Positions 1 through 64,000 of a DNA stretch of 64,000 nucleotides are shown one piece after another. Below the pieces are notes generated by a model. It did no database searches, was not told the origin of the DNA, and was given only the letters and a program-made list of their open reading frames with translations. This DNA is from Hormiphora californensis (taxonomy: Eukaryota; Animalia; Ctenophora): the NCBI GenBank assembly GCA_020137815.1, contig CM035353.1, positions 7,378,001-7,442,000 of the forward strand. Reading direction: 5' to 3'. The number at the start of each line of letters is the position of its first letter. The first letter of the stretch is position 1. Both the position numbers and the translations under genes were made by a program.

Positions 1-358
1 AAGATCACAATTAAAACAAAACTTTTTAATTTTAAGCAGTAAAGCCACTAAAAAGTACGTAAACTCATAAGACCACAACAATTCGGACATTAAATTGATT
101 AATGAGATATGTTATTTTTCTTTGGAACTATAAACACTAATGTAACACAAAATCTAATCCAGTGCAGTGTCAGTAATTAGTAATTAGTATGTACCAGTCC
201 TGCAGTTTGCAGGAATATGATGTGCGGAAGAGTCTGAATAGACAACTCATAATATGTATCATTATATTAATATATGTTGTATCACTATACCACACAGTTA
301 GTCACTGAGTTACATATATTAATTATATATCAATATGAATAGGACAATGGGGGGGGGG

Positions 359-359
<1 letters not shown>

Positions 360-390
<31 letters not shown>

Positions 391-496
391 CAGAGACAGA
401 GACAGAGACAGAGACAGAGACAGAGACAGAGACAGAGACAGAGACAGAGAGACAGAGACAGAGAGACAGAGAGACAGAGAGACAGAGAGACAGAGA
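360..496. repeat. (AGAGAC)n microsatellite
   Basis: Direct hexamer array; source of the RD/SL/CL pseudo-ORFs. Confidence 0.95.
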
Positions 497-1882
497 AATA
501 ACGAAAAAAGAGAGGGTGAAAGAAAGTGAGAGCGATTGAGTTCGAATAAATTAAGGTACAATTACATAAAGAGAGCGAACAATTAAAACAATTAAAACAA
601 TTATGGATGACCAATTAACTTTCAAAGTATTATATATGGTGTTAACTTGGATCATTAATTGATAAAGCGAATAATTTATAAGATAGGCATAAATTCCTAC
701 TGAATATGTTAGCATATATAATGGGATATTTACATATGAGTAAAACAAAAGAAAATATTAAAGTTTCTATTCGCTTCGATCGAAACAATACTCCAATATA
801 TGTGGATGTTCATATTTTGATATATGGCAATTATGTTCCACTGTATCGAAGTTATGACTGTAATATTATGTAGTAGTACAGTAGTACTGTATTCAATACA
901 TTACACTATGTATAATGTATATATAATCTAACTGCATTGACGCTTTATGACTAGTCATGACTTCAATGCATGCATTTGTTTAATATAAGTATTCTTTTTA
1001 TCCTCTACAGACATGTATCGATGGCGTGATACCTAATAGTTAAATGCAATTTTATGTGTTGCCAAGAAAGAGTTCAGTTGCCAAAACCACTTCCACGCTA
1101 ATTTATCTGTAGTATACAAATTATCCAGAGTCGATTGGAAATAGTCTATTCCGAATAGAAGTGTGTGTGTTTGTGTGTCTATATAGGATCACAGTAGTAG
1201 TTACAGAACACGTGAGTTTGACCACCCCCCACACCCCTTATACATGTATTATAGCTATGACAACACACAATGGATGGTGGATAGTGGTCTACTAATTTGT
1301 AGAACTACGTAATTTAAACACCGTAATTTAAACACCGCCCAAATTAAGATGAGAATATACTATTTGTACAAAAGTATAAAAGTGAATAGTGAATACTAAT
1401 CATTATCGCACGCATAACGTTCAACTTCGATTTAAAAAACTAAAACACAACGATAATAAGGATTAGGAATTTGGTAAATCAAAAGAAAAGGATTGGGAAC
1501 GTTTGACCATTAAAACACTTAACATACCTGATAGTGATGTGTGGCGAAGTCGTTTATATCTGGATTTACTTTTCACATCCCGAAAGGGGAAACTCCGAAA
1601 TGGTATCATCTTAAATCGATGCAATGTTATCCGGTTTACGTTTTAAGGTAGATCCAGAATATATGTCTTTGGCAGATCTAAGTTTTAGATAAGACTAAGA
1701 TAAGACTATATGCGAGTGTGCATATTATACAACGTTTCTTACACGTCTATCATGGACTACAGTACTTATCAGCGACACATGTTCTGTCTAGCGTTGTAAT
1801 TGGAAAGAGGTAGCTGATATAATGAGCGTTTAAACATTCTTAAGCTAGGTGTTAAAAGTTAATGGTAACCTAGAGCCTATTA

Positions 1883-2211
1883 GGGGGGGGGTGACACGTA
1901 ACACTTTGTAACACTTTGTAACATGTGCAGAAAACTTTTTGTGCACGTTACATGTTACAAAGTGTTACAAAGTGTTACAAAGTGTTACAAAATGTTACAA
2001 AGTGTTACAAAATGTTACAAAGTGTTACAAAATGTTACAAAATGGGCATTTTTTGCAAAATTTTGCAACATTTTGCAACATTTTGTAACACTTTGTAACA
2101 CTTTGTAACACTTTGTAACGCTTGTAACACTTTGTAACATGTGCAGAAAATATTTTGTGCACGTTACATGTTACAAAGTGTTACAAAGTGTTACGTGTCA
2201 CCCCCCCCCCC
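1883..2211. mobile_element. Palindromic MITE built from 10-bp TGTTACAAAG/CTTTGTAACA subrepeats
   Basis: Termini G(n)TGACACGTAACAC...GTGTTACGTGTCAC(C)n, flanked on both sides by TATTA; interior is nested inverted arrays. Confidence 0.85.
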
Positions 2212-2368
2212 TATTATAACTAGGCCAGAGGCCTATATAATATGTGTATAAATAATCAGTATACTGATTATTTATATTATACGACTTTTTTATAGGGCCT
2301 GTACTTAACTTTTATATTATTCGACTCCTTTCTAACTCTAATCTAAACCTGATGGTTGATAGAAAGCA

Positions 2369-2406
<38 letters not shown>

Positions 2407-4899
2407 GGGTTAATGATTGTTGAATACCCTCCCCCTCGTAAGATATATTATACCGGAAATACAGAAACGCTATTGTTGAACTCTTTTAAAAGGTTTTGGT
2501 AACTGTTATGTTTAGTGTTAAAATAGATCCATGGAATGGATTCAAAAAAGATGATTAATGGGGGAGCATTCTTGCAACCTCTGTTATATTTTGGTGTTGG
2601 TCGCTTATGGCGATGTGTAAGTTGTGATCGAGTATAAATCTCCATAGCAACTGAGTTTTCATGATTACATATAACTAACCTCTATTTCTATGGCAAACAA
2701 ATCATTTTAAAATTGTTATATAACTTCACTTACCAGATAGTATTTGTTTAGAAGGGGAGGAACATACAAAGGGACAACATTAAATAGAGAAGTTATAGCG
2801 AGAACTGGTCGATAGATCGGAACTATACGTAATACTACGTACGAAGTAACAACTAGTTAGATACACTAAGTCGTTACTACGGAAGTGTTCCACCACGTGC
2901 TACTAGTCCGAGGAGGGGGAGGAGGGTGAACAAGTTCGAACTTCCTGTATCTTCATGACGTCAAATTAAAGTGCACATGTACAATTAAAGCGCACATGGA
3001 CATTAGAACGCCCTTTAATTGAGGTAATAGGTCACGACAACGACGTCCAATAAGACTATAGTTGTTAAATCTACAATTCAATAAATCTAGAAATAAGGGG
3101 TGCGATGAATTTAAGCGTCCTGAGTAAAGTGCCATGTACTACCCGACATTATAAATACTAGACAGTGTTACCTTGAGCGGTGCCCTCTGAGACAACTATT
3201 GAGATGCTACTTTTCCACAGGGCTGCATAGTGCTTCTTGTTACCATCCATCTTGAGGCGGGTGTGGTTAGGTTGAATGAAGCAGTAATAAAAGGTACTGG
3301 GTATGATTATGGCAGTAAACAGCCGTATGAATTAATTGTCGATGAGTCATTAAACGCGGGGTAATTACAACGATGAACACAGACATATGATTACTGGTAT
3401 CATGGTCGATTAAAGACGGATATTAAGGCATTGATGAGCCATTAAAACAATAAACCGAAACGATGAATTAGGCCAGATATTACCAGAAGATCTGTCAGAG
3501 CATTGGCCTGAAAGCAGAATATGTAATTGGTAACTGGGCTAAAAACTCAGAAACTATAAGGCAGTAGCTTAATAGTTGTCTGCCATAAAGCGATGACTTG
3601 TTGACAGATCATGTCCAATCGTGAAGTAATCATCACCACACGATCATCATAACAACGTTTTAGTCTTTATAATTTACTAAACAGTTTGGATGGAATGAAT
3701 CATTTGGTTACAGGTATATACCGACCCGATCAGTGCACACTGATTCATAACGGGATTTGGCGGCACAGATTTGGATATCGGTTACAATCGTTTTGCAAAT
3801 AATTTAAGTCGACTGTATTTACTATAGATCGAAGACAGGTTCAACAAACGTTTTGCTTTGTACAGGACCATAATTGTTCAGTGCAGACCTAATTGTTCTT
3901 CATAATTACATAATATCTCTCTCTGGATATGCATAAAGAAAAGTAAATACCAGTCAACTACAGAGATAGATAATGATATGCAAACAACATGCTGGCAGAA
4001 ATCGGCAAACAAGAATTCATATATAACGACATATATAACGACATAATGGTAGTACCACTGGTACAGAAAGCATGGAGGGATTTAATTTAACCATAAATAC
4101 TTTTCGGAGTCAGGAATCTCGAAAGTAGATCGATGGTTTAATCGTTAATTGGCCATGATGATGAATTACCGTATAATATAAAGTTTAAAGCATTAAACAA
4201 ACCAACGATTAGATCAGTGCTTCAAAACTATGTTTCATAAAGATGTAAAGCCCCATAAACATGATAAATAAGCGTTAGAAATAGTTCAATGGAAAGTGCT
4301 ACACAGTACCGGTAAATGAAGGAAAACAGATGCTTCATTAGTCATTCACCGTTGCACTTGTTTCAGTTTCTAGTTCTACGTGATCACGTCCATGCAGCAT
4401 GCAGGTTAAGCCATTTCTTGGAATTCTATTGGCATGTGTCCCACAATGTATGTGGGACCCACATATATAATATTAGTATACAATAGGTGCCCATCGGTTA
4501 TATTCACATACGGTAGGGCAACTTCGGGAGACAATGCGTTTAGAGCTAACATCAATAATTGGAACAATAAATACGTAAACAATGAGTGTGACGAAATTGC
4601 CAGTACAGTGGAACCTTTTGTTTTCTACGAGGGTCGAACAAGGCAAGGATCTTTATACAGAGCATTGGCCTGACCCTATTCTCGAGAACTGTGGTCAGAG
4701 CATTGGCCTGACAAATTTAATGAATATACAAAATAGTAAAGACTCGACTGGGGCGAGAATGATGTTGAGATTAAGATATTGCTGTTAGCATTACGCAGTT
4801 GCATAAATGTGCGATGCTCATGATGTCTTATATGTGGCATGTGCGTGAGAGTATAGCGATGATGCAGCTATAAGCGTGACACATACCTTTAACTCTTAC

Positions 4900-5331
4900 T
4901 TGCTCCTTCCGAATGTCCTCTATTCTCACATCTCCTAGTTCTCTTGTGGCGGGACCTGCCAGTACGATAGACCGGGATGATCCTGCAGAGTTTTTCACTC
5001 TGCCATTATCAGTTGGACCATTGCCTGCACCTGTCACAATCAGTTTGGTGGATTTTCGTGGTTTTACAACTCGATGTTTTGGGACTCCATTCTGCTGCTC
5101 CTTCCTCGACACAACCACGCCAGGTTGGCAGCTATCTTGATATGAAGCATTGTGAAACACCACACCTTCCTTTTTTATGGTAGCTTCCTTGCCTTGACGA
5201 TTGAATGTTTGAAGGGTTCCACTAGATTCTGATCGGTGTGTTGGATTTATATTGTGTGATCTTACATTAGGAATGACCCCAGATAGCACCAGGTCTACTG
5301 GTACCAGATCTACCGCCCTGGTCGTCTCCAT
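4900..5331 (-). CDS. Probable coding exon (144 aa, METTRAV...IRKEQ) of an unknown gene, with downstream candidate micro-exons at 3484-3507 and ~3172-3195
   Basis: Open frame bounded by ccatttag acceptor and CAA|GTAAGA donor; in-phase 24-nt exon ANALTDLL (tttcag|...|gtaata); no recognisable domain. Confidence 0.45.
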
Positions 5332-5442
5332 TATATCCTAAATGGCAATTCAGAGATTAAAAGTAATGGCGGTAGTGGTAAATAAATTGTTTCAGTTTCA
5401 CATCAAGTTATCAAAGGATTGCTGAGAAGGCCCTTTTAGTTT

Positions 5443-5719
5443 CGCAGTCTGTCCATTCGGCGCCCTTCGGCCCGGTGTGAGAGCTGACAGACGAGGAACA
5501 TATTAATTTTAGTTATACGCAGCTGTTTAAAAAAGAGACAACCAATTTACGAGGGTAACTGATTAGCCCTTCAGTCTTCACAGTAATTCAACAAAAAGTG
5601 ATCTATGCTGCCCTTTTTCCCTATTCTCAGCTCAAATTATAATAGGAATTCGCTTTTCTTTGACATGTTCCCAGTCTGTCGGATCTCACACCGGGTCGAA
5701 GGCGAATGGACAGACTGCG
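5443..5719. mobile_element. MITE with ~45-bp imperfect TIRs
   Basis: CGCAGTCTGTCCATTCG..CCCGGTGTGAGA vs TCTCACACCGGG..CGAATGGACAGACTGCG. Confidence 0.75.
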
Positions 5720-7110
5720 TAGCATGGCAAGCTTTTCTCTAAGCATTTAAATTTACGTTGGAAATTGAAGTAGCAAGATACGGCGGAAAGTGCAAAGCGT
5801 GGGTTAGTTCCACTATTATAGGTATCTCAGGAGACTTGCTCCTTCAATTTCCAAGTAGACTGTAAATTAAATCAAATTAGTTACCACCCTTGAATTAGAC
5901 CTTAATCAAGGTCTAACTCAAGTCTGTGTCATTTTGCTAAATTAGTTTAGGTAAACGTGTGTCATTTGCCATGGTGCACCATTCACCTGACGAAAGAACA
6001 GCGTCATAAACAGCACAAAGTCTGACCCCATCCGAGCTCACTGTCGCTCAAATCAATCAAATGGATGGGCAGCCACCAGACAGCACAAAGTTAGACAAGA
6101 AGCAAGGCGGTTACTATCTGATCTGTGCACTATGCATATATGGCGGGGTTTACAAAGAACTATACTGAATTAGCTCTTAACAGACGACCAAGATCCAAGA
6201 CAAAAAAGAAACAATGAAACTTTTCTCCTGATTCTACTTCTAGAATTTACAAATTATGAATTATACAGTCGGACCCCAATTTACCGGGATGGTTCATGAA
6301 ATGAAATATATACAATTTTTGAGTCGGTCAATTTTTACAAAAGGTTCATTCACGCTGTACGAAAGGAAAGAAATTTGGTGAACAATGCAACAATTGATCA
6401 ATAATCAACTCTTTTGACCAGTGTGTAACAAAAGAGGTTTAATTTCTCAAGCTAATTCCATTTATGTAGCCTTTATACAAAGAGAAGGTAAATAATGTAC
6501 GACGGGGCTGCTCGTATCAGTGGGAGTAGACATGGTTGTGTGAGTAGTAAAGGACAAAGTTGAAGACAGCTGGATTCTTGGTAGATTGAAGATAAAGAAG
6601 TCGTAACACACGAGCAAACGTATAGATACTTGTAGAATATAAGTTCTGAGTCTTGACTCGAAAGCTAAAGTCACGGCTGGTAACTCTTTCTAGAATATCA
6701 CACACTTTCAAAGTCTCTCTCTCTAGATTTCTCTTTGCGCTACAGTAACAGGTCACGTGACCTCGGATCCTTGAGGTGAGGCGATCTCCCACTCGACTGC
6801 TGTAATGAGGGTCCTTAGAGAAGATGACACCACAGAACTGTCTCGGCGACAGATCTACTACTCTAGGCTGCTAGAGGTCTTGGAATGCTGGACTAGAAGG
6901 GATTGTAGATACTATCTCTGCGATAGATTTAGCTAATTACCCTAGAGCTGCTAGGGGTCTTGATTACGTAGAATTACCCCAGCCTGGATAGCAGCAGCTG
7001 GCTGGCTCACTCTCAATACCACAGAGATCAGAGAGAAAGGATTGTAGATACTATCTCTGCGATAGATTTAACTACCCTAGAGCTGCTAGGGGTCTTGTTC
7101 AAGTATGTAT

Positions 7111-7777
7111 ATACCCTGCTAACTTAAATAATGCGCCAGTCCCACTAGCGCGCTCTCAGTAAACAGCCAGTCCAGCGGCAGATTATTTCCCACTGGCAGG
7201 TTATTTGTTTTTAACTCCTACGTAACATTCAAAGTGTGTGTAAATGATCAGTTCTTACTAAAATACAGAGGGAACACTATGTGCAACACCTACACACTAC
7301 ATTGGAGAGAAAGAAAGAACACATTCCGTCAATTACTCTCTCTTTATCTCCCCTTTTGTCTCACTATCTCTTTCTCTGTGTTATTTGTGACATGCCCCTT
7401 ATCAGGCTATTTCTTTCACTCTCTTTCCTTAGCAACTGCTTAGTAACTGTTACCAAACAGTGTACACTCAATTGTGAGGTGTTTTTAACTATTTCTCAGT
7501 TCTCTTTGTGTGTTTTGATTAGTGTTCTCTCTCTTGTTGGTGTGTAATACTTGAAATAAACAACTAAAGCAGGGTATATAACCCATAAACTCTGACCACT
7601 GGCACGTTATAGGTTTAAACCCCTCCGCCTCTCCCTCGGCTCCGCCTCGGGATCGTCGTCGTGATTTAAACCAGTTTATCCGCCAGCGGCGGATAAACTC
7701 CAGCTAACTTCTCCCAGCGGCGCGCTGGGAGAAAGTTATCTGAAATAACGCGCCAGTGGCCAGAGTTTATGCCTCAT
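7111..7777. mobile_element. Non-autonomous DNA element nested in the 3' LTR
   Basis: Absent from the 5' LTR (empty site GTATGTATAAATC); ATATA at both ends; internal inverted repeats ACCCTGCT/AGCAGGGT and CATAAACTCTG.CCACTGGC. Confidence 0.85.
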
Positions 7778-10596
7778 ATAAATCTGAATATTCTGAATAT
7801 CGGTTAGGTGACAAACTAGTGTGAGTTTCAGACTCGCACATACTTCCCTCCCTCTGAGAGAAATGATCATTCCTGAAAAATCGAACATAACACCATGCAA
7901 ATATTCAAATAATAATCAGCTGAGCCGAGTGCCACAATGGCGCTATAAAGTAGTTGATAATCAGCTGAAAAACAACGCGATAATAAGCTGCCAAATGATC
8001 CATGCTCGCTGCACAGCTCTGATACGATCTGGGCAGGCTGCTGCCATGTGAAAACGTGGTCCAAGAATATTGATATGCATGTCATGAAAATGATGCGTAA
8101 AGACTATCTGTGGCTGCACAGATTCTCCCCCCTCTCCAGCGAGAGATAAGGGCCTAGATGCACAAAATGCGCACAAAGACGAACTGACTGAACTCACTGA
8201 ACGGATAAACCAGTACACATTAATTTTATGCTACTAAATGAACTGTATGACAACTCTTTATGGTAAAGATATTTGTATGGCTGCGTTGTTTCACTGGGGC
8301 TGTCCAGTGTTGATTCGAATACGGACGACTTGCTTGTCCAATATTCTCCAGAATAAAACTAGTAAATCATTGCTTTATTCTGTGCCAAGTAACGAGGTTT
8401 TCGGGAGCTTGCCATTTGCATCGGGTCCCAACTAATGAACCGCGACAAAACCAGTAGATATCTCCCACAAGCTGACCGTATAACGGTAGTGCGAACATTC
8501 CAGCAGATTATCTGAATCTCTCAGGTGTAGCTGCCAAACAGTAGAAACGACAAATAACGGGTCAAGTGGTTCAAGGGACGGTCTCGTCGTTGATCTTGTC
8601 AAATCAGATCTTTCTGGATCAGGAGATACAACTTACACACTTCAGCTGTGAAAGTGCCATTCAGCTTCCACAATTTACAGCAGGATCGTGGCGAGTTCTC
8701 CAATCAAGCAGGTCAATAAATTCAGGAATTCACGACTTGTAGCGGGTCGTCATCTTATCTTCGTCAAAGGGCAGAAACGGTTGATCTGGCAACGTCGAAA
8801 TCATCAGTAGAGTTCACAGTCCGGTCTGCAATCTTGTCTGCAATAAGTGAAGTTCAAAACTGCTCTGTGAAACGCAGCTGAGTGCTGCACTCAGTTCAAT
8901 AAAGTTTACACCCAGCGGTGTAATTGTATGAAAGCACACCTGCAAGGGTGGTTTTAATGGGAAGAGCGACAAGTGAGTGTGGCCGCACACAAAAAGAAGT
9001 GTCTGAATTTGTCCTGCTGGGACAGAAATTCAGGGATCTCTGTTACAAAACAATCATTAGAATCCAGCGATCCCAATACAGCAACTATACAAGTAAATAC
9101 TTAAACACTAGACCGACCAGCTGAGTCAGACACATTCAAATACCGGATCAGAGGTCGCTGAACATGATTAGGGCCTAGACAAGTAACCATTATTGTGATA
9201 CACGTGCTGATGTGTAAGTGTGACATGCAGATGTTTCAATCTCAAAATAGCGGCAGCGGTACTAAAAGTGTGTACCAATCGTACACTAGATCAACGTTAA
9301 TCAATTCATCATTAACTTGTACTTTGTTGAGTAAGGGCACCCTTGCTCGACAACTTGTACTTGGATCAGTACAGCAGGTAACTACAACTACAACTGAAGT
9401 TAAAATCGAAGTCACAGGCAGAGTGTCAAAATCGGCAGAAACCACAAAACAAACAGAAATGATTGTAAGAAATCAGAATCATTCTAGATCGGTCTAGATC
9501 AGAAAAAGGTAATTTCCAGCATGCGGCTTACGAATTTTGTAGTACGGCTGGCTCGGTGTAGCTCTTAAGAAACGGACAATCAGGTCGTGAACGTACTCCA
9601 ACTGGGAGCTTCTGCTGCAAGCTTCATCTTCTCTACGGCAGTCTTCTGTCTTCTAGCACTGGGTTTCACGACCAATAAGAGACACTTCATCTGTACTGAT
9701 CGGGACCACGTTAGCAACACACCACCATAAATCTTTGTTGTAATCGTAATCATTCGTGCTACGCCACGTACCATTAATCGGGATTTACGCTATCGGGAAT
9801 GCTGAAACATTCTGTCTGTGTTAGTAATACAAAGCAGTTGAATGGCCGGCCCAATTCAACTGGGTTAGGAGAACCAATCTTTGTAATACTAAACTGGATG
9901 ACCGGATCCGGTCCAATGACTTGGTCATTAAAAACAAACATAACAGCTACCCTGACAACCTGAGAAGGTTAAATAATGATGTGCCTAGGTCTGGTAACCT
10001 GCACCTTACCATGGGTTTAACACGGCTTACCACTGCGTCTCTATTTATGAGCTGTCAAGGGACGTCTTAGAAGCTGCGCCCACACTCTCCAGATGGAGGC
10101 TCGGAACTTGCAGAAGTCCTTCCATGACTCAGTAGCTGACTGGTCACAGGCAATGGTACGAATAGGAGGCGGTGTTGATCCAGATCCATGACCCCTCCTG
10201 TCCCAGGTCAGGGCCTACAATTGGTAGTGGTTCTCTCAATATTATCATCAAATAGGGATCCTTTCGGTATTGCTTGTCGTATTATCAATTCTGTATCTCG
10301 TTGTCAAATCCCTGTATCGGAACTAGTTCTTCTAACAAATATTCTGGTCCCTCTATCTTTCTGCTGGTTGCACTGTAAAACGACTGAGGGGTTAGTGGTT
10401 CAACAGCCCGGGGGCTGAAATGAAAGGGGTAACTAGTTAAGGTTGCCCCGGACAAACAAGGAATAAACAATAACTCAAGAAAAGGCTATACTAAACTATC
10501 AGTTCACCTGTTGCGTTGTCAGGCGAGAACTCATCATCTCCAAAAACAGTGCGTAGATTGTAGATCTCCACATTCCCGTACACACTCTAACTGTAT

Positions 10597-11607
10597 CTAG
10601 TAGTCGTGATCAGAAAAGTAGTTGTAGGCAGGTTCCTGCATCATAGTCAAATTCACCATCGAAGGCTCGAACGGTTGTGCCTCGGGATCCAATGAAGCAC
10701 CAAATTGATCAGGAAAGGGGCTTTGGTTCGGTGGTAAAATCTGCTGTCTGTCCCCAGCGGCAGAGACGTTTAAAACTCGTGCAGGCATTGCTGACACCTC
10801 TATGTTACACAATTCACTGTTCATAATTTGCCTGGATTTGTAGGACCGCTCCAACTGTTTTGCCTCCTGTACTAGTTCGTCAAAACTCATTTTATCCATA
10901 TTTTGAATCAGGCGGACACCAATAACATCAAGTAGTACTCCTGAGATAAGGGCATCCCTCATGTTAGCTTCACGTGCCTTGGTTTCTGCAGGAAACCCGA
11001 TTTCTCCAAGTTTACGAATTCGCTCCACAAACTCTTGTACTGATTCACCGGCCCTCTGCTTGGCTCCTTTGAGAGACAGACGTGCATCTAAAGGTGACAG
11101 TGTGTATGGACCGTCCAAAATCTCCGAAGCAACTGCCTTAAATTCGGCCCATGACTCAGTATCCGAATGATGTCTCCTCTCAAGCCTGCCCTGACAGTCA
11201 AGGTCCAGGTACGTCATGAATGCATCGATTGCTTCTCTGTCTGACAAGTTGGCTGCATTCTTGTATACCTCAAATCCACGGAGGTAGTCACGGATATCCA
11301 TCGCAATAGGATCAAAGGGTTGAGGCTTCCTTCCGACAATCATCTTCACAGGAACCGAAGGGTTACAAGAGGAAGAATTAGGGACGAGCTGGTCCGTTGC
11401 CTGAGAAACAGTAGAGAAAGATGCCTGAATCTCCTCGCGGTATTGGTCTAGGATCTGCATCAGTAGAACTTTATCGTCTGGTTGCACGCTGAGTTTCTTC
11501 TCCGCAAGAATCTGATCGAGCTGAGACTCACTCCACCCAGGATGCGGACCACTGGTCACAGCACCATTTTGTACGACGGGGCTGCTCGTATCAGTGGGAG
11601 TAGACAT
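10597..11607 (-). CDS. gag: Retrotransposon Gag/capsid-like protein, 336 aa (MSTPTD...)
   Basis: Intact ORF directly after the 5' LTR; capsid-like motifs YLRGFE, W.EFK, AKQRAGESVQEFVERIRKL, RDALISG. Confidence 0.85.
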   Translation of the reverse strand: MSTPTDTSSPVVQNGAVTSGPHPGWSESQLDQILAEKKLSVQPDDKVLLMQILDQYREEIQASFSTVSQATDQLVPNSSSCNPSVPVKMIVGRKPQPFDPIAMDIRDYLRGFEVYKNAANLSDREAIDAFMTYLDLDCQGRLERRHHSDTESWAEFKAVASEILDGPYTLSPLDARLSLKGAKQRAGESVQEFVERIRKLGEIGFPAETKAREANMRDALISGVLLDVIGVRLIQNMDKMSFDELVQEAKQLERSYKSRQIMNSELCNIEVSAMPARVLNVSAAGDRQQILPPNQSPFPDQFGASLDPEAQPFEPSMVNLTMMQEPAYNYFSDHDY

Positions 11608-12355
11608 GGTTGTGTGAGTAGTAAAGGACAAAGTTGAAGACAGCTGGATTCTTGGTAGATTGAAGATAAAGAAGTGTAACACACGAGCAAACGTATAGAT
11701 ACTTGTAGAGAATAAGTTCTGAGTCTTGACTCGAAAGCTAAAGTCACGGCTGGTAACTCTTTCTAGAATATCACACACTTCAAAGTCTCTCTCTCTAGAT
11801 TTCTCTTTGCGCTACAAGTAACAGGTCACGTGACCTCGGATCTTGAGGTGAGGCGATCTCCACTCGACTGCTGTAATGAGGGTCCTTAGAGAAGATGACA
11901 CCACAGAACGGTCTCGGCGACCAGATCTACTACATCTAGGCTGCTAGAGGTCTTGGAATGCTGGACTAGAAGGGATTGTAGATACTATCTCTGCGATAGC
12001 TAGATTTAGCTAATTACCCTAGAGCTGCTAGGGGTCTTGATTACGTAGAATTACCCCAGACTGGATAGCAGCGCTGGCTGGCTCACTCTCAATACCACAG
12101 AGATCGAGAGAGAAAGGATTGTAGATACTATCTCTGCGAAGATTTAATACCTAGAGCTGCTAGGGGCTTGTTCAAGTATGTATAAATCTGAATATTCTGA
12201 ATATCGGTTAGGTGACAAACTAGTGTGAGTTTCAGACTCGCACAATAAGACCTGCATATTGAATATGATATTAGGTTTTCCCAGGAATATTGTCCTATTC
12301 GTCATCTTCTCATGAACGTTAATCGACGCTGCCATCTGAAGTTGCCCAGAAACAA

Positions 12356-12636
12356 TAGCCCTCACTTGGGTTTTGCGAAATTTTCCACGGTCATTGCTTG
12401 AAATTTTCAGGTTAGGAAGATTGTTGGCTCCATTGCAACCTATTCTCGCTCCGCGAAGATGTATGTGAGATCGATCTCAGTCGCGCGCGACGTCGATCTC
12501 ACTCAGGTATCAATGTGGCCAAGGAAGATTGAAGAACCTCGACATGATGTTCTTAACCTCAAAGTTTCATGTTTCTATCTCATCAGAGAGTGGAGCAATG
12601 ACCGTGGGAAATTTCACAAAACCCAAGTAAGGGCTA
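12356..12636. mobile_element. MITE with ~42-bp TIRs
   Basis: TAGCCCTCACTTGGGTTTTGCGAAATTTTCCACGGTCATTGC vs GCAATGACCGTGGGAAATTTCACAAAACCCAAGTAAGGGCTA. Confidence 0.8.
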
Positions 12637-13009
12637 TAAGTATAATTATTGTTTCTTTTAGGACCAGTGCTTCTTGGGCACTTGCCAGAGACATCGCTTC
12701 GGCGATAGTTCATTGGGGGCTTATTCATAGGCTACTACTAGTACTAGTCTCAAGGGACCAACTTACAAAATAGTAGCAGGGTATGTTAGAAGAAACGAAG
12801 AAGGAGACACCAGACGGCACTGCAGAACTGGATATACTTTGTTGAGTGTGACACCCTTCCCCCTTACTCAACAAGATATACTTGGCCTATTTGTGTTCAC
12901 TTTCACTGAAAGTTTCAGTTGCCTAACCTATCTAGCTCTACAAAGGGGGTTCACAGTGTGAACTTCACACCATCAAGATAGCAGTTTCATCTAAGGCCTT
13001 GCCTTACTC

Positions 13010-13157
13010 AACAAAATTTGTCATCTAACGCGACCGTCAAAATTGCGTGCGAGATCGTTACTGTGAGAATGGGGGAGAGAGAATTTTGACAGCGCTCCAG
13101 TGTGACTGGCTCGAAAATCAAAATTTTGATTTTGGCGTAGAGCTGTGTGCTGACCCT
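13010..13157. mobile_element. Diverged half-copy of the MITE family at 34216-34486
   Basis: Shares CCGTCAAAAT.GCG.GCGAGAT.GTTACT, GAATGGGGGAGAG and the terminal TGTG.TGACCC. Confidence 0.65.
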
Positions 13158-14313
13158 AACTGTCAAAATCAAGGGGGTAGGGGGATGTTTATCCTCCTTG
13201 GACAGTTAGGGGCATTTAGGGGCATGGATGTCTGATACATTTGGGGTGATCCCCCGCCATATGCATGCGGGGCATGCTATGTATCAGCTGCCTAGCACCA
13301 AACCGTTTTGATTCTCAAATTCAAAAACGACAGTACACTCAGATCAGATGGGACGATTCGTCTGCGTCAAACATCGTATATCGGGTACTTTTTGTAAGTT
13401 GCTTTGTCAGGTTTCTAATCTGTAACAGCTTCCAAGCCCGCGATACTATTTCTTGGATTGTTCGCTTTAGAAAAGTGTAATACGGGCTTGTGTTATTGAG
13501 AATAGTAAACAGCGGATATAAGTTATTCGAAACAAGTAAAAAATAGAGAGAAACATACGACTGGGCATCAAATCACACGCGCAGCATCCTATCATTAAGA
13601 CACACTCTTCTGAATACAGCTTGTACAGGCACTTAACAATACGAAGATAAAAAAGATCAGTAAAAAGTGAATGCTCTGTTGGATATCACTAGATATAACA
13701 TAGGACCTGCTAACATCTAATTTAGACTATCTTAAACCAATGAAACATTGATTAGGGTATACACTACTTTAAGAGAACCTGCATTCAAGTATATTTTTAG
13801 GAAAACTTTTATAAATATACATATAACGCGTCATTATCACATCACTTTCATACATGTAATGCATGTGTTATACCCCATCCTCATTTTGTTATAATTGAGG
13901 TTCTACCACAAGATATAATCAACAAAATGCATATCGCCACCATGTGCTTATTAGTTCTGATATAATGCTATATATCGTGTCCTAATAAAGATCTCTCTCC
14001 TCTTCTGAATAAAAAACACACACAGTACACACGTAGAAAAACATACGTAAAAAACTAACAGTAACACTTTAACACACACCACTGTGCAATGTGCATAGAT
14101 ACATAATCATTTGCCTAACTTTGACCTCTCTCTTGCACAGAGAAGCATTGAGCTAGAGAAAGATTATTGATATATTTCTATAGTCTCTCGCTTCAACAAG
14201 AATACAATTCATCCCAGTCCCCTAGTTGCACGAGAGAGCACAATCTGGAGAAAGACAAACAAGTATATTGTGTGAAGTCAAACTACATACACACACGTGA
14301 TAAAAACTCGGTT

Positions 14314-17300
14314 CTACGTTTCGCTTTGCAAGTCAGCAGGTTCACAGTCTTGTAGTGATGGTTTGCAGTTCTCCCCCTCACTAGGGACCACGGGCTGCTG
14401 CTGCCCATTACCCCTGAGCTCAGGACTAGTTCTCTCAACCTTAATTGTATCATCAATAACTTGTTCTGGGTATGAGTTCTCATATTGTCTCTGGGGGGTG
14501 TTCTGTTGTTCCTCCCTACTACTGCACTCCCCCTGATCTTGAGGAGGGACACTAAAGGGAACATTGTACTGAAACCTCTGCTGCATGTCATCCTCTCCTT
14601 GCTGATCCACATGTTGTTGAGGGCCGGGGAACTGGTCGTTGTAGCTTCCTGTTGGTGAGCCATCGTGGTTGTAGTGGACGGGAACTGGTACAGCAACCGC
14701 CTGGGTGAGGAAGGAAAGGTTAGAAACCAAGAATCCCGGGAGAGAAAAAGAGACACATAAATTAAAAACATCTTGAAACTAAAAACCATCCTGAAATCAA
14801 AACCTCATTACATTACCTGTGATGCAGCTGCGATGAGTGCTCTCATGGATGATGTTGTATAGAAGGCAGCAGCAGGGGGTGAGCTAGAGCTCTGGTCACC
14901 GTCCTGATTATAACCCTCTTGGTCGGGGGCAGGAGAGGGGGTGTAGGAGAATGAGCCAGATCCTGGGGGAGAGGGAGGGGGTTATACAGATCTGGGGGGG
15001 GGGGGGGGAGGGGGGCAGGAGAGGGGGTATAGGAGAAAGAGCCGGATCCTGGGGGAGAGGGAGGGGGTTATACAATATACATACCTTATATACATATCTT
15101 ATTAATATTATAACTGATCTGGGATGTATATCACATAATGGCTTGTTTTGTTCAAACCCATTTGGGTCGAACAAGGAAAATAATGGCCATAATGGTCGTG
15201 ATACAATTACAATTCAAGTATACCCCATAGTTCCTGCCCCATATATAATAGATGTTTGACTAACCTGGCATGAAGTTGTTGGTATACTGGGGTGGTATAA
15301 CATACTCTGGGATAACAGATTGACTATCAGTGTCATAACCGTCACATTGCATCCCAATACTTCTTGTCTCGAGAGGTTCAGGGCTTACACTCCTGCAGGA
15401 ATTGACACCATATATCAGGGGGAATCAGGGGAATATAGTTTTGTCCTCTTTGTTTGAGTACATAAGATGGTTGAAGCACAAAGAGGAATATAAATATACA
15501 GAGGAATAACAGCCGGGGCGGGGTCCTGGGGAAGGGGAGCTAGAGGGGTCCTGGGGGCGTGGGAGGGGAGCTGGAGGGGGCCTGGAGGGGAGGGGGGTTA
15601 CTTACGATGAATGGTTGTTGTTGGGTGGCCGAATATCTGGGGTTGTGGAAACGACTTTGCCAGTCTTCATCTTTCTATGGGGTCTCTTTCTCACTAGTAA
15701 CTTAATCTTCTCGTGCTCGTGGTGAGGGTTCACACACCTGAGGGAGGAGGAGGACTGTAAGAAGACATCAGGGGGGGGGGGCTGAAAGAAAATATCAGGG
15801 GGGATGGTTTAGAGGGCTTGTAGAGGCCAGGGGGATATAGGGAGGAACATTGCAGTAGAGGGGAAATGGATGGGGAACATTGTAGAGTTCAGTGGTATGA
15901 AGGTTGTGGGACACCCTGTATTACCCAAACACCTACGTAGCGGTGCAGTGTATAGTATCGGGAGGGAGGGTCTTCATAACACGCTCTAGCATCTCCGTAT
16001 AGACTGGATCGTGGGGTTGTCGGCAGAAGATGTATGTTAACCTCTTATCAGGGTTATGCACCAGAATACCTTTACTGTAGTAGAACCTGCAGAATCAGGT
16101 TATAGTGTGAGGGTAGAACAATATGAAATAGCTACAACAATACTATTTGTTCACCACATCCTTCTATTTTATTATTGCGGATGGGTTTGAAAATGAAAGA
16201 TTGTAAATGCAGGGTATATAGGTAAAAGATCAGCTCCTTACCTCATAGATCGGCTAAACTTATCGAATGTCATTTGGTCTCGTTTCTTGCACAGTCCCCA
16301 TTGTCGGGCTGCCTCCTTCTGGTCAAGTACCTTGAACTCCAGATCATTGCCAGTCCACCTGGGAAGGGAGAACTAATATAAATACTAGATATATTCTAAA
16401 CGGATCCAATCTATATACACTGAGTATATAACTGAGTACAAGTTGTGACATGTGTGTCCTACCTGATCCAACTTCGACACCGTTGGTCCTCCAGTTTTCT
16501 CATCAGAAACTGCCACAGCGCTGTTCCGTTTGCAATTTGTTCTGCGGAGCAGGGGATTAGTATGGGTCCGCACAGAATGATCAGATCAAATACCAGCTTG
16601 ATCAACAATTCAGGGACCTAGGTATAACTCTTGTACAACAGAGGGGGGTTGTCATGGTGACAACGCCGAACTGTACCTTCTTTTGTGGTCCTCCGTTCAT
16701 ATTTTCTCTTCTTCCTCGGCATCTCAGGGTTTAGAAGTGCGGTTGGGGGTGCGGCAGGGGCTGCGACATGTGGTATCGCCCTGTTCCTATCTTGTGCACT
16801 GCATGTATTATACCCTGCACCTGATGTACTGGCTGCTTTCCTCTTCTCTTTAGCAACAGCCGTGCTTTGACTGAGGAAATAAGGGGTTAGAGAGGGTCAA
16901 TGTGTTATATCTCTGATCTAAGCTAAATCTACAAATTCATCCCCCATCCCATAACACCCCCCCCCCCCAACAAACTACTAACACACTGCCAATGAACTAA
17001 TCAATGTGCCTACATGAAGGAAGGTCTAAACCAGGAATCTGATGGTCCAGTCTCCCCTCTCTGTAGCCTTTCAGCAGCCTGCTGAAGGTCAGCAGCCAGA
17101 GAACACAAACTCTCAGCTAGCAGTTCTGCTGCCTCAGTTATTTCAATCTTGATGGGAGGTGTTTCTGGTGGGGCTGCTGCTGGGGTGGAGGGAGGACTGT
17201 AGGTCTCTGTTTTTGGTGGCGCTTCTGAAGTCATTGTCCTTTCGGGGGTTTGGAGAGTAAAGAGACACATAATTAATTACAGATATTGAATAAGTGGTAT

Positions 17301-17501
17301 CAATGCAATAAAAGCAGCAGTAGGATTTATGAAATAAGGTTCACTTGAGGAAGTCAAACTACTGTCACAGCAAAGCAGCAGTAGGATTTATGAAATAAGG
17401 TTCACTAGAGGAAGTCAAACTACTGTCACACCTAAAAAGGAAGTGAAAGAGTTTCGGAGAAGTTTGAATTTGCGTATGTGCGTGTTGTATTACCAGAAGA
17501 T

Positions 17502-17534
<33 letters not shown>

Positions 17535-19229
17535 TTTTTATTTCTCTATCTCTCTTTCTCACTTCTCGCTACTCAAGCAACTAGTCAAGCAACTACAAGT
17601 GAAGGACAGAAAAGCAGAGAGAGAGAGAGTGAGATCTCACTCATGAGAGAGATGGAGAGAGAGATGGAGAGCGAGAGATGGAGAGCGAGAGATGGAGAGC
17701 GAGAGAGTGAGAGAATCAGAAAGTGAAAATAACTGTTACGCTGCACGATGAACGAACGCTAGTTGACAGAGAAGAGAGAGAGAGAGAGCGAGAGAGAGAG
17801 AGGAAGTGAAAACAACATTGTACCCTCAGGCCATGATCATAATGAGCTCCCATTATTTCTTTTTTATTAGAAACATTATTTCTGACTTTGAAGAAGAAAG
17901 CAAAAGTAAGACAAGCTTCTTGAGCTGCGCTTGCAACCCCTATTTTTAACTGACCCTCGCTGCTTGCACGACAAAGAATTTTAGATAAAGTGAACGCTGA
18001 ACAGGCAGTAAAAATGACTTACAAAATGCTAAACTATTACAGGTCTATTTACAAAATTGTGAGACCTTGCTGTTCCGGTTTTAGGTTAAAGTTCGCACAC
18101 GCTTTCTAAATCTCTCTCTCTCCATCCTTCTCTATAGTCTATATGTCTTCTTTCTGAGTCCAGTAGCACGTTGACAAGAAGTGCACCGGAGCTAAAAAGA
18201 GAAAGCAAAAGTGGAAAATGGAGACATAATTCATTGAACAAAATAATGAAGTTTGATTTTGAAGTGGACAAAAACGGAAAGAAAAAAGAAGAGTGGCCGT
18301 GAACTAAAAATGAATATTTATGAAGGTGTAACAGTGGGTACAGTATATTTAGGGTGTAGACTGCAGCAGTATAGGTAGAGCCAGACTCCAGAGATATACC
18401 TACTACACCTCTCGGCTCTCATATATACATGTACATGTCAGCTAGACTTGTATAAAGTTGGTAATTACACAATATCTTCTCAGGCTATCTACACACACAA
18501 TCAAATTGGACCTCACAGCTGCTCAAGCAGAGCTTGCATATCACACAAGGGAGAGGGAGGGGGTAACTGTAATGCTATGGAGGGGAGTGAGATGGAGAAC
18601 TATAGAACTGTTCTTCTTCTTCCTATACACATCACATGACCAACAGTGTGGGGGATAGGAAGCTGATTATACCACGTGATATTGCACGTGCACACCATCT
18701 GTATCACGTGGGTGTGAAAATATATCGAAAATGGCCACACAGCTGCCTAGCTGTTCCACTATATTGAAAAAGGCTCATGTCTGAAGATATTGGAACCAAA
18801 AACTACAATGTATCGATTGAGGGGGATGCAGCCTGAGAACCAGCTTCAATAATTGGTGTCCAGGCGAATATCTGGGGTGATTCAAAAGTCGGTAGACCCC
18901 TCCCCGTCTATAACAGCTAAAGGTTCATAGCGAACCACTAACTTCATCAATCATCTATAATAGAGCTACCAGATATTAAAATAGCATTAACATAAAAGAA
19001 AAGGTGTGCAAAGGTGTGCAACAAAGCAATTTTAAGTATGTATAAAGAAAGCAATTTATTACACCCAATATGATATTGAATATGTAATGGGAGGCAGCTA
19101 GCAAATCAGTATCTGGCTATAAAAACAGCTCTATCTATATCGTGGGACAAAGGTCTTATACCAGCACCTTTAACTTTAGAAGCACACAGATGCAGTACTC
19201 TGAACAACTGAGAGCATATGCAGCATCCC

Positions 19230-19299
<70 letters not shown>

Positions 19300-20604
19300 T
19301 CTCTCTCACAGCTAGGTGTATTGCAGCAGTTCTGCACGTGACAGGGGTGTACCGCAAATTACAGTCCCATATATGGAATAATTGGCCCACGTGATCTGCG
19401 ATATTACTTCCTATGCTGCTACATATAGGAAGTAAGGATTAACTGTCTCTCTCTCTATCTGAGAGAGAGTATCTCTCTCTATCTTTCTCTCACTTTCTCT
19501 TTCTCTCACTTTCTCTCTCTCCCTCTCTTTTCATATTCTGCCTGGCATGATATCTCCCTCTCTCACTCACGCTCAGCAATTACTATGAGTTCGAAACAAA
19601 ATGTACTATTTGCACATTGTACAATAGCTGGAATACATTGAGTACACAGATTTGTGAGAAATGATCCTGCTGCCGCTTGTCAGGCACTGACTGTTATACA
19701 TCGCGCAACCCGGTGCGAAGAGGACGGTCTTATATGAGAAAGAAAGAACGCTATGATTATGTGTGCAGTAGCTATCACAAGTCAAGCTGCTACTGTATAA
19801 TATTAGGAATCTCAAAATAATACCAAAAAAGGAAACAACTTTCTAGATGCCTTGTCTCAACCCATTTTCATCCTAACTGCTAACTTCATGCCACCCAAAG
19901 CTATTCCATATATGGAGTTAACAAGGAGACAGACTCAGAATTAAGGAGCTGTCTCCCTGCTGTCTCCATATATGGAGTTAACAAGGAGACAGACTCAGAA
20001 TTAAGGAGCTGTCTTCCTGCTGTCTCCAGGCGAGACAATGACAACTCTTCCCTTGCTCGACCGCGCCCCGAGTTAGAACTTGGTTACGAAATAACCCCTC
20101 GCGACCTTGGCGCGCTGGCAAGGGAGGGGTTACTTCGTGACCGTCCAAGGTTAGAACATTACAACTCAAACCCTGAGCTGATATATCGAACAGTGAGACT
20201 TGCTACAATACACTGTTTTACACAGCAACTGTTTCGCTAAGGAAAAAAACAAGAAAAGCTGCAAAAGTGCGAGTGTGGGCAAGTAAAACGACCGGAAGTA
20301 GAAGTAAGAAAACACTCTTTCCGTGAACTGTGAGAGGAATAGAGAGAGACAGAGCTGAGGGAGAGAGAGAGAGAGAGAGAGGGGGCGGGTTGATACAGAG
20401 AAAAAGAGAAATAAATAACTATTATAGAGAAAGAGTGAACAGTGAAGGAACAAGTTTCTTAAGAAACTATCAACTCTGCAGAACAACTACTACAACAGCA
20501 GTGCATGTTGCAAGTCTATTGAGTTAAACAAAGGACACATAAAACATATAAACAGGGCCCAAGAGTGGCAGTAGATGTATAATACACTCTCTCTCACACA
20601 CTCT

Positions 20605-20661
<57 letters not shown>

Positions 20662-21822
20662 CCATTTGGTGTATAGGAAGAAAAATGCGACACCTGTCTC
20701 ACTTTCCATGTGTTGAGCAGAGAGCGATGTAGAGAGAGAGTCGAGAGAGAGAGAGAGGCGGAAAGAGAGAATCAACATACACTAGATAATGTACAGTCTA
20801 TTCAACTCCAGCTTAGAAACCCACCCTGTACCCCACCCTGTACCCCACCCTGTACCCCACCCTGTACCCCACCCTGTACCCCACCCTGTACCCCATGCTA
20901 CAATCACCACCCTGCAACCCACCCTACCACCCTATGCTACAATCACCCACCACCACCCGGAACTAACCTCTTCTTCCGAGACTTGGGTGCCCTGGGTGTT
21001 GGCTGTTGTTGTTGTTGCTGTGGTGGCGGTGGTTGAGGTAGGGAGGGAGGGGGTGAGACCCCGGGGTGCTGCTGCTGCTGTTCAAGACTTGGGATGAAGT
21101 AGGCATCACGGCGGAGTCGCTTCACTGACCTAGGGGAAGAATCAGATGAAATATATGAATCATATGAGAAACATATTTTAGACAGATATATGAGATAATA
21201 ATTGCCCAATAATTGAACATACATTTTGTTGATAGAATACCATCACAAAATATTTGGAGTTTGAGCGACATAATCTGTACCTGATAAACATGGGTGGAAC
21301 GACCTGATCTGTACCTGATAAACATGGGAGGAGAACTGGAGAGTAGGCCCAGTTGTCCAGGTGGTCCAGGGCTGATATCATGGTGTTGTGGGTGGTGTTC
21401 GTGATCTGGGTCCTTAGGATGAGCAAACACGGGTCCATGGTAGTAGGCAGTGGCATTAACCCGCTGGGTCATGTACTGATCGTACATAAACAATTGGTCT
21501 GCGGGGGAGCGGTTTATTTGAAGCTAGCTAAACTGGAATTCATGTACACCGATAATAATTCTTATTCATTCTATCATTTGACGTAACCATGGTAACCATG
21601 TTGGTTACAAAGTCACCCCTTTTATTGCGATATTAACGCGGAGGGGTAATTTCATAACCATGGTAACCATGCATTCTATCCTTTATCGTAACCATGGTAA
21701 CCATGGTAACTGCACGCACCTTTGGTAGGTAGGACAGCATTCAGCCAGGTGGTTGGGAATGGTATTGGGGGTACACCCTTTTCCTTTCCATCTTGCTCCA
21801 TATTGGGAGAGGGGTATTCCAT
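14314..21822 (-). CDS. ETS-domain transcription factor, ~668 aa, 12 exons: 21822-21720, 21498-21315, 21129-20968, 17238-17014, 16870-16677, 16541-16463, 16358-16242, 16086-15937, 15737-15606, 15392-15265, 14962-14817, 14700-14314
   Basis: Spliced translation LWQFLMRKLEDQRCRSWIRWTGNDLEFKVLDQKEAARQWGLCKKRDQMTFDKFSRSMRFYYSKGILVHNPDKRLTYIF is an ETS domain; all junctions GT-AG and phase-consistent. Linkage of the first three exons across the 3.7-kb intron is less certain. Confidence 0.88.
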
Positions 21823-22860
21823 CTTGGGCCTGCAGTAAAGATGGGAATAGCAAACCAATAAAACACCGCCCATCTTACCCCCTCCGCCCTCGCCTCTCAA
21901 GGACTACCATGTCCGTCCAGTGTTCCCCACCATAACATCCCCCACCTCGCCTTTCTTCATTCCCTCCCTCTCTTATCTTTCCTGTCCATTATCATTATCA
22001 TCCCCCACCTCGCCCATCTTCATTCCCTCCCTCTCGGATCTTTTACCCATCATCATTAAATGATCCCGTTAGACCATCTCCTAGTCAAAAAGTTTAGACA
22101 GGTGCCTTTACCCTCTACATAACGAGATAATGACTTTATCTCCCTCCGTGTCTTGTAAAAACTTTCCTAACCCTATATGTTATATTATCTCTGTCCTGAT
22201 CTAAAACTACCTGTTCTAGAGGGCAGTAAAACTATTAGCACGTGGGAAGTGAGCCATCGTTAAATGAGGCAACTCCTTATCTCCCATTGGCCCATCTAAC
22301 ATTGTACGTGTCTCTAGTTGCTTGAAGCAACTTTTGAATAACTGTTTATACATCTCTTAGTTCCTTTCATTTGGTAGACTTTATACATCTCTTAGTTCCT
22401 TTCATTTGGCAGGCCCAGAAACTGACATCTTTACCTCCAAACCAGGCACGGCTTAGATCTACTATATATATACTAATTAGCTACCCTGGACCTGCATCTC
22501 CTAATCATTAAGAAATAACATCAGCCGAAAGGTCATTATGTCTCTCGCTCTCTATGTGATCTATAACTACAGATTCTTAGTTTTTTATTCCCCGAAAGGC
22601 CACCACCATTTGGAACGGTAGCTGGAGAGCAAGAGATTAATTGTGGTACCCCGTGCATTTCTCTCTTGTTATATTCTATATTAACCCACCTGTAAGACTC
22701 ATTATAGAGGGGCACATGATCTGCTACCCTGCATCTCTCGGCCATTAAATTTTATAATGCACTCTCTCCCACCGGTCTTCCGAGTTTGGTAGTTATAGTG
22801 GACCACTTGTTCTATCCTGCTCTCTATCACATATGCCTGCCAACTATCCCCAACTATATA

Positions 22861-23020
22861 CAGTCGGACCCCGATTTAGGGACCCCCGATTTAGGCCTTA
22901 GGGACACCCCTATTTAGGGACAGGGTTTTTCCCCCGATATAGGAAATTAACCTTATTTGACCCCGATTTAGTGGACAAGAGCCTTTCCCCCGAGGGTGTC
23001 CCTAAATCGGGGTCCGACTG
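22861..23020. mobile_element. Tc1/mariner-pogo-type MITE (CAGTCGGACCCCGATTTA family)
   Basis: Perfect TIRs and TA TSD; partial copies near 6266, 34780-34820, 35149 and 36240-36292. Confidence 0.9.
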
Positions 23021-23261
23021 TATTGGTAAATTTCCATCTGTTGGCCACTCTATCTTTACTAGTACGCCTACCACTGTAATCCAGTTACCAACGTACCAAT
23101 TATAGCTTCTGTTAAGATCAGATCTCTTTAAATTCTGCTGTCTACTGTCATGTTGGTGGTGGGGGTCAGCAGAGTGTCAAGATCAACTATAAATTCATCT
23201 GCTGTATACTGTGTTGTCGTGTTTCACATTTACAATTCTAATCACCCTACTTCAACAAGAT

Positions 23262-24163
23262 ATGTTGTGTATGTTCCTGGCAGTCTTGCTAGCTACAGGA
23301 TCTTGTTTTGGGACCGAGGAAACACAGGAAAAGGAAGTGCAGCTAACACTCACTAACCCGACCCAACTGAGTGTTAAGAACCCGAATACTAATAGCGCAA
23401 ATAAGGCACTCGACGGTAGGACAAATACGTACTACCAGTCTTTAGATTCGGGGGATCCAGTCTGGGAGGAGCAATGGGCCCAATTTGATCTGGAGACACC
23501 ATCAATTGTTACAAGAGTGATCATAATTGACAGGTGAGATATTCGCTAGTTAATCAGTCCCACTGTTTTGCTCTCCCAAATGACAAGTAATACTATACAT
23601 AATAAATTTGTCTAATTTCAGGCTATCAACTTCAGTCAAGGTACCCCAGAGGATCCTCGGTACAAAATTGCAGATAAGTGACCAAAACAGCTCCATGCCC
23701 AATAACGCAACAACATGGATCACATGTGGTGTTATAAAAGATATAAACACCTATGCGACAACCAGTATAGAAGTGGGGAACCACACATACACCATCACAT
23801 GCCCCCATCTGATAATAGCCCGGAAACTGAGACTTTATGACGACGAGAAAGTAGTCCTAAGTCAGAAAAAAGATAACCACGTGGTCATGCAGATTAGTGA
23901 AGTCACCGTGTTCGGGTATCAGTTGGGTAATTATTGTTTGTTTGTTTGTTTGTTTGTTTGTTTGTTTGTTTGTTTGTTTGTTTGTTTGTTTGTTTGTTTG
24001 TTTGTTTGTTTGTTTGTTTGTTTGTTACGCCTCGTTCCCACGCTGTTTGGACCACTAGCTGCTGCATTGTTTGTGCTACCCGCCCCACAGTGAAGGGGGT
24101 CTGATCAGTTCTCTTCTTTTTGATATCATCGCAGTATACGGCACAACAAATCCCAGAATTTAG
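23262..24163 (+). CDS. Secreted F-type lectin / F5-8 type C domain protein, ~200 aa (exons 23262-23533, 23622-23926, 24135-24163)
   Basis: Signal peptide MLCMFLAVLLATGSCFG; fold motifs ANKALDG, WAQFDL..PSIVTRVIIIDR, CG...TITCP...ARKLRL, QISEVTVFG. Confidence 0.82.
23935..24025. repeat. (TTTG)n microsatellite in lectin intron 2
   Basis: Direct tetramer array. Confidence 0.95.
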
Positions 24164-24222
24164 GATATAAGAAATTACACAACCCTGTTCTTGTTAGTCA
24201 GAGAATAGGGGTGAACTTCATC

Positions 24223-27935
<3,713 letters not shown>

Positions 27936-28372
27936 ACTGCAGCAGTTGCAGCAGCCATCGAAAATATATTTCCTACTTCAAATAATGGCATTCCCTGATA
28001 TTTTACTATTTAGGTTGCATGGTGATCTAAAGTCTAAACTAGTTCGACATTACTTCCCTTTGGCCTTTACCATGATACTTGATAGTTATTCCTACTACCA
28101 CTACTGCAGCACTATTACTAGGAAGATGGGATTATTGAGCACGGAAGGAAGAACTTTACTGCAGTTATAGACCTTAGCAAAAGAACGAGCAAAGGGAAGC
28201 ACAGTATGATCAATATAATATATGAGTGAGTGAGTGAGAGAGAGAGAGATGAGAGTTGGGGGGACTAAATAAACAACCTCCTGTCACGTAGGAAGCTAAA
28301 ACAAATCCTTATCCAAACATCCCCGGCTCCAATCCACTTCCAACAACTAACTCTCTCTCTCTCTCAGACTCG

Positions 28373-28485
<113 letters not shown>

Positions 28486-28659
28486 AGCTCTCTCTCTCTC
28501 TCTATCCCCCCCCTTTTCTTTCTCTCTCTCTCTCTCTTTCTAGCTCCCTCACTCACTCTCCCTAATCTCTCTCTAGCTCACCCCCTCTCACTCCCTCTCC
28601 TCATCTCCCTCACTCTCTCTCCCCTAACATAGAGCCAGGGTGAGGGTGTAATGTTATCC

Positions 28660-28790
28660 CTACATCACGTGACTCTAGAGTCGCCCAATGGAACCCTCAC
28701 CATGGCAACACGTGCCTCTCAGGGACAGTCACGTGACATGATTTGGAGGACTCTGATTGGTTGGTAGGATGCCACGTGATGTTATTGGAT
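28660..28790. promoter_or_regulatory. Promoter-like cluster: four CACGTG E-boxes (GTCACGTGAC at 28728-28737), CCAAT boxes, half X-box CCATGGCAAC
   Basis: Motif density within 130 bp, upstream of the minus-strand gene starting at 27935. Confidence 0.45.
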
Positions 28791-30945
28791 AGAATTAAGG
28801 AATCCGAAAAGAGGGTCCTCATTCTCAACTGCAGGAGGCAGGAAAGAAGGGGGAGGGGATATTATATATTCGAGGTAATAGAGTGAGTAAAAATGATCAA
28901 AACTCTCTCCCCCTATCTGGGTTCCATGGAACAATAAATAATCAACTTCCCGCCCACTCTAGCTTTTTCTAACCCATCTCTCTCCCGCATTCGGAAGTAG
29001 CTCACTTTCTACTTCACCCATACTACCATACATCTTCTTCCCGAGATATTCTTCTGACTTCCCGCCTTGGGACAACAACAACAAACTGCTAATTCTCTCT
29101 AGGGACTCTGATGTAAATTTGGAAACGGGGCCGGAAACAGGGGACCCTGGTACAAACATCAAAAAGTGGAAACAAAAAACTCCAAAAACAAAAAAGGAAG
29201 CTGTTTATATTTCCAATTCTCGTGTTTACATTGTACCAATTCTAGAAACCATGCACCCGTGTTGGGTTACTGATTTGAGTGCTACATTCAATTAATTAGT
29301 TAACTGCTTACCGTTTGAAGGTACTTGCTAAGCTTGTGGTCGGGCCTCTTTCTTCCAGATGGTCGGTTTGTTGCAGTAGAAGGGGTAGATACGAGCCGTC
29401 GACGAGTCACAACCATTACCTGGAGCATTTTACAGGGATTGGTAATGGAGGGGTGAGGAGATAGAGAGAGAGGGACGAGAGAAGGATCAAGGGGGAGAGA
29501 TGGAGGGGTGAGGAGAGAGGGAGGGGAGAGGGGTGGTAGACATGAGATGTCGACGAGTCACAACCTGGGCGGCATGGGTTGGAAATCAAGAGGTCGAGAG
29601 AGGGGCTGGGAGATGGAGTGAAAGGTGAAGAGGAGAGGCAGGGTTACGGAGAGAAAGAGGGAAATGAAAGGGATCAGGGCAAATATTATTTTTGTGGTAA
29701 TCAACTTCGACCAAAAACATGGCTAAAACACCCACTACCCACTGTCATTTAGCATTGTGGACCACTGCAACACAAACTAACAATCAAACATATCTAGTGC
29801 CTGAAAAGTTGAAATGAATGTATCACCTTCTGTGCCCTAATAATTCAATTTGGCATCTCATAGTTTTTTCACTTTCGTGTTTTGGTTTTGACTTAATATG
29901 ACACTGGCCAGCATCTATAGCTACATAGCGACCACAGAGATCCCCTGATAAAATGTCTACATGGATAGCAATTTCGACTGATCGAATGACACACACAGTC
30001 ACATCGACGCACTAACAATCTAATTAGACTTGGAAAGACACTATAAAATGTTACATTTTATTTCCTTCAATCAAAAAGGAAGAAGACAGTACCCTGTATC
30101 AAAAAGGGAAAAAGACAACACCTTCTATTAAACAGGAAAAAGACAACACCTTCTACTAATCCACGGTAAAAAGACAACACCAAGACACAGCAGAATTGTT
30201 ATCTGAAGGGAAGAGCTAGGTGCCCAAGGGTAGCTTGTGTGCTCAAATTACAAGCTAAAAGAGTGCGTGTGTGCGATAAAAATGTGCACTGGTTACAGTG
30301 ACACGTAGCGAGGTATACTATAACAGGGGAGAGGGGGGACATGGAACCATCATGAACATAATAATAGACTAAAGAATCATAGAGGATATATTCCCTATCA
30401 ACCACAGTAGTTATCTATAGAATCATGTACTTTTGATAATACAGTGAATTATGTAGTACCGCCATGTCAGTTAAAATACAAAACCGGGCAAATTTAAACT
30501 GGCAAAGCAGATCTGTGTGTGTGTAAACTGAAGATCTAAAACATACTCTCAGTGCTGCTTGTAGTGAGGATACGGTATCAGTGAAACAAGGTTGGTCAGA
30601 TACCGTATTATTCGGACACCGTATTCCCACTACTAATGAGCAACAACAACTTGGTTGTGTGTACAAGAAATCAACAACGAAATCATACAGTGTGGTGTCA
30701 TAGTATGACACCATCATCAAATGATTCATGAAATGTCTAGTGTCTACCAATTGTTGCAAGAGTGCAAATAAAAACTGGAACTTATATCCCACTACTACCC
30801 CGCGTGGATGAATCACATGAACTGAATCTTGTGAAGGATTGTTACAATGTTAGAAGGGACACATGTGGCATCTCATGGAAGAGCGGTAAATCAAGACGAT
30901 TATCTGGCAGGTATATGTGTTACGGTACCGGGAGGAACACACGCC

Positions 30946-31039
<94 letters not shown>

Positions 31040-31108
31040 CGTGTATTGTAGTAAGATGATAGCAAATAAAAGTAGCTTCTACATATCTTCTACTCAATCA
31101 CTTTTCGT

Positions 31109-31174
<66 letters not shown>

Positions 31175-31420
31175 ACTCTCACTCTCTCTCTCACCCTCAT
31201 TGCTACTCATAACAACAATTGCAGGACGGGAGTGCATGATCTCTTTAGAAACTCCACGAATCATCAAAACAACAGATTGTGTAACAATTTTCATTTTTCA
31301 ATAGAGGCAGCATCAATCGTGTGTAAACCTGGTCTGAGAGGGAGACAAATCTAGTTCCCCTACTATTATACTGGGATTAACAAGACAAAGTTAGCTGTAT
31401 TATAACAGTTCACAAACCTA

Positions 31421-32984
31421 CAAGGTGGGCCACGGATTGTTGGTCATGGTTAGCGAGGTGGTGCGTCAAAACGGTGATAGTTGTGAGAATAAAAATTATG
31501 GGAGCACTCTGGATCAATTCCTTGGTAACTTTTTCTATAATTTTTTGTCAAAAATTCAAAAATTCATTTTTCATTCCTTCATTCATTTCTCGTTCATTCA
31601 TGATGTGAGCATCCTAATTTTCCATCATTATGCTATTTTTCTTTGGCTTGAATTTATCTTTCCAATGAGCACCATGAAAATGAAAATGAAGCACCAAGTC
31701 ACTCAGCAGTTGAGAAAATGTTCATGCATGATTTTGGCTCTTTTTGCGATTTTCAAACAGATGTATCACGGCTACCTTTCGTTCAATCTTCTTAAAACTT
31801 TGGGAAAACATTGGATAAGCAAAGATCTTTGCTCACAAGAAAAATCAAGGCCAAAGGTCAAAGTTCATTTTTCATTTTTGTTAGTTCATTCCGTTCATTC
31901 AGGAACCAACATCACTAAAGTGATGAAAAGGTTTGTGTTTTGTTTGGCCCATGTCCTGCAATGACAGAGAGGTGTAATAGCGTGTTTCCGGGCTAGTTTG
32001 TGGGTGTCCATGTGATCATGATGATATCTGACACCTTTTCTGAGCCATGATTAAGGGATTTTCTCAAACTCAAGCATGTAACTTGGTTTTTCTGCGATTA
32101 GTACCGTGCAGAAATGTTATGAGATCTCATAACAACTCAAAAATGATGATTAGCTCAATGAAATGAGTTGATTTATGATGTAATTGTTCGTTTCGTTCAA
32201 TTTGACATCGGTTTTAATCTTTTCAATCAGAAATCAACTCATTTCATTGAGCTAATCATCATTTTTGATGTGTTATGAGATCTCATAACATTGCTGCACG
32301 GTACTAATCGCAGAAAAACCAAGTTACATGCTTGAATTTGAGAAAATCCCTTAATTATGGCTCAGAAAAGGTGTCAGATATCATCATGATCACATGGACA
32401 TCCACAAACTAGCCCGGAAACATGTTATTACACCTCTCTGTCATTGCAGGACATGGGCCAAACAAAACCCAAACCTTTTCATCACTTTAGGGATGTTGGT
32501 TCCTGAATGAACGGAATGAACTAACAAAAATGAAAAATGAACTTTGACCTTTGGCCTTGATTTTTCTTGTGAGCAAAGATCTTTGCTTATCCAATGTTTT
32601 CCCAAAGTTTTAAGAAGATTGAACGAAAGGTAGCCGTGATACATCTGTTTGAAAATCGCAAAAAGAGCCAAAATCATGCATGAACATTTTCTCAACTGCT
32701 GAGTGACTTGGTGCTTCATTTTCATTTTCATGGTGCTCATTGGAAAGATAAATTCAAGCCAAAGAAAAATAGCATAATGATGGAAAATTAGGATGCTCAC
32801 ATCATGAATGAACGAGAAATGAATGAAGGAATGAAAAATGAATTTTCGAATTTTTGACAAAAAATTATGGAAAAAGTTACCAAGGAATTGATCCAGAGTG
32901 CTCCCATAATTTTTATTCTCACAACTATCACCGTTTTGACGCACCACCTCGCTAACCATGACCAACAATCCGTGGCCCACCTTG
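31421..32984. mobile_element. Foldback non-autonomous Tc1/mariner-type element with ~754-bp arms and a ~56-bp spacer
   Basis: TA|CAAGGTGGGCCA...TGGCCCACCTTG|TA; arms 31421-32174 and 32231-32984 nearly identical. Confidence 0.93.
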
Positions 32985-34215
32985 TATATAGCAGCATAGG
33001 TAGCTCTGTATAATAGTACTCGGTAAATATAAGAGGAGCCTGGAGCATAGAACAATTCAGAAGTAGGAAGGCCTTTCCGAATTCCAAGCTTTATACAGCT
33101 CGGATCGGATTTATGTGATCCCATACATACACCTATCAAGTGTCAAAATGCCCCTCAAGTTCCATTCAGTTTTCAATGTAGAGCTGATGTTAGTGTAACG
33201 GCACACGGGGGAGTTTGTGAGAAAATAACAACGCAACCAGTGATTGTTTATCTAACATCTTACATACACACATGCACCGTACCAACTTTACCATGGGATA
33301 TGATACATGCACTGTACCGTGGGGCAATGGACATGTTATACGGTCGCTTGTAGTGGGAAAAAAGTAATGGAAAACGGAGATACAGTAAGACGACGCACAA
33401 CCGTGACCAATCAGGGCGCTATAAACACATGCACTTTTGCCGCGCGTTATGCAACGTGCGCGTCCCGTTACTGTATTTCCATTACGGTAATACGACTACA
33501 AGCAGCTCTGTTATACATGGGATTGTCTCTATCATCAGGGGAACCAGGGGAATGGGCCGATGGGGAGGGGGGGGGGGGTAATTGAATTACCTAGGACAGC
33601 TGCAGGGTTTGATGATACAGCTGGCATTGCAGAGTGGTGATATCGAGGATTTTCACATCTTGTGATCTTTCATGACTTCTTGCGGCGTGGGTCCTGTGGA
33701 GATAGTTTGATAATTCTAAACAGCTATACAAGATCAAGATGATCTAATACTATACAGTATACACACCGTTTTTTAGAGCACATCCATTTTGAGATTCAGA
33801 TTGTCCAGATTGTTAGGTATATAACTCATCAGTATGACAGTTTGGAAACCTTGTATCATGGTACCTGTGTCCTGGTTGAAGTGAGGAAATCTGGAGCTCA
33901 TGGGACATTGCTAAAACAAGCTGTAAGGATTAACATTGTTCTGTCTGGTCAAACACGTAACATCAAAAAGCTATAAATAACGACGGTTATAAAAGTTTTC
34001 AACACCAAATCAAGGCTATAAAGGATAATAAAAAGTACGCTAACAGAAATAATAACTTAATCAATTTACATATATTCGTGTGCTTGATGGTTGAATTATC
34101 AAAATCAGCCCATAAAAATCATTAATTCCTCGTGCTTCAAAGTTCAACGGATTATCCAAATAATTATGGGATTATCTTGATATGTAGTTGACAAAAAGTT
34201 CAGCTAGAACTATAT

Positions 34216-34486
34216 GGGTCACCACACACCAAAGTTAAAATTAAAATTAAAATTTTGATTTTAAACCCGCACACACCAGCGGCCGTTAAAATTTCTCTCC
34301 CCATTCTAAAAGTAACAATCTCACGCACGATTTTGACGGTCGCGTTGGATGACAAAATTTTAACACACCGTCAAAATCGCGCGCGAGATTGTTACTTTTA
34401 GAATGGGGGAGAGAAATTTTAACGGCCGCTGGTGTGTGCGGGTTTAAAATCAAAATTTTAATTTTAACTTTGGTGTGTGGTGACCC
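34216..34486. mobile_element. PIF/Harbinger-like foldback MITE
   Basis: GGGTCACCACACACC...GGTGTGTGGTGACCC, long TIRs, 3-bp TSD TAT. Confidence 0.85.
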
Positions 34487-34591
34487 TATCTCTGGCCCAT
34501 GTCTCCCCCAGAGCTATACCTTCTTTGAGCCCCTAATGAACTGTTTATATACATCGCTCCTACTGTTCCAAACTGTTCCAAACCTGCAGTC

Positions 34592-35660
34592 TCAATAAAG
34601 CATCACCAGCACACCATGTGTTGTAGGGCAGATCTATCCCCTCCTCCTCCAAAGGGTTTATCAACCAAGTACTGAACGTAGAGAAACATGTCTTCATCGT
34701 GGTGAGTCTAGATGGGGGAAGTTGCAATAAATATCGCGGTCAAAAACTGGTAATTTCCTCTATCGGGGAAAGATTATTTTCCCGGTAAATTGGGTTTCCG
34801 GTAAATCGGGGCCCGACTGTACAAACTTACTTCGTAGATATCGTTAACCACTGTTGTTATCGTTTCTTCAGAACTTAAACTTCCTAGACAAGAATTCATT
34901 AGCCACGGAGTTTTGATAAAAAACCATGGACCGCCAGACCCCTTTTTGGTTCGCAAATTGTTTCGGCAGCGCCAGCCAGATGACCCATGGATTTTTCATG
35001 ACAACGAACAACAAATAATTGTGCCAGTGAGATCTTACCGAATAGAAGTTTTAACGATTCAGATTCCTCCAAATGAAAACCTTGGTCGCCCATCATTAAC
35101 TTTACTCTGCATAAAAACTGTCCCACTGAAAGGAGTAATAAAAAGTTACAGTCGGACCCCGATTTACCGTAATTAGCAAGTCGATAGGTTAATTCTAGTG
35201 GTGGCAATTAGTTAATACTGGTAACTAGCAGGAACCGACCGAATCAGGAAATACTGGTCCCTGATTGGCTGATAACCAGTCACGTGACCTACATAACGAG
35301 TTCTGATTGGTTGTTTACTTGTGTCAGTCGGTTACTGGTAACCAGAAATAAAGTTCGTGTTATGTGACAAATCCTCACCTGTCCATTCTTTGGGGATGGC
35401 CATCTTGTGAGACTTCAGTGCAATCTGTCGACTTCTCCTTGAGTGTCCAGGTTCAATTATTATCTGTAAAATTAGAAATCAGCTATAACTTAGTTCACAT
35501 GTGATGGTAATATTTGATTGATTTCATAGTAATAATCCCTAACGATATTTCTCTAACATACGGGAAGGTAGCTGGGTCTGTTTCTCCTCACTGAATCAGC
35601 TGAGCTCTTCCTGTACTCAAAGGGTCGGGAATTCTTGTACGAGCTACTCCATGCCGACAT
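34592..35660 (-). CDS. Divergent ATG8/GABARAP-LC3 family paralog (exons 35660-35562, 35463-35379, 35125-35039, 34883-34831, 34707-34592)
   Basis: MSAWSSSYKNSRPFEYRKSSADSVRRNRPSYLP-IIIEPGH...HKMAIPKEWT-VGQFLCRVK...LKLLF-GSLS...DIYE-THHDEDMFLYVQYLVDKPFG-GGGDRSALQHMVLVMLY aligns collinearly with ATG8; three intron positions shared with the neighbouring GABARAP. Confidence 0.85.
35229..35337. mobile_element. hAT-like 109-bp MITE in intron 2 of the ATG8 paralog
   Basis: TIRs CAGGAACCGAC/GTCGGTTACTG; 8-bp TSD GTAACTAG/GTAACCAG. Confidence 0.8.
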
Positions 35661-36101
35661 GCTAACTGTTAAAAGAGGGGGTTTTCCAAAAACAAAGAAA
35701 CGGTTTTAACATATCAACATTGGTGTTGAATCATAATAAGAGAGGTAAATTTACAGACGGCAGACGCGTTTACAAGATATTATATACCGGTATAAATCAC
35801 ACACGATGTCCAAAGAAGTTATCCGGGTACATGGTCAGTTTTTAATAAAAGCAACAAAAATTCTGCCCCGCGAGAAAAGCTGATTCTTTAGAATTCAAAT
35901 CTACCTGTATTTTCATAATAGTCTTTAATTATTTAATCCATCTAAATATGTCCCATATATTACACAAAGTCGACCGATTACTGTTATACAGGAGTGATTA
36001 AAAGAATTAAGATTTTAAATCTGATACACACACACAACAAACAAACAAACAAACACTTATTAACAGCAATCAATCAAATTGTCCTGACCAATTAGTAGGT
36101 T

Positions 36102-37488
<1,387 letters not shown>

Positions 37489-37949
37489 CTATTAAAAAGT
37501 CGAATTTAAAACTATTTGGGTCCTAAGGTATTTCCTGGTGATATGTGTTATTTTTGCTGCCTGCGTAAAAAGATCAGTGATGTCACTCACGAGGGAGGAC
37601 ATTTAGAAACAACATCGACTTTACAGAAATGTAGATCTTCAATAGATCACAGATCTCTTATACTCCAGTTGCGATCTGGAAACTGACACAAGTTTCCAGC
37701 TGGGAGATTCCCGATAAACCATGCTGCACGTCATCTGTGCAATGCGTGACTAAATTTCCATCTGAAATCAATTGACGATCCATTATCAGCAGTGCGAACG
37801 GGAACTAGCGTCTGAAAACTGGAAAAAACAGTTTCCAAATCTGGAACTGGACCCTTAAAAAATAGAAAAGCTCGGCGACCTGGATAAATCCAAATTTCAG
37901 GGTGCTGATATCCCTTTCTATGGCGTTTCCCCGATACCCGGTACCCGGT

Positions 37950-39800
37950 TTGGTTTGGTTTGGTTTGGACCACTCATCTGGGACTGTAAACAGTCACACA
38001 GCCAAGTCTCGCCGAACAGGCGAGACAGCATAGTGCCGGATCATCCTTTCGGAATCACCACCAGATCGTCTTCTGTCTGTCGTCGGTGAAAGAATATGAA
38101 ATCATACTTCTAGATCTTAAAATTAAATTGTTCTCAGTAACAATCAATCAAAGCTAATCAAATCAAATCATTATATAATATTCTCATCAATAATAAAATA
38201 AGGTGTACATGTACAATATATAAACATATGAAACATTAACAAATTATGAATGAATCATGAATGTGTTTGGAATGAAATCATTAACGAATCTTAAATAAAA
38301 ACATTGAATGAATGAATTGTGATCAACATAAAATTAGAAGTGAAACAACAGTTTACGCAATTTTTGAGCGACTCTGGTGATTTTCTTTTATTGAGCAAAT
38401 ACACAGTTTAGTGCGATGGTGCGTGATAGTGGATTTTAAATGAGCGATCAAGAATTTAGTGAATGAAATGCGGTAATTGACTAGAAATACTAGTGAACTG
38501 TCGAAATGAAAAACATTGGTTTTTACACGGTTTCGAGTGGTTGTGGATGATGATGGATTTGAGCGAGCGTCTCGACCTATGTCTGCTCTAATTAGTCATG
38601 TGATTAAAACTTGAATTGCGACCGTGAAAGGGCTGTATATGTGTGATATTGAGCGAGTATTGGTGAGCGGTGTATCAACAACAAACAGTACGGACTGACA
38701 AACTTACGACCTTGATAGATGTGATGGGTACTAACTGTGACGTCTTGGTGATGAGATGAGAGGTATATCTTTTACAGTAGAGGTAAAGATACACGAGAAC
38801 GATCAAACACAAATAAGGGCGGGGCAGATAAGACAATTTGTGAGTTGTTACACGCGATAAGCGACTTAGTGCACCAAAACACAAGGATAGGGGAATGGGG
38901 ATTGGGGTAGGGCTTAAAGAAAACGACGAGGTATCAGGTGTAAAGGCCTTTCGGCTAAAATGCCATCTTCAGTACATCCTACAACATAGAGAGTTAATAC
39001 AACAGGTCACAAAACACTGCCACACACACACACAGACCACCAAGAGAATATAAAACAAAATCAACAAAAGGACCCTGCTAAAAACGACGCGGTTACCGTA
39101 CCACTGCAATACGGTTTAGCCCAAACACAAGGATTGTCTCTGTAGCGAGGTATAAAAGAAACTGCTCTAAATTGGGAAGGGCCAGGGTGGGGGAGGTGGG
39201 TGGGGCGGAGGGGAGGGGCGGAGGGGGTGGGAGGTGGAAAGTAGAAGCTTGAGGCCAGTACAAACTTGCCGAAATAGACGTGTGTCGGGACATTTACTAA
39301 ACAAGGCCGGGGGTGGGGGTAGTGTTTACTGAAATTGGGTAGTGGGGAGAAGAAGAACTGGCAATTTGTGTGCGGTGATAGTCCAAAATGGCAGCGGAAG
39401 CGAGAGTAAAAACAAAGACAATGTAAGGAGACAAGTAGTGACAATGTGGCATATTTGATCTTGTGTGAATTCTTCGGTCGCAAAGTTATTTCTCAGTTCA
39501 ATTGCAAGATTATTTTAATTAAATTTAAATTTTGAAATATGAACTTGAAATTTTGGGAGTACTTTGGACAGCATATTTACACTTTAGAAAGGTTGTAGTA
39601 GAAGCTTGAGGCCAGTACAAACTTGCCGAAATAGACGTGTGTCGGGACATTTACTAAACAAGGCCGGGGGTGGGGGTAGTGTTTACTGAAATTGGGTAGT
39701 GGGGAGAAGAAGAACTGGCAATTTGTGTGCGGTGATAGTCCAAAATGGCAGCGGAAGCGAGAGTAAAAACAAAGACAATGTAAGGAGACAAGTAGTGACC
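37950..39800 (-). mobile_element. Non-coding retroposon, ~1.85 kb, with (CCAAA)4 3' tail
   Basis: 14-bp TSD ACCCGGTACCCGGT (37936-37949, 39801-39814); 202-bp direct repeats 39241-39442 and 39598-39799; structured 3' end; no long ORF. Confidence 0.7.
38935..38980 (-). ncRNA. Minimal type I hammerhead ribozyme (Penelope-like class)
   Basis: AGGATGTA-CTGAAGA-T-GGC-ATTTTA-GCC-GAAA-GGCC-TT-TACACCT: conserved core, stem II, palindromic stem III and stem I. Confidence 0.75.
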
Positions 39801-40000
39801 ACCCGGTACCCGGTACCCGGTACATAGTTCGTAAGAGGCGAGTGTATTAAAGCTACTCTGTATTAAATCCAAATTCCAAGAATATGGTAGGGTTGCTAAA
39901 TAGTGTTTAACAGTCCCGTTTGACTACATATTCTAAACATTCGTAAAACAATTTAGTACTCGAGTAGTTGTAGCAGCAGGTACGTCATGAAGAAAACATA

Positions 40001-40626
40001 TTTTTTCCCTGCCCGGGTGAATACATTCACCCGGATGATGTTTTTAGCACGCACGTGCTAAAAAGATCATTCAGGGTTTAGAAATTAGCAGATCGTAGGG
40101 GTTAACTAAATGTCCGTCCGTCCGTCACGGACAACGCCTAACAACAAGTCTGCTCCTTCATAAAACTTTCATCTCACGCTTCGTTGATTCAACAAAGGAA
40201 ATGATTAACACACATTGTGGCACACAATTATTCGCTGATAGCACTTCCCACTATCACCTGAAATCACTTTGGGCGCCCTACAGCCATGCCATGAAGTGGT
40301 AGAACGTCTTCCAAGCATGAAACTACTATCACATTAGTGACTCGAGTTGAGATGCGGTTAAAGTTGAAGCACTTGGTAACCAACTGGAGTCTCCCAAGCA
40401 ACTGCCTTGGTTGTCATAACAAATGTCTTGGTTGCCATAGCAACTGCGTTGGTTACCATAGCAACTAACCTAATTACCTTAGTAACCAACATCGCATCAG
40501 CCTAAAAATGCTCTTTGAGCACAAAATTCATCAGGAAATCCAGTTTTGAAGCTTATTCATCAATTTTAAATCCATTTGTGGCAGGGAAACGCCGCATTAT
40601 GAACACATAATGCAATAATTCTTGTT
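40001..40626 (+). mobile_element. Helentron-associated DINE-1/HINE-like element
   Basis: T-run start; subTIRs TTCCCTGCC/GGCAGGGAA; (GTCC)n microsatellite; 3' hairpin GCATTATG-AACA-CATAATGC; CTTGTT end. Confidence 0.8.
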
Positions 40627-41775
40627 ATAAATCACCCATCTCTATTAACACACTGTATTCCTCTGATCAATCAAGGAGTTACAAGACCTCTAGGATATTG
40701 AACTGTAGCAAACGCGGCAGTCCCATGATATTTACTAGACACCAGAGGGGTTTGCTGCACCCCCTGCCGCTTTGTGACCTATTCAACATGTAAACTGATA
40801 TTTATATCAACTCCTGACACCACGTGATATGATACTTTTGACTCGGTTTCACTGCTTCTGGCCTAACAAGAGGCAAGAGCGAAACCGAATTGGCAAACGT
40901 TGCTGGCAGCGCGGGATAAGGCAGCGCTTTTCAAGAAACCGAACGGAAAGATATTTTTTTTTAAAAAAAACACAAAAAATCTGAACGAGATTTTTCCTTG
41001 GACGCGCGCACTCTAACCTGCATGCGTGTTACAAAAGGAATGAGGGCGCCTTACAGCTTGAGTTTCAGACGTGATATGTCCACAACATGATATGGAAATA
41101 TAAAAGAGTTGGGCAAACCCAGTGACAGTTTCTGTTTTTGAACGTTACACATTAGAAACCAATCACAGGAACAGTGGTTTGGCCCGTATGAACGTACTCT
41201 TCATTCAATGTGAATGTTGAATAGCAAAACAAATACATAGTAATGCAAATGTAACTCGAGACTTTGGGTTTTAGAAATAAATATCAGAACTCATCAGAAT
41301 CTTTCCATTTCAATTTCGGTAGATAAGAGGGGTATGGCAGCCCTTACAACTTGTAAAACTTCACTCACGTGCCGATATATTCCCTAAATATAAGTTCAGA
41401 ATAATCTTTTCACTTCGCTCCTAGATTACAAATTGCCATAAAATATTGAAGAAAGATTTCACAGATCACTTTCTGCTCATACAAAAAACACTGAAATCAT
41501 CGCCCCGCGCCCGATAGGCCACTTCTTTTTCTTCTCCTTCGGATAGGACACACTCTCAACTTTGAGCAACACAATTGGTTAGTACTAAAACACGTTTCCA
41601 ACGCTTTCTCTCGTTCACTCTTTCATACCACATTAAAATTAGTTACTAAAAACGATTTGAAATCGCAACCCTTGCTGCATATTAGCACAAAAACATAAAA
41701 AAACAAACACGCTGAAACGATAATCAGCTTCACTCTTCGTTACTACTTTCTCTCTCGTCAACACGTCTCCTCCTC

Positions 41776-42854
41776 CTACTTCAAGATCTCTTCAAACTCG
41801 TTCAGTAAGTCATCCTCATCCTCGAATAGTAGGGAGACATCATCACGTTTAGTATGAGAGGTGGGGGCTGCATCTAGAGCAGCGTTCAACAGTTCCAACT
41901 CCCGGTCAAAGTCGTCTAGTTCAGTGTTGGTGGTACTGTAGGAAATGGGATGTTAGATTTGGGGTTTTAGAGTGGTTATGTAGGAAATGGGATGTTAGAT
42001 TTGGGGTTTTAGAGTGGTTATGTAGGAGTGGGATGATAGATATTGGGGATTAGAGGATTATAGGTTAGAGAAAACTGAAAAGCCAAAAAAAGTGTAGATA
42101 ATGATACGTACCTTTGAGGGGTAGGAACAGAGGTTGTAGTTTGTGGAATGGGATTGCAGACAGCAGATTTAGTAGCTCCAGACACCATTGTGGTGGTCGG
42201 TGCTGTATTGGGTTGTTGAGTGGGCTTCACTGCTTTCTTTATCCTGATCTTCTTGACAACCCTCGGTTTAACTACAGCTCGTTTATTGGTAGTTGGTTTA
42301 GGGGCAGGTGCCACTTTGTTTTCTGGTTTTGTTATGGGTTGTGTGACAGGTGGTGGAGCGCTATTTGCCCGAACTGACTTTAGATCCACGACATGTTTTG
42401 TTCTTATTACAGTGGTGTTGGTTTTGGGTTCCTCTTGTTGTGGTTTACTAGCGAATGGGTTCAATCCCTTCACCTTGGGTTCCTCTTGCTGCGGTTTACT
42501 AGCGAATGGGTTTAGTCCCTTCACCTAGAAGGGGGTGGGGGTTAAATTTAGGTGCCGGCAGGCACCTCCGACCCGAAGAAAACAGAAAAAACGAAAAAAA
42601 AAATTTTTGCCCCTGCACCAAATCCAAAAAGTGACGGCCCTATTTAGGTGCCGGCAGGCACCTCCGACCCGAAGAAAACAGAAAAAACGAAAGAAAAAAA
42701 AAATTTTGCCCCTGCACCAAATCCAAAAAGCCGGCCCTATTTAGGTGCCGGCAGGCACCTCCGACCCGAAGAAAACAGAAAAAAACGAAGAAAAAAAAAT
42801 TTTTGCCCCTGCACCAAATCCAAAAAGCCGGCCCTATATATACAAACGTAGGTC

Positions 42855-42887
<33 letters not shown>

Positions 42888-44393
42888 GGCAAATTTCAGG
42901 CAGCGATTGTGGCCACATTTTTTGAGATATCGACCTGAAATTTTGTAGGCGTGTTCTAGTAGTATAACTACGTGTCATAACGTGGCCGGATTTTTGATTT
43001 TTTGCCTAATTAATTAATTATAGGTAATTAAAAAGTAGCCCCTGCACCGTGCCCCTGAGCATGGGGTGTTCTGTCCCCTGGGCATTGCCCCTGAGCCGAA
43101 ATTATCTCCCGATCTGCTTGAAATATCGACTTGAAACTTTGTAGGAATGCTCTTCAAGCATAAAAAATGATCTACAAAAAGTTAGAATAGTCAAAATTAA
43201 GTAATCAATGAGTTATAGGCATGCAAAAATGGACATTTCTGGTGCCCCTGAATTTTGCCCCCGAGCATTTGAAAAAACTGCCCCTGGGCAATTTTAAAAT
43301 TCAAATTGTGGCCACACTGTTTGACATATCGATCTAAAACTTTGTAGGCATGTTCTAGTGGTATAACTAAGAGTCACCACGGAGCCTGATTTTTGATTTT
43401 TTACTTAATTAATTAATTATAAGCAATTAAAATTTTAAAATTGCCCTCGCACTAACAAAAGTGGCCCAGGGGCACCTGAGCCGCAATTATCTCCCGATCT
43501 GCTTGAAATATCGACTTGAAACTTTGTAGGAATGCTCTTCAAGCATATAGAAAGGTCTACAAAAGGTGGGAATATTCAAAATTAATTATCCAATTAATTA
43601 TAAGCAATTAAAAAATGGACATTTTTCTGGTGCCCCTGAGCATTGCCCCTGAGCATTTGAAAATATTTTCCGTTCTGCTATAAATAACGGCCTAAAATTT
43701 TGCAGTAATGTAGTTCAAGCATATAGAAAGGTCTACAAAAAATGGGAATATTCAAAATTGATTATCAAATTAATTATAAGCAATTAAAAAAATGTGCAGT
43801 GGCAGTGCAGGGGCAAAAAAATTAAGCATATATATATGGCGGGAAAATATTTTGGCGGGAAACCGAAAAAGCCCAATAAGCCAAGAACGGGGTGGGGCCA
43901 AGGTCTGGCCCACTAGCTTTTGATCACCTCATCGAGCCCGATCGAACGCGACCAATGTCGACCTCCCACGACGACCTAAACCCCTAATCCCACGTGGTGC
44001 CAGCCAACCGCCAGCCAAACGGAAAAATCTAGTGATCCTCTATCAGCTGGTATCAAAATCTAAGCTCTAAGTGACCAGGAACTGGCATTATTAGTGCTAA
44101 TTGGCGATAACGTCATAAATCACATAATTACGACTAATTAGTGAACCGGGGGTGGTAGAGACCTGTGGGATGGTACTTTGGACTTTTTATAGAGTCCCTA
44201 ATCATATCAGAAAGTCAAATTTAAAATTCCAGACCCAACTTCCCACAACCGACCCTACTATGTATAATAAACAGGCCGCTGCGCATCAAAAAATATTTTA
44301 ACAGCTTGAAGGTTGCTGTTTCGACGAATCTCCCAACTTCGGGTCGGACGAGGGGAAGCTTGCCTTTTGCGATCATATATACAAACGTAGGTC

Positions 44394-44425
<32 letters not shown>

Positions 44426-45934
44426 TGGGGGGGGGGTGGCAAATTTCAGGCAGCGATTGTGGCCACATTTTTTGAGATATCGACCTGAAATTTTGTAGGC
44501 GTGTTCTAGTAGTATAACTACGTGTCATAACGTGGCCGGATTTTTGATTTTTTGCCTAATTAATTAATTATAGGTAATTAAAAAGTAGCCCCTGCACCGT
44601 GCCCCTGAGCATGGGGTGTTCTGTCCCCTGGGCATTGCCCCTGAGCCGAAATTATCTCCCGATCTGCTTGAAATATCGACTTGAAACTTTGTAGGAATGC
44701 TCTTCAAGCATAAAAAATGATCTACAAAAAGTTAGAATAGTCAAAATTAAGTAATCAATGAGTTATAGGCATGCAAAAATGGACATTTCTGGTGCCCCTG
44801 AATTTTGCCCCCGAGCATTTGAAAAAACTGCCCCTGGGCAATTTTAAAATTCAAATTGTGGCCACACTGTTTGACATATCGATCTAAAACTTTGTAGGCA
44901 TGTTCTAGTGGTATAACTAAGAGTCACCACGGAGCCTGATTTTTGATTTTTTACTTAATTAATTAATTATAAGCAATTAAAATTTTAAAATTGCCCTCGC
45001 ACTAACAAAAGTGGCCCAGGGGCACCTGAGTCGCAATTATCTCCCGATCTGCTTGAAATATCGACTTGAAACTTTGTAGGAATGCTCTTCAAGCATATAG
45101 AAAGGTCTACAAAAGGTGGGAATATTCAAAATTAAGTAATCAATGAGTTATAAGCAATTAAAAAATGGACATTTTTATGGTGCCCCTGAGCATTGCCCCT
45201 GAGCATTTGAAAATATTTTCCGTTCTGCTATAAATAACGGCCTAAAATTTTGCAGTAATGTAGTTCAAGCATATAGAAAGGTCTACAAAAAGTGGGAATA
45301 TTCAAAATTGATTATCAAATTAATTATAAGCAATTAAAAAAATGTGCAGTGGCAGTGCAGGGGCAAAAAAAATAAAGCATATATATGGCGGGAAAATATT
45401 TTGGCGGGAAACCGAAAAAGCCCAATAAGCCAAGAACGGGGTGGGGCCAAGGTCTGGCCCACTAGCTTTTGATCACCTCATCGAGCCCGATCGAACGCGA
45501 TGTCGACCTCCCACGACAACCTAAACCCCTAATCCCACGTGGTGCCAGCCAACCGCCAGCCAAACGGAAAAATCTAGTGATCCTCTATCAGCTGGTATCA
45601 AAATCTAAGCTCTAAGTGACCAGGAACTGGCATTATTAGTGCTAATTGGCGATAACGTCATAAATCACATAATTACGACTAATTAGTGAACCGGGGGTGG
45701 TAGAGACCTGTGGGATGGTACTTTGGACTTTTTATAGAGTCCCTAATCATATCAGAAAGTCAAATTTAAAATTCCAAACCCAACTTCCCACAACCGACCC
45801 TACTATAATAAACAGGCCGCCGCGCATCAAAAAATATTTTAACAGCCTGAAGGTTGCTGTTTCGACGAATCTCCCAACTTCGGGTCGGACGAGGGGAAGC
45901 TTGCCTTTTGCGATCATATATACAAACGTAGGTC

Positions 45935-45967
<33 letters not shown>

Positions 45968-47566
45968 GGGCAAATTTCAGGCAGCGATTGTGGCCACATT
46001 TTTTGAGATATCGACCTGAAATTTTGTAGGCGTGTTCTAGTAGTATAACTACGTGTCATAACGTGGCCGGATTTTTGATTTTTTGCCTAATTAATTAATT
46101 ATAGGTAATTAAAAAGTAGCCCCTGCACCGTGCCCCTGAGCATGGGGTGTTCTGTCCCCTGGGCATTGCCCCTGAGCCGAAATTATCTCCCGATCTGCTT
46201 GAAATATCGACTTGAAACTTTGTAGGAATGCTCTTCAAGCATAAAAAATGATCTACAAAAAGTTAGAATAGTCAAAATTAAGTAATCAATGAGTTATAGG
46301 CATGCAAAAATGGACATTTCTGGTGCCCCTGAATTTTGCCCCCGAGCATTTGAAAAAACTGCCCCTGGGCAATTTTAAAATTCAAATTGTGGCCACACTG
46401 TTTGACATATCGATCTAAAACTTTGTAGGTATGTTCTAGTGGTATAACTAAGAGTCACCACGGAGCCTGATTTTTGATTTTTTACTTAATTAATTAATTA
46501 TAAGCAATTAAAATTTTAAAATTGCCCTCGCACTAACAAAAGTGGCCCAGGGGCACCTGAGTCGCAATTATCTCCCGATCTGCTTGAAATATCGACTTGA
46601 AACTTTGTAGGAATGCTCTTCAAGCATATAGAAAGGTCTACAAAAGGTGGGAATATTCAAAATTAAGTAATCAATGAGTTATAAGCAATTAAAAAATGGA
46701 CATTTTTATGGTGCCCCTGAGCATTGCCCCTGAGCATTTGAAAATATTTTCCGTTCTGCTATAAATATCGACTTGAAACTTTGTAGGAATGCTCTTCAAG
46801 CATATAGAAAGGTCTACAAAAAGTGGGAATATTCAAAATTAACTATCCAATTAATTATAAGCAATTAAAAAAATGTGCAGTGGCAGTGCAGGGGCAAAAA
46901 AATAAAGCATATATATGGCGGGAAAATATTTTGGCGGGAAACCGAAAAAGCCCAATAAGCCAAGAACGGGGTGGGGCCAAGGTCTGGCCCACTAGCTTTT
47001 GATCACCTCATCGAGCCCGATCGAACGCGACCAATGTCGACCTCCCACGACGACCTAAACCCCTAATCCCATGTGGTGCCAGCCAACCGCCAGCCAAACG
47101 GAAAAATCTAGTGATCCTCTATCAGCTGGTATCAAAATCTAAGCTCTAAGTGACCAGGAACTGGCATTATTAGTGCTAATTGGCGATAACGTCATAAATC
47201 ACATAATTACGACTAATTAGTGAACCGGGGGTGGTAGAGACCTGTGGGATGGTACTTTGGACTTTTTATAGAGTCCCTAATCATATCAGAAAGTCAAATT
47301 TAAAATTCCAGACCCAACTTCCCACAACCGACCCTACTATAATAAACAGGCCGCCGCGCATCAAAAAATATTTTAACAGCCTGAAGGTTGCTGTTTCGAC
47401 AAATCTCCCAACTTCGGGTCGGACGAGGGGAAGCTTGCCTTTTGCGATCTAATTTAGGTGCCGGCAGGCACCTCCGACCCGAAGAAAACAGAAAAAACGA
47501 AAAAAACAAAAATTTTGCCCCTGCACCAAATCCAAAAAGCCGGCCCTATATATACAAACGTAGGTC

Positions 47567-47599
<33 letters not shown>

Positions 47600-50240
47600 G
47601 GGCAAATTTCAGGCAGCGATTGTGGCCACATTTTTTGAGATATCGACCTGAAATTTTGTAGGCGTGTTCTAGTAGTATAACTACGTGTCATAACGTGGCC
47701 GGATTTTTGATTTTTTGCCTAATTAATTAATTATAGGTAATTAAAAAGTAGCCCCTGCACCGTGCCCCTGAGCATGGGGTGTTCTGTCCCCTGGGCATTG
47801 CCCCTGAGCCGAAATTATCTCCCGATCTGCTTGAAATATCGACTTGAAACTTTGTAGGAATGCTCTTCAAGCATAAAAAATGATCTACAAAAAGTTAGAA
47901 TAGTCAAAATTAAGTAATCAATGAGTTATAGGCATGCAAAAATGGACATTTCTGGTGCCCCTGAATTTTGCCCCCGAGCATTTGAAAAAACTGCCCCTGG
48001 GCAATTTTAAAATTCAAACTGTGGCCACACTGTTTGACATATCGATCTAAAACTTTGTAGGCATGTTCTAGTGGTATAACTAAGAGTCACCACGGAGCCT
48101 GATTTTTGATTTTTTACTTAACTAATTAATTATAAGCAATTAAAATTTTAAAATTGCCCCCGCACTAACAAAAGTGGCCCAGGGGCACCTGAGTCGCAAT
48201 TATCTCCCGATCTGCTTGAAATATCGACTTGAAACTTTGTAGGAATGCTCTTCAAGCATATAGAAAGGTCTACAAAAGGTGGGAATATTCAAAATTAAGT
48301 AATCAATGAGTTATAAGCAATTAAAAAATGGACATTTTTATGGTGCCCCTGAGCATTGCCCCTGAGCATTTGAAAATATTTTCCGTTCTGCTATAAATAT
48401 CGACTTGAAACTTTGTAGGAATGCTCTTCAAGCATATAGAAAGGTCTACAAAAAGTGGGAATATTCAAAATTGATTATCAAATTAATTATAAGCAATTAA
48501 AAAAATGTGCAGTGGCAGTGCAGGGGCAAAAAATAAAGCATATATATGGCGGGAAAATATTTTGGCGGGAAACCGAAAAAGCCCAATAAGCCAAGAACGG
48601 GGTGGGGCCAAGGTCTGGCCCACTAGCTTTTGATCACCTCATCGAGCCCGATCGAACGCGACCAATGTCGACCTCCCACGACGACCTAAACCCCTAATCC
48701 CACGTGGTGCCAGCCAACCGCCAGCCAAACGGAAAAATCTAGTGATCCTCTATCAGCTGGTATCAAAATCTAAGCTCTAAGTGACCAGGAACTGGCATTA
48801 TTAGTGCTAATTGGCGATAACGTCATAAATTACATAATTACGACTAATTAGTGAACCGGGGGTGGTAGAGACCTGTGGGATGGTACTTTGGACTTTTTAT
48901 AGAGTCCCTAATCATATCAGAAAGTCAAATTTAAAATTCCAGACCCAACTTCCCACAACCGACCCTACTATAATAAACAGGCCGCCGCGCATCAAAAAAT
49001 ATTTTAACAGCCTGAAGGTTGCTGTTTCGACGAATCTCCCAACTTCGGGTCGGACGAGGGGAAGCTTGCCTTTTGCGATCATAGTTTAACATCCAGAGGA
49101 CATACCTTGACGGGTAATTCATTGAACTTATTTAAAGTGTGGTTTTGGAGCAGTAGAGGGGGTGAATAGTGAGACTTTACTTACCTGTTTACTGGTATTT
49201 GCAGACTGCTGCACAGCACGTAGAGCGGCACTAAACACCTGTTGTGCTGGTGTCTCCGAATTGTACACTATTTTTCGTTTAGGTTTGCGTTTTATAACAG
49301 CCTCCTCAGCAGTTTTCTCTGTTGTATCTTGTTTTGTGTCTTCAGTCGCTTCAGGTGGGTTGGTAGTGGTAGTGGCGTCCTGGGAAGGATGGTTGGGTGT
49401 TAGTAACAAACTACACTTTGTGTTAACAATGATAGAGTATCAACTCCCCAGACCCTAGTACCAACTCCTTGTTATGTTCTAACTAGGTCTAGCTAGGCAA
49501 CCAACTCCCAGTACTAACCTCAAAGCAGAACTCATCACACTTTTCAGGGGTCTTCAAACACTCTGCTTCCTCTTGTTCTGGCGTCCCAGGGGTCGATAAA
49601 TCATCTGAAAATAGGGAATTATGATGATGAATGTGAGCCATTTCCTGCTGCTTCCTAATTTAGCATCACATGACAGCCCTCACCATCATGACTGATATAC
49701 AATGCGCGGCGCGCTGTCTTTCAAATGCTAACAACAGTTGGATTAGCAAAGAGAGCAGCGAGCATTTCGAGCAATCGCCACACAGAAAGATGAGAATTTG
49801 TTCATTCAGGAATCTGTTGAAAATAACCAAACAACACGGAACAACCTAACAAAGTTAATACACACCTTCCCCTCCCTCCCCAGCAGCTTGACGTTCCAGC
49901 TTCCTCAACTTTTTAGATTCCCTCCGATCCCGTCTCTCCTGTTTTTCCTGTCTTCGCAGCTGTTTTAACCTTCTACGTTCCATCTTTAACAGCTTCTTTT
50001 CGTTCGACTGTGCAAGGGAATGTGAAGTTTTAGTATTGGAAAATCCAGTACAATTCTTCCCTTAATTAGTGGTCATAACTGAATCACTTTTGAAGAAAGA
50101 ATTTAATTTATTCCATTTTCGGAGCGCCTACCTTTTTATTGTTGATGGTGAATGTTAGACTGGGTTCAGCTGACGGTTCAGATAGGACCTCCCTTTCATC
50201 TTCATCATCTTCCCCGCTGTACCTGTTGGTAGTCTGGTTA

Positions 50241-50315
<75 letters not shown>

Positions 50316-50427
50316 CTCTCTATCTCTCGTCTCTCTCTTCTCTCTTCTCTCTCTCTCTCTACCTCTCCCTCTCTCTCTCTCTCTCTCTATCTCTATCTCC
50401 TTCCCTTCTCTCTCTCTCTCTCTCTCG

Positions 50428-50484
<57 letters not shown>

Positions 50485-50545
50485 CTCTCCTTCTCATCTC
50501 CTCTCTCTCTCTCTCTCGTCTCTCTCGTCTCTCTCTCTCTCTCTC

Positions 50546-50579
<34 letters not shown>

Positions 50580-50593
50580 TCTCTCCTCTCTCT

Positions 50594-50634
<41 letters not shown>

Positions 50635-53504
50635 TCTCTCGTACATCTACTATACTCTCGTCCATCCTCTCATCTCTCTCTCTCTACCTTCTCATCTCTC
50701 ATCCTCTCTCAGGCATCGTCTCTCTCTCTCTCTCCTCTCGCTATCGTCCTCTCTCTCTTCTCGTATCTCTTCTCTCTCTCTCTCTCCTCTCCTCTCTCCC
50801 TCATCGCCTGCCCTCCCACCGCCTCCTCCTACCCCCCCATCCTCAGCAACAAAGAGACTCTTATCAACATTATCAAAGGGTCGTTGCAGTCGTCGAGAAT
50901 CAGTTGTTGAGCGATCTAGAAAAGAGAGTTTACAGGTCTATAGCTCTAGCAGGGGGGGGGGGTATGTAACAGCAAATACTGTGTGTATAAACAGTCAATT
51001 TATCTTACCCATATCATGTGTCTCAGCTAGTGTCTGAACGGTAAAGTCAGGTGTCCTCTCTCTACTGCCTGGTTCCTTTCTTTTCCCTCCCATCATCGAC
51101 TTGAGGGCTTGTTCCCGAAGAATATCTGACAAAATACACTTTCATAGACCGAATAATATATAGAATAATATAGAATCTCAACTGAAGACGCCCTAAAACA
51201 TTTAACATAAAACATCATCTTGATTTCTTACCGGCTAAAGATTTAACATTAGCAGCATCAGTACTTTTCTCTGTCCCCTCACTCCTGACTCCCTTCAGAC
51301 TTATGATCTTGCTCGCAGCAGGAGACGTCTCCTCGCTCTGTGATTCCTTCTCCTCTTGGGATACCTGGGGCTGGATAACCAATATTAAACCACGGTTATC
51401 AGATCATACAGAAAGTGAGGTGATTGATGATTCCAATATACAACACTTCTTGTTATCTACTCACTGTGATGGCAGAGTAGTCAGGTGTCCTGGGTGCTTC
51501 CTCTCCATACACAGGTGTCTTATTCCCCTCCTCCTCCTCCTCTTCCTCTTCATGCACAATATCGTGTGATGGGGTGGGTGGCCGGTATATATCATCTCCA
51601 TTAGCTGTAGTAGTGGCCTCTTCAGGTTTAGTTTCCCCAGATGATTCGAGGGTGGTAGTTGGAGAGGGGGTTGGCTGGGATTCCGAGGTTTTATCTGAGG
51701 TGCTGTCATTCCTCTTGTTACTATGGTGATGAGATGGAGATCTGAAGGGAGGGGGTCGGGTGTAACTTCACTGCCAAAAACAAAATGATGGACTATTAAT
51801 TTATTAGATCTAAGTGTGAAAATACAGTGAATCTCCCAAACATCACTTTCCCACAAACACCCCCAGAAACGATATTACAGACTACAGTCAGTGCCTGACA
51901 ACAGAGACTACACAGAAACTAAACCTACTTGTTTCTCCTTCGTTTCCCGGTGCTCCTTCCTCCCCGGTTCCTCCTCCCCGGTGAATCGGATCTAGATCTG
52001 GTCCTCCTCTTATTGCTTCCTGCCCTGTTCTGCTTGTTTCGTCTCCTCTCCCCGTGGTACCTTTGTTGCTGTTGTTGTTGCTGTTGGATTGGTACTGTAC
52101 CAGGGGCTTGCATTATGTTTCCTGTGAGGAGGGGGGTGGGAGGGTTAGTGGGTGAAAAGGTGTAATTGGACGGTGATGAGATGGGAGACTTTCTTGATGT
52201 GACACACACAGCACAGGATGTGATACACACACAGCACAGAGGGGGGGGGGGCAGCACAGAGATGTGATGCATGTTACAATGTTCCGTGTGATCTCATCAA
52301 CATGTTAAAAGCTTTATATCGCCACCCCCCCCCCCGTTATACTAGCGGCGGGGGTGGGAGGTAGGCACGTGTTTTAGAGTTTAGACTAAACAATATTATT
52401 TTAAACGTGTATTGTGATTTGACGTCAATGCCTAAACTCATAACACCCCCAAACAGATAATGATACCCCCACCCTCTGCCTAGTGTTACTCACCGAACAT
52501 GATTGGTTGGTGGTGGGTGGTAGGAGCTGCTGCCATATACATTAACATGGGCTGTCCAGTAGGAGCCGCAGTGGTCGGTACCCCAATATTAGCACCTGGA
52601 TAAGGGGGTTCTGTCCACCTCCCTCCTTCGCTTAATACTACTTCATAGTTTCACACCACTACACTATCTAGTATCTAGTATCTCTCTCTCTTTCTCTCTC
52701 TCTCGCCTACTCAGATCAAAATCTCTGTATCTTAACTTACTCCTAATTTACTCTTAACTTCATATACCTTGAATGGGCTGTTGAGCGAAGGAGGGTAGGA
52801 ATCCTGAAATATAATGTTTATGAATCCCCGCAAAGGGGAACAGGGGAAACTAAGGTAGGTGGGGCAACCATTGGAATTTTAAATGGTGAGCTGAAAAATC
52901 ACAATGAGAAGCTTGAGAGATAAAGGATAATTTTGAAACTTGGTTGCCCCCACTGACCCAATTTACATTCTCTTTTTCAACATTATTGGGCCCTCTCTTT
53001 CACATTCTAACTACAGCAACTCTACTTCTAGCAAAGCTCTTTTCTTTTCTTTCTTTTTCTCTCATTTTTCAGACAAGCCGAATAACAACATAAGAAACAG
53101 ATCGCATTTCATAGTGTCCGATGGAAATCTGTCGGCAGTAGGACCATCCTCACTGGGAGTGTGAACCATGGGATTGCCACGACCAGAGATCACAGATACT
53201 ATCTCGATTGTATCAGGGGGAATCAGGGGAGGTAAGGACCTGGTGTGGGTGTGGTTGTCTGGAATCCTTGGAATTGGGGTGTCGAGGTGGTCATCATTGG
53301 GAAGGGCATTGGTTGTGTTGGCATTGTAGGCAACATGGGTGGTGGTGGTAACATCCCTCCAGGAAGATTTGGTACTCTGGGCATCTAAATGGGAATTTCT
53401 GAGTTAGTAAAAAGAAGTTTTGTTGTTTAGCAGGAGCTCGGGAAAATCAAAATTTTGAAAAATGGTTTTTATGATGCTTGAATGGGAAAACAAACCTGGG
53501 CCAT
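41776..53504 (-). CDS. Multi-exon low-complexity protein with ZC3H11A-like motifs (Pro/Gln-rich N-terminus, RS region, coiled coil, two NPF motifs, acidic C-terminus)
   Basis: About 15 phase-consistent exons; VKSLADILREQALK and terminal EDEDDLLNEFEEILK* resemble ZC3H11A motifs; no CCCH fingers found. Confidence 0.65.
42546..49086 (+). mobile_element. Head-to-tail concatemer of four ~1.55-kb Helentron/HINE-like units within one intron
   Basis: Units end near 44373, 45914, 47453 and 49086; subTIRs CCGACCCGAAG/CTTCGGGTCGG; 5' hairpin AGGTGCC-GGCA-GGCACCT; five internal ~170-200-bp ATATCGACTTGAAACTTTGTAGG-type subrepeats per unit. Confidence 0.85.
50245..50820. repeat. (GA)n followed by degenerate (TC)n low-complexity tract
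   Basis: Direct inspection; similar (GA)n/(TC)n tracts at 26520-26660, 27657-27725, 28350-28500, 30949-31190 and 57095-57170. Confidence 0.9.
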
Positions 53505-53639
53505 TGAAGTATCGGTCTTTAATCCCGTGAATAAACGCTGGAGATAACAAAACTTGAAAGTTTTAGCACTTGACACAAAACGGGATCTTGTTTTTTGGAA
53601 GTGACCTGAATTTTGAATTTCAGAGCACTGCAACTGACT

Positions 53640-53740
53640 TGAAATACAAGCGCGCGCAAGTTATATGTTTTTACGCGCGGCGTTACAATTGCGCGTCCCT
53701 TTTGTGACGTCACGGATTGGGGCGCTATGACGTCATTTAT
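53640..53740. promoter_or_regulatory. CpG-rich promoter with two TGACGTCA (CRE) sites upstream of the 53504 gene
   Basis: TGACGTCA near 53705 and 53728; several CGCG motifs in otherwise CpG-poor DNA. Confidence 0.5.
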
Positions 53741-53975
53741 TGATGTTTTCCCCTTCATTGAGCAAATTCAAAACACATTTATGATGGAAATAGTTAATAA
53801 GTTACTGCTTAGGGCAAGAAAACACAGTTCTGCAGTTTCAAAAATTTAAAAAACTGGGCATAAACTCTGTGGCCCCATATTCACTGAGCGACCTTCAGCA
53901 AGAAAAGGCGTTCTGCAGGCGACTAGGTGGTGTCTAGTAAAGGTGGTAAGAAGGGTGCTCAATGGAAGTAACGCG

Positions 53976-53979
<4 letters not shown>

Positions 53980-54072
<93 letters not shown>
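53980..54072. repeat. (CA)n microsatellite
   Basis: Direct dinucleotide array. Confidence 0.95.
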
Positions 54073-54073
<1 letters not shown>

Positions 54074-54498
54074 CTGGGGGTTTAAAGGAAGGAAAGGGGT
54101 GCAAAAAAGGGTAGAAGGGAACATGAGAGAGAGAGATAGAGAGAGGAGTAGTTATTTGGGTAACTATAAAAATAAAAAAGTGTTTTGACATCTTCTTTCT
54201 GTAACACAGAAAATATAGAAGGATGGGGTATTACACATGTTAGACATTCAACATGTTAAACGCTACCCAAATAGTTATCAAATAGAGCTATAATATAGGG
54301 GAGGGGGGTCCTCTCTCTCAGTGTCTGTTGAATGTGGTGTGGCGTGGCCTAAATCGCTGTTAGGGCGGAGCTTTGAAACCTACAGGGGAGAATTAAACAT
54401 TAGAAAGATAAAATATGCATATAATGACACCCAGGATAAGTTAGTACCCAACAACAAAAAGATAAGAGGGTATTCACCGTATGTACCTGACTACTAAC

Positions 54499-56682
54499 TC
54501 AAGACTCTGTGGGCGTGGCTCGTGGGGCAGCAGAGTTGGGTCTTGGTGCACCACCACGGCTGGTAGCACCCCCTCGACCTCCTCCAGTTCCCCCTCGGCT
54601 GTTGTTGTAGCTCTTGTTGTAGTTAGGCTTGCCCCGGTATCCTGAGAGGGGATATTAATAACTTGTGGGGGTAGTTCTAAATCATGAACTAAGAATCACA
54701 GAGAGAGAGGCTGTATAAGCTAGTGTTGTGATAGTTTTATTATCACAGAGAGAGAGACAGTATCAGTATCCCGATAGTATTTTCAATTTTGGGATGTTTT
54801 TAGTACCTGAGCCAGTGTTGGATCCACCTCGGGGTCCGCCCCTAGATCCAGGATTACCACCCCTCCTATCACCTCCCTCCCTCCTATCACCTCCCTCTCT
54901 CCTGTCTCCACCCTCTCTCCTGTCTCCACCCTCTCGCCTATCACCGCCACCTCTGGAAGATCCTCTAGAGTAGCTACCCCGTCCTCCGTTATACCTAAAT
55001 GAGACACTAAGAGTGAGTATTTTATAAAGGAGTATACAGCAATGAAGCTTAATAAAAGATTGGGTAGCCGGTAGGTAGATATTAGGCAGTTGCTAGACCT
55101 TAATTTAGGGCTGTCTAAGATGGTTACCTGTTGTTACTGGTGCCCCTTGAACTTCCCCGATCCCTACTGTAACTGCCGCCACGGCTGTAACTCCCACCGC
55201 GAGGCTTGTTGTTTGCTGTCCTATTCCTTCTGTCACCTCCTACCTCTGTGAAGCCGTCCTCGTCAACCTTTTGCTGAGGGGTTTATTGTTGGATTTTGTG
55301 GGGGATGGAGAGGTCGCATTATTATGGTAGTCATGGTAAATAGGGAGTTACCATGGTAACTAGGGGTAACTAACCGTGGTCTGGTCCTTCATCTCAGGTT
55401 GCTGGGTAACAGGTGCGGCACCATTCTCTACCAACAGCAGCAGGAGCAGCAGCAGGGGGAGCACCATTTGTCATCTGTGTGGGGAGAGGTGCAGCAGCAG
55501 CTACACTACTACCACCCCAGTCAATAGTGCTCTTCTGGGCCCAGGGGTTAGCAGCTGGGGCAGCAGGGGTAGTGATGGTGACTAGATTGAAGGCACTGTC
55601 CCCTCCTGTCTTGGTGGTGGTAGTGTCGTTAGTGGACCAGGCCATGACGGCAGGGTCTGCCGAGACAACCTCCTCGTCTTGAGATAGGGCCCCGAATGTA
55701 GCTGAGGGGGGAGGGGTATATTAGGGGGGTTATCCTGATCTCTCAACGCCAAAAATATTGTAAAGGAGGATTAGAAGTTCTAACTTAGAACCTAATAAAT
55801 ACGGGGTCTGATCAATGATGAGACTCACCCTTTCCATCCTCAGCCTCAGGGCTGGTAGGTTGGAACTCCGCGGCAAGGGGTGACAACTGAGACTCTGATC
55901 GATCCAACTGACTGTCGTGCATGAAGTTGACAATACCATCACCGGCATCACCGGTACCAGCCTCTCCGTTTAGCATGGCCTCTTCGACAGGGGTAATCTG
56001 GGAGCGGGGCAATAGTTGGGGAATGGGTAATCTGGGAGCGGGGAAATAGTTGGGGAATGGGTAATCTGGGTGCGGGGAAATAGTTGGGGAATGGGTAATC
56101 TGGGAGCGGGGAAATAGTTGGGGAATGGGTAATCTGGGAGCGGGGAAATAGTTGGGGAATGGGTAATCTGGGAGCGGGGAAATAGTTGGGGAATGGGTAA
56201 TCTGGGAGCGGGGAAATAGTTGGGGAATGGGTAATCTGGGAGCGGGGAAATAGTTGGGGAATGGGTAATCTGGGAGCGGGGAAATAGTTGGGGAATGGGT
56301 AATCTGGGTGCGGGGAAATAGTTGGGGAATGGGCCCTCTTACAACAGAGGAATGGTTGGGGAATGGGCCCTATTAGAACAGGGCCCAGGGGTAATCTGGG
56401 AGTAGCGGGGGAATGGCTAGGGAAGGGGCCCTCTTAGAGGAATGGTAAAACATAACAGTGAGGGGGGGGTTTGAAAATGCTCCTGCGATAATTCATACAG
56501 CATAATGTATGTGGGAAACAGGGGGCTGTTCCAGCTAACAGCACGACGTCAGCAGTGTGTGATAAGTTAAGTGTGATAATACGGGACAGATATCATGCAT
56601 TAGCTTACTCACTGCTTATCACCATTGTCTCACTACAGCTGTGCTTAATTCAATACTGCTTCTTTTTTATCAACACTGTGGT

Positions 56683-56718
<36 letters not shown>

Positions 56719-57091
56719 CTCTCCCCCTCACTATCTCTCTATACTTCCCCTTACTCTCTCTCTCTCTCTCCCCCCTAAAATTCCCCTTACTCTCTCCCCC
56801 CCCCCCCTAAATTTCCCCTCTCCTCTCTCTAAGAACTCACGGAGTCGACTGATTCAGCAACCTCAGCAACCTCATCAGCAGCAGGGGACTCTTCTTCAGC
56901 GGGGCTTGTGGCCTCAACAATCTCTGGGGATACCTCTTCGGGGGTCACAACATCCCCCTCCTCAGCAGGTTCAACAGGGCTCACAGCTTCTTCTTCTTCT
57001 TGAGTTGCTTCAGGTTCAGCTTCCACTTCCTCAGGAGCTTCTTCGACTACCTCGGGTTCCTGTTGGGATGTTGAGAGATAGAAAGTGGAGC

Positions 57092-57173
<82 letters not shown>

Positions 57174-60100
57174 TTTGATGTTACCAAGGGCCACACATAC
57201 CGGTATGGGGGCAACATAATCAGGATCAAACACATGGTGTTCGTGTAGCCGATCAAATAATTCAGCAAGATCACTATATTTCACTCCCTCGCACATCTCT
57301 TTATCCTTTCGCTCCAAGAATCCTGTTAGGAGGGAGACAAAATTATGTTAAGCACACAACACAACTCAGACGTAGTAGGTCCTGGTTGTTATCAAGGGAT
57401 GGAGCTATGACCGTGGTAAATGTAAAAAAACCCCAAATGGGGGTCTTTTTAGTTGGTGTTTTAGCACCTACCCAGAATGTGTCCAGATACAGACTCGATG
57501 GACGAATCAATATCAGCAAACTTTGCACCAGAGCTGTCAGTCAGTGTGTAGAAGGTATCCAACATCGTGACTTCAGCTTCAGTTAGAGTCTACAAAGATA
57601 CATGTGAGGGAGAGGGTGTGGCAGTTAAATGGGAGTAGTATGATACTACTGTAATACAGTATCAAGTAGTTAAAGTGAGGGGGTGGATTCAAGAAATGAG
57701 GGAGAGGGGGGTTATCAATTAGCTAAAAAAAAAGACCTACCAGTCCATTCAGTCCAGTAAGCAATTGCTCCTTCAGTTCTTGGCTCAATTTGGACAGATA
57801 GTGGATCGTTGATAGAATTCCTTTCACCCTCTTGCTCTCTGCGTCAGTCCTCTTTGTCTCTTCTCGTCGCTTCACCTTCTTCTTTGTCTTTTCCATCTGA
57901 AGGGAACGGGTTGAATTCGATTATTACAGAATGAGAAACTCGCAGGCCTACCATACAGGCACCAGATGGATACTGGAAAGGGCGGGTATGGGTTTGGTAC
58001 CCCCAAAAACCATGCCACTCCGCCGCGCAGCATAAACTGTAACAACTGTGTAGTTTACTTAACGCGCATCCCATTTTTCAAGACCCCGCTGTCAGCACCC
58101 CAACGCGCCAAGTTCAATTTTGCCCTCCTCGGCCTTCCATTCATTCCCCGGTCTGGCATGTCATTGAAACATAGAAAACTCATATTTTGTGTGATGTACA
58201 ACCTGGGTATCGGGGTGTTATACATCCCATAATTAACAAACATACATTTTACATTATCTGATATACATCAGTACTCAGTGCGACATAGCCATCAGTTTAA
58301 TTAGAAACGTTATCTTGGATTTGTTTCGGAGCGCGGAGAGAGAGAGGTGCTGGATCAAGACATATGTAATGTATAATGGCAGTTCATATCACAATATTAT
58401 GTTTGCCTTACAATTCAGGAAATTGAGAGAAATAAAACTGATTTGATCTAGAACTTCCCAACTGATCTGTATCAATACAGATCGTCTCTACTGAGCACTG
58501 TTTCAATTGGGTAATTGGACAATTACCACTCTATCTCTCATTCTATTATCTAATACCCAGTGATAAAGACAAGAGAAAGATGTTTAGAGACCACTAAACA
58601 GGAGTTACAATTATTGCTAGGATAGTAACAATTGGTGTGTTTCTTTGTATATTGAAAAGGAAACGAAGCCTTATTCGAACCCTACTACTACTATAGAATG
58701 TGGGGGGGGGGGGGGTTGAGGTGGGGTAACGTGTCTGTTATAGTAGAAATATAAAAGGTCTAGGAGAAGTTTTCTAGTTTTCAATCAAGCTATGAGTTAT
58801 TTTGTAGCTTCAATTACGTATTTCATATGTCACAGAGAAGAGAAGGGAATGACTTGCTTTCAGACCCTCTCTCACTGCCACCCACGACAATAGATTTTGG
58901 TAGAGAAGGTTTAGAACTTTCTACAACTACCATTTACGTAACTCTCATTCATTCCAACACCTTCTATACTGTTCCACAGAGTAGGTAGAAAGGAATATCC
59001 TTATTTGGGCTTTCTGATATATACATGTATATTACATAACCACTACAAATTTTATAAAACGTCGAAAACGGAATAGTAAAGTGGTTAAATGGCCAAATCT
59101 GGGGAAAAAATGGCCAAAATCTGGGGGGGGGGGGGGGGAGAGGGAGGCCAATATCTGGGAAATCATAAATCATGAGAACTTTAAAAAACCTTTCCGAAGT
59201 TGGAGTCTGGCCAAAATTAGTGTCCGAAAAAAATACGTTTAGATTTTATGTTGCGTTGTGTAAAGGCAAATCTGGAAAATGGAGATCATGGGGGGGGGGG
59301 GTAAGTCCATTCTGAGAATCTACTTTGAGAACTTAAAAATGTGGAGTCAATTGGGTGGCCAAATTAGTGTCCGAAAAAAATACGTTTAGATTTTATGTTT
59401 ATAGGGAAATGTATGATTGATGGACTAATTTTAATAAGGTTTCGTTAAAATAGTCAAATACTAATTAGTATGACATGGGGGAGGAAGTCCGCTGAGATTG
59501 CTAATGATACACTACAGTATGTGACGTCATCGGGGGCTGAAGAGAAGGGGAGTAAAAAGAGACGAGAGAGAAGAGAGAGAGAGAGAAAAGAGAGAAGAGA
59601 AGAGAGAGAGAGACGAGAGAGAGAGAGAGAGCTCTGTAAGACTCTCTCTAGCTCTAGAGAGACTCGAGATCCTTATGATGCTCTAGTCTCTTCTGAGGCG
59701 AGAGTGGGCTGGCTCATCGATTGGCTCCTCGTGACTCTCTCGTCTCGAGAGTTTGCGTCTTGTTCTATGCTTGAGACTAGCGAGAGAGTCTGATGAGAAA
59801 CCTGGGATAAGTGCAGAAGGGGGGCGAGGAGAGCATGGTATGATAGATAGGTCGAACTAGTGATTGATTGGAATGATTGTTGATCAATGTTGATGATTGA
59901 TCGATGTATACTTTGGTGATGGCGGCTAGAGGAACTTGATTGGGTTGTGACAACGAGACAGTAAATAGGACGGTTTAGAAGCACCCCTGACAAATCAAAT
60001 TCATCGTATATTTTAGAGACGGGGGTCTAACTCAGGCAAGGCCAAGAATCATGTATCTGTTAGGATCTCAGAAGTTACTGCAGCTGGTCTTTGTATTATA

Positions 60101-61684
60101 TTTTTCCAAAATATCAGAATGATTTTTTTCATAAGTGAACACAGTCAGTGCTTGAGAAAATGACATCATTCTTACAGTTGGACGAGGGAGACATTAGATA
60201 GCAAAACGAGTGAAAATTACACATTTCATTATGTTACAGACATGACTCAGAGTGACAGTTAAATCTTGTTTTCACAGCGCTGGCCAGGAGGTGATCATTA
60301 AAACTTTTTTCATATTCAGTAAAAATTATGCATTGATATATTTCAACTGGCTCACCCCGGATTTCCCAAGTTATCTTTGTTATCGGAGTGTAGGGCCAAA
60401 ATATTGATTCTGCTTTATGCTTCCTAGTAATTTGAGTACCTCTGTTATTTGAGTGAGGTGTGACATTATTACCTCATTAGAAATAGCCTTGAACTGGGGG
60501 AGGAATTCACGGAGTTGTTCCAAGTTAGCATCAACATATGAGAGGCTGGCCACTGAAGTCTGAGGGAAATCGAGATGGTTGGTGAGGTGAATAATTGAAT
60601 TGAACATTATACCAATGATGTGGGTTATGCGTCATGTTAAACAACAGTCTGCAGTATACATCACTTACCAGCTGATCGGAATTGAGCTCTTTACCGCCCT
60701 TCTTCTGCTGTAAAAGGTCCAGAATCTTGGTCTGAAAGGGGTAATTGAATTAGGATATTAGAGAATTTAACAAACCCACGGCAATTTCATGGCAGTTATC
60801 AGATGTTCTGATCTTAAGAAGTCTACTCCAGTGGTGGCCCCAGCCTGGGGTGGTGGGGGGGTGGCCACCCCCCCAAAACTTTTCAAACAAGGGTTGTTGG
60901 GGGTGGTAAAATAGCTTTAAAATGTGTTCTAAACTGCTTTAAATTGATCAAAATCTAAAATTTTCCGGGGGCTTCGCCCCTAATCCACCCCAAGGGCTGA
61001 AAATCTTTAAAATATTGTTCTAAATTGCTTAAAATTGATCAAAAACTAAAATTTTCCGGGGGCTTCGCCCCTTACCCACGCCAGGGGCTGAATATCATTA
61101 AAAAAGGTTTCTAAAAGGGCTGAAAATTGCCCCCGCCAAGGGCTGAAAATCGATAAAATATTGTTCTATATTGCTTTAATTCATCAAAATTTCCGGGGGC
61201 TTCGCCCCTTGTGACTGAAACTCGTTGAAAAAGTTTTCTAAAAGGGCTGATAATTGTTTAAAAAAGTTGTTCTAAATTGCTTAAAATTCATCAAAATCTA
61301 AAATTTTCCGGGGGCTTCGCCCCCTAGCCCCCACCAAGGGCTCTGCCCCTGGACCCCGTCGGGGGGCTGCGCCCCCCGAACCCCCTGCCGCAGCTCCCTC
61401 GGCGCCGCTTCGCGGCACCTCGGTCGCTAGGTTTGGAGTTGAAGTGTGGCCTTCGGCCACACCACCCCCCCAAAAAATCCATGCTGGGGCCACCCCTGGT
61501 CTACTCGAGCGACTGTAAACTATCCAATACTGCTCTGTATGAAAAGTATTAGGTTTGGCGGATAGATCTAGCGATTTACCTTCCTTTTCTCAAGATTTCT
61601 CATCTTCTTTTCCACAACTTGAGAGAACCTATCGAGGCCTTCGGCCATTTCGAGGCCTTTGGCCGGGTTGGTTGCAGATGGCAT
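54499..61684 (-). CDS. CAPRIN1: Caprin (caprin-1-like stress-granule RNA-binding protein), ~12 exons, one apparent 1-bp frameshift near 55432
   Basis: MPSATN...VVEKKMRNLEKRK-TKILD...KELNSDQL (HR1 region); NFMHDSQLD (compare caprin-1 FIQDS G3BP-binding motif); DPAV; RGG-rich C-terminus. Confidence 0.9.
55991..56330. repeat. 34-bp minisatellite, 10 copies, spanning a caprin splice acceptor
   Basis: GGGTAATCTGGGAGCGGGGAAATAGTTGGGGAAT direct array. Confidence 0.95.
60829..61498. mobile_element. hAT-type non-autonomous element in caprin intron 1
   Basis: TIRs CAGTGGTGGCCCCAGC/GCTGGGGCCACCCCTG; perfect 8-bp TSD GTCTACTC; internal TTTCCGGGGGCTTCGCCCC subrepeats. Confidence 0.92.
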
Positions 61685-62248
61685 ACGTAGAAAGGTTTCA
61701 AAAGCTCGCCCAGTGAGTTTACTGTGTACTGAAAAAAAATCCCACTGTTTCGAGGCTGATTTTTCATTTTTTTTGATATTCTGAAACTCCGAGTTGCGAC
61801 GCAGAATCGATAAACTTCTGCGCGTTACGTCTTATGCGCAGTTGTTTACTTTTTTAGAAGACGCGGCTGAGCTGATTTGAATTGAAAAAGTTCCCCAAAC
61901 TGAGTTGAAGCACTGAAAATTTTCCTCTCTTGTTCGTTTAAGATCGGGACTGATCATTCACGTGTGTAGGCCATGATTAAAGTGTCATTGTAACTTTTAT
62001 GACTTCTATTTTGTTAATCATTGGTTTTCGTAACTGGAAAGATGGCCCCCAGCAAGTCTTCGGCCGGGGCCCGGTGCAGAAGTTCCGGTCAGGGGTCGTT
62101 GAATCCCTCCACAAGGGTCCAGGGGTGTAGGAGTTAAGCAGGGTCCGCAAGCTGGGTCCAGGTGCTGCAAGATCATCTTTTGTTTCGTAGCTTTTCATAA
62201 AAGTTGCTCTTTCCAGTTTCCTAATTCATCTTTAGTCTTTTTCTGGGA

Positions 62249-62288
62249 TTCAAACTTTTCAACACTACTTTAAACAAATTAATTTGAG
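62249..62288 (+). other. Genomic copy of the ctenophore trans-spliced leader (SL) exon, with no downstream GT donor
   Basis: TTCAAACTTTTCAACACTACTTTAAACAAATTAATTTGAG matches the pleurobrachiid SL as I recall it; followed by ATATG rather than GT. Confidence 0.8.
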
Positions 62289-63530
62289 ATATGTCCTCAG
62301 GATGTTGAGACCGCCCGTAGGGGCAGGCAGAAGTTATGACGGAGAAACTTAATACCTCTGATGCAGATGTCGATCCACTGGAATGCTGGGATTTGTCGAT
62401 GATGGAAAAACTTCGTTGTGCAGTAGAGAACGTTTTTTATATCAAGAACGGGCTCAAACAACCAAGTGAACAACAGGTTGATGGAGTATTGTCCAAGTTA
62501 TTGGATTCTAGTTTGTATGATGATCCTGAGCAGTATATGGAGGACGCACTGCCGAAAGACTCCGAAATGAGAAAGTATAATGTTGATCGTTTCATGGCTT
62601 TCACCGAGAACCTCTCTCGTCATATTTTTCGGATAGTGAGAGAAATAGGACCAGTTATGAAGGAGAAACGTCTGTATGCAACTGCCCGAATGAAAGAACG
62701 CATGGAACTAGTGGAATGTAATCAGAAGCTGAAGGAGGTACAAGAAGAGCTTGGCACTTTTAAGGAAGAAATCGACAAACATCGGGTATCAAGGATTGAA
62801 CTGCAAGAGAAGCTGATTGAAGCACAAAATACTTTGATTGAAGTACAAGGTCGGAAACTTAGTTCAGTGTCAGAGTCTGTTCAGAAGCATTTGCAGGGCT
62901 ACTCCAAGGTGCTTGTACAGAATTGCTCTGCAGCTATTGCACCATCCCGCCTCCAAGCAGCATTGAAGAAAGCGACTGTACCCCATCCAAGTACAACCGC
63001 GGAAGAAGCAACTCTTGATCGCAAGTTGAATTTGGTTATATTTGGGCTGCCAGAAACTACGGCAAGGGCTACTGAGCATGAAGTTCAGGATATCTTTGGA
63101 GAGCTCAATGAAAAACCAGTCATATCTTCTACAAAGCGTATTGGCGAAAAGACTGATAACCGACCGAGACCAGTAATTGTTACACTTGAAAGGAGGGAAA
63201 CTTTGTTACAACTTCTAAGAAAAGCAAAACAGCTCCGAGATTCAGAGAAATTCTCCTCGGTGTTTCTCTCCCCCGACCTAACACCGGAGGAGCAGCGAGA
63301 GCGGAAAACTCTCGTTGATACAGTGAAAGGACTGAGGCGAGACAATCCGAATGGACGATACTGGGTTAGCAGGGGGGTAATTAAATGTGGCTGACCTGCT
63401 ACATGTAATTTGTACTCTAAAGAGACTTCAAAAGGAACCTTATGACTATCAATTTAGCCCACAAAAAGGGGCAGTATATGTTGTATTTTATCCAATGTAT
63501 ACATTTTAGATTTAATAATAATAATAATAA
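62251..63530 (+). mobile_element. ORF1-only non-LTR retroelement (SL + 5' UTR + ORF1 + 3' UTR + (TAA)6)
   Basis: 9-bp TSD TCTGGGATT (62242-62250, 63531-63539); (TAA)6 tail at 63513-63530; no ORF2. Confidence 0.85.
62336..63394 (+). CDS. LINE ORF1p-like protein, 352 aa (coiled coil + RRM + CTD; CR1/L2/L1 type)
   Basis: Intronless intact ORF; RKLNLVIFGLPE, KRIGEK...RPRPVIVTL, LLRKAKQLR, VFLSPDLTPEEQRERKTL. Confidence 0.88.
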   Translation: MTEKLNTSDADVDPLECWDLSMMEKLRCAVENVFYIKNGLKQPSEQQVDGVLSKLLDSSLYDDPEQYMEDALPKDSEMRKYNVDRFMAFTENLSRHIFRIVREIGPVMKEKRLYATARMKERMELVECNQKLKEVQEELGTFKEEIDKHRVSRIELQEKLIEAQNTLIEVQGRKLSSVSESVQKHLQGYSKVLVQNCSAAIAPSRLQAALKKATVPHPSTTAEEATLDRKLNLVIFGLPETTARATEHEVQDIFGELNEKPVISSTKRIGEKTDNRPRPVIVTLERRETLLQLLRKAKQLRDSEKFSSVFLSPDLTPEEQRERKTLVDTVKGLRRDNPNGRYWVSRGVIKCG

Positions 63531-64000
63531 TCTGGGATTTCCTCCAGTTCCACTGGCTGGTTAACACTAATTGTGATTTGCGTTTTCCGATATTTAAAAA
63601 CAGTGTGTTATGTATCTGGTCTCTAGAGATGGTCTCCCATGGATGGTCTCCCATCAGCAAAAAAGTTCAGAGGTAGTGTCCAAACAAAGACTGAGGCAAT
63701 TGGGAGGGCTGAGGGGTCAATTATATAGTTATCGCCTCTTGTCTCGCCGTTTGACTAAATAACTTTATTATTGTGGAACTTCACTGGCCATATAATCTGT
63801 TATTTTCGATCTATAATTTTTAGTTTTGTTGAATTAATTCTGCGACTAGTGTATTGTTTATAATGAACTCTCAATATCTCATTTGAGATCATCTATACAT
63901 AATTCTGCAACATAATTAGCCATTCACTGATGTGTGTGTCTCTGAATTGATGCCCAAATTGTATCACAGGTAGGATACTGTGTCCAGTCATATTTGCGTC

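Follow-up and report, generated by a model that had tools for sequence, protein, structure and literature searches.

The window examined here, the whole 64-kb stretch of ctenophore DNA, harbours a non-coding, retroposon-like insertion of ~1.85 kb on its minus strand (37936..39814, flanking repeats included), which we regard, with a probability of roughly 0.6, as a young composite non-autonomous retroposon whose single RNA was copied by a partner, likely of LINE type, and in which a hammerhead ribozyme travels by way of a Penelope-type fragment. The hammerhead is most likely a separately inserted, nested fragment of this type, a passenger in the element, and the insertion is likely young and polymorphic, a composite of known kinds of parts. 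The non-coding, tail-bearing insertion with a Penelope-type minimal hammerhead described in the initial annotation proved real, as the lack of a long ORF, the tail and the motif confirm; its picture of one integrated 'ribozyme-driven hybrid' gives way to a hammerhead segment that is nested, has a flanking repeat of its own and is missing from relatives of the element. In the 5' to 3' order of the minus strand, the features are as follows.

39801..39823, minus strand: 5' flank, (ACCGGGT)3.3, containing the outer 14-nt duplication copy 39801-39814
39597..39799, minus strand: repeat A1, 203 nt, identical to A2, at the 5' end of the copy; possibly a template-switch re-copy of A2
39443..39596, minus strand: AT-rich spacer B; contig depth ~30-37 times single-locus, uncovered in organism B runs
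39240..39442, minus strand: repeat A2, containing a GCCATTTT motif; bin depth ~100-200 times single-locus in organism A, uncovered in organism B runs
39135..39239, minus strand: C-rich stretch together with the 5' portion of the host 'core' repeat; adjoins 38888 in hammerhead-less relatives
39124..39134, minus strand: inner flanking repeat, 5' copy, 11 nt exact (14/15 as 39120-39134)
38889..39123, minus strand: probable nested 235-nt Penelope-type fragment with the hammerhead, multi-copy in both organisms
38935..38981, minus strand: minimal type I hammerhead motif with palindromic helix III AGGCCU; predicted cut between 38943 and 38942
38878..38888, minus strand: inner flanking repeat, 3' copy (14/15 as 38874-38888)
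38660..38877, minus strand: remainder of the host 'core' repeat on its 3' side, at very high abundance in both organisms; the left limit is an estimate from depth bins and loose ends
38087..38659, minus strand: AT-rich middle; near-identical contigs at ~10-12 times single-locus depth in S1, patchy cover in S2 and little cover in organism B
37969..38086, minus strand: 3' module with predicted hairpins, a very abundant dispersed repeat in both organisms
37947..37968, minus strand: (CCAAA)4.4 tail, its last ACC overlapping target sequence; tail variants in loose ends at 37973
37930..37949, minus strand: 3' flank, with the outer duplication copy 37936-37949 and a degenerate 7-mer
37390..37479, minus strand: first coding exon of the adjacent gene, an ATG8-family member (one exon matches in Pfam at E 1.4e-12)

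The longest stop-to-stop frame of the element measures 143 aa and has no Met. ARAGORN found 0 tRNA genes within the window and Rfam none in 36000-42000, a search that decayed tRNA-like Pol III heads would escape, and prokaryote and viral collections gave 0 exact matches, in 4 of 4 scans, for the 3' module, the core and the hammerhead. The last 86 nt of the 3' module have a predicted fold z of -2.5, and the module is likely the end recognised by the partner reverse transcriptase; its head-to-tail arrangement in X5 (37947-38087, joint from 38087 to 37947) suggests a discrete SINE-like unit of ~140 nt. The search of the window for an autonomous partner that shares the 3' end of the element returned none. 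One candidate, a 357-aa frame at 62321-63394 which we take to resemble a LINE ORF1 from remembered motifs, was rejected, having no match to the element and neither a long ORF nor an ORF2 behind it; its three best Atlas clusters, all unnamed, are commonest in Ctenophora.

The start of the ATG8-family gene, presumably GABARAP, lies 468 nt beyond the tail on the same strand as the element, in agreement with the ~470 bp reported initially. The one run guessed as RNA yielded only a single, unrelated contig over the ATG8 exon. A YY1-like signal, which had been proposed for the repeats, dissolves into background, its core GCCATNTT occurring 8 times in the window, not above chance. Within the ATG8 gene region, perfect 22-nt terminal inverted repeats spaced 1.1 kb apart (35147-36294) likely delimit a MITE.

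Part of the stretch is shared by 20 of 22 public sequencing runs, from organism A (two samples), organism B and marine metagenomes; in the samples of organism A half, or a third, of its words or more are present. The copy analysis draws on the contigs of 8 of the 22 runs, whose summed depth is a rough guide and gives no copy number. Runs X1-X3 represent one sample (S1), possibly the source of the window, and the single-locus depth of the flanks was taken as 33 in X1 (aligned at 90% likeness) and 40 in X2 (at 80%). Relative to these values, depth reaches ~390 (X1) and ~530 (X2) in the 3' module, peaks at 500 and 960 in the core, and amounts to 97 and 197 in repeat A, 30 and 37 in spacer B and 11 and 12 in the middle; a contig bridging the middle and the core has ~11 in both runs. 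The parts thus differ up to ~50- to 80-fold, and in organism B the 3' module, the core and the hammerhead segment are covered, with A, B and most of the middle uncovered, a missing cover that is weak evidence. Because depth and cover in organism B differ by part, the element is a mosaic, and the caveat of the initial annotation, that the segments might come from unrelated repeat families, largely holds. In X1 and X2, contigs of near-identical sequence cover 38087-38867 at depths of 10.6-15 times single-locus, and the depth at 39155 is similar in X1. This sub-part of at least 780 nt is young, repeated about ten times in S1 and patchy in S2. Its depth (~11-15 times single-locus) may reflect multiple dispersed copies, and it is from depth that we infer that the 1.85-kb element was amplified in its entirety; the contigs include no full copy, and none is listed that spans the whole element or bridges core, insert and A2. 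A contig of X2 that ends near 38115 (depth 537) appears to link the 3' module to the middle.

At its 5' end the element carries a direct repeat (39240-39442 and 39597-39799; spacing 357), whose copies are 100% identical, as had been stated, at a length of 203 rather than 202 nt. Their description as duplicated 5' monomers is doubtful. One contig of X1 has a different sequence upstream of spacer B, parting after 4 letters shared with the end of A, and there is a loose end at 39600 in the same run. The full identity of A1 and A2 and the parting at a 4-nt microhomology favour, on this one contig, a one-off template switch as the origin of A1 over a monomer array. A miniature LTR element was considered for A-B-A and rejected: TG...CA ends are absent, and the arrangement spans only the 5' third of the element.

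The outer flanks match at 14 of 14 positions (37936-37949 and 39801-39814), or at 19 of 20 when extended, and both lie within 7-mer tandems, so that the length of the duplication is ambiguous. Of 20000 positions outside known arrays, 54 carry a 14-mer that is found again 0.2-5 kb away; with arrays included, the number is 2147 of 20000. Of the 6 occurrences of the rare flank 7-mer on that strand of the 64 kb, 5 are at the two ends of the element. On the forward strand the tail reads (GGTTT)4.4 at 37947-37968, with a 3-nt microhomology to the target, which bears out the (CCAAA)4 tail recorded earlier. The 14-bp target site duplication of the initial annotation stands as a flanking repeat, and the outer duplication is not clean.

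As to other alleles, a contig of depth 389 in X6 (second individual) matches 39815-39958 and continues leftward with 91 other letters; two left-flank alleles of X6 sum to a depth of 379, and the bin at the 5' junction has no further cover. This X6 allele has one 7-mer and likely no element. The array, which an earlier caveat took for a possible pre-existing repeat, was therefore not pre-existing in that allele. In X1, a single-locus contig agrees with the left flank as far as 37929, where 98 other letters take over; therefore ~100 nt or more have been lost or replaced at the target. The contigs of the runs analysed hold no clean joint of an empty allele; a loss of target sequence or a separate indel accompanies the allele of the window, and the true duplication may measure 7 to 14 nt or more. 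Immediately beside the 3' flank, a 37-nt piece of a repeat common to both organisms (37893-37929) ends exactly where the flank starts. Beyond the 5' flank, 39997-40300 is an extremely abundant repeat that the two organisms share, its bin depth in X1 reaching 63,000; another haplotype diverges at 39996, so that this is likely a further polymorphic insertion.

These ends bear on a reading that we consider rather unlikely, namely that the 3' module, the core, the Penelope fragment and the A/B repeat are independent insertions that piled up at one locus, which was then multiplied by duplication at the DNA level, and that the tail and the flanking 7-mers belong to the short 3' module alone or to repair. 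The depth contrast among the parts would be expected of such a pile-up, as would the unclean outer duplication, the want of a contig across the element, and the 3' module standing alone at many single-copy loci, once head-to-tail. However, in the bins just outside both flanking repeats, 37770-37843 and 39860-39951, depth is down to the single-locus level, the rare 7-mer is concentrated at the two ends, S2 has no 5' junction, and all oriented parts point one way. With regard to LINE-mobilised retroposons, the tail and the 14-nt repeat are present, and contigs of other alleles carry one 7-mer and additional sequence. SVA-like composite retroposons are young non-coding mosaics with a tail and a flanking duplication, likely moved in trans. 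The likeness of the present element to them is one of organisation, and a simple-repeat tail takes the place of their poly(A).

The hammerhead motif qualifies by its sequence as a minimal hammerhead of Penelope type, self-cleavage being predicted. On the minus strand it comprises C3 at 38972, CUGAAGA with one extra U after A9, a stem II of GGC/GCC (3 bp, 6-nt loop), and then GAAA, GGCC, U16.1 and U17 at 38943; stem I consists of 4 bp, a bulge and 3-4 bp, and the triplet CUU precedes the predicted cut. The cut after GGCCUU that had been put forward is upheld by this layout as a prediction. The CUGANGA and GAAA...UH boxes with stems I and II, the extra nucleotide between 9 and 10.1, G10.1-C11.1 and the palindrome of 15.2-16.2 plus loop 3 are all present. 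The long helix II of 6-8 bp given for Penelope-like minimal hammerheads in the available part of PMC4209133 is here reduced to 3 bp, as it is in 18 unrelated loci that were selected by our own pattern.

With a descriptor composed after the motif had been seen, this motif is the only match in the 64-kb window. Dinucleotide shuffles of the element gave any hammerhead match in 6 of 3000 cases and a palindromic one in 1 of 3000, and shuffled windows held on average 0.03 matches (100 shuffles). In the hammerhead search proposed earlier, Rfam gave no hammerhead match up to E 10 and no ribozyme family in 36000-42000. A second hammerhead in the 3' module was rejected, since CAGAUGAG breaks the core and the descriptor finds none there. 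Folding predicts stems I and II for the bare motif. The predicted probability of stem I is at most 0.01 for the complete element, for the insert and for 7 of 7 prefixes of growing length, and because this applies to all contexts beyond the bare motif, the motif is predicted to be misfolded in context. The self-duplex of the palindrome has a predicted energy of -9.1 kcal/mol.

The evidence for nesting comes from the borders of the hammerhead segment. In a sensitive self-alignment, 14 of 15 letters match between 39120-39134 and 38874-38888, 11 of them exactly, and hammerhead-less relatives in both organisms keep one copy of this inner 11-nt repeat. Contigs that leave the window at 38888 into 39135-like sequence number 6 in X5 and 8 in X14 (loose ends). 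Joints that skip 254-277 nt across the segment connect 38869 to 39124 (X2, X3), 38863 to 39123 (X5), and 38887 to 39165 and 38888 to 39156 (X14), their sides being short, with 22-36 letters only; in one joint the 21 intervening letters equal the length of 39135-39155 in the window. In organism B the segment is deep (673 in X11, 232 in X14) from 38897 onwards in both runs, with a deep contig at 38897-39034 that has 6 other letters. The 3' end of the insert lies 55 nt past the hammerhead motif.

For analogues, metagenomes were scanned with a hammerhead pattern, which itself fixes the shared letters; it returned 31 loci, none with homology beyond the motif, bar a 31-nt match in 1 of the 31. An unrelated family of 18 dispersed, 5'-truncated hammerhead repeats (L001, L003, L004, L007, L009-L012, L014, L016, L018, L021, L022, L024, L028-L031) has U at position 17 in 18/18, a 10-nt palindrome in 17/18 and variable 5' starts; its members share a 3' end, which lies 54-59 nt past the motif in 15 of the 16 loci that permit measurement, and flanking repeats of 12-13 nt occur at that end in 3/18. 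A second family comprises L005, L006, L008, L015, L017, L020 and L026, and in L008 and L015 the motif stands between long inverted repeats. In L017 its neighbour is an inverted ORF that matches RVT_1 weakly (E 0.011, below the cut-off) and contains the DKG motif, which is named for Penelope reverse transcriptases in the accessible portion of PMC8557442.

The 11-nt repeat of its own, the hammerhead-less relatives and a 3' end at 55 nt, as in the unrelated family, together argue that the ribozyme most likely arrived nested. By this analogy, the nested piece likely resembles a truncated Penelope end, and the inner repeat fits an independent repeat with its own target duplication. The direction of the change is unpolarised, and the hammerhead-less forms may alternatively be deletions between the two short 11-nt repeats.

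Among known systems, most minimal motifs of Penelope type are single dispersed copies of truncated elements, and in vitro the monomer showed no cleavage and dimers low cleavage, according to the part of PMC4209133 at hand. The present motif shares with the minimal hammerheads and solo truncated copies of that text the extra base, G10.1-C11.1, the palindrome and a short helix I, and likewise the dispersed single occurrence and the placement near the 3' end of its own fragment. Unlike Penelope-like elements, the insertion has no Penelope ORF and no pair of pseudo-LTRs, and the fragment is nested in another repeat; the RT plus GIY-YIG ORF of an autonomous Penelope-like element is absent, and the direct repeats contain no hammerhead.

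It is very improbable, in our view, that a Penelope enzyme moved the whole insertion as a non-autonomous derivative of Penelope in which A-B-A forms a partial tandem resembling pseudo-LTRs. Such a derivative would account for the type of the hammerhead, and PMC8557442 describes partial tandems in non-autonomous Penelope-like elements, but the duplicated part here is 5' and without a hammerhead, whereas pseudo-LTRs repeat the hammerhead-bearing 3' end, and the motif lies ~970 nt from the tail. Repeat A was also tried, and rejected, as a decayed hammerhead unit: it aligns weakly to the hammerhead segment, with a score reached by 11 of 500 shuffles.

With non-LTR retrozymes (PMC7229834; bioRxiv 10.64898/2026.07.22.740005, both available in part) the element has in common its non-coding nature, a type I hammerhead and a flanking duplication of more than 4 bp, and its 235-246-nt hammerhead unit falls within their range of 170-400 nt. 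By contrast, the retrozymes of PMC7229834 are, in the text available, tandem units each with a hammerhead, whereas here a single motif occurs and no such tandem. Because hammerhead-bearing tandem units are absent, the element is not a retrozyme as defined in the available text of these two sources, nor is it an autonomous Penelope element. The schistosome Sm-alpha and Sj-alpha SINE-like retroposons (excerpts of PMC6765202 and PMC8490949) are likewise non-autonomous and carry a hammerhead, but they consist of short Pol III tandem units, whereas the present element is 1.85 kb long and modular, with no tRNA gene detected. Among the publications listed by the literature searches, none described this family, a (CCAAA)n tail or a nested hammerhead composite, and none was dedicated to ctenophore hammerheads.

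For the composite retroposon that we favour, the following course would account for the present copy. A 5'-truncated Penelope-type end (hammerhead plus 55 nt) would have inserted into the abundant core repeat, and the locus between the 5' A/B repeats and the tail-bearing 3' module would have been transcribed as a single RNA, starting from a putative promoter in or upstream of the A/B repeats and running through the core, the nested fragment and the middle into the 3' module. Target-primed reverse transcription may then have inserted this RNA about ten times in one lineage, a presumably expressed partner enzyme, likely of LINE type, recognising the hairpin-rich 3' module and priming at the (CCAAA)n tail. 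At the present site the enzyme would have jumped back once at the 4-nt microhomology and re-copied A. A lone minimal hammerhead would require a dimer to cut and is predicted to misfold, so that the full-length RNA would survive. Indeed, since ~850 nt upstream of the predicted cut site are present in this copy, its template RNA was uncut; one motif, the predicted misfolding and the uncut template together are why we treat the ribozyme as a passenger.

The comparison of organisms A and B points partly in another direction. The hammerhead core has no listed change, and the changes listed in the motif of organism B are one in loop II (38960) and a one-sided G-U to A-U change (38935), which by itself is no covariation. 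The unchanged core and the G-U to A-U change suggest selection somewhere and count against a passenger role; selection in the parent Penelope-type family would explain this conservation.

That a captured or native hammerhead functions within the composite, with sister transcripts pairing through AGGCCU, cutting at 38943/38942 and freeing a mobile tail-bearing RNA of ~1 kb, as in the hybrid of the initial annotation, is quite unlikely. Such activity would be in keeping with the presence of all four minimal-hammerhead hallmarks of PMC4209133, the predicted palindrome duplex, the unaltered core, a contig of X6 that starts at 38943, and a depth of the segment near that of the middle in X1 and X3. 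However, the element has one motif, the copy spans the cut site, misfolding is predicted and hammerhead-less relatives are far more abundant; moreover, contig starts are graph branches, not RNA ends. The narrower proposal that a LINE-mobilised composite puts a captured Penelope hammerhead to use, the transcripts of its copies pairing by the palindrome, cutting each other and freeing the tail-bearing 1-kb RNA, appears clearly improbable. An active ribozyme in the composite would constitute a new link between Penelope elements and LINE-type mobilisation; if copies cut each other, ribozyme activity would rise with copy number and join two retroelement classes.

As a passenger-bearing composite, the element exemplifies a retroposon formed by nesting, likely a polymorphic insertion that precedes an autophagy gene by 468 nt. 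With it the range of Penelope-type hammerheads would reach the ctenophores, a lineage without a dedicated report among the publications listed. The idea that hammerheads may simply parasitise retroelements is raised in the available pages of PMC8557442; here, sister forms with and without the motif coexist in the same genomes and are open to comparison.

Further repeats occur elsewhere in the window. At 6496-12184, two direct repeats of ~615 nt (96.6% alike, starting with TGTA) and a 404-aa minus-strand frame (Retrotrans_gag, E 0.056) likely represent the relic of an LTR retrotransposon with a gag-like frame. A near-perfect palindrome of 1.57 kb, with arms 96.6% alike, occupies 31419-32986. 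Over 42739-49088, a ~1.55-kb unit with poly-G tracts and internal subrepeats of ~400 nt is repeated about four times in tandem, the copies being 97-99% identical; three 97-nt units precede them, and a 24-nt minisatellite of ~54 copies is found at 24370-25659.

Follow-up and report, generated by a model that had tools for sequence, protein, structure and literature searches.

How a retroelement that encodes only an ORF1 protein, and whose genomic copy begins with a spliced leader (SL) of its host, comes by its 5' end is the question raised by positions 62242-63539 of a 64-kb stretch of DNA from Hormiphora californensis, the whole of which is referred to below as the window. It is a standing problem how a non-LTR retrotransposon can pass through an RNA stage with its promoter kept and its 5' end complete. 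The reading favored here, to which a probability of roughly 0.55 is assigned, is that the element belongs to a multicopy ORF1-only family whose copies begin with the host leader and which renews itself in a cycle of trans-splicing and dependence on a partner LINE. That the RNA from which the window copy was made had been SL-trans-spliced is, taken by itself, considered very probable.

The features of the element are collected in Table 1. The anatomy proposed in the initial annotation (a 9-bp duplication, a 40-nt leader, a 47-nt UTR, a 352-aa ORF and a (TAA)6 tail) proved exact in every part, and two upstream ATGs inside the 5' UTR, absent from that annotation, can be added to it. The direct repeat TCTGGGATT, which abuts the leader on one side and (TAA)6 on the other, has a single further copy elsewhere in the window (24149, minus strand); at any one given place this 9-mer is expected by chance with a probability of 3.6e-6. 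Because the initial TT of the leader copy also ends the duplication, the insert proper is counted from 62251. Read-contig depth stays at the single-copy level to about 62171 and climbs only at the leader; on these grounds an element start near 62019, which the initial annotation had named as a finding that would speak against its own reading, was rejected.

Table 1. Features of the leader-headed element and its immediate context in the window
Feature	Position	Strand	Remark
First coding exon of the divergent host gene (context, outside the element)	61580..61684	-	presumably caprin-like, by resemblance
Left target-site duplication, 9 bp	62242..62250	+	microhomology of its last 2 nt with the leader copy
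Spliced-leader copy, no GT donor 3' of it	62249..62288	+	last 40 of the 44 published nt; 38 nt beyond the duplication
5' UTR, 47 nt	62289..62335	+	sequence reading
Upstream ORF, 5 codons, stop just 5' of the hairpin motif	62291..62308	+	sequence reading
Conserved motif with 4-bp G-C hairpin (62313-62324)	62310..62326	+	20-21 nt past the leader in 3/3 DNA loci
ORF1p, 352 aa	62336..63394	+	intact ORF; predicted fold
3' UTR, 118 nt	63395..63512	+	sequence reading
3' hairpin, 16 nt, identical in L002	63457..63472	+	conservation
(TAA)6 tail	63513..63530	+	the 5 letters before it are the same as before the (TAA)8 of L002
Right target-site duplication	63531..63539	+	second copy of the 9-bp direct repeat

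Only 118 nt separate ORF1 from the tail in the window element, and about 90 nt in the relative L002 described below: there is no ORF2. The initial annotation, which had seen no reverse transcriptase or endonuclease ORF, agrees with a tblastn search of the 64-kb window with two LINE ORF2 queries, which gave no match, and neither a partner LINE nor an autonomous LINE with a common 3' end was found within the same 64 kb. The hairpin in the 3' UTR is a candidate recognition signal for the reverse transcriptase of such a partner. Folding z-scores of the UTR pieces range from -2.1 to +0.5, so the hairpins of the element rest on conservation, not on stability, and the G-C hairpin of the 5' UTR consists of four invariant pairs, with no covariation among the window element, L001 and L002.

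The neighboring gene is divergent, as had been annotated; its ATG lies 558 bp from the target-site duplication, not about 570 bp, and its identification as caprin, which is presumed from resemblance, was accompanied by no Pfam match to caprin on three exon pieces. A MITE-like insertion with terminal inverted repeats of about 20 bp is located in its first intron (approximately 60828-61501). Further repeats of the window are two 615-bp direct repeats (96.6%) flanking a gag-like frame of 404 codons (minus strand), an LTR-element-like arrangement at 6496-12184 in which the frame has a weak Retrotrans_gag match (E 0.056), a tandem array of non-coding 1.5-1.6-kb units about 98% alike and with no Rfam match (42739-49088), and a near-perfect inverted repeat of 1.57 kb (31419-32986).

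The identity of the leader, which the initial annotation had given as that of a pleurobrachiid ctenophore, is confirmed by the leader printed for H. californensis in PMC8527503, whose final 40 of 44 nt are the same as 62249-62288. One match lies in the window, as against none in 100 shuffles. Directly 3' of the leader stand AT in the window, TT in L002 and CA in L001, never GT; since AT and not GT follows it, as had been annotated, 62249-62288 is not an SL RNA gene, and Rfam returned no match in the window. The leader has been counted 718 times in the H. californensis genome, and these matches were treated as spliced-leader loci (PMC8527503). In genomic run X4, 26 contigs that leave the leader differ from one another beyond it (agreement 0.41; GT is not the majority) and 27 reach it from sequences that are likewise dissimilar, which suggests that many leader copies in genomic DNA are not genes and makes it likely that part of the 718 matches are retroposed. 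Across the runs, 18-27 contigs per run leave the leader at 62288 into unlike sequences, the majority letters being CT, not GT. The leader is single, not tandem, in both DNA loci that have an upstream flank (window and L002). Contigs of X4 and X5 with 18 nt of the leader (62249-62266) and GT, followed by a second leader start, at depths of 343 and 660, represent a multicopy partial tandem leader.

The assignment of the 352-aa ORF to LINE ORF1 proteins is supported by a predicted structure, built on a 22-row alignment (pLDDT 71), in which N-terminal helices are followed by a long coiled coil, an RRM and a small C-terminal domain. The top 11 Foldseek rows for this model are human LINE-1 ORF1p (best E 1.6e-6), which bears out the description of the ORF as ORF1p-like. 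By sequence, searches against Pfam and PDB gave no ORF1 match, only coiled-coil noise or nothing. At E up to 0.001 the wider family comprises 8509 representatives; most of the nearest Atlas clusters are from Ctenophora, the named homologues are gene models of Pleurobrachia bachei, and viral and prokaryote collections yielded no matches to either the leader or ORF1. Longer ORF1 fusions were sought and one was found, the P. bachei gene model P0058, in which an ORF1 piece (77%) is joined to PSF3 exons and which is therefore taken as another ORF1 copy at the front of a housekeeping gene, comparable to the window element with its distance of 558 bp to a start codon.

The number of copies was estimated from read contigs of runs X4-X6 and X11, taken as DNA; the label is itself a guess, accepted since X4-X6 extend over intergenic flanks and X11 over intron bases. 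In X4, a contig of 378 letters (61900-62277, depth 36) joins the flank to the leader with no differences, single contigs on the element reach 576 (5' half) and 677 (3' half), and a pair of diverged contigs on the ORF reaches 613 and 523. The element body is covered about 16-fold more deeply than the single-haplotype flank, with the two halves equally deep, and a 517-letter record of X11 (127 letters aligned) shows the 3' end of the element running into a different flank. These data support a multicopy family that is mostly full length; its closest subfamily has roughly 16-19 haplotype copies, a figure derived from depth and so not a true copy number. The multicopy ORF1-only family of the initial annotation is further borne out by 16 clusters of relatives (41-97% identity, on contigs of 0.9-2 kb). 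At six sites of the ORF every aligned X4 contig differs from the window copy, four of the six changing an amino acid.

An empty-site joint is listed in none of the four runs, two joints having been dropped at the tail repeat in this test. Runs X5 and X6 each have one record on 63538-63673 that carries a further 64 and 90 letters to the left; if the extra letters of the X5 record are upstream flank, it overlaps the neighboring record by 33 letters, close to the 30 expected. These records give a hint of an empty allele and are compatible with a filled site as well. In X11, which is labelled as another organism, the element is identical at 187 of 188 positions in 63146-63333 while most flanks cannot be aligned at 85%; strong constraint, recent sharing and a matter of labelling are three explanations between which this near-identity does not decide.

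The same observations bear on the simplest explanation of the locus, namely a one-off processed copy of a host or domesticated ORF1-like gene, or an artefact of cDNA assembly. The leader is present on at least 56% of host mRNAs, as judged by Iso-Seq reads (PMC8527503), so any retrocopy could carry it, and in the window element it is joined at an exon boundary, as in SL-tagged processed retrogenes. Against this stand the X4 genomic contig that crosses from flank to leader without a difference, the multicopy depth of the element body, and the recurrence of a (TAA)n tail and the 3' hairpin in L002, a relative only 36% identical, and the explanation is regarded as highly improbable. A processed copy of the mRNA of an intron-bearing host gene is not borne out, as the body belongs to a LINE ORF1p family and ends in (TAA)n, not poly(A).

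Among 18 metagenome loci, the leader was found in two, L001 and L002. In L002, 461 bp of flank are followed by the leader (38/38, from the same base as the window insert), ORF1, the hairpin shared with the window and (TAA)8; its target-site duplication is not clear, the longest shared word being 5 nt. Of the two marks of target-primed reverse transcription, a tail and a target-site duplication, the window element shows both, and L002 clearly shows the tail. L001, which begins inside the leader (26/26) and ends at the stop codon, may be a transcript. ORF1 identity among the window element, L001 and L002 is 36-50%, and the leader is 100% identical; third codon positions are 27-34% identical, near random, the four-fold sites identical in the three pairs number 22/50, 10/38 and 4/30, and of the 21 nt behind the leader five agree in each pair. 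In all three, short upstream ORFs stop at the conserved G-C hairpin motif.

In a tree of 49 C-terminal ORF1 pieces, among which L009-L015, L017 and L018 are not represented, the window element, L001 and L002 are placed in one clade of 23 rows (support 100/98) that excludes the leader-less L003-L008. No ORF2 was seen behind ORF1 in L003-L008 either; elements that have ORF1 alone thus extend beyond those that bear the leader. A distant ORF1 relative, L016 (31%), is followed by an endonuclease-RT ORF. Of the leader-less relatives, L003 (28-1298; 32%) is apparently a complete ORF1-only element, flanked on either side by a 9-bp repeat and tailed by (ATTTC)n, and L003-L008 have in common a loose 5' motif with TTATC at its end; as a side reading, these loci may represent a broader ORF1-only group whose hosts are other marine organisms.

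Ctenophores have several leaders, and the proteins of the family suggest that more than one is used. Three of 233 proteins (P0055, P0077 and P0209) have a second leader-like N-terminal extension of 13-14 residues, with three different upstream sequences. The extension starts with QT or FQT, as does the published leader in one frame, and stops at the junction. In both P0209 and P0077, the latter a P. bachei gene model, one and the same UTR follows the extension; in P0055 it is followed by the UTR translation found in L001 behind the published leader. Judged from these peptides, the extension is probably a second leader type used at fixed junctions. Its resemblance to the published leader is weak (27/39, a score that 17 null windows out of 1500 and, in a second set, 22 out of 800 also reached; at least 20 differences in 39 when ungapped). 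A search for it in unrelated proteins found none (one match among two candidates), and as a DNA pattern it was found neither in the window nor in any of the 18 loci. The spacing of 20-21 nt between leader and motif is not universal, as the P0059/P0209 subfamily has just 21 nt from leader to ATG. The ORF1 of P0055 is 77% identical to that of L001 and 44% identical to that of P0077: close elements differ in their leader and distant ones share it, and the leader therefore does not track element descent. With L001 and L002 bearing the published leader and P0055, P0077 and P0209 the second, independent relatives are headed at a fixed junction, in line with the initial annotation, and this argues against a one-off template switch.

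These relationships are also what distinguishes recurrent trans-splicing from a head captured as DNA. A leader gained rarely, by splicing or template switching, could have been inherited under selection together with an internal promoter, as has been argued for the heads of SINEU. Such a capture is consistent with the conserved motif at a fixed distance past the leader and with the common first leader base of the window element and L002; the snRNA heads of SINEU are a precedent (PMC4494074), and a promoter role has been proposed for dinoflagellate leader relicts (PMC6050394). An inherited head is, however, expected to drift with the body, and the leader is identical to that of the present host across about 2 substitutions per site of ORF1; moreover, one subfamily carries two leader types, one type occurs on two subfamilies, and the junction is in every case the exact 3' end of the leader exon, whereas variable junctions are expected of template switching. 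If trans-splicing precedes reverse transcription, an exact exon-end junction, leader identity despite saturation and two leaders across the tree are to be expected. The captured head is accordingly rated as improbable.

The locus is best read as a member of a HAL1/HeT-A-like clade of non-autonomous LINEs copied from SL-trans-spliced RNA, and the favored cycle can be laid out in five steps. A flanking host promoter would transcribe a copy, the flank and the old leader forming an outron. The terminal AG of the old leader would then act as acceptor, a new capped leader replacing the old one, and the junction would for that reason never move. ORF1p, whose fold is predicted as above, would be made and would package the RNA. 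A partner ORF2p would bind the 3' hairpin and (TAA)n and prime at a nick. The last step can be seen in the window copy: the cDNA ends a few bases short of the leader 5' end, with 2-nt microhomology and a 9-bp duplication, and a further round of trans-splicing would put back the few bases lost from the leader.

Two points about the acceptor weigh against the cycle: a 3' splice site reading GAG is unusual, and AGs that look better suited lie unused a short way past the leader. One of these, the AG at 62300, had been put forward in the initial annotation as a site of trans-splicing; this was not borne out, as the leader is joined 12 nt upstream, and L001 and L002 keep a similar AG behind theirs. 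A promoter internal to the element, for which the conserved motif 20-21 nt past the leader is a candidate, would likewise count against the cycle.

An arrangement that does without a GAG acceptor is that of a few master sources with an ordinary outron and an acceptor at the junction, of which the capped copies are dead ends. It accounts for a junction that does not move, for leaders of more than one type and for the downstream AGs being passed over, and the six ORF sites at which the window copy differs from all X4 contigs, four of them non-silent, fit a decaying dead copy (or an assembly error). The many subfamilies with a conserved protein, saturated third positions and a common 3' signal would nevertheless require sources founded serially from retroposed RNA, and no loose end 5' of the UTR appears among the 24 listed of 216 loose-end rows, a weak test. 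Outron-bearing masters are considered unlikely, though less so than a captured head; they include a trans-splicing step, as does the self-renewing cycle.

An extension of the self-renewing cycle to a whole ctenophore retroelement clade that gave up its own promoter and 5' end, with many of the 718 loci being retroelement heads, is advanced tentatively, at somewhat less than even odds. In such a clade, copies would be transcribed by host read-through and the carried leader would be the acceptor, so that any SL RNA at hand would repair 5' truncation in each cycle.

Several known systems share part of this organization. NeSL, SLACS, CRE and CZAR are autonomous elements inserting into SL RNA genes, and like them the window locus has leader sequence beside an element end; this type was rejected because the duplicated bases come from unique flank beyond the leader and both an SL intron and ORF2 are lacking. 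HAL1 in the strict sense derives from a mammalian L1-clade element and was rejected as well, since the nearest named relatives of the window element are ctenophore proteins and its tail is (TAA)n, not poly(A). HAL1, HeT-A and Ag-Sponge have been described as non-autonomous LINEs in which ORF1 is present (PMC5786205, PMC5753468); the window element resembles them in encoding ORF1p alone, in its LINE-type 3' end and in its need of a partner for reverse transcriptase, and differs in that they keep the 5' end of the parent LINE, the place of which is taken here by a host spliced leader. R2 and other LINEs have 5' self-cleaving ribozymes that act after host co-transcription (PMC5786205), and the likeness lies in co-transcription and a subsequent processing event by which the 5' end is set; R2, an autonomous and site-specific element, uses ribozyme cleavage, whereas the window element would use trans-splicing.

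Dinoflagellate retrogenes tagged with DinoSL arise by retroposition of trans-spliced mRNA in repeated cycles (PMC6050394), and their genomic copies, too, begin with the host leader. Those, however, are host genes whose relict leaders are decaying and sometimes tandem, whereas the present case is a selfish ORF1p family in an animal, with its own tail and 3' hairpin, one intact leader and a fixed junction. The crocodilian SINEU are snRNA-headed retroposons for which transcription from the flank has been proposed and whose heads are ascribed to template switching (PMC4494074); a small-RNA-derived head without a known internal promoter, recurrently added, is common to both, but SINEU are non-coding, and the body considered here encodes ORF1p and its head stops precisely where the leader exon does. 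SL splicing of TE transcripts is common in Hydra, where it affects about 30% of the Iso-Seq reads from TEs (PMC12220107), which provides another case of TE RNA using the host trans-splicing machinery; the accessible portion of that report deals with leaders on reads and not with genomic copies that carry a leader at their head or with a family characterized by such copies. No leader-capped retroelement family was found in the full-text literature searched, a body of text to which most subscription journals and the Repbase reports do not belong, and the accessible portions of PMC2566580, PMC10282587 and bioRxiv 10.64898/2026.05.21.726589 hold no information on such elements. ORF1-only LINEs, leader-tagged retrogenes and snRNA-headed retroposons are thus known already, and what is added here is likely an unusual way of making a 5' end.

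The solutions to the 5'-end problem described so far are internal promoters and co-transcription combined with ribozyme cleavage; host trans-splicing would, if true, be the third. For genome annotation, it follows that matches to a leader may include retroposed heads and not just SL RNA genes. Leader-capped copies would, in addition, allow retrotransposition events in ctenophores to be dated and counted, as DinoSL relicts do in dinoflagellates.
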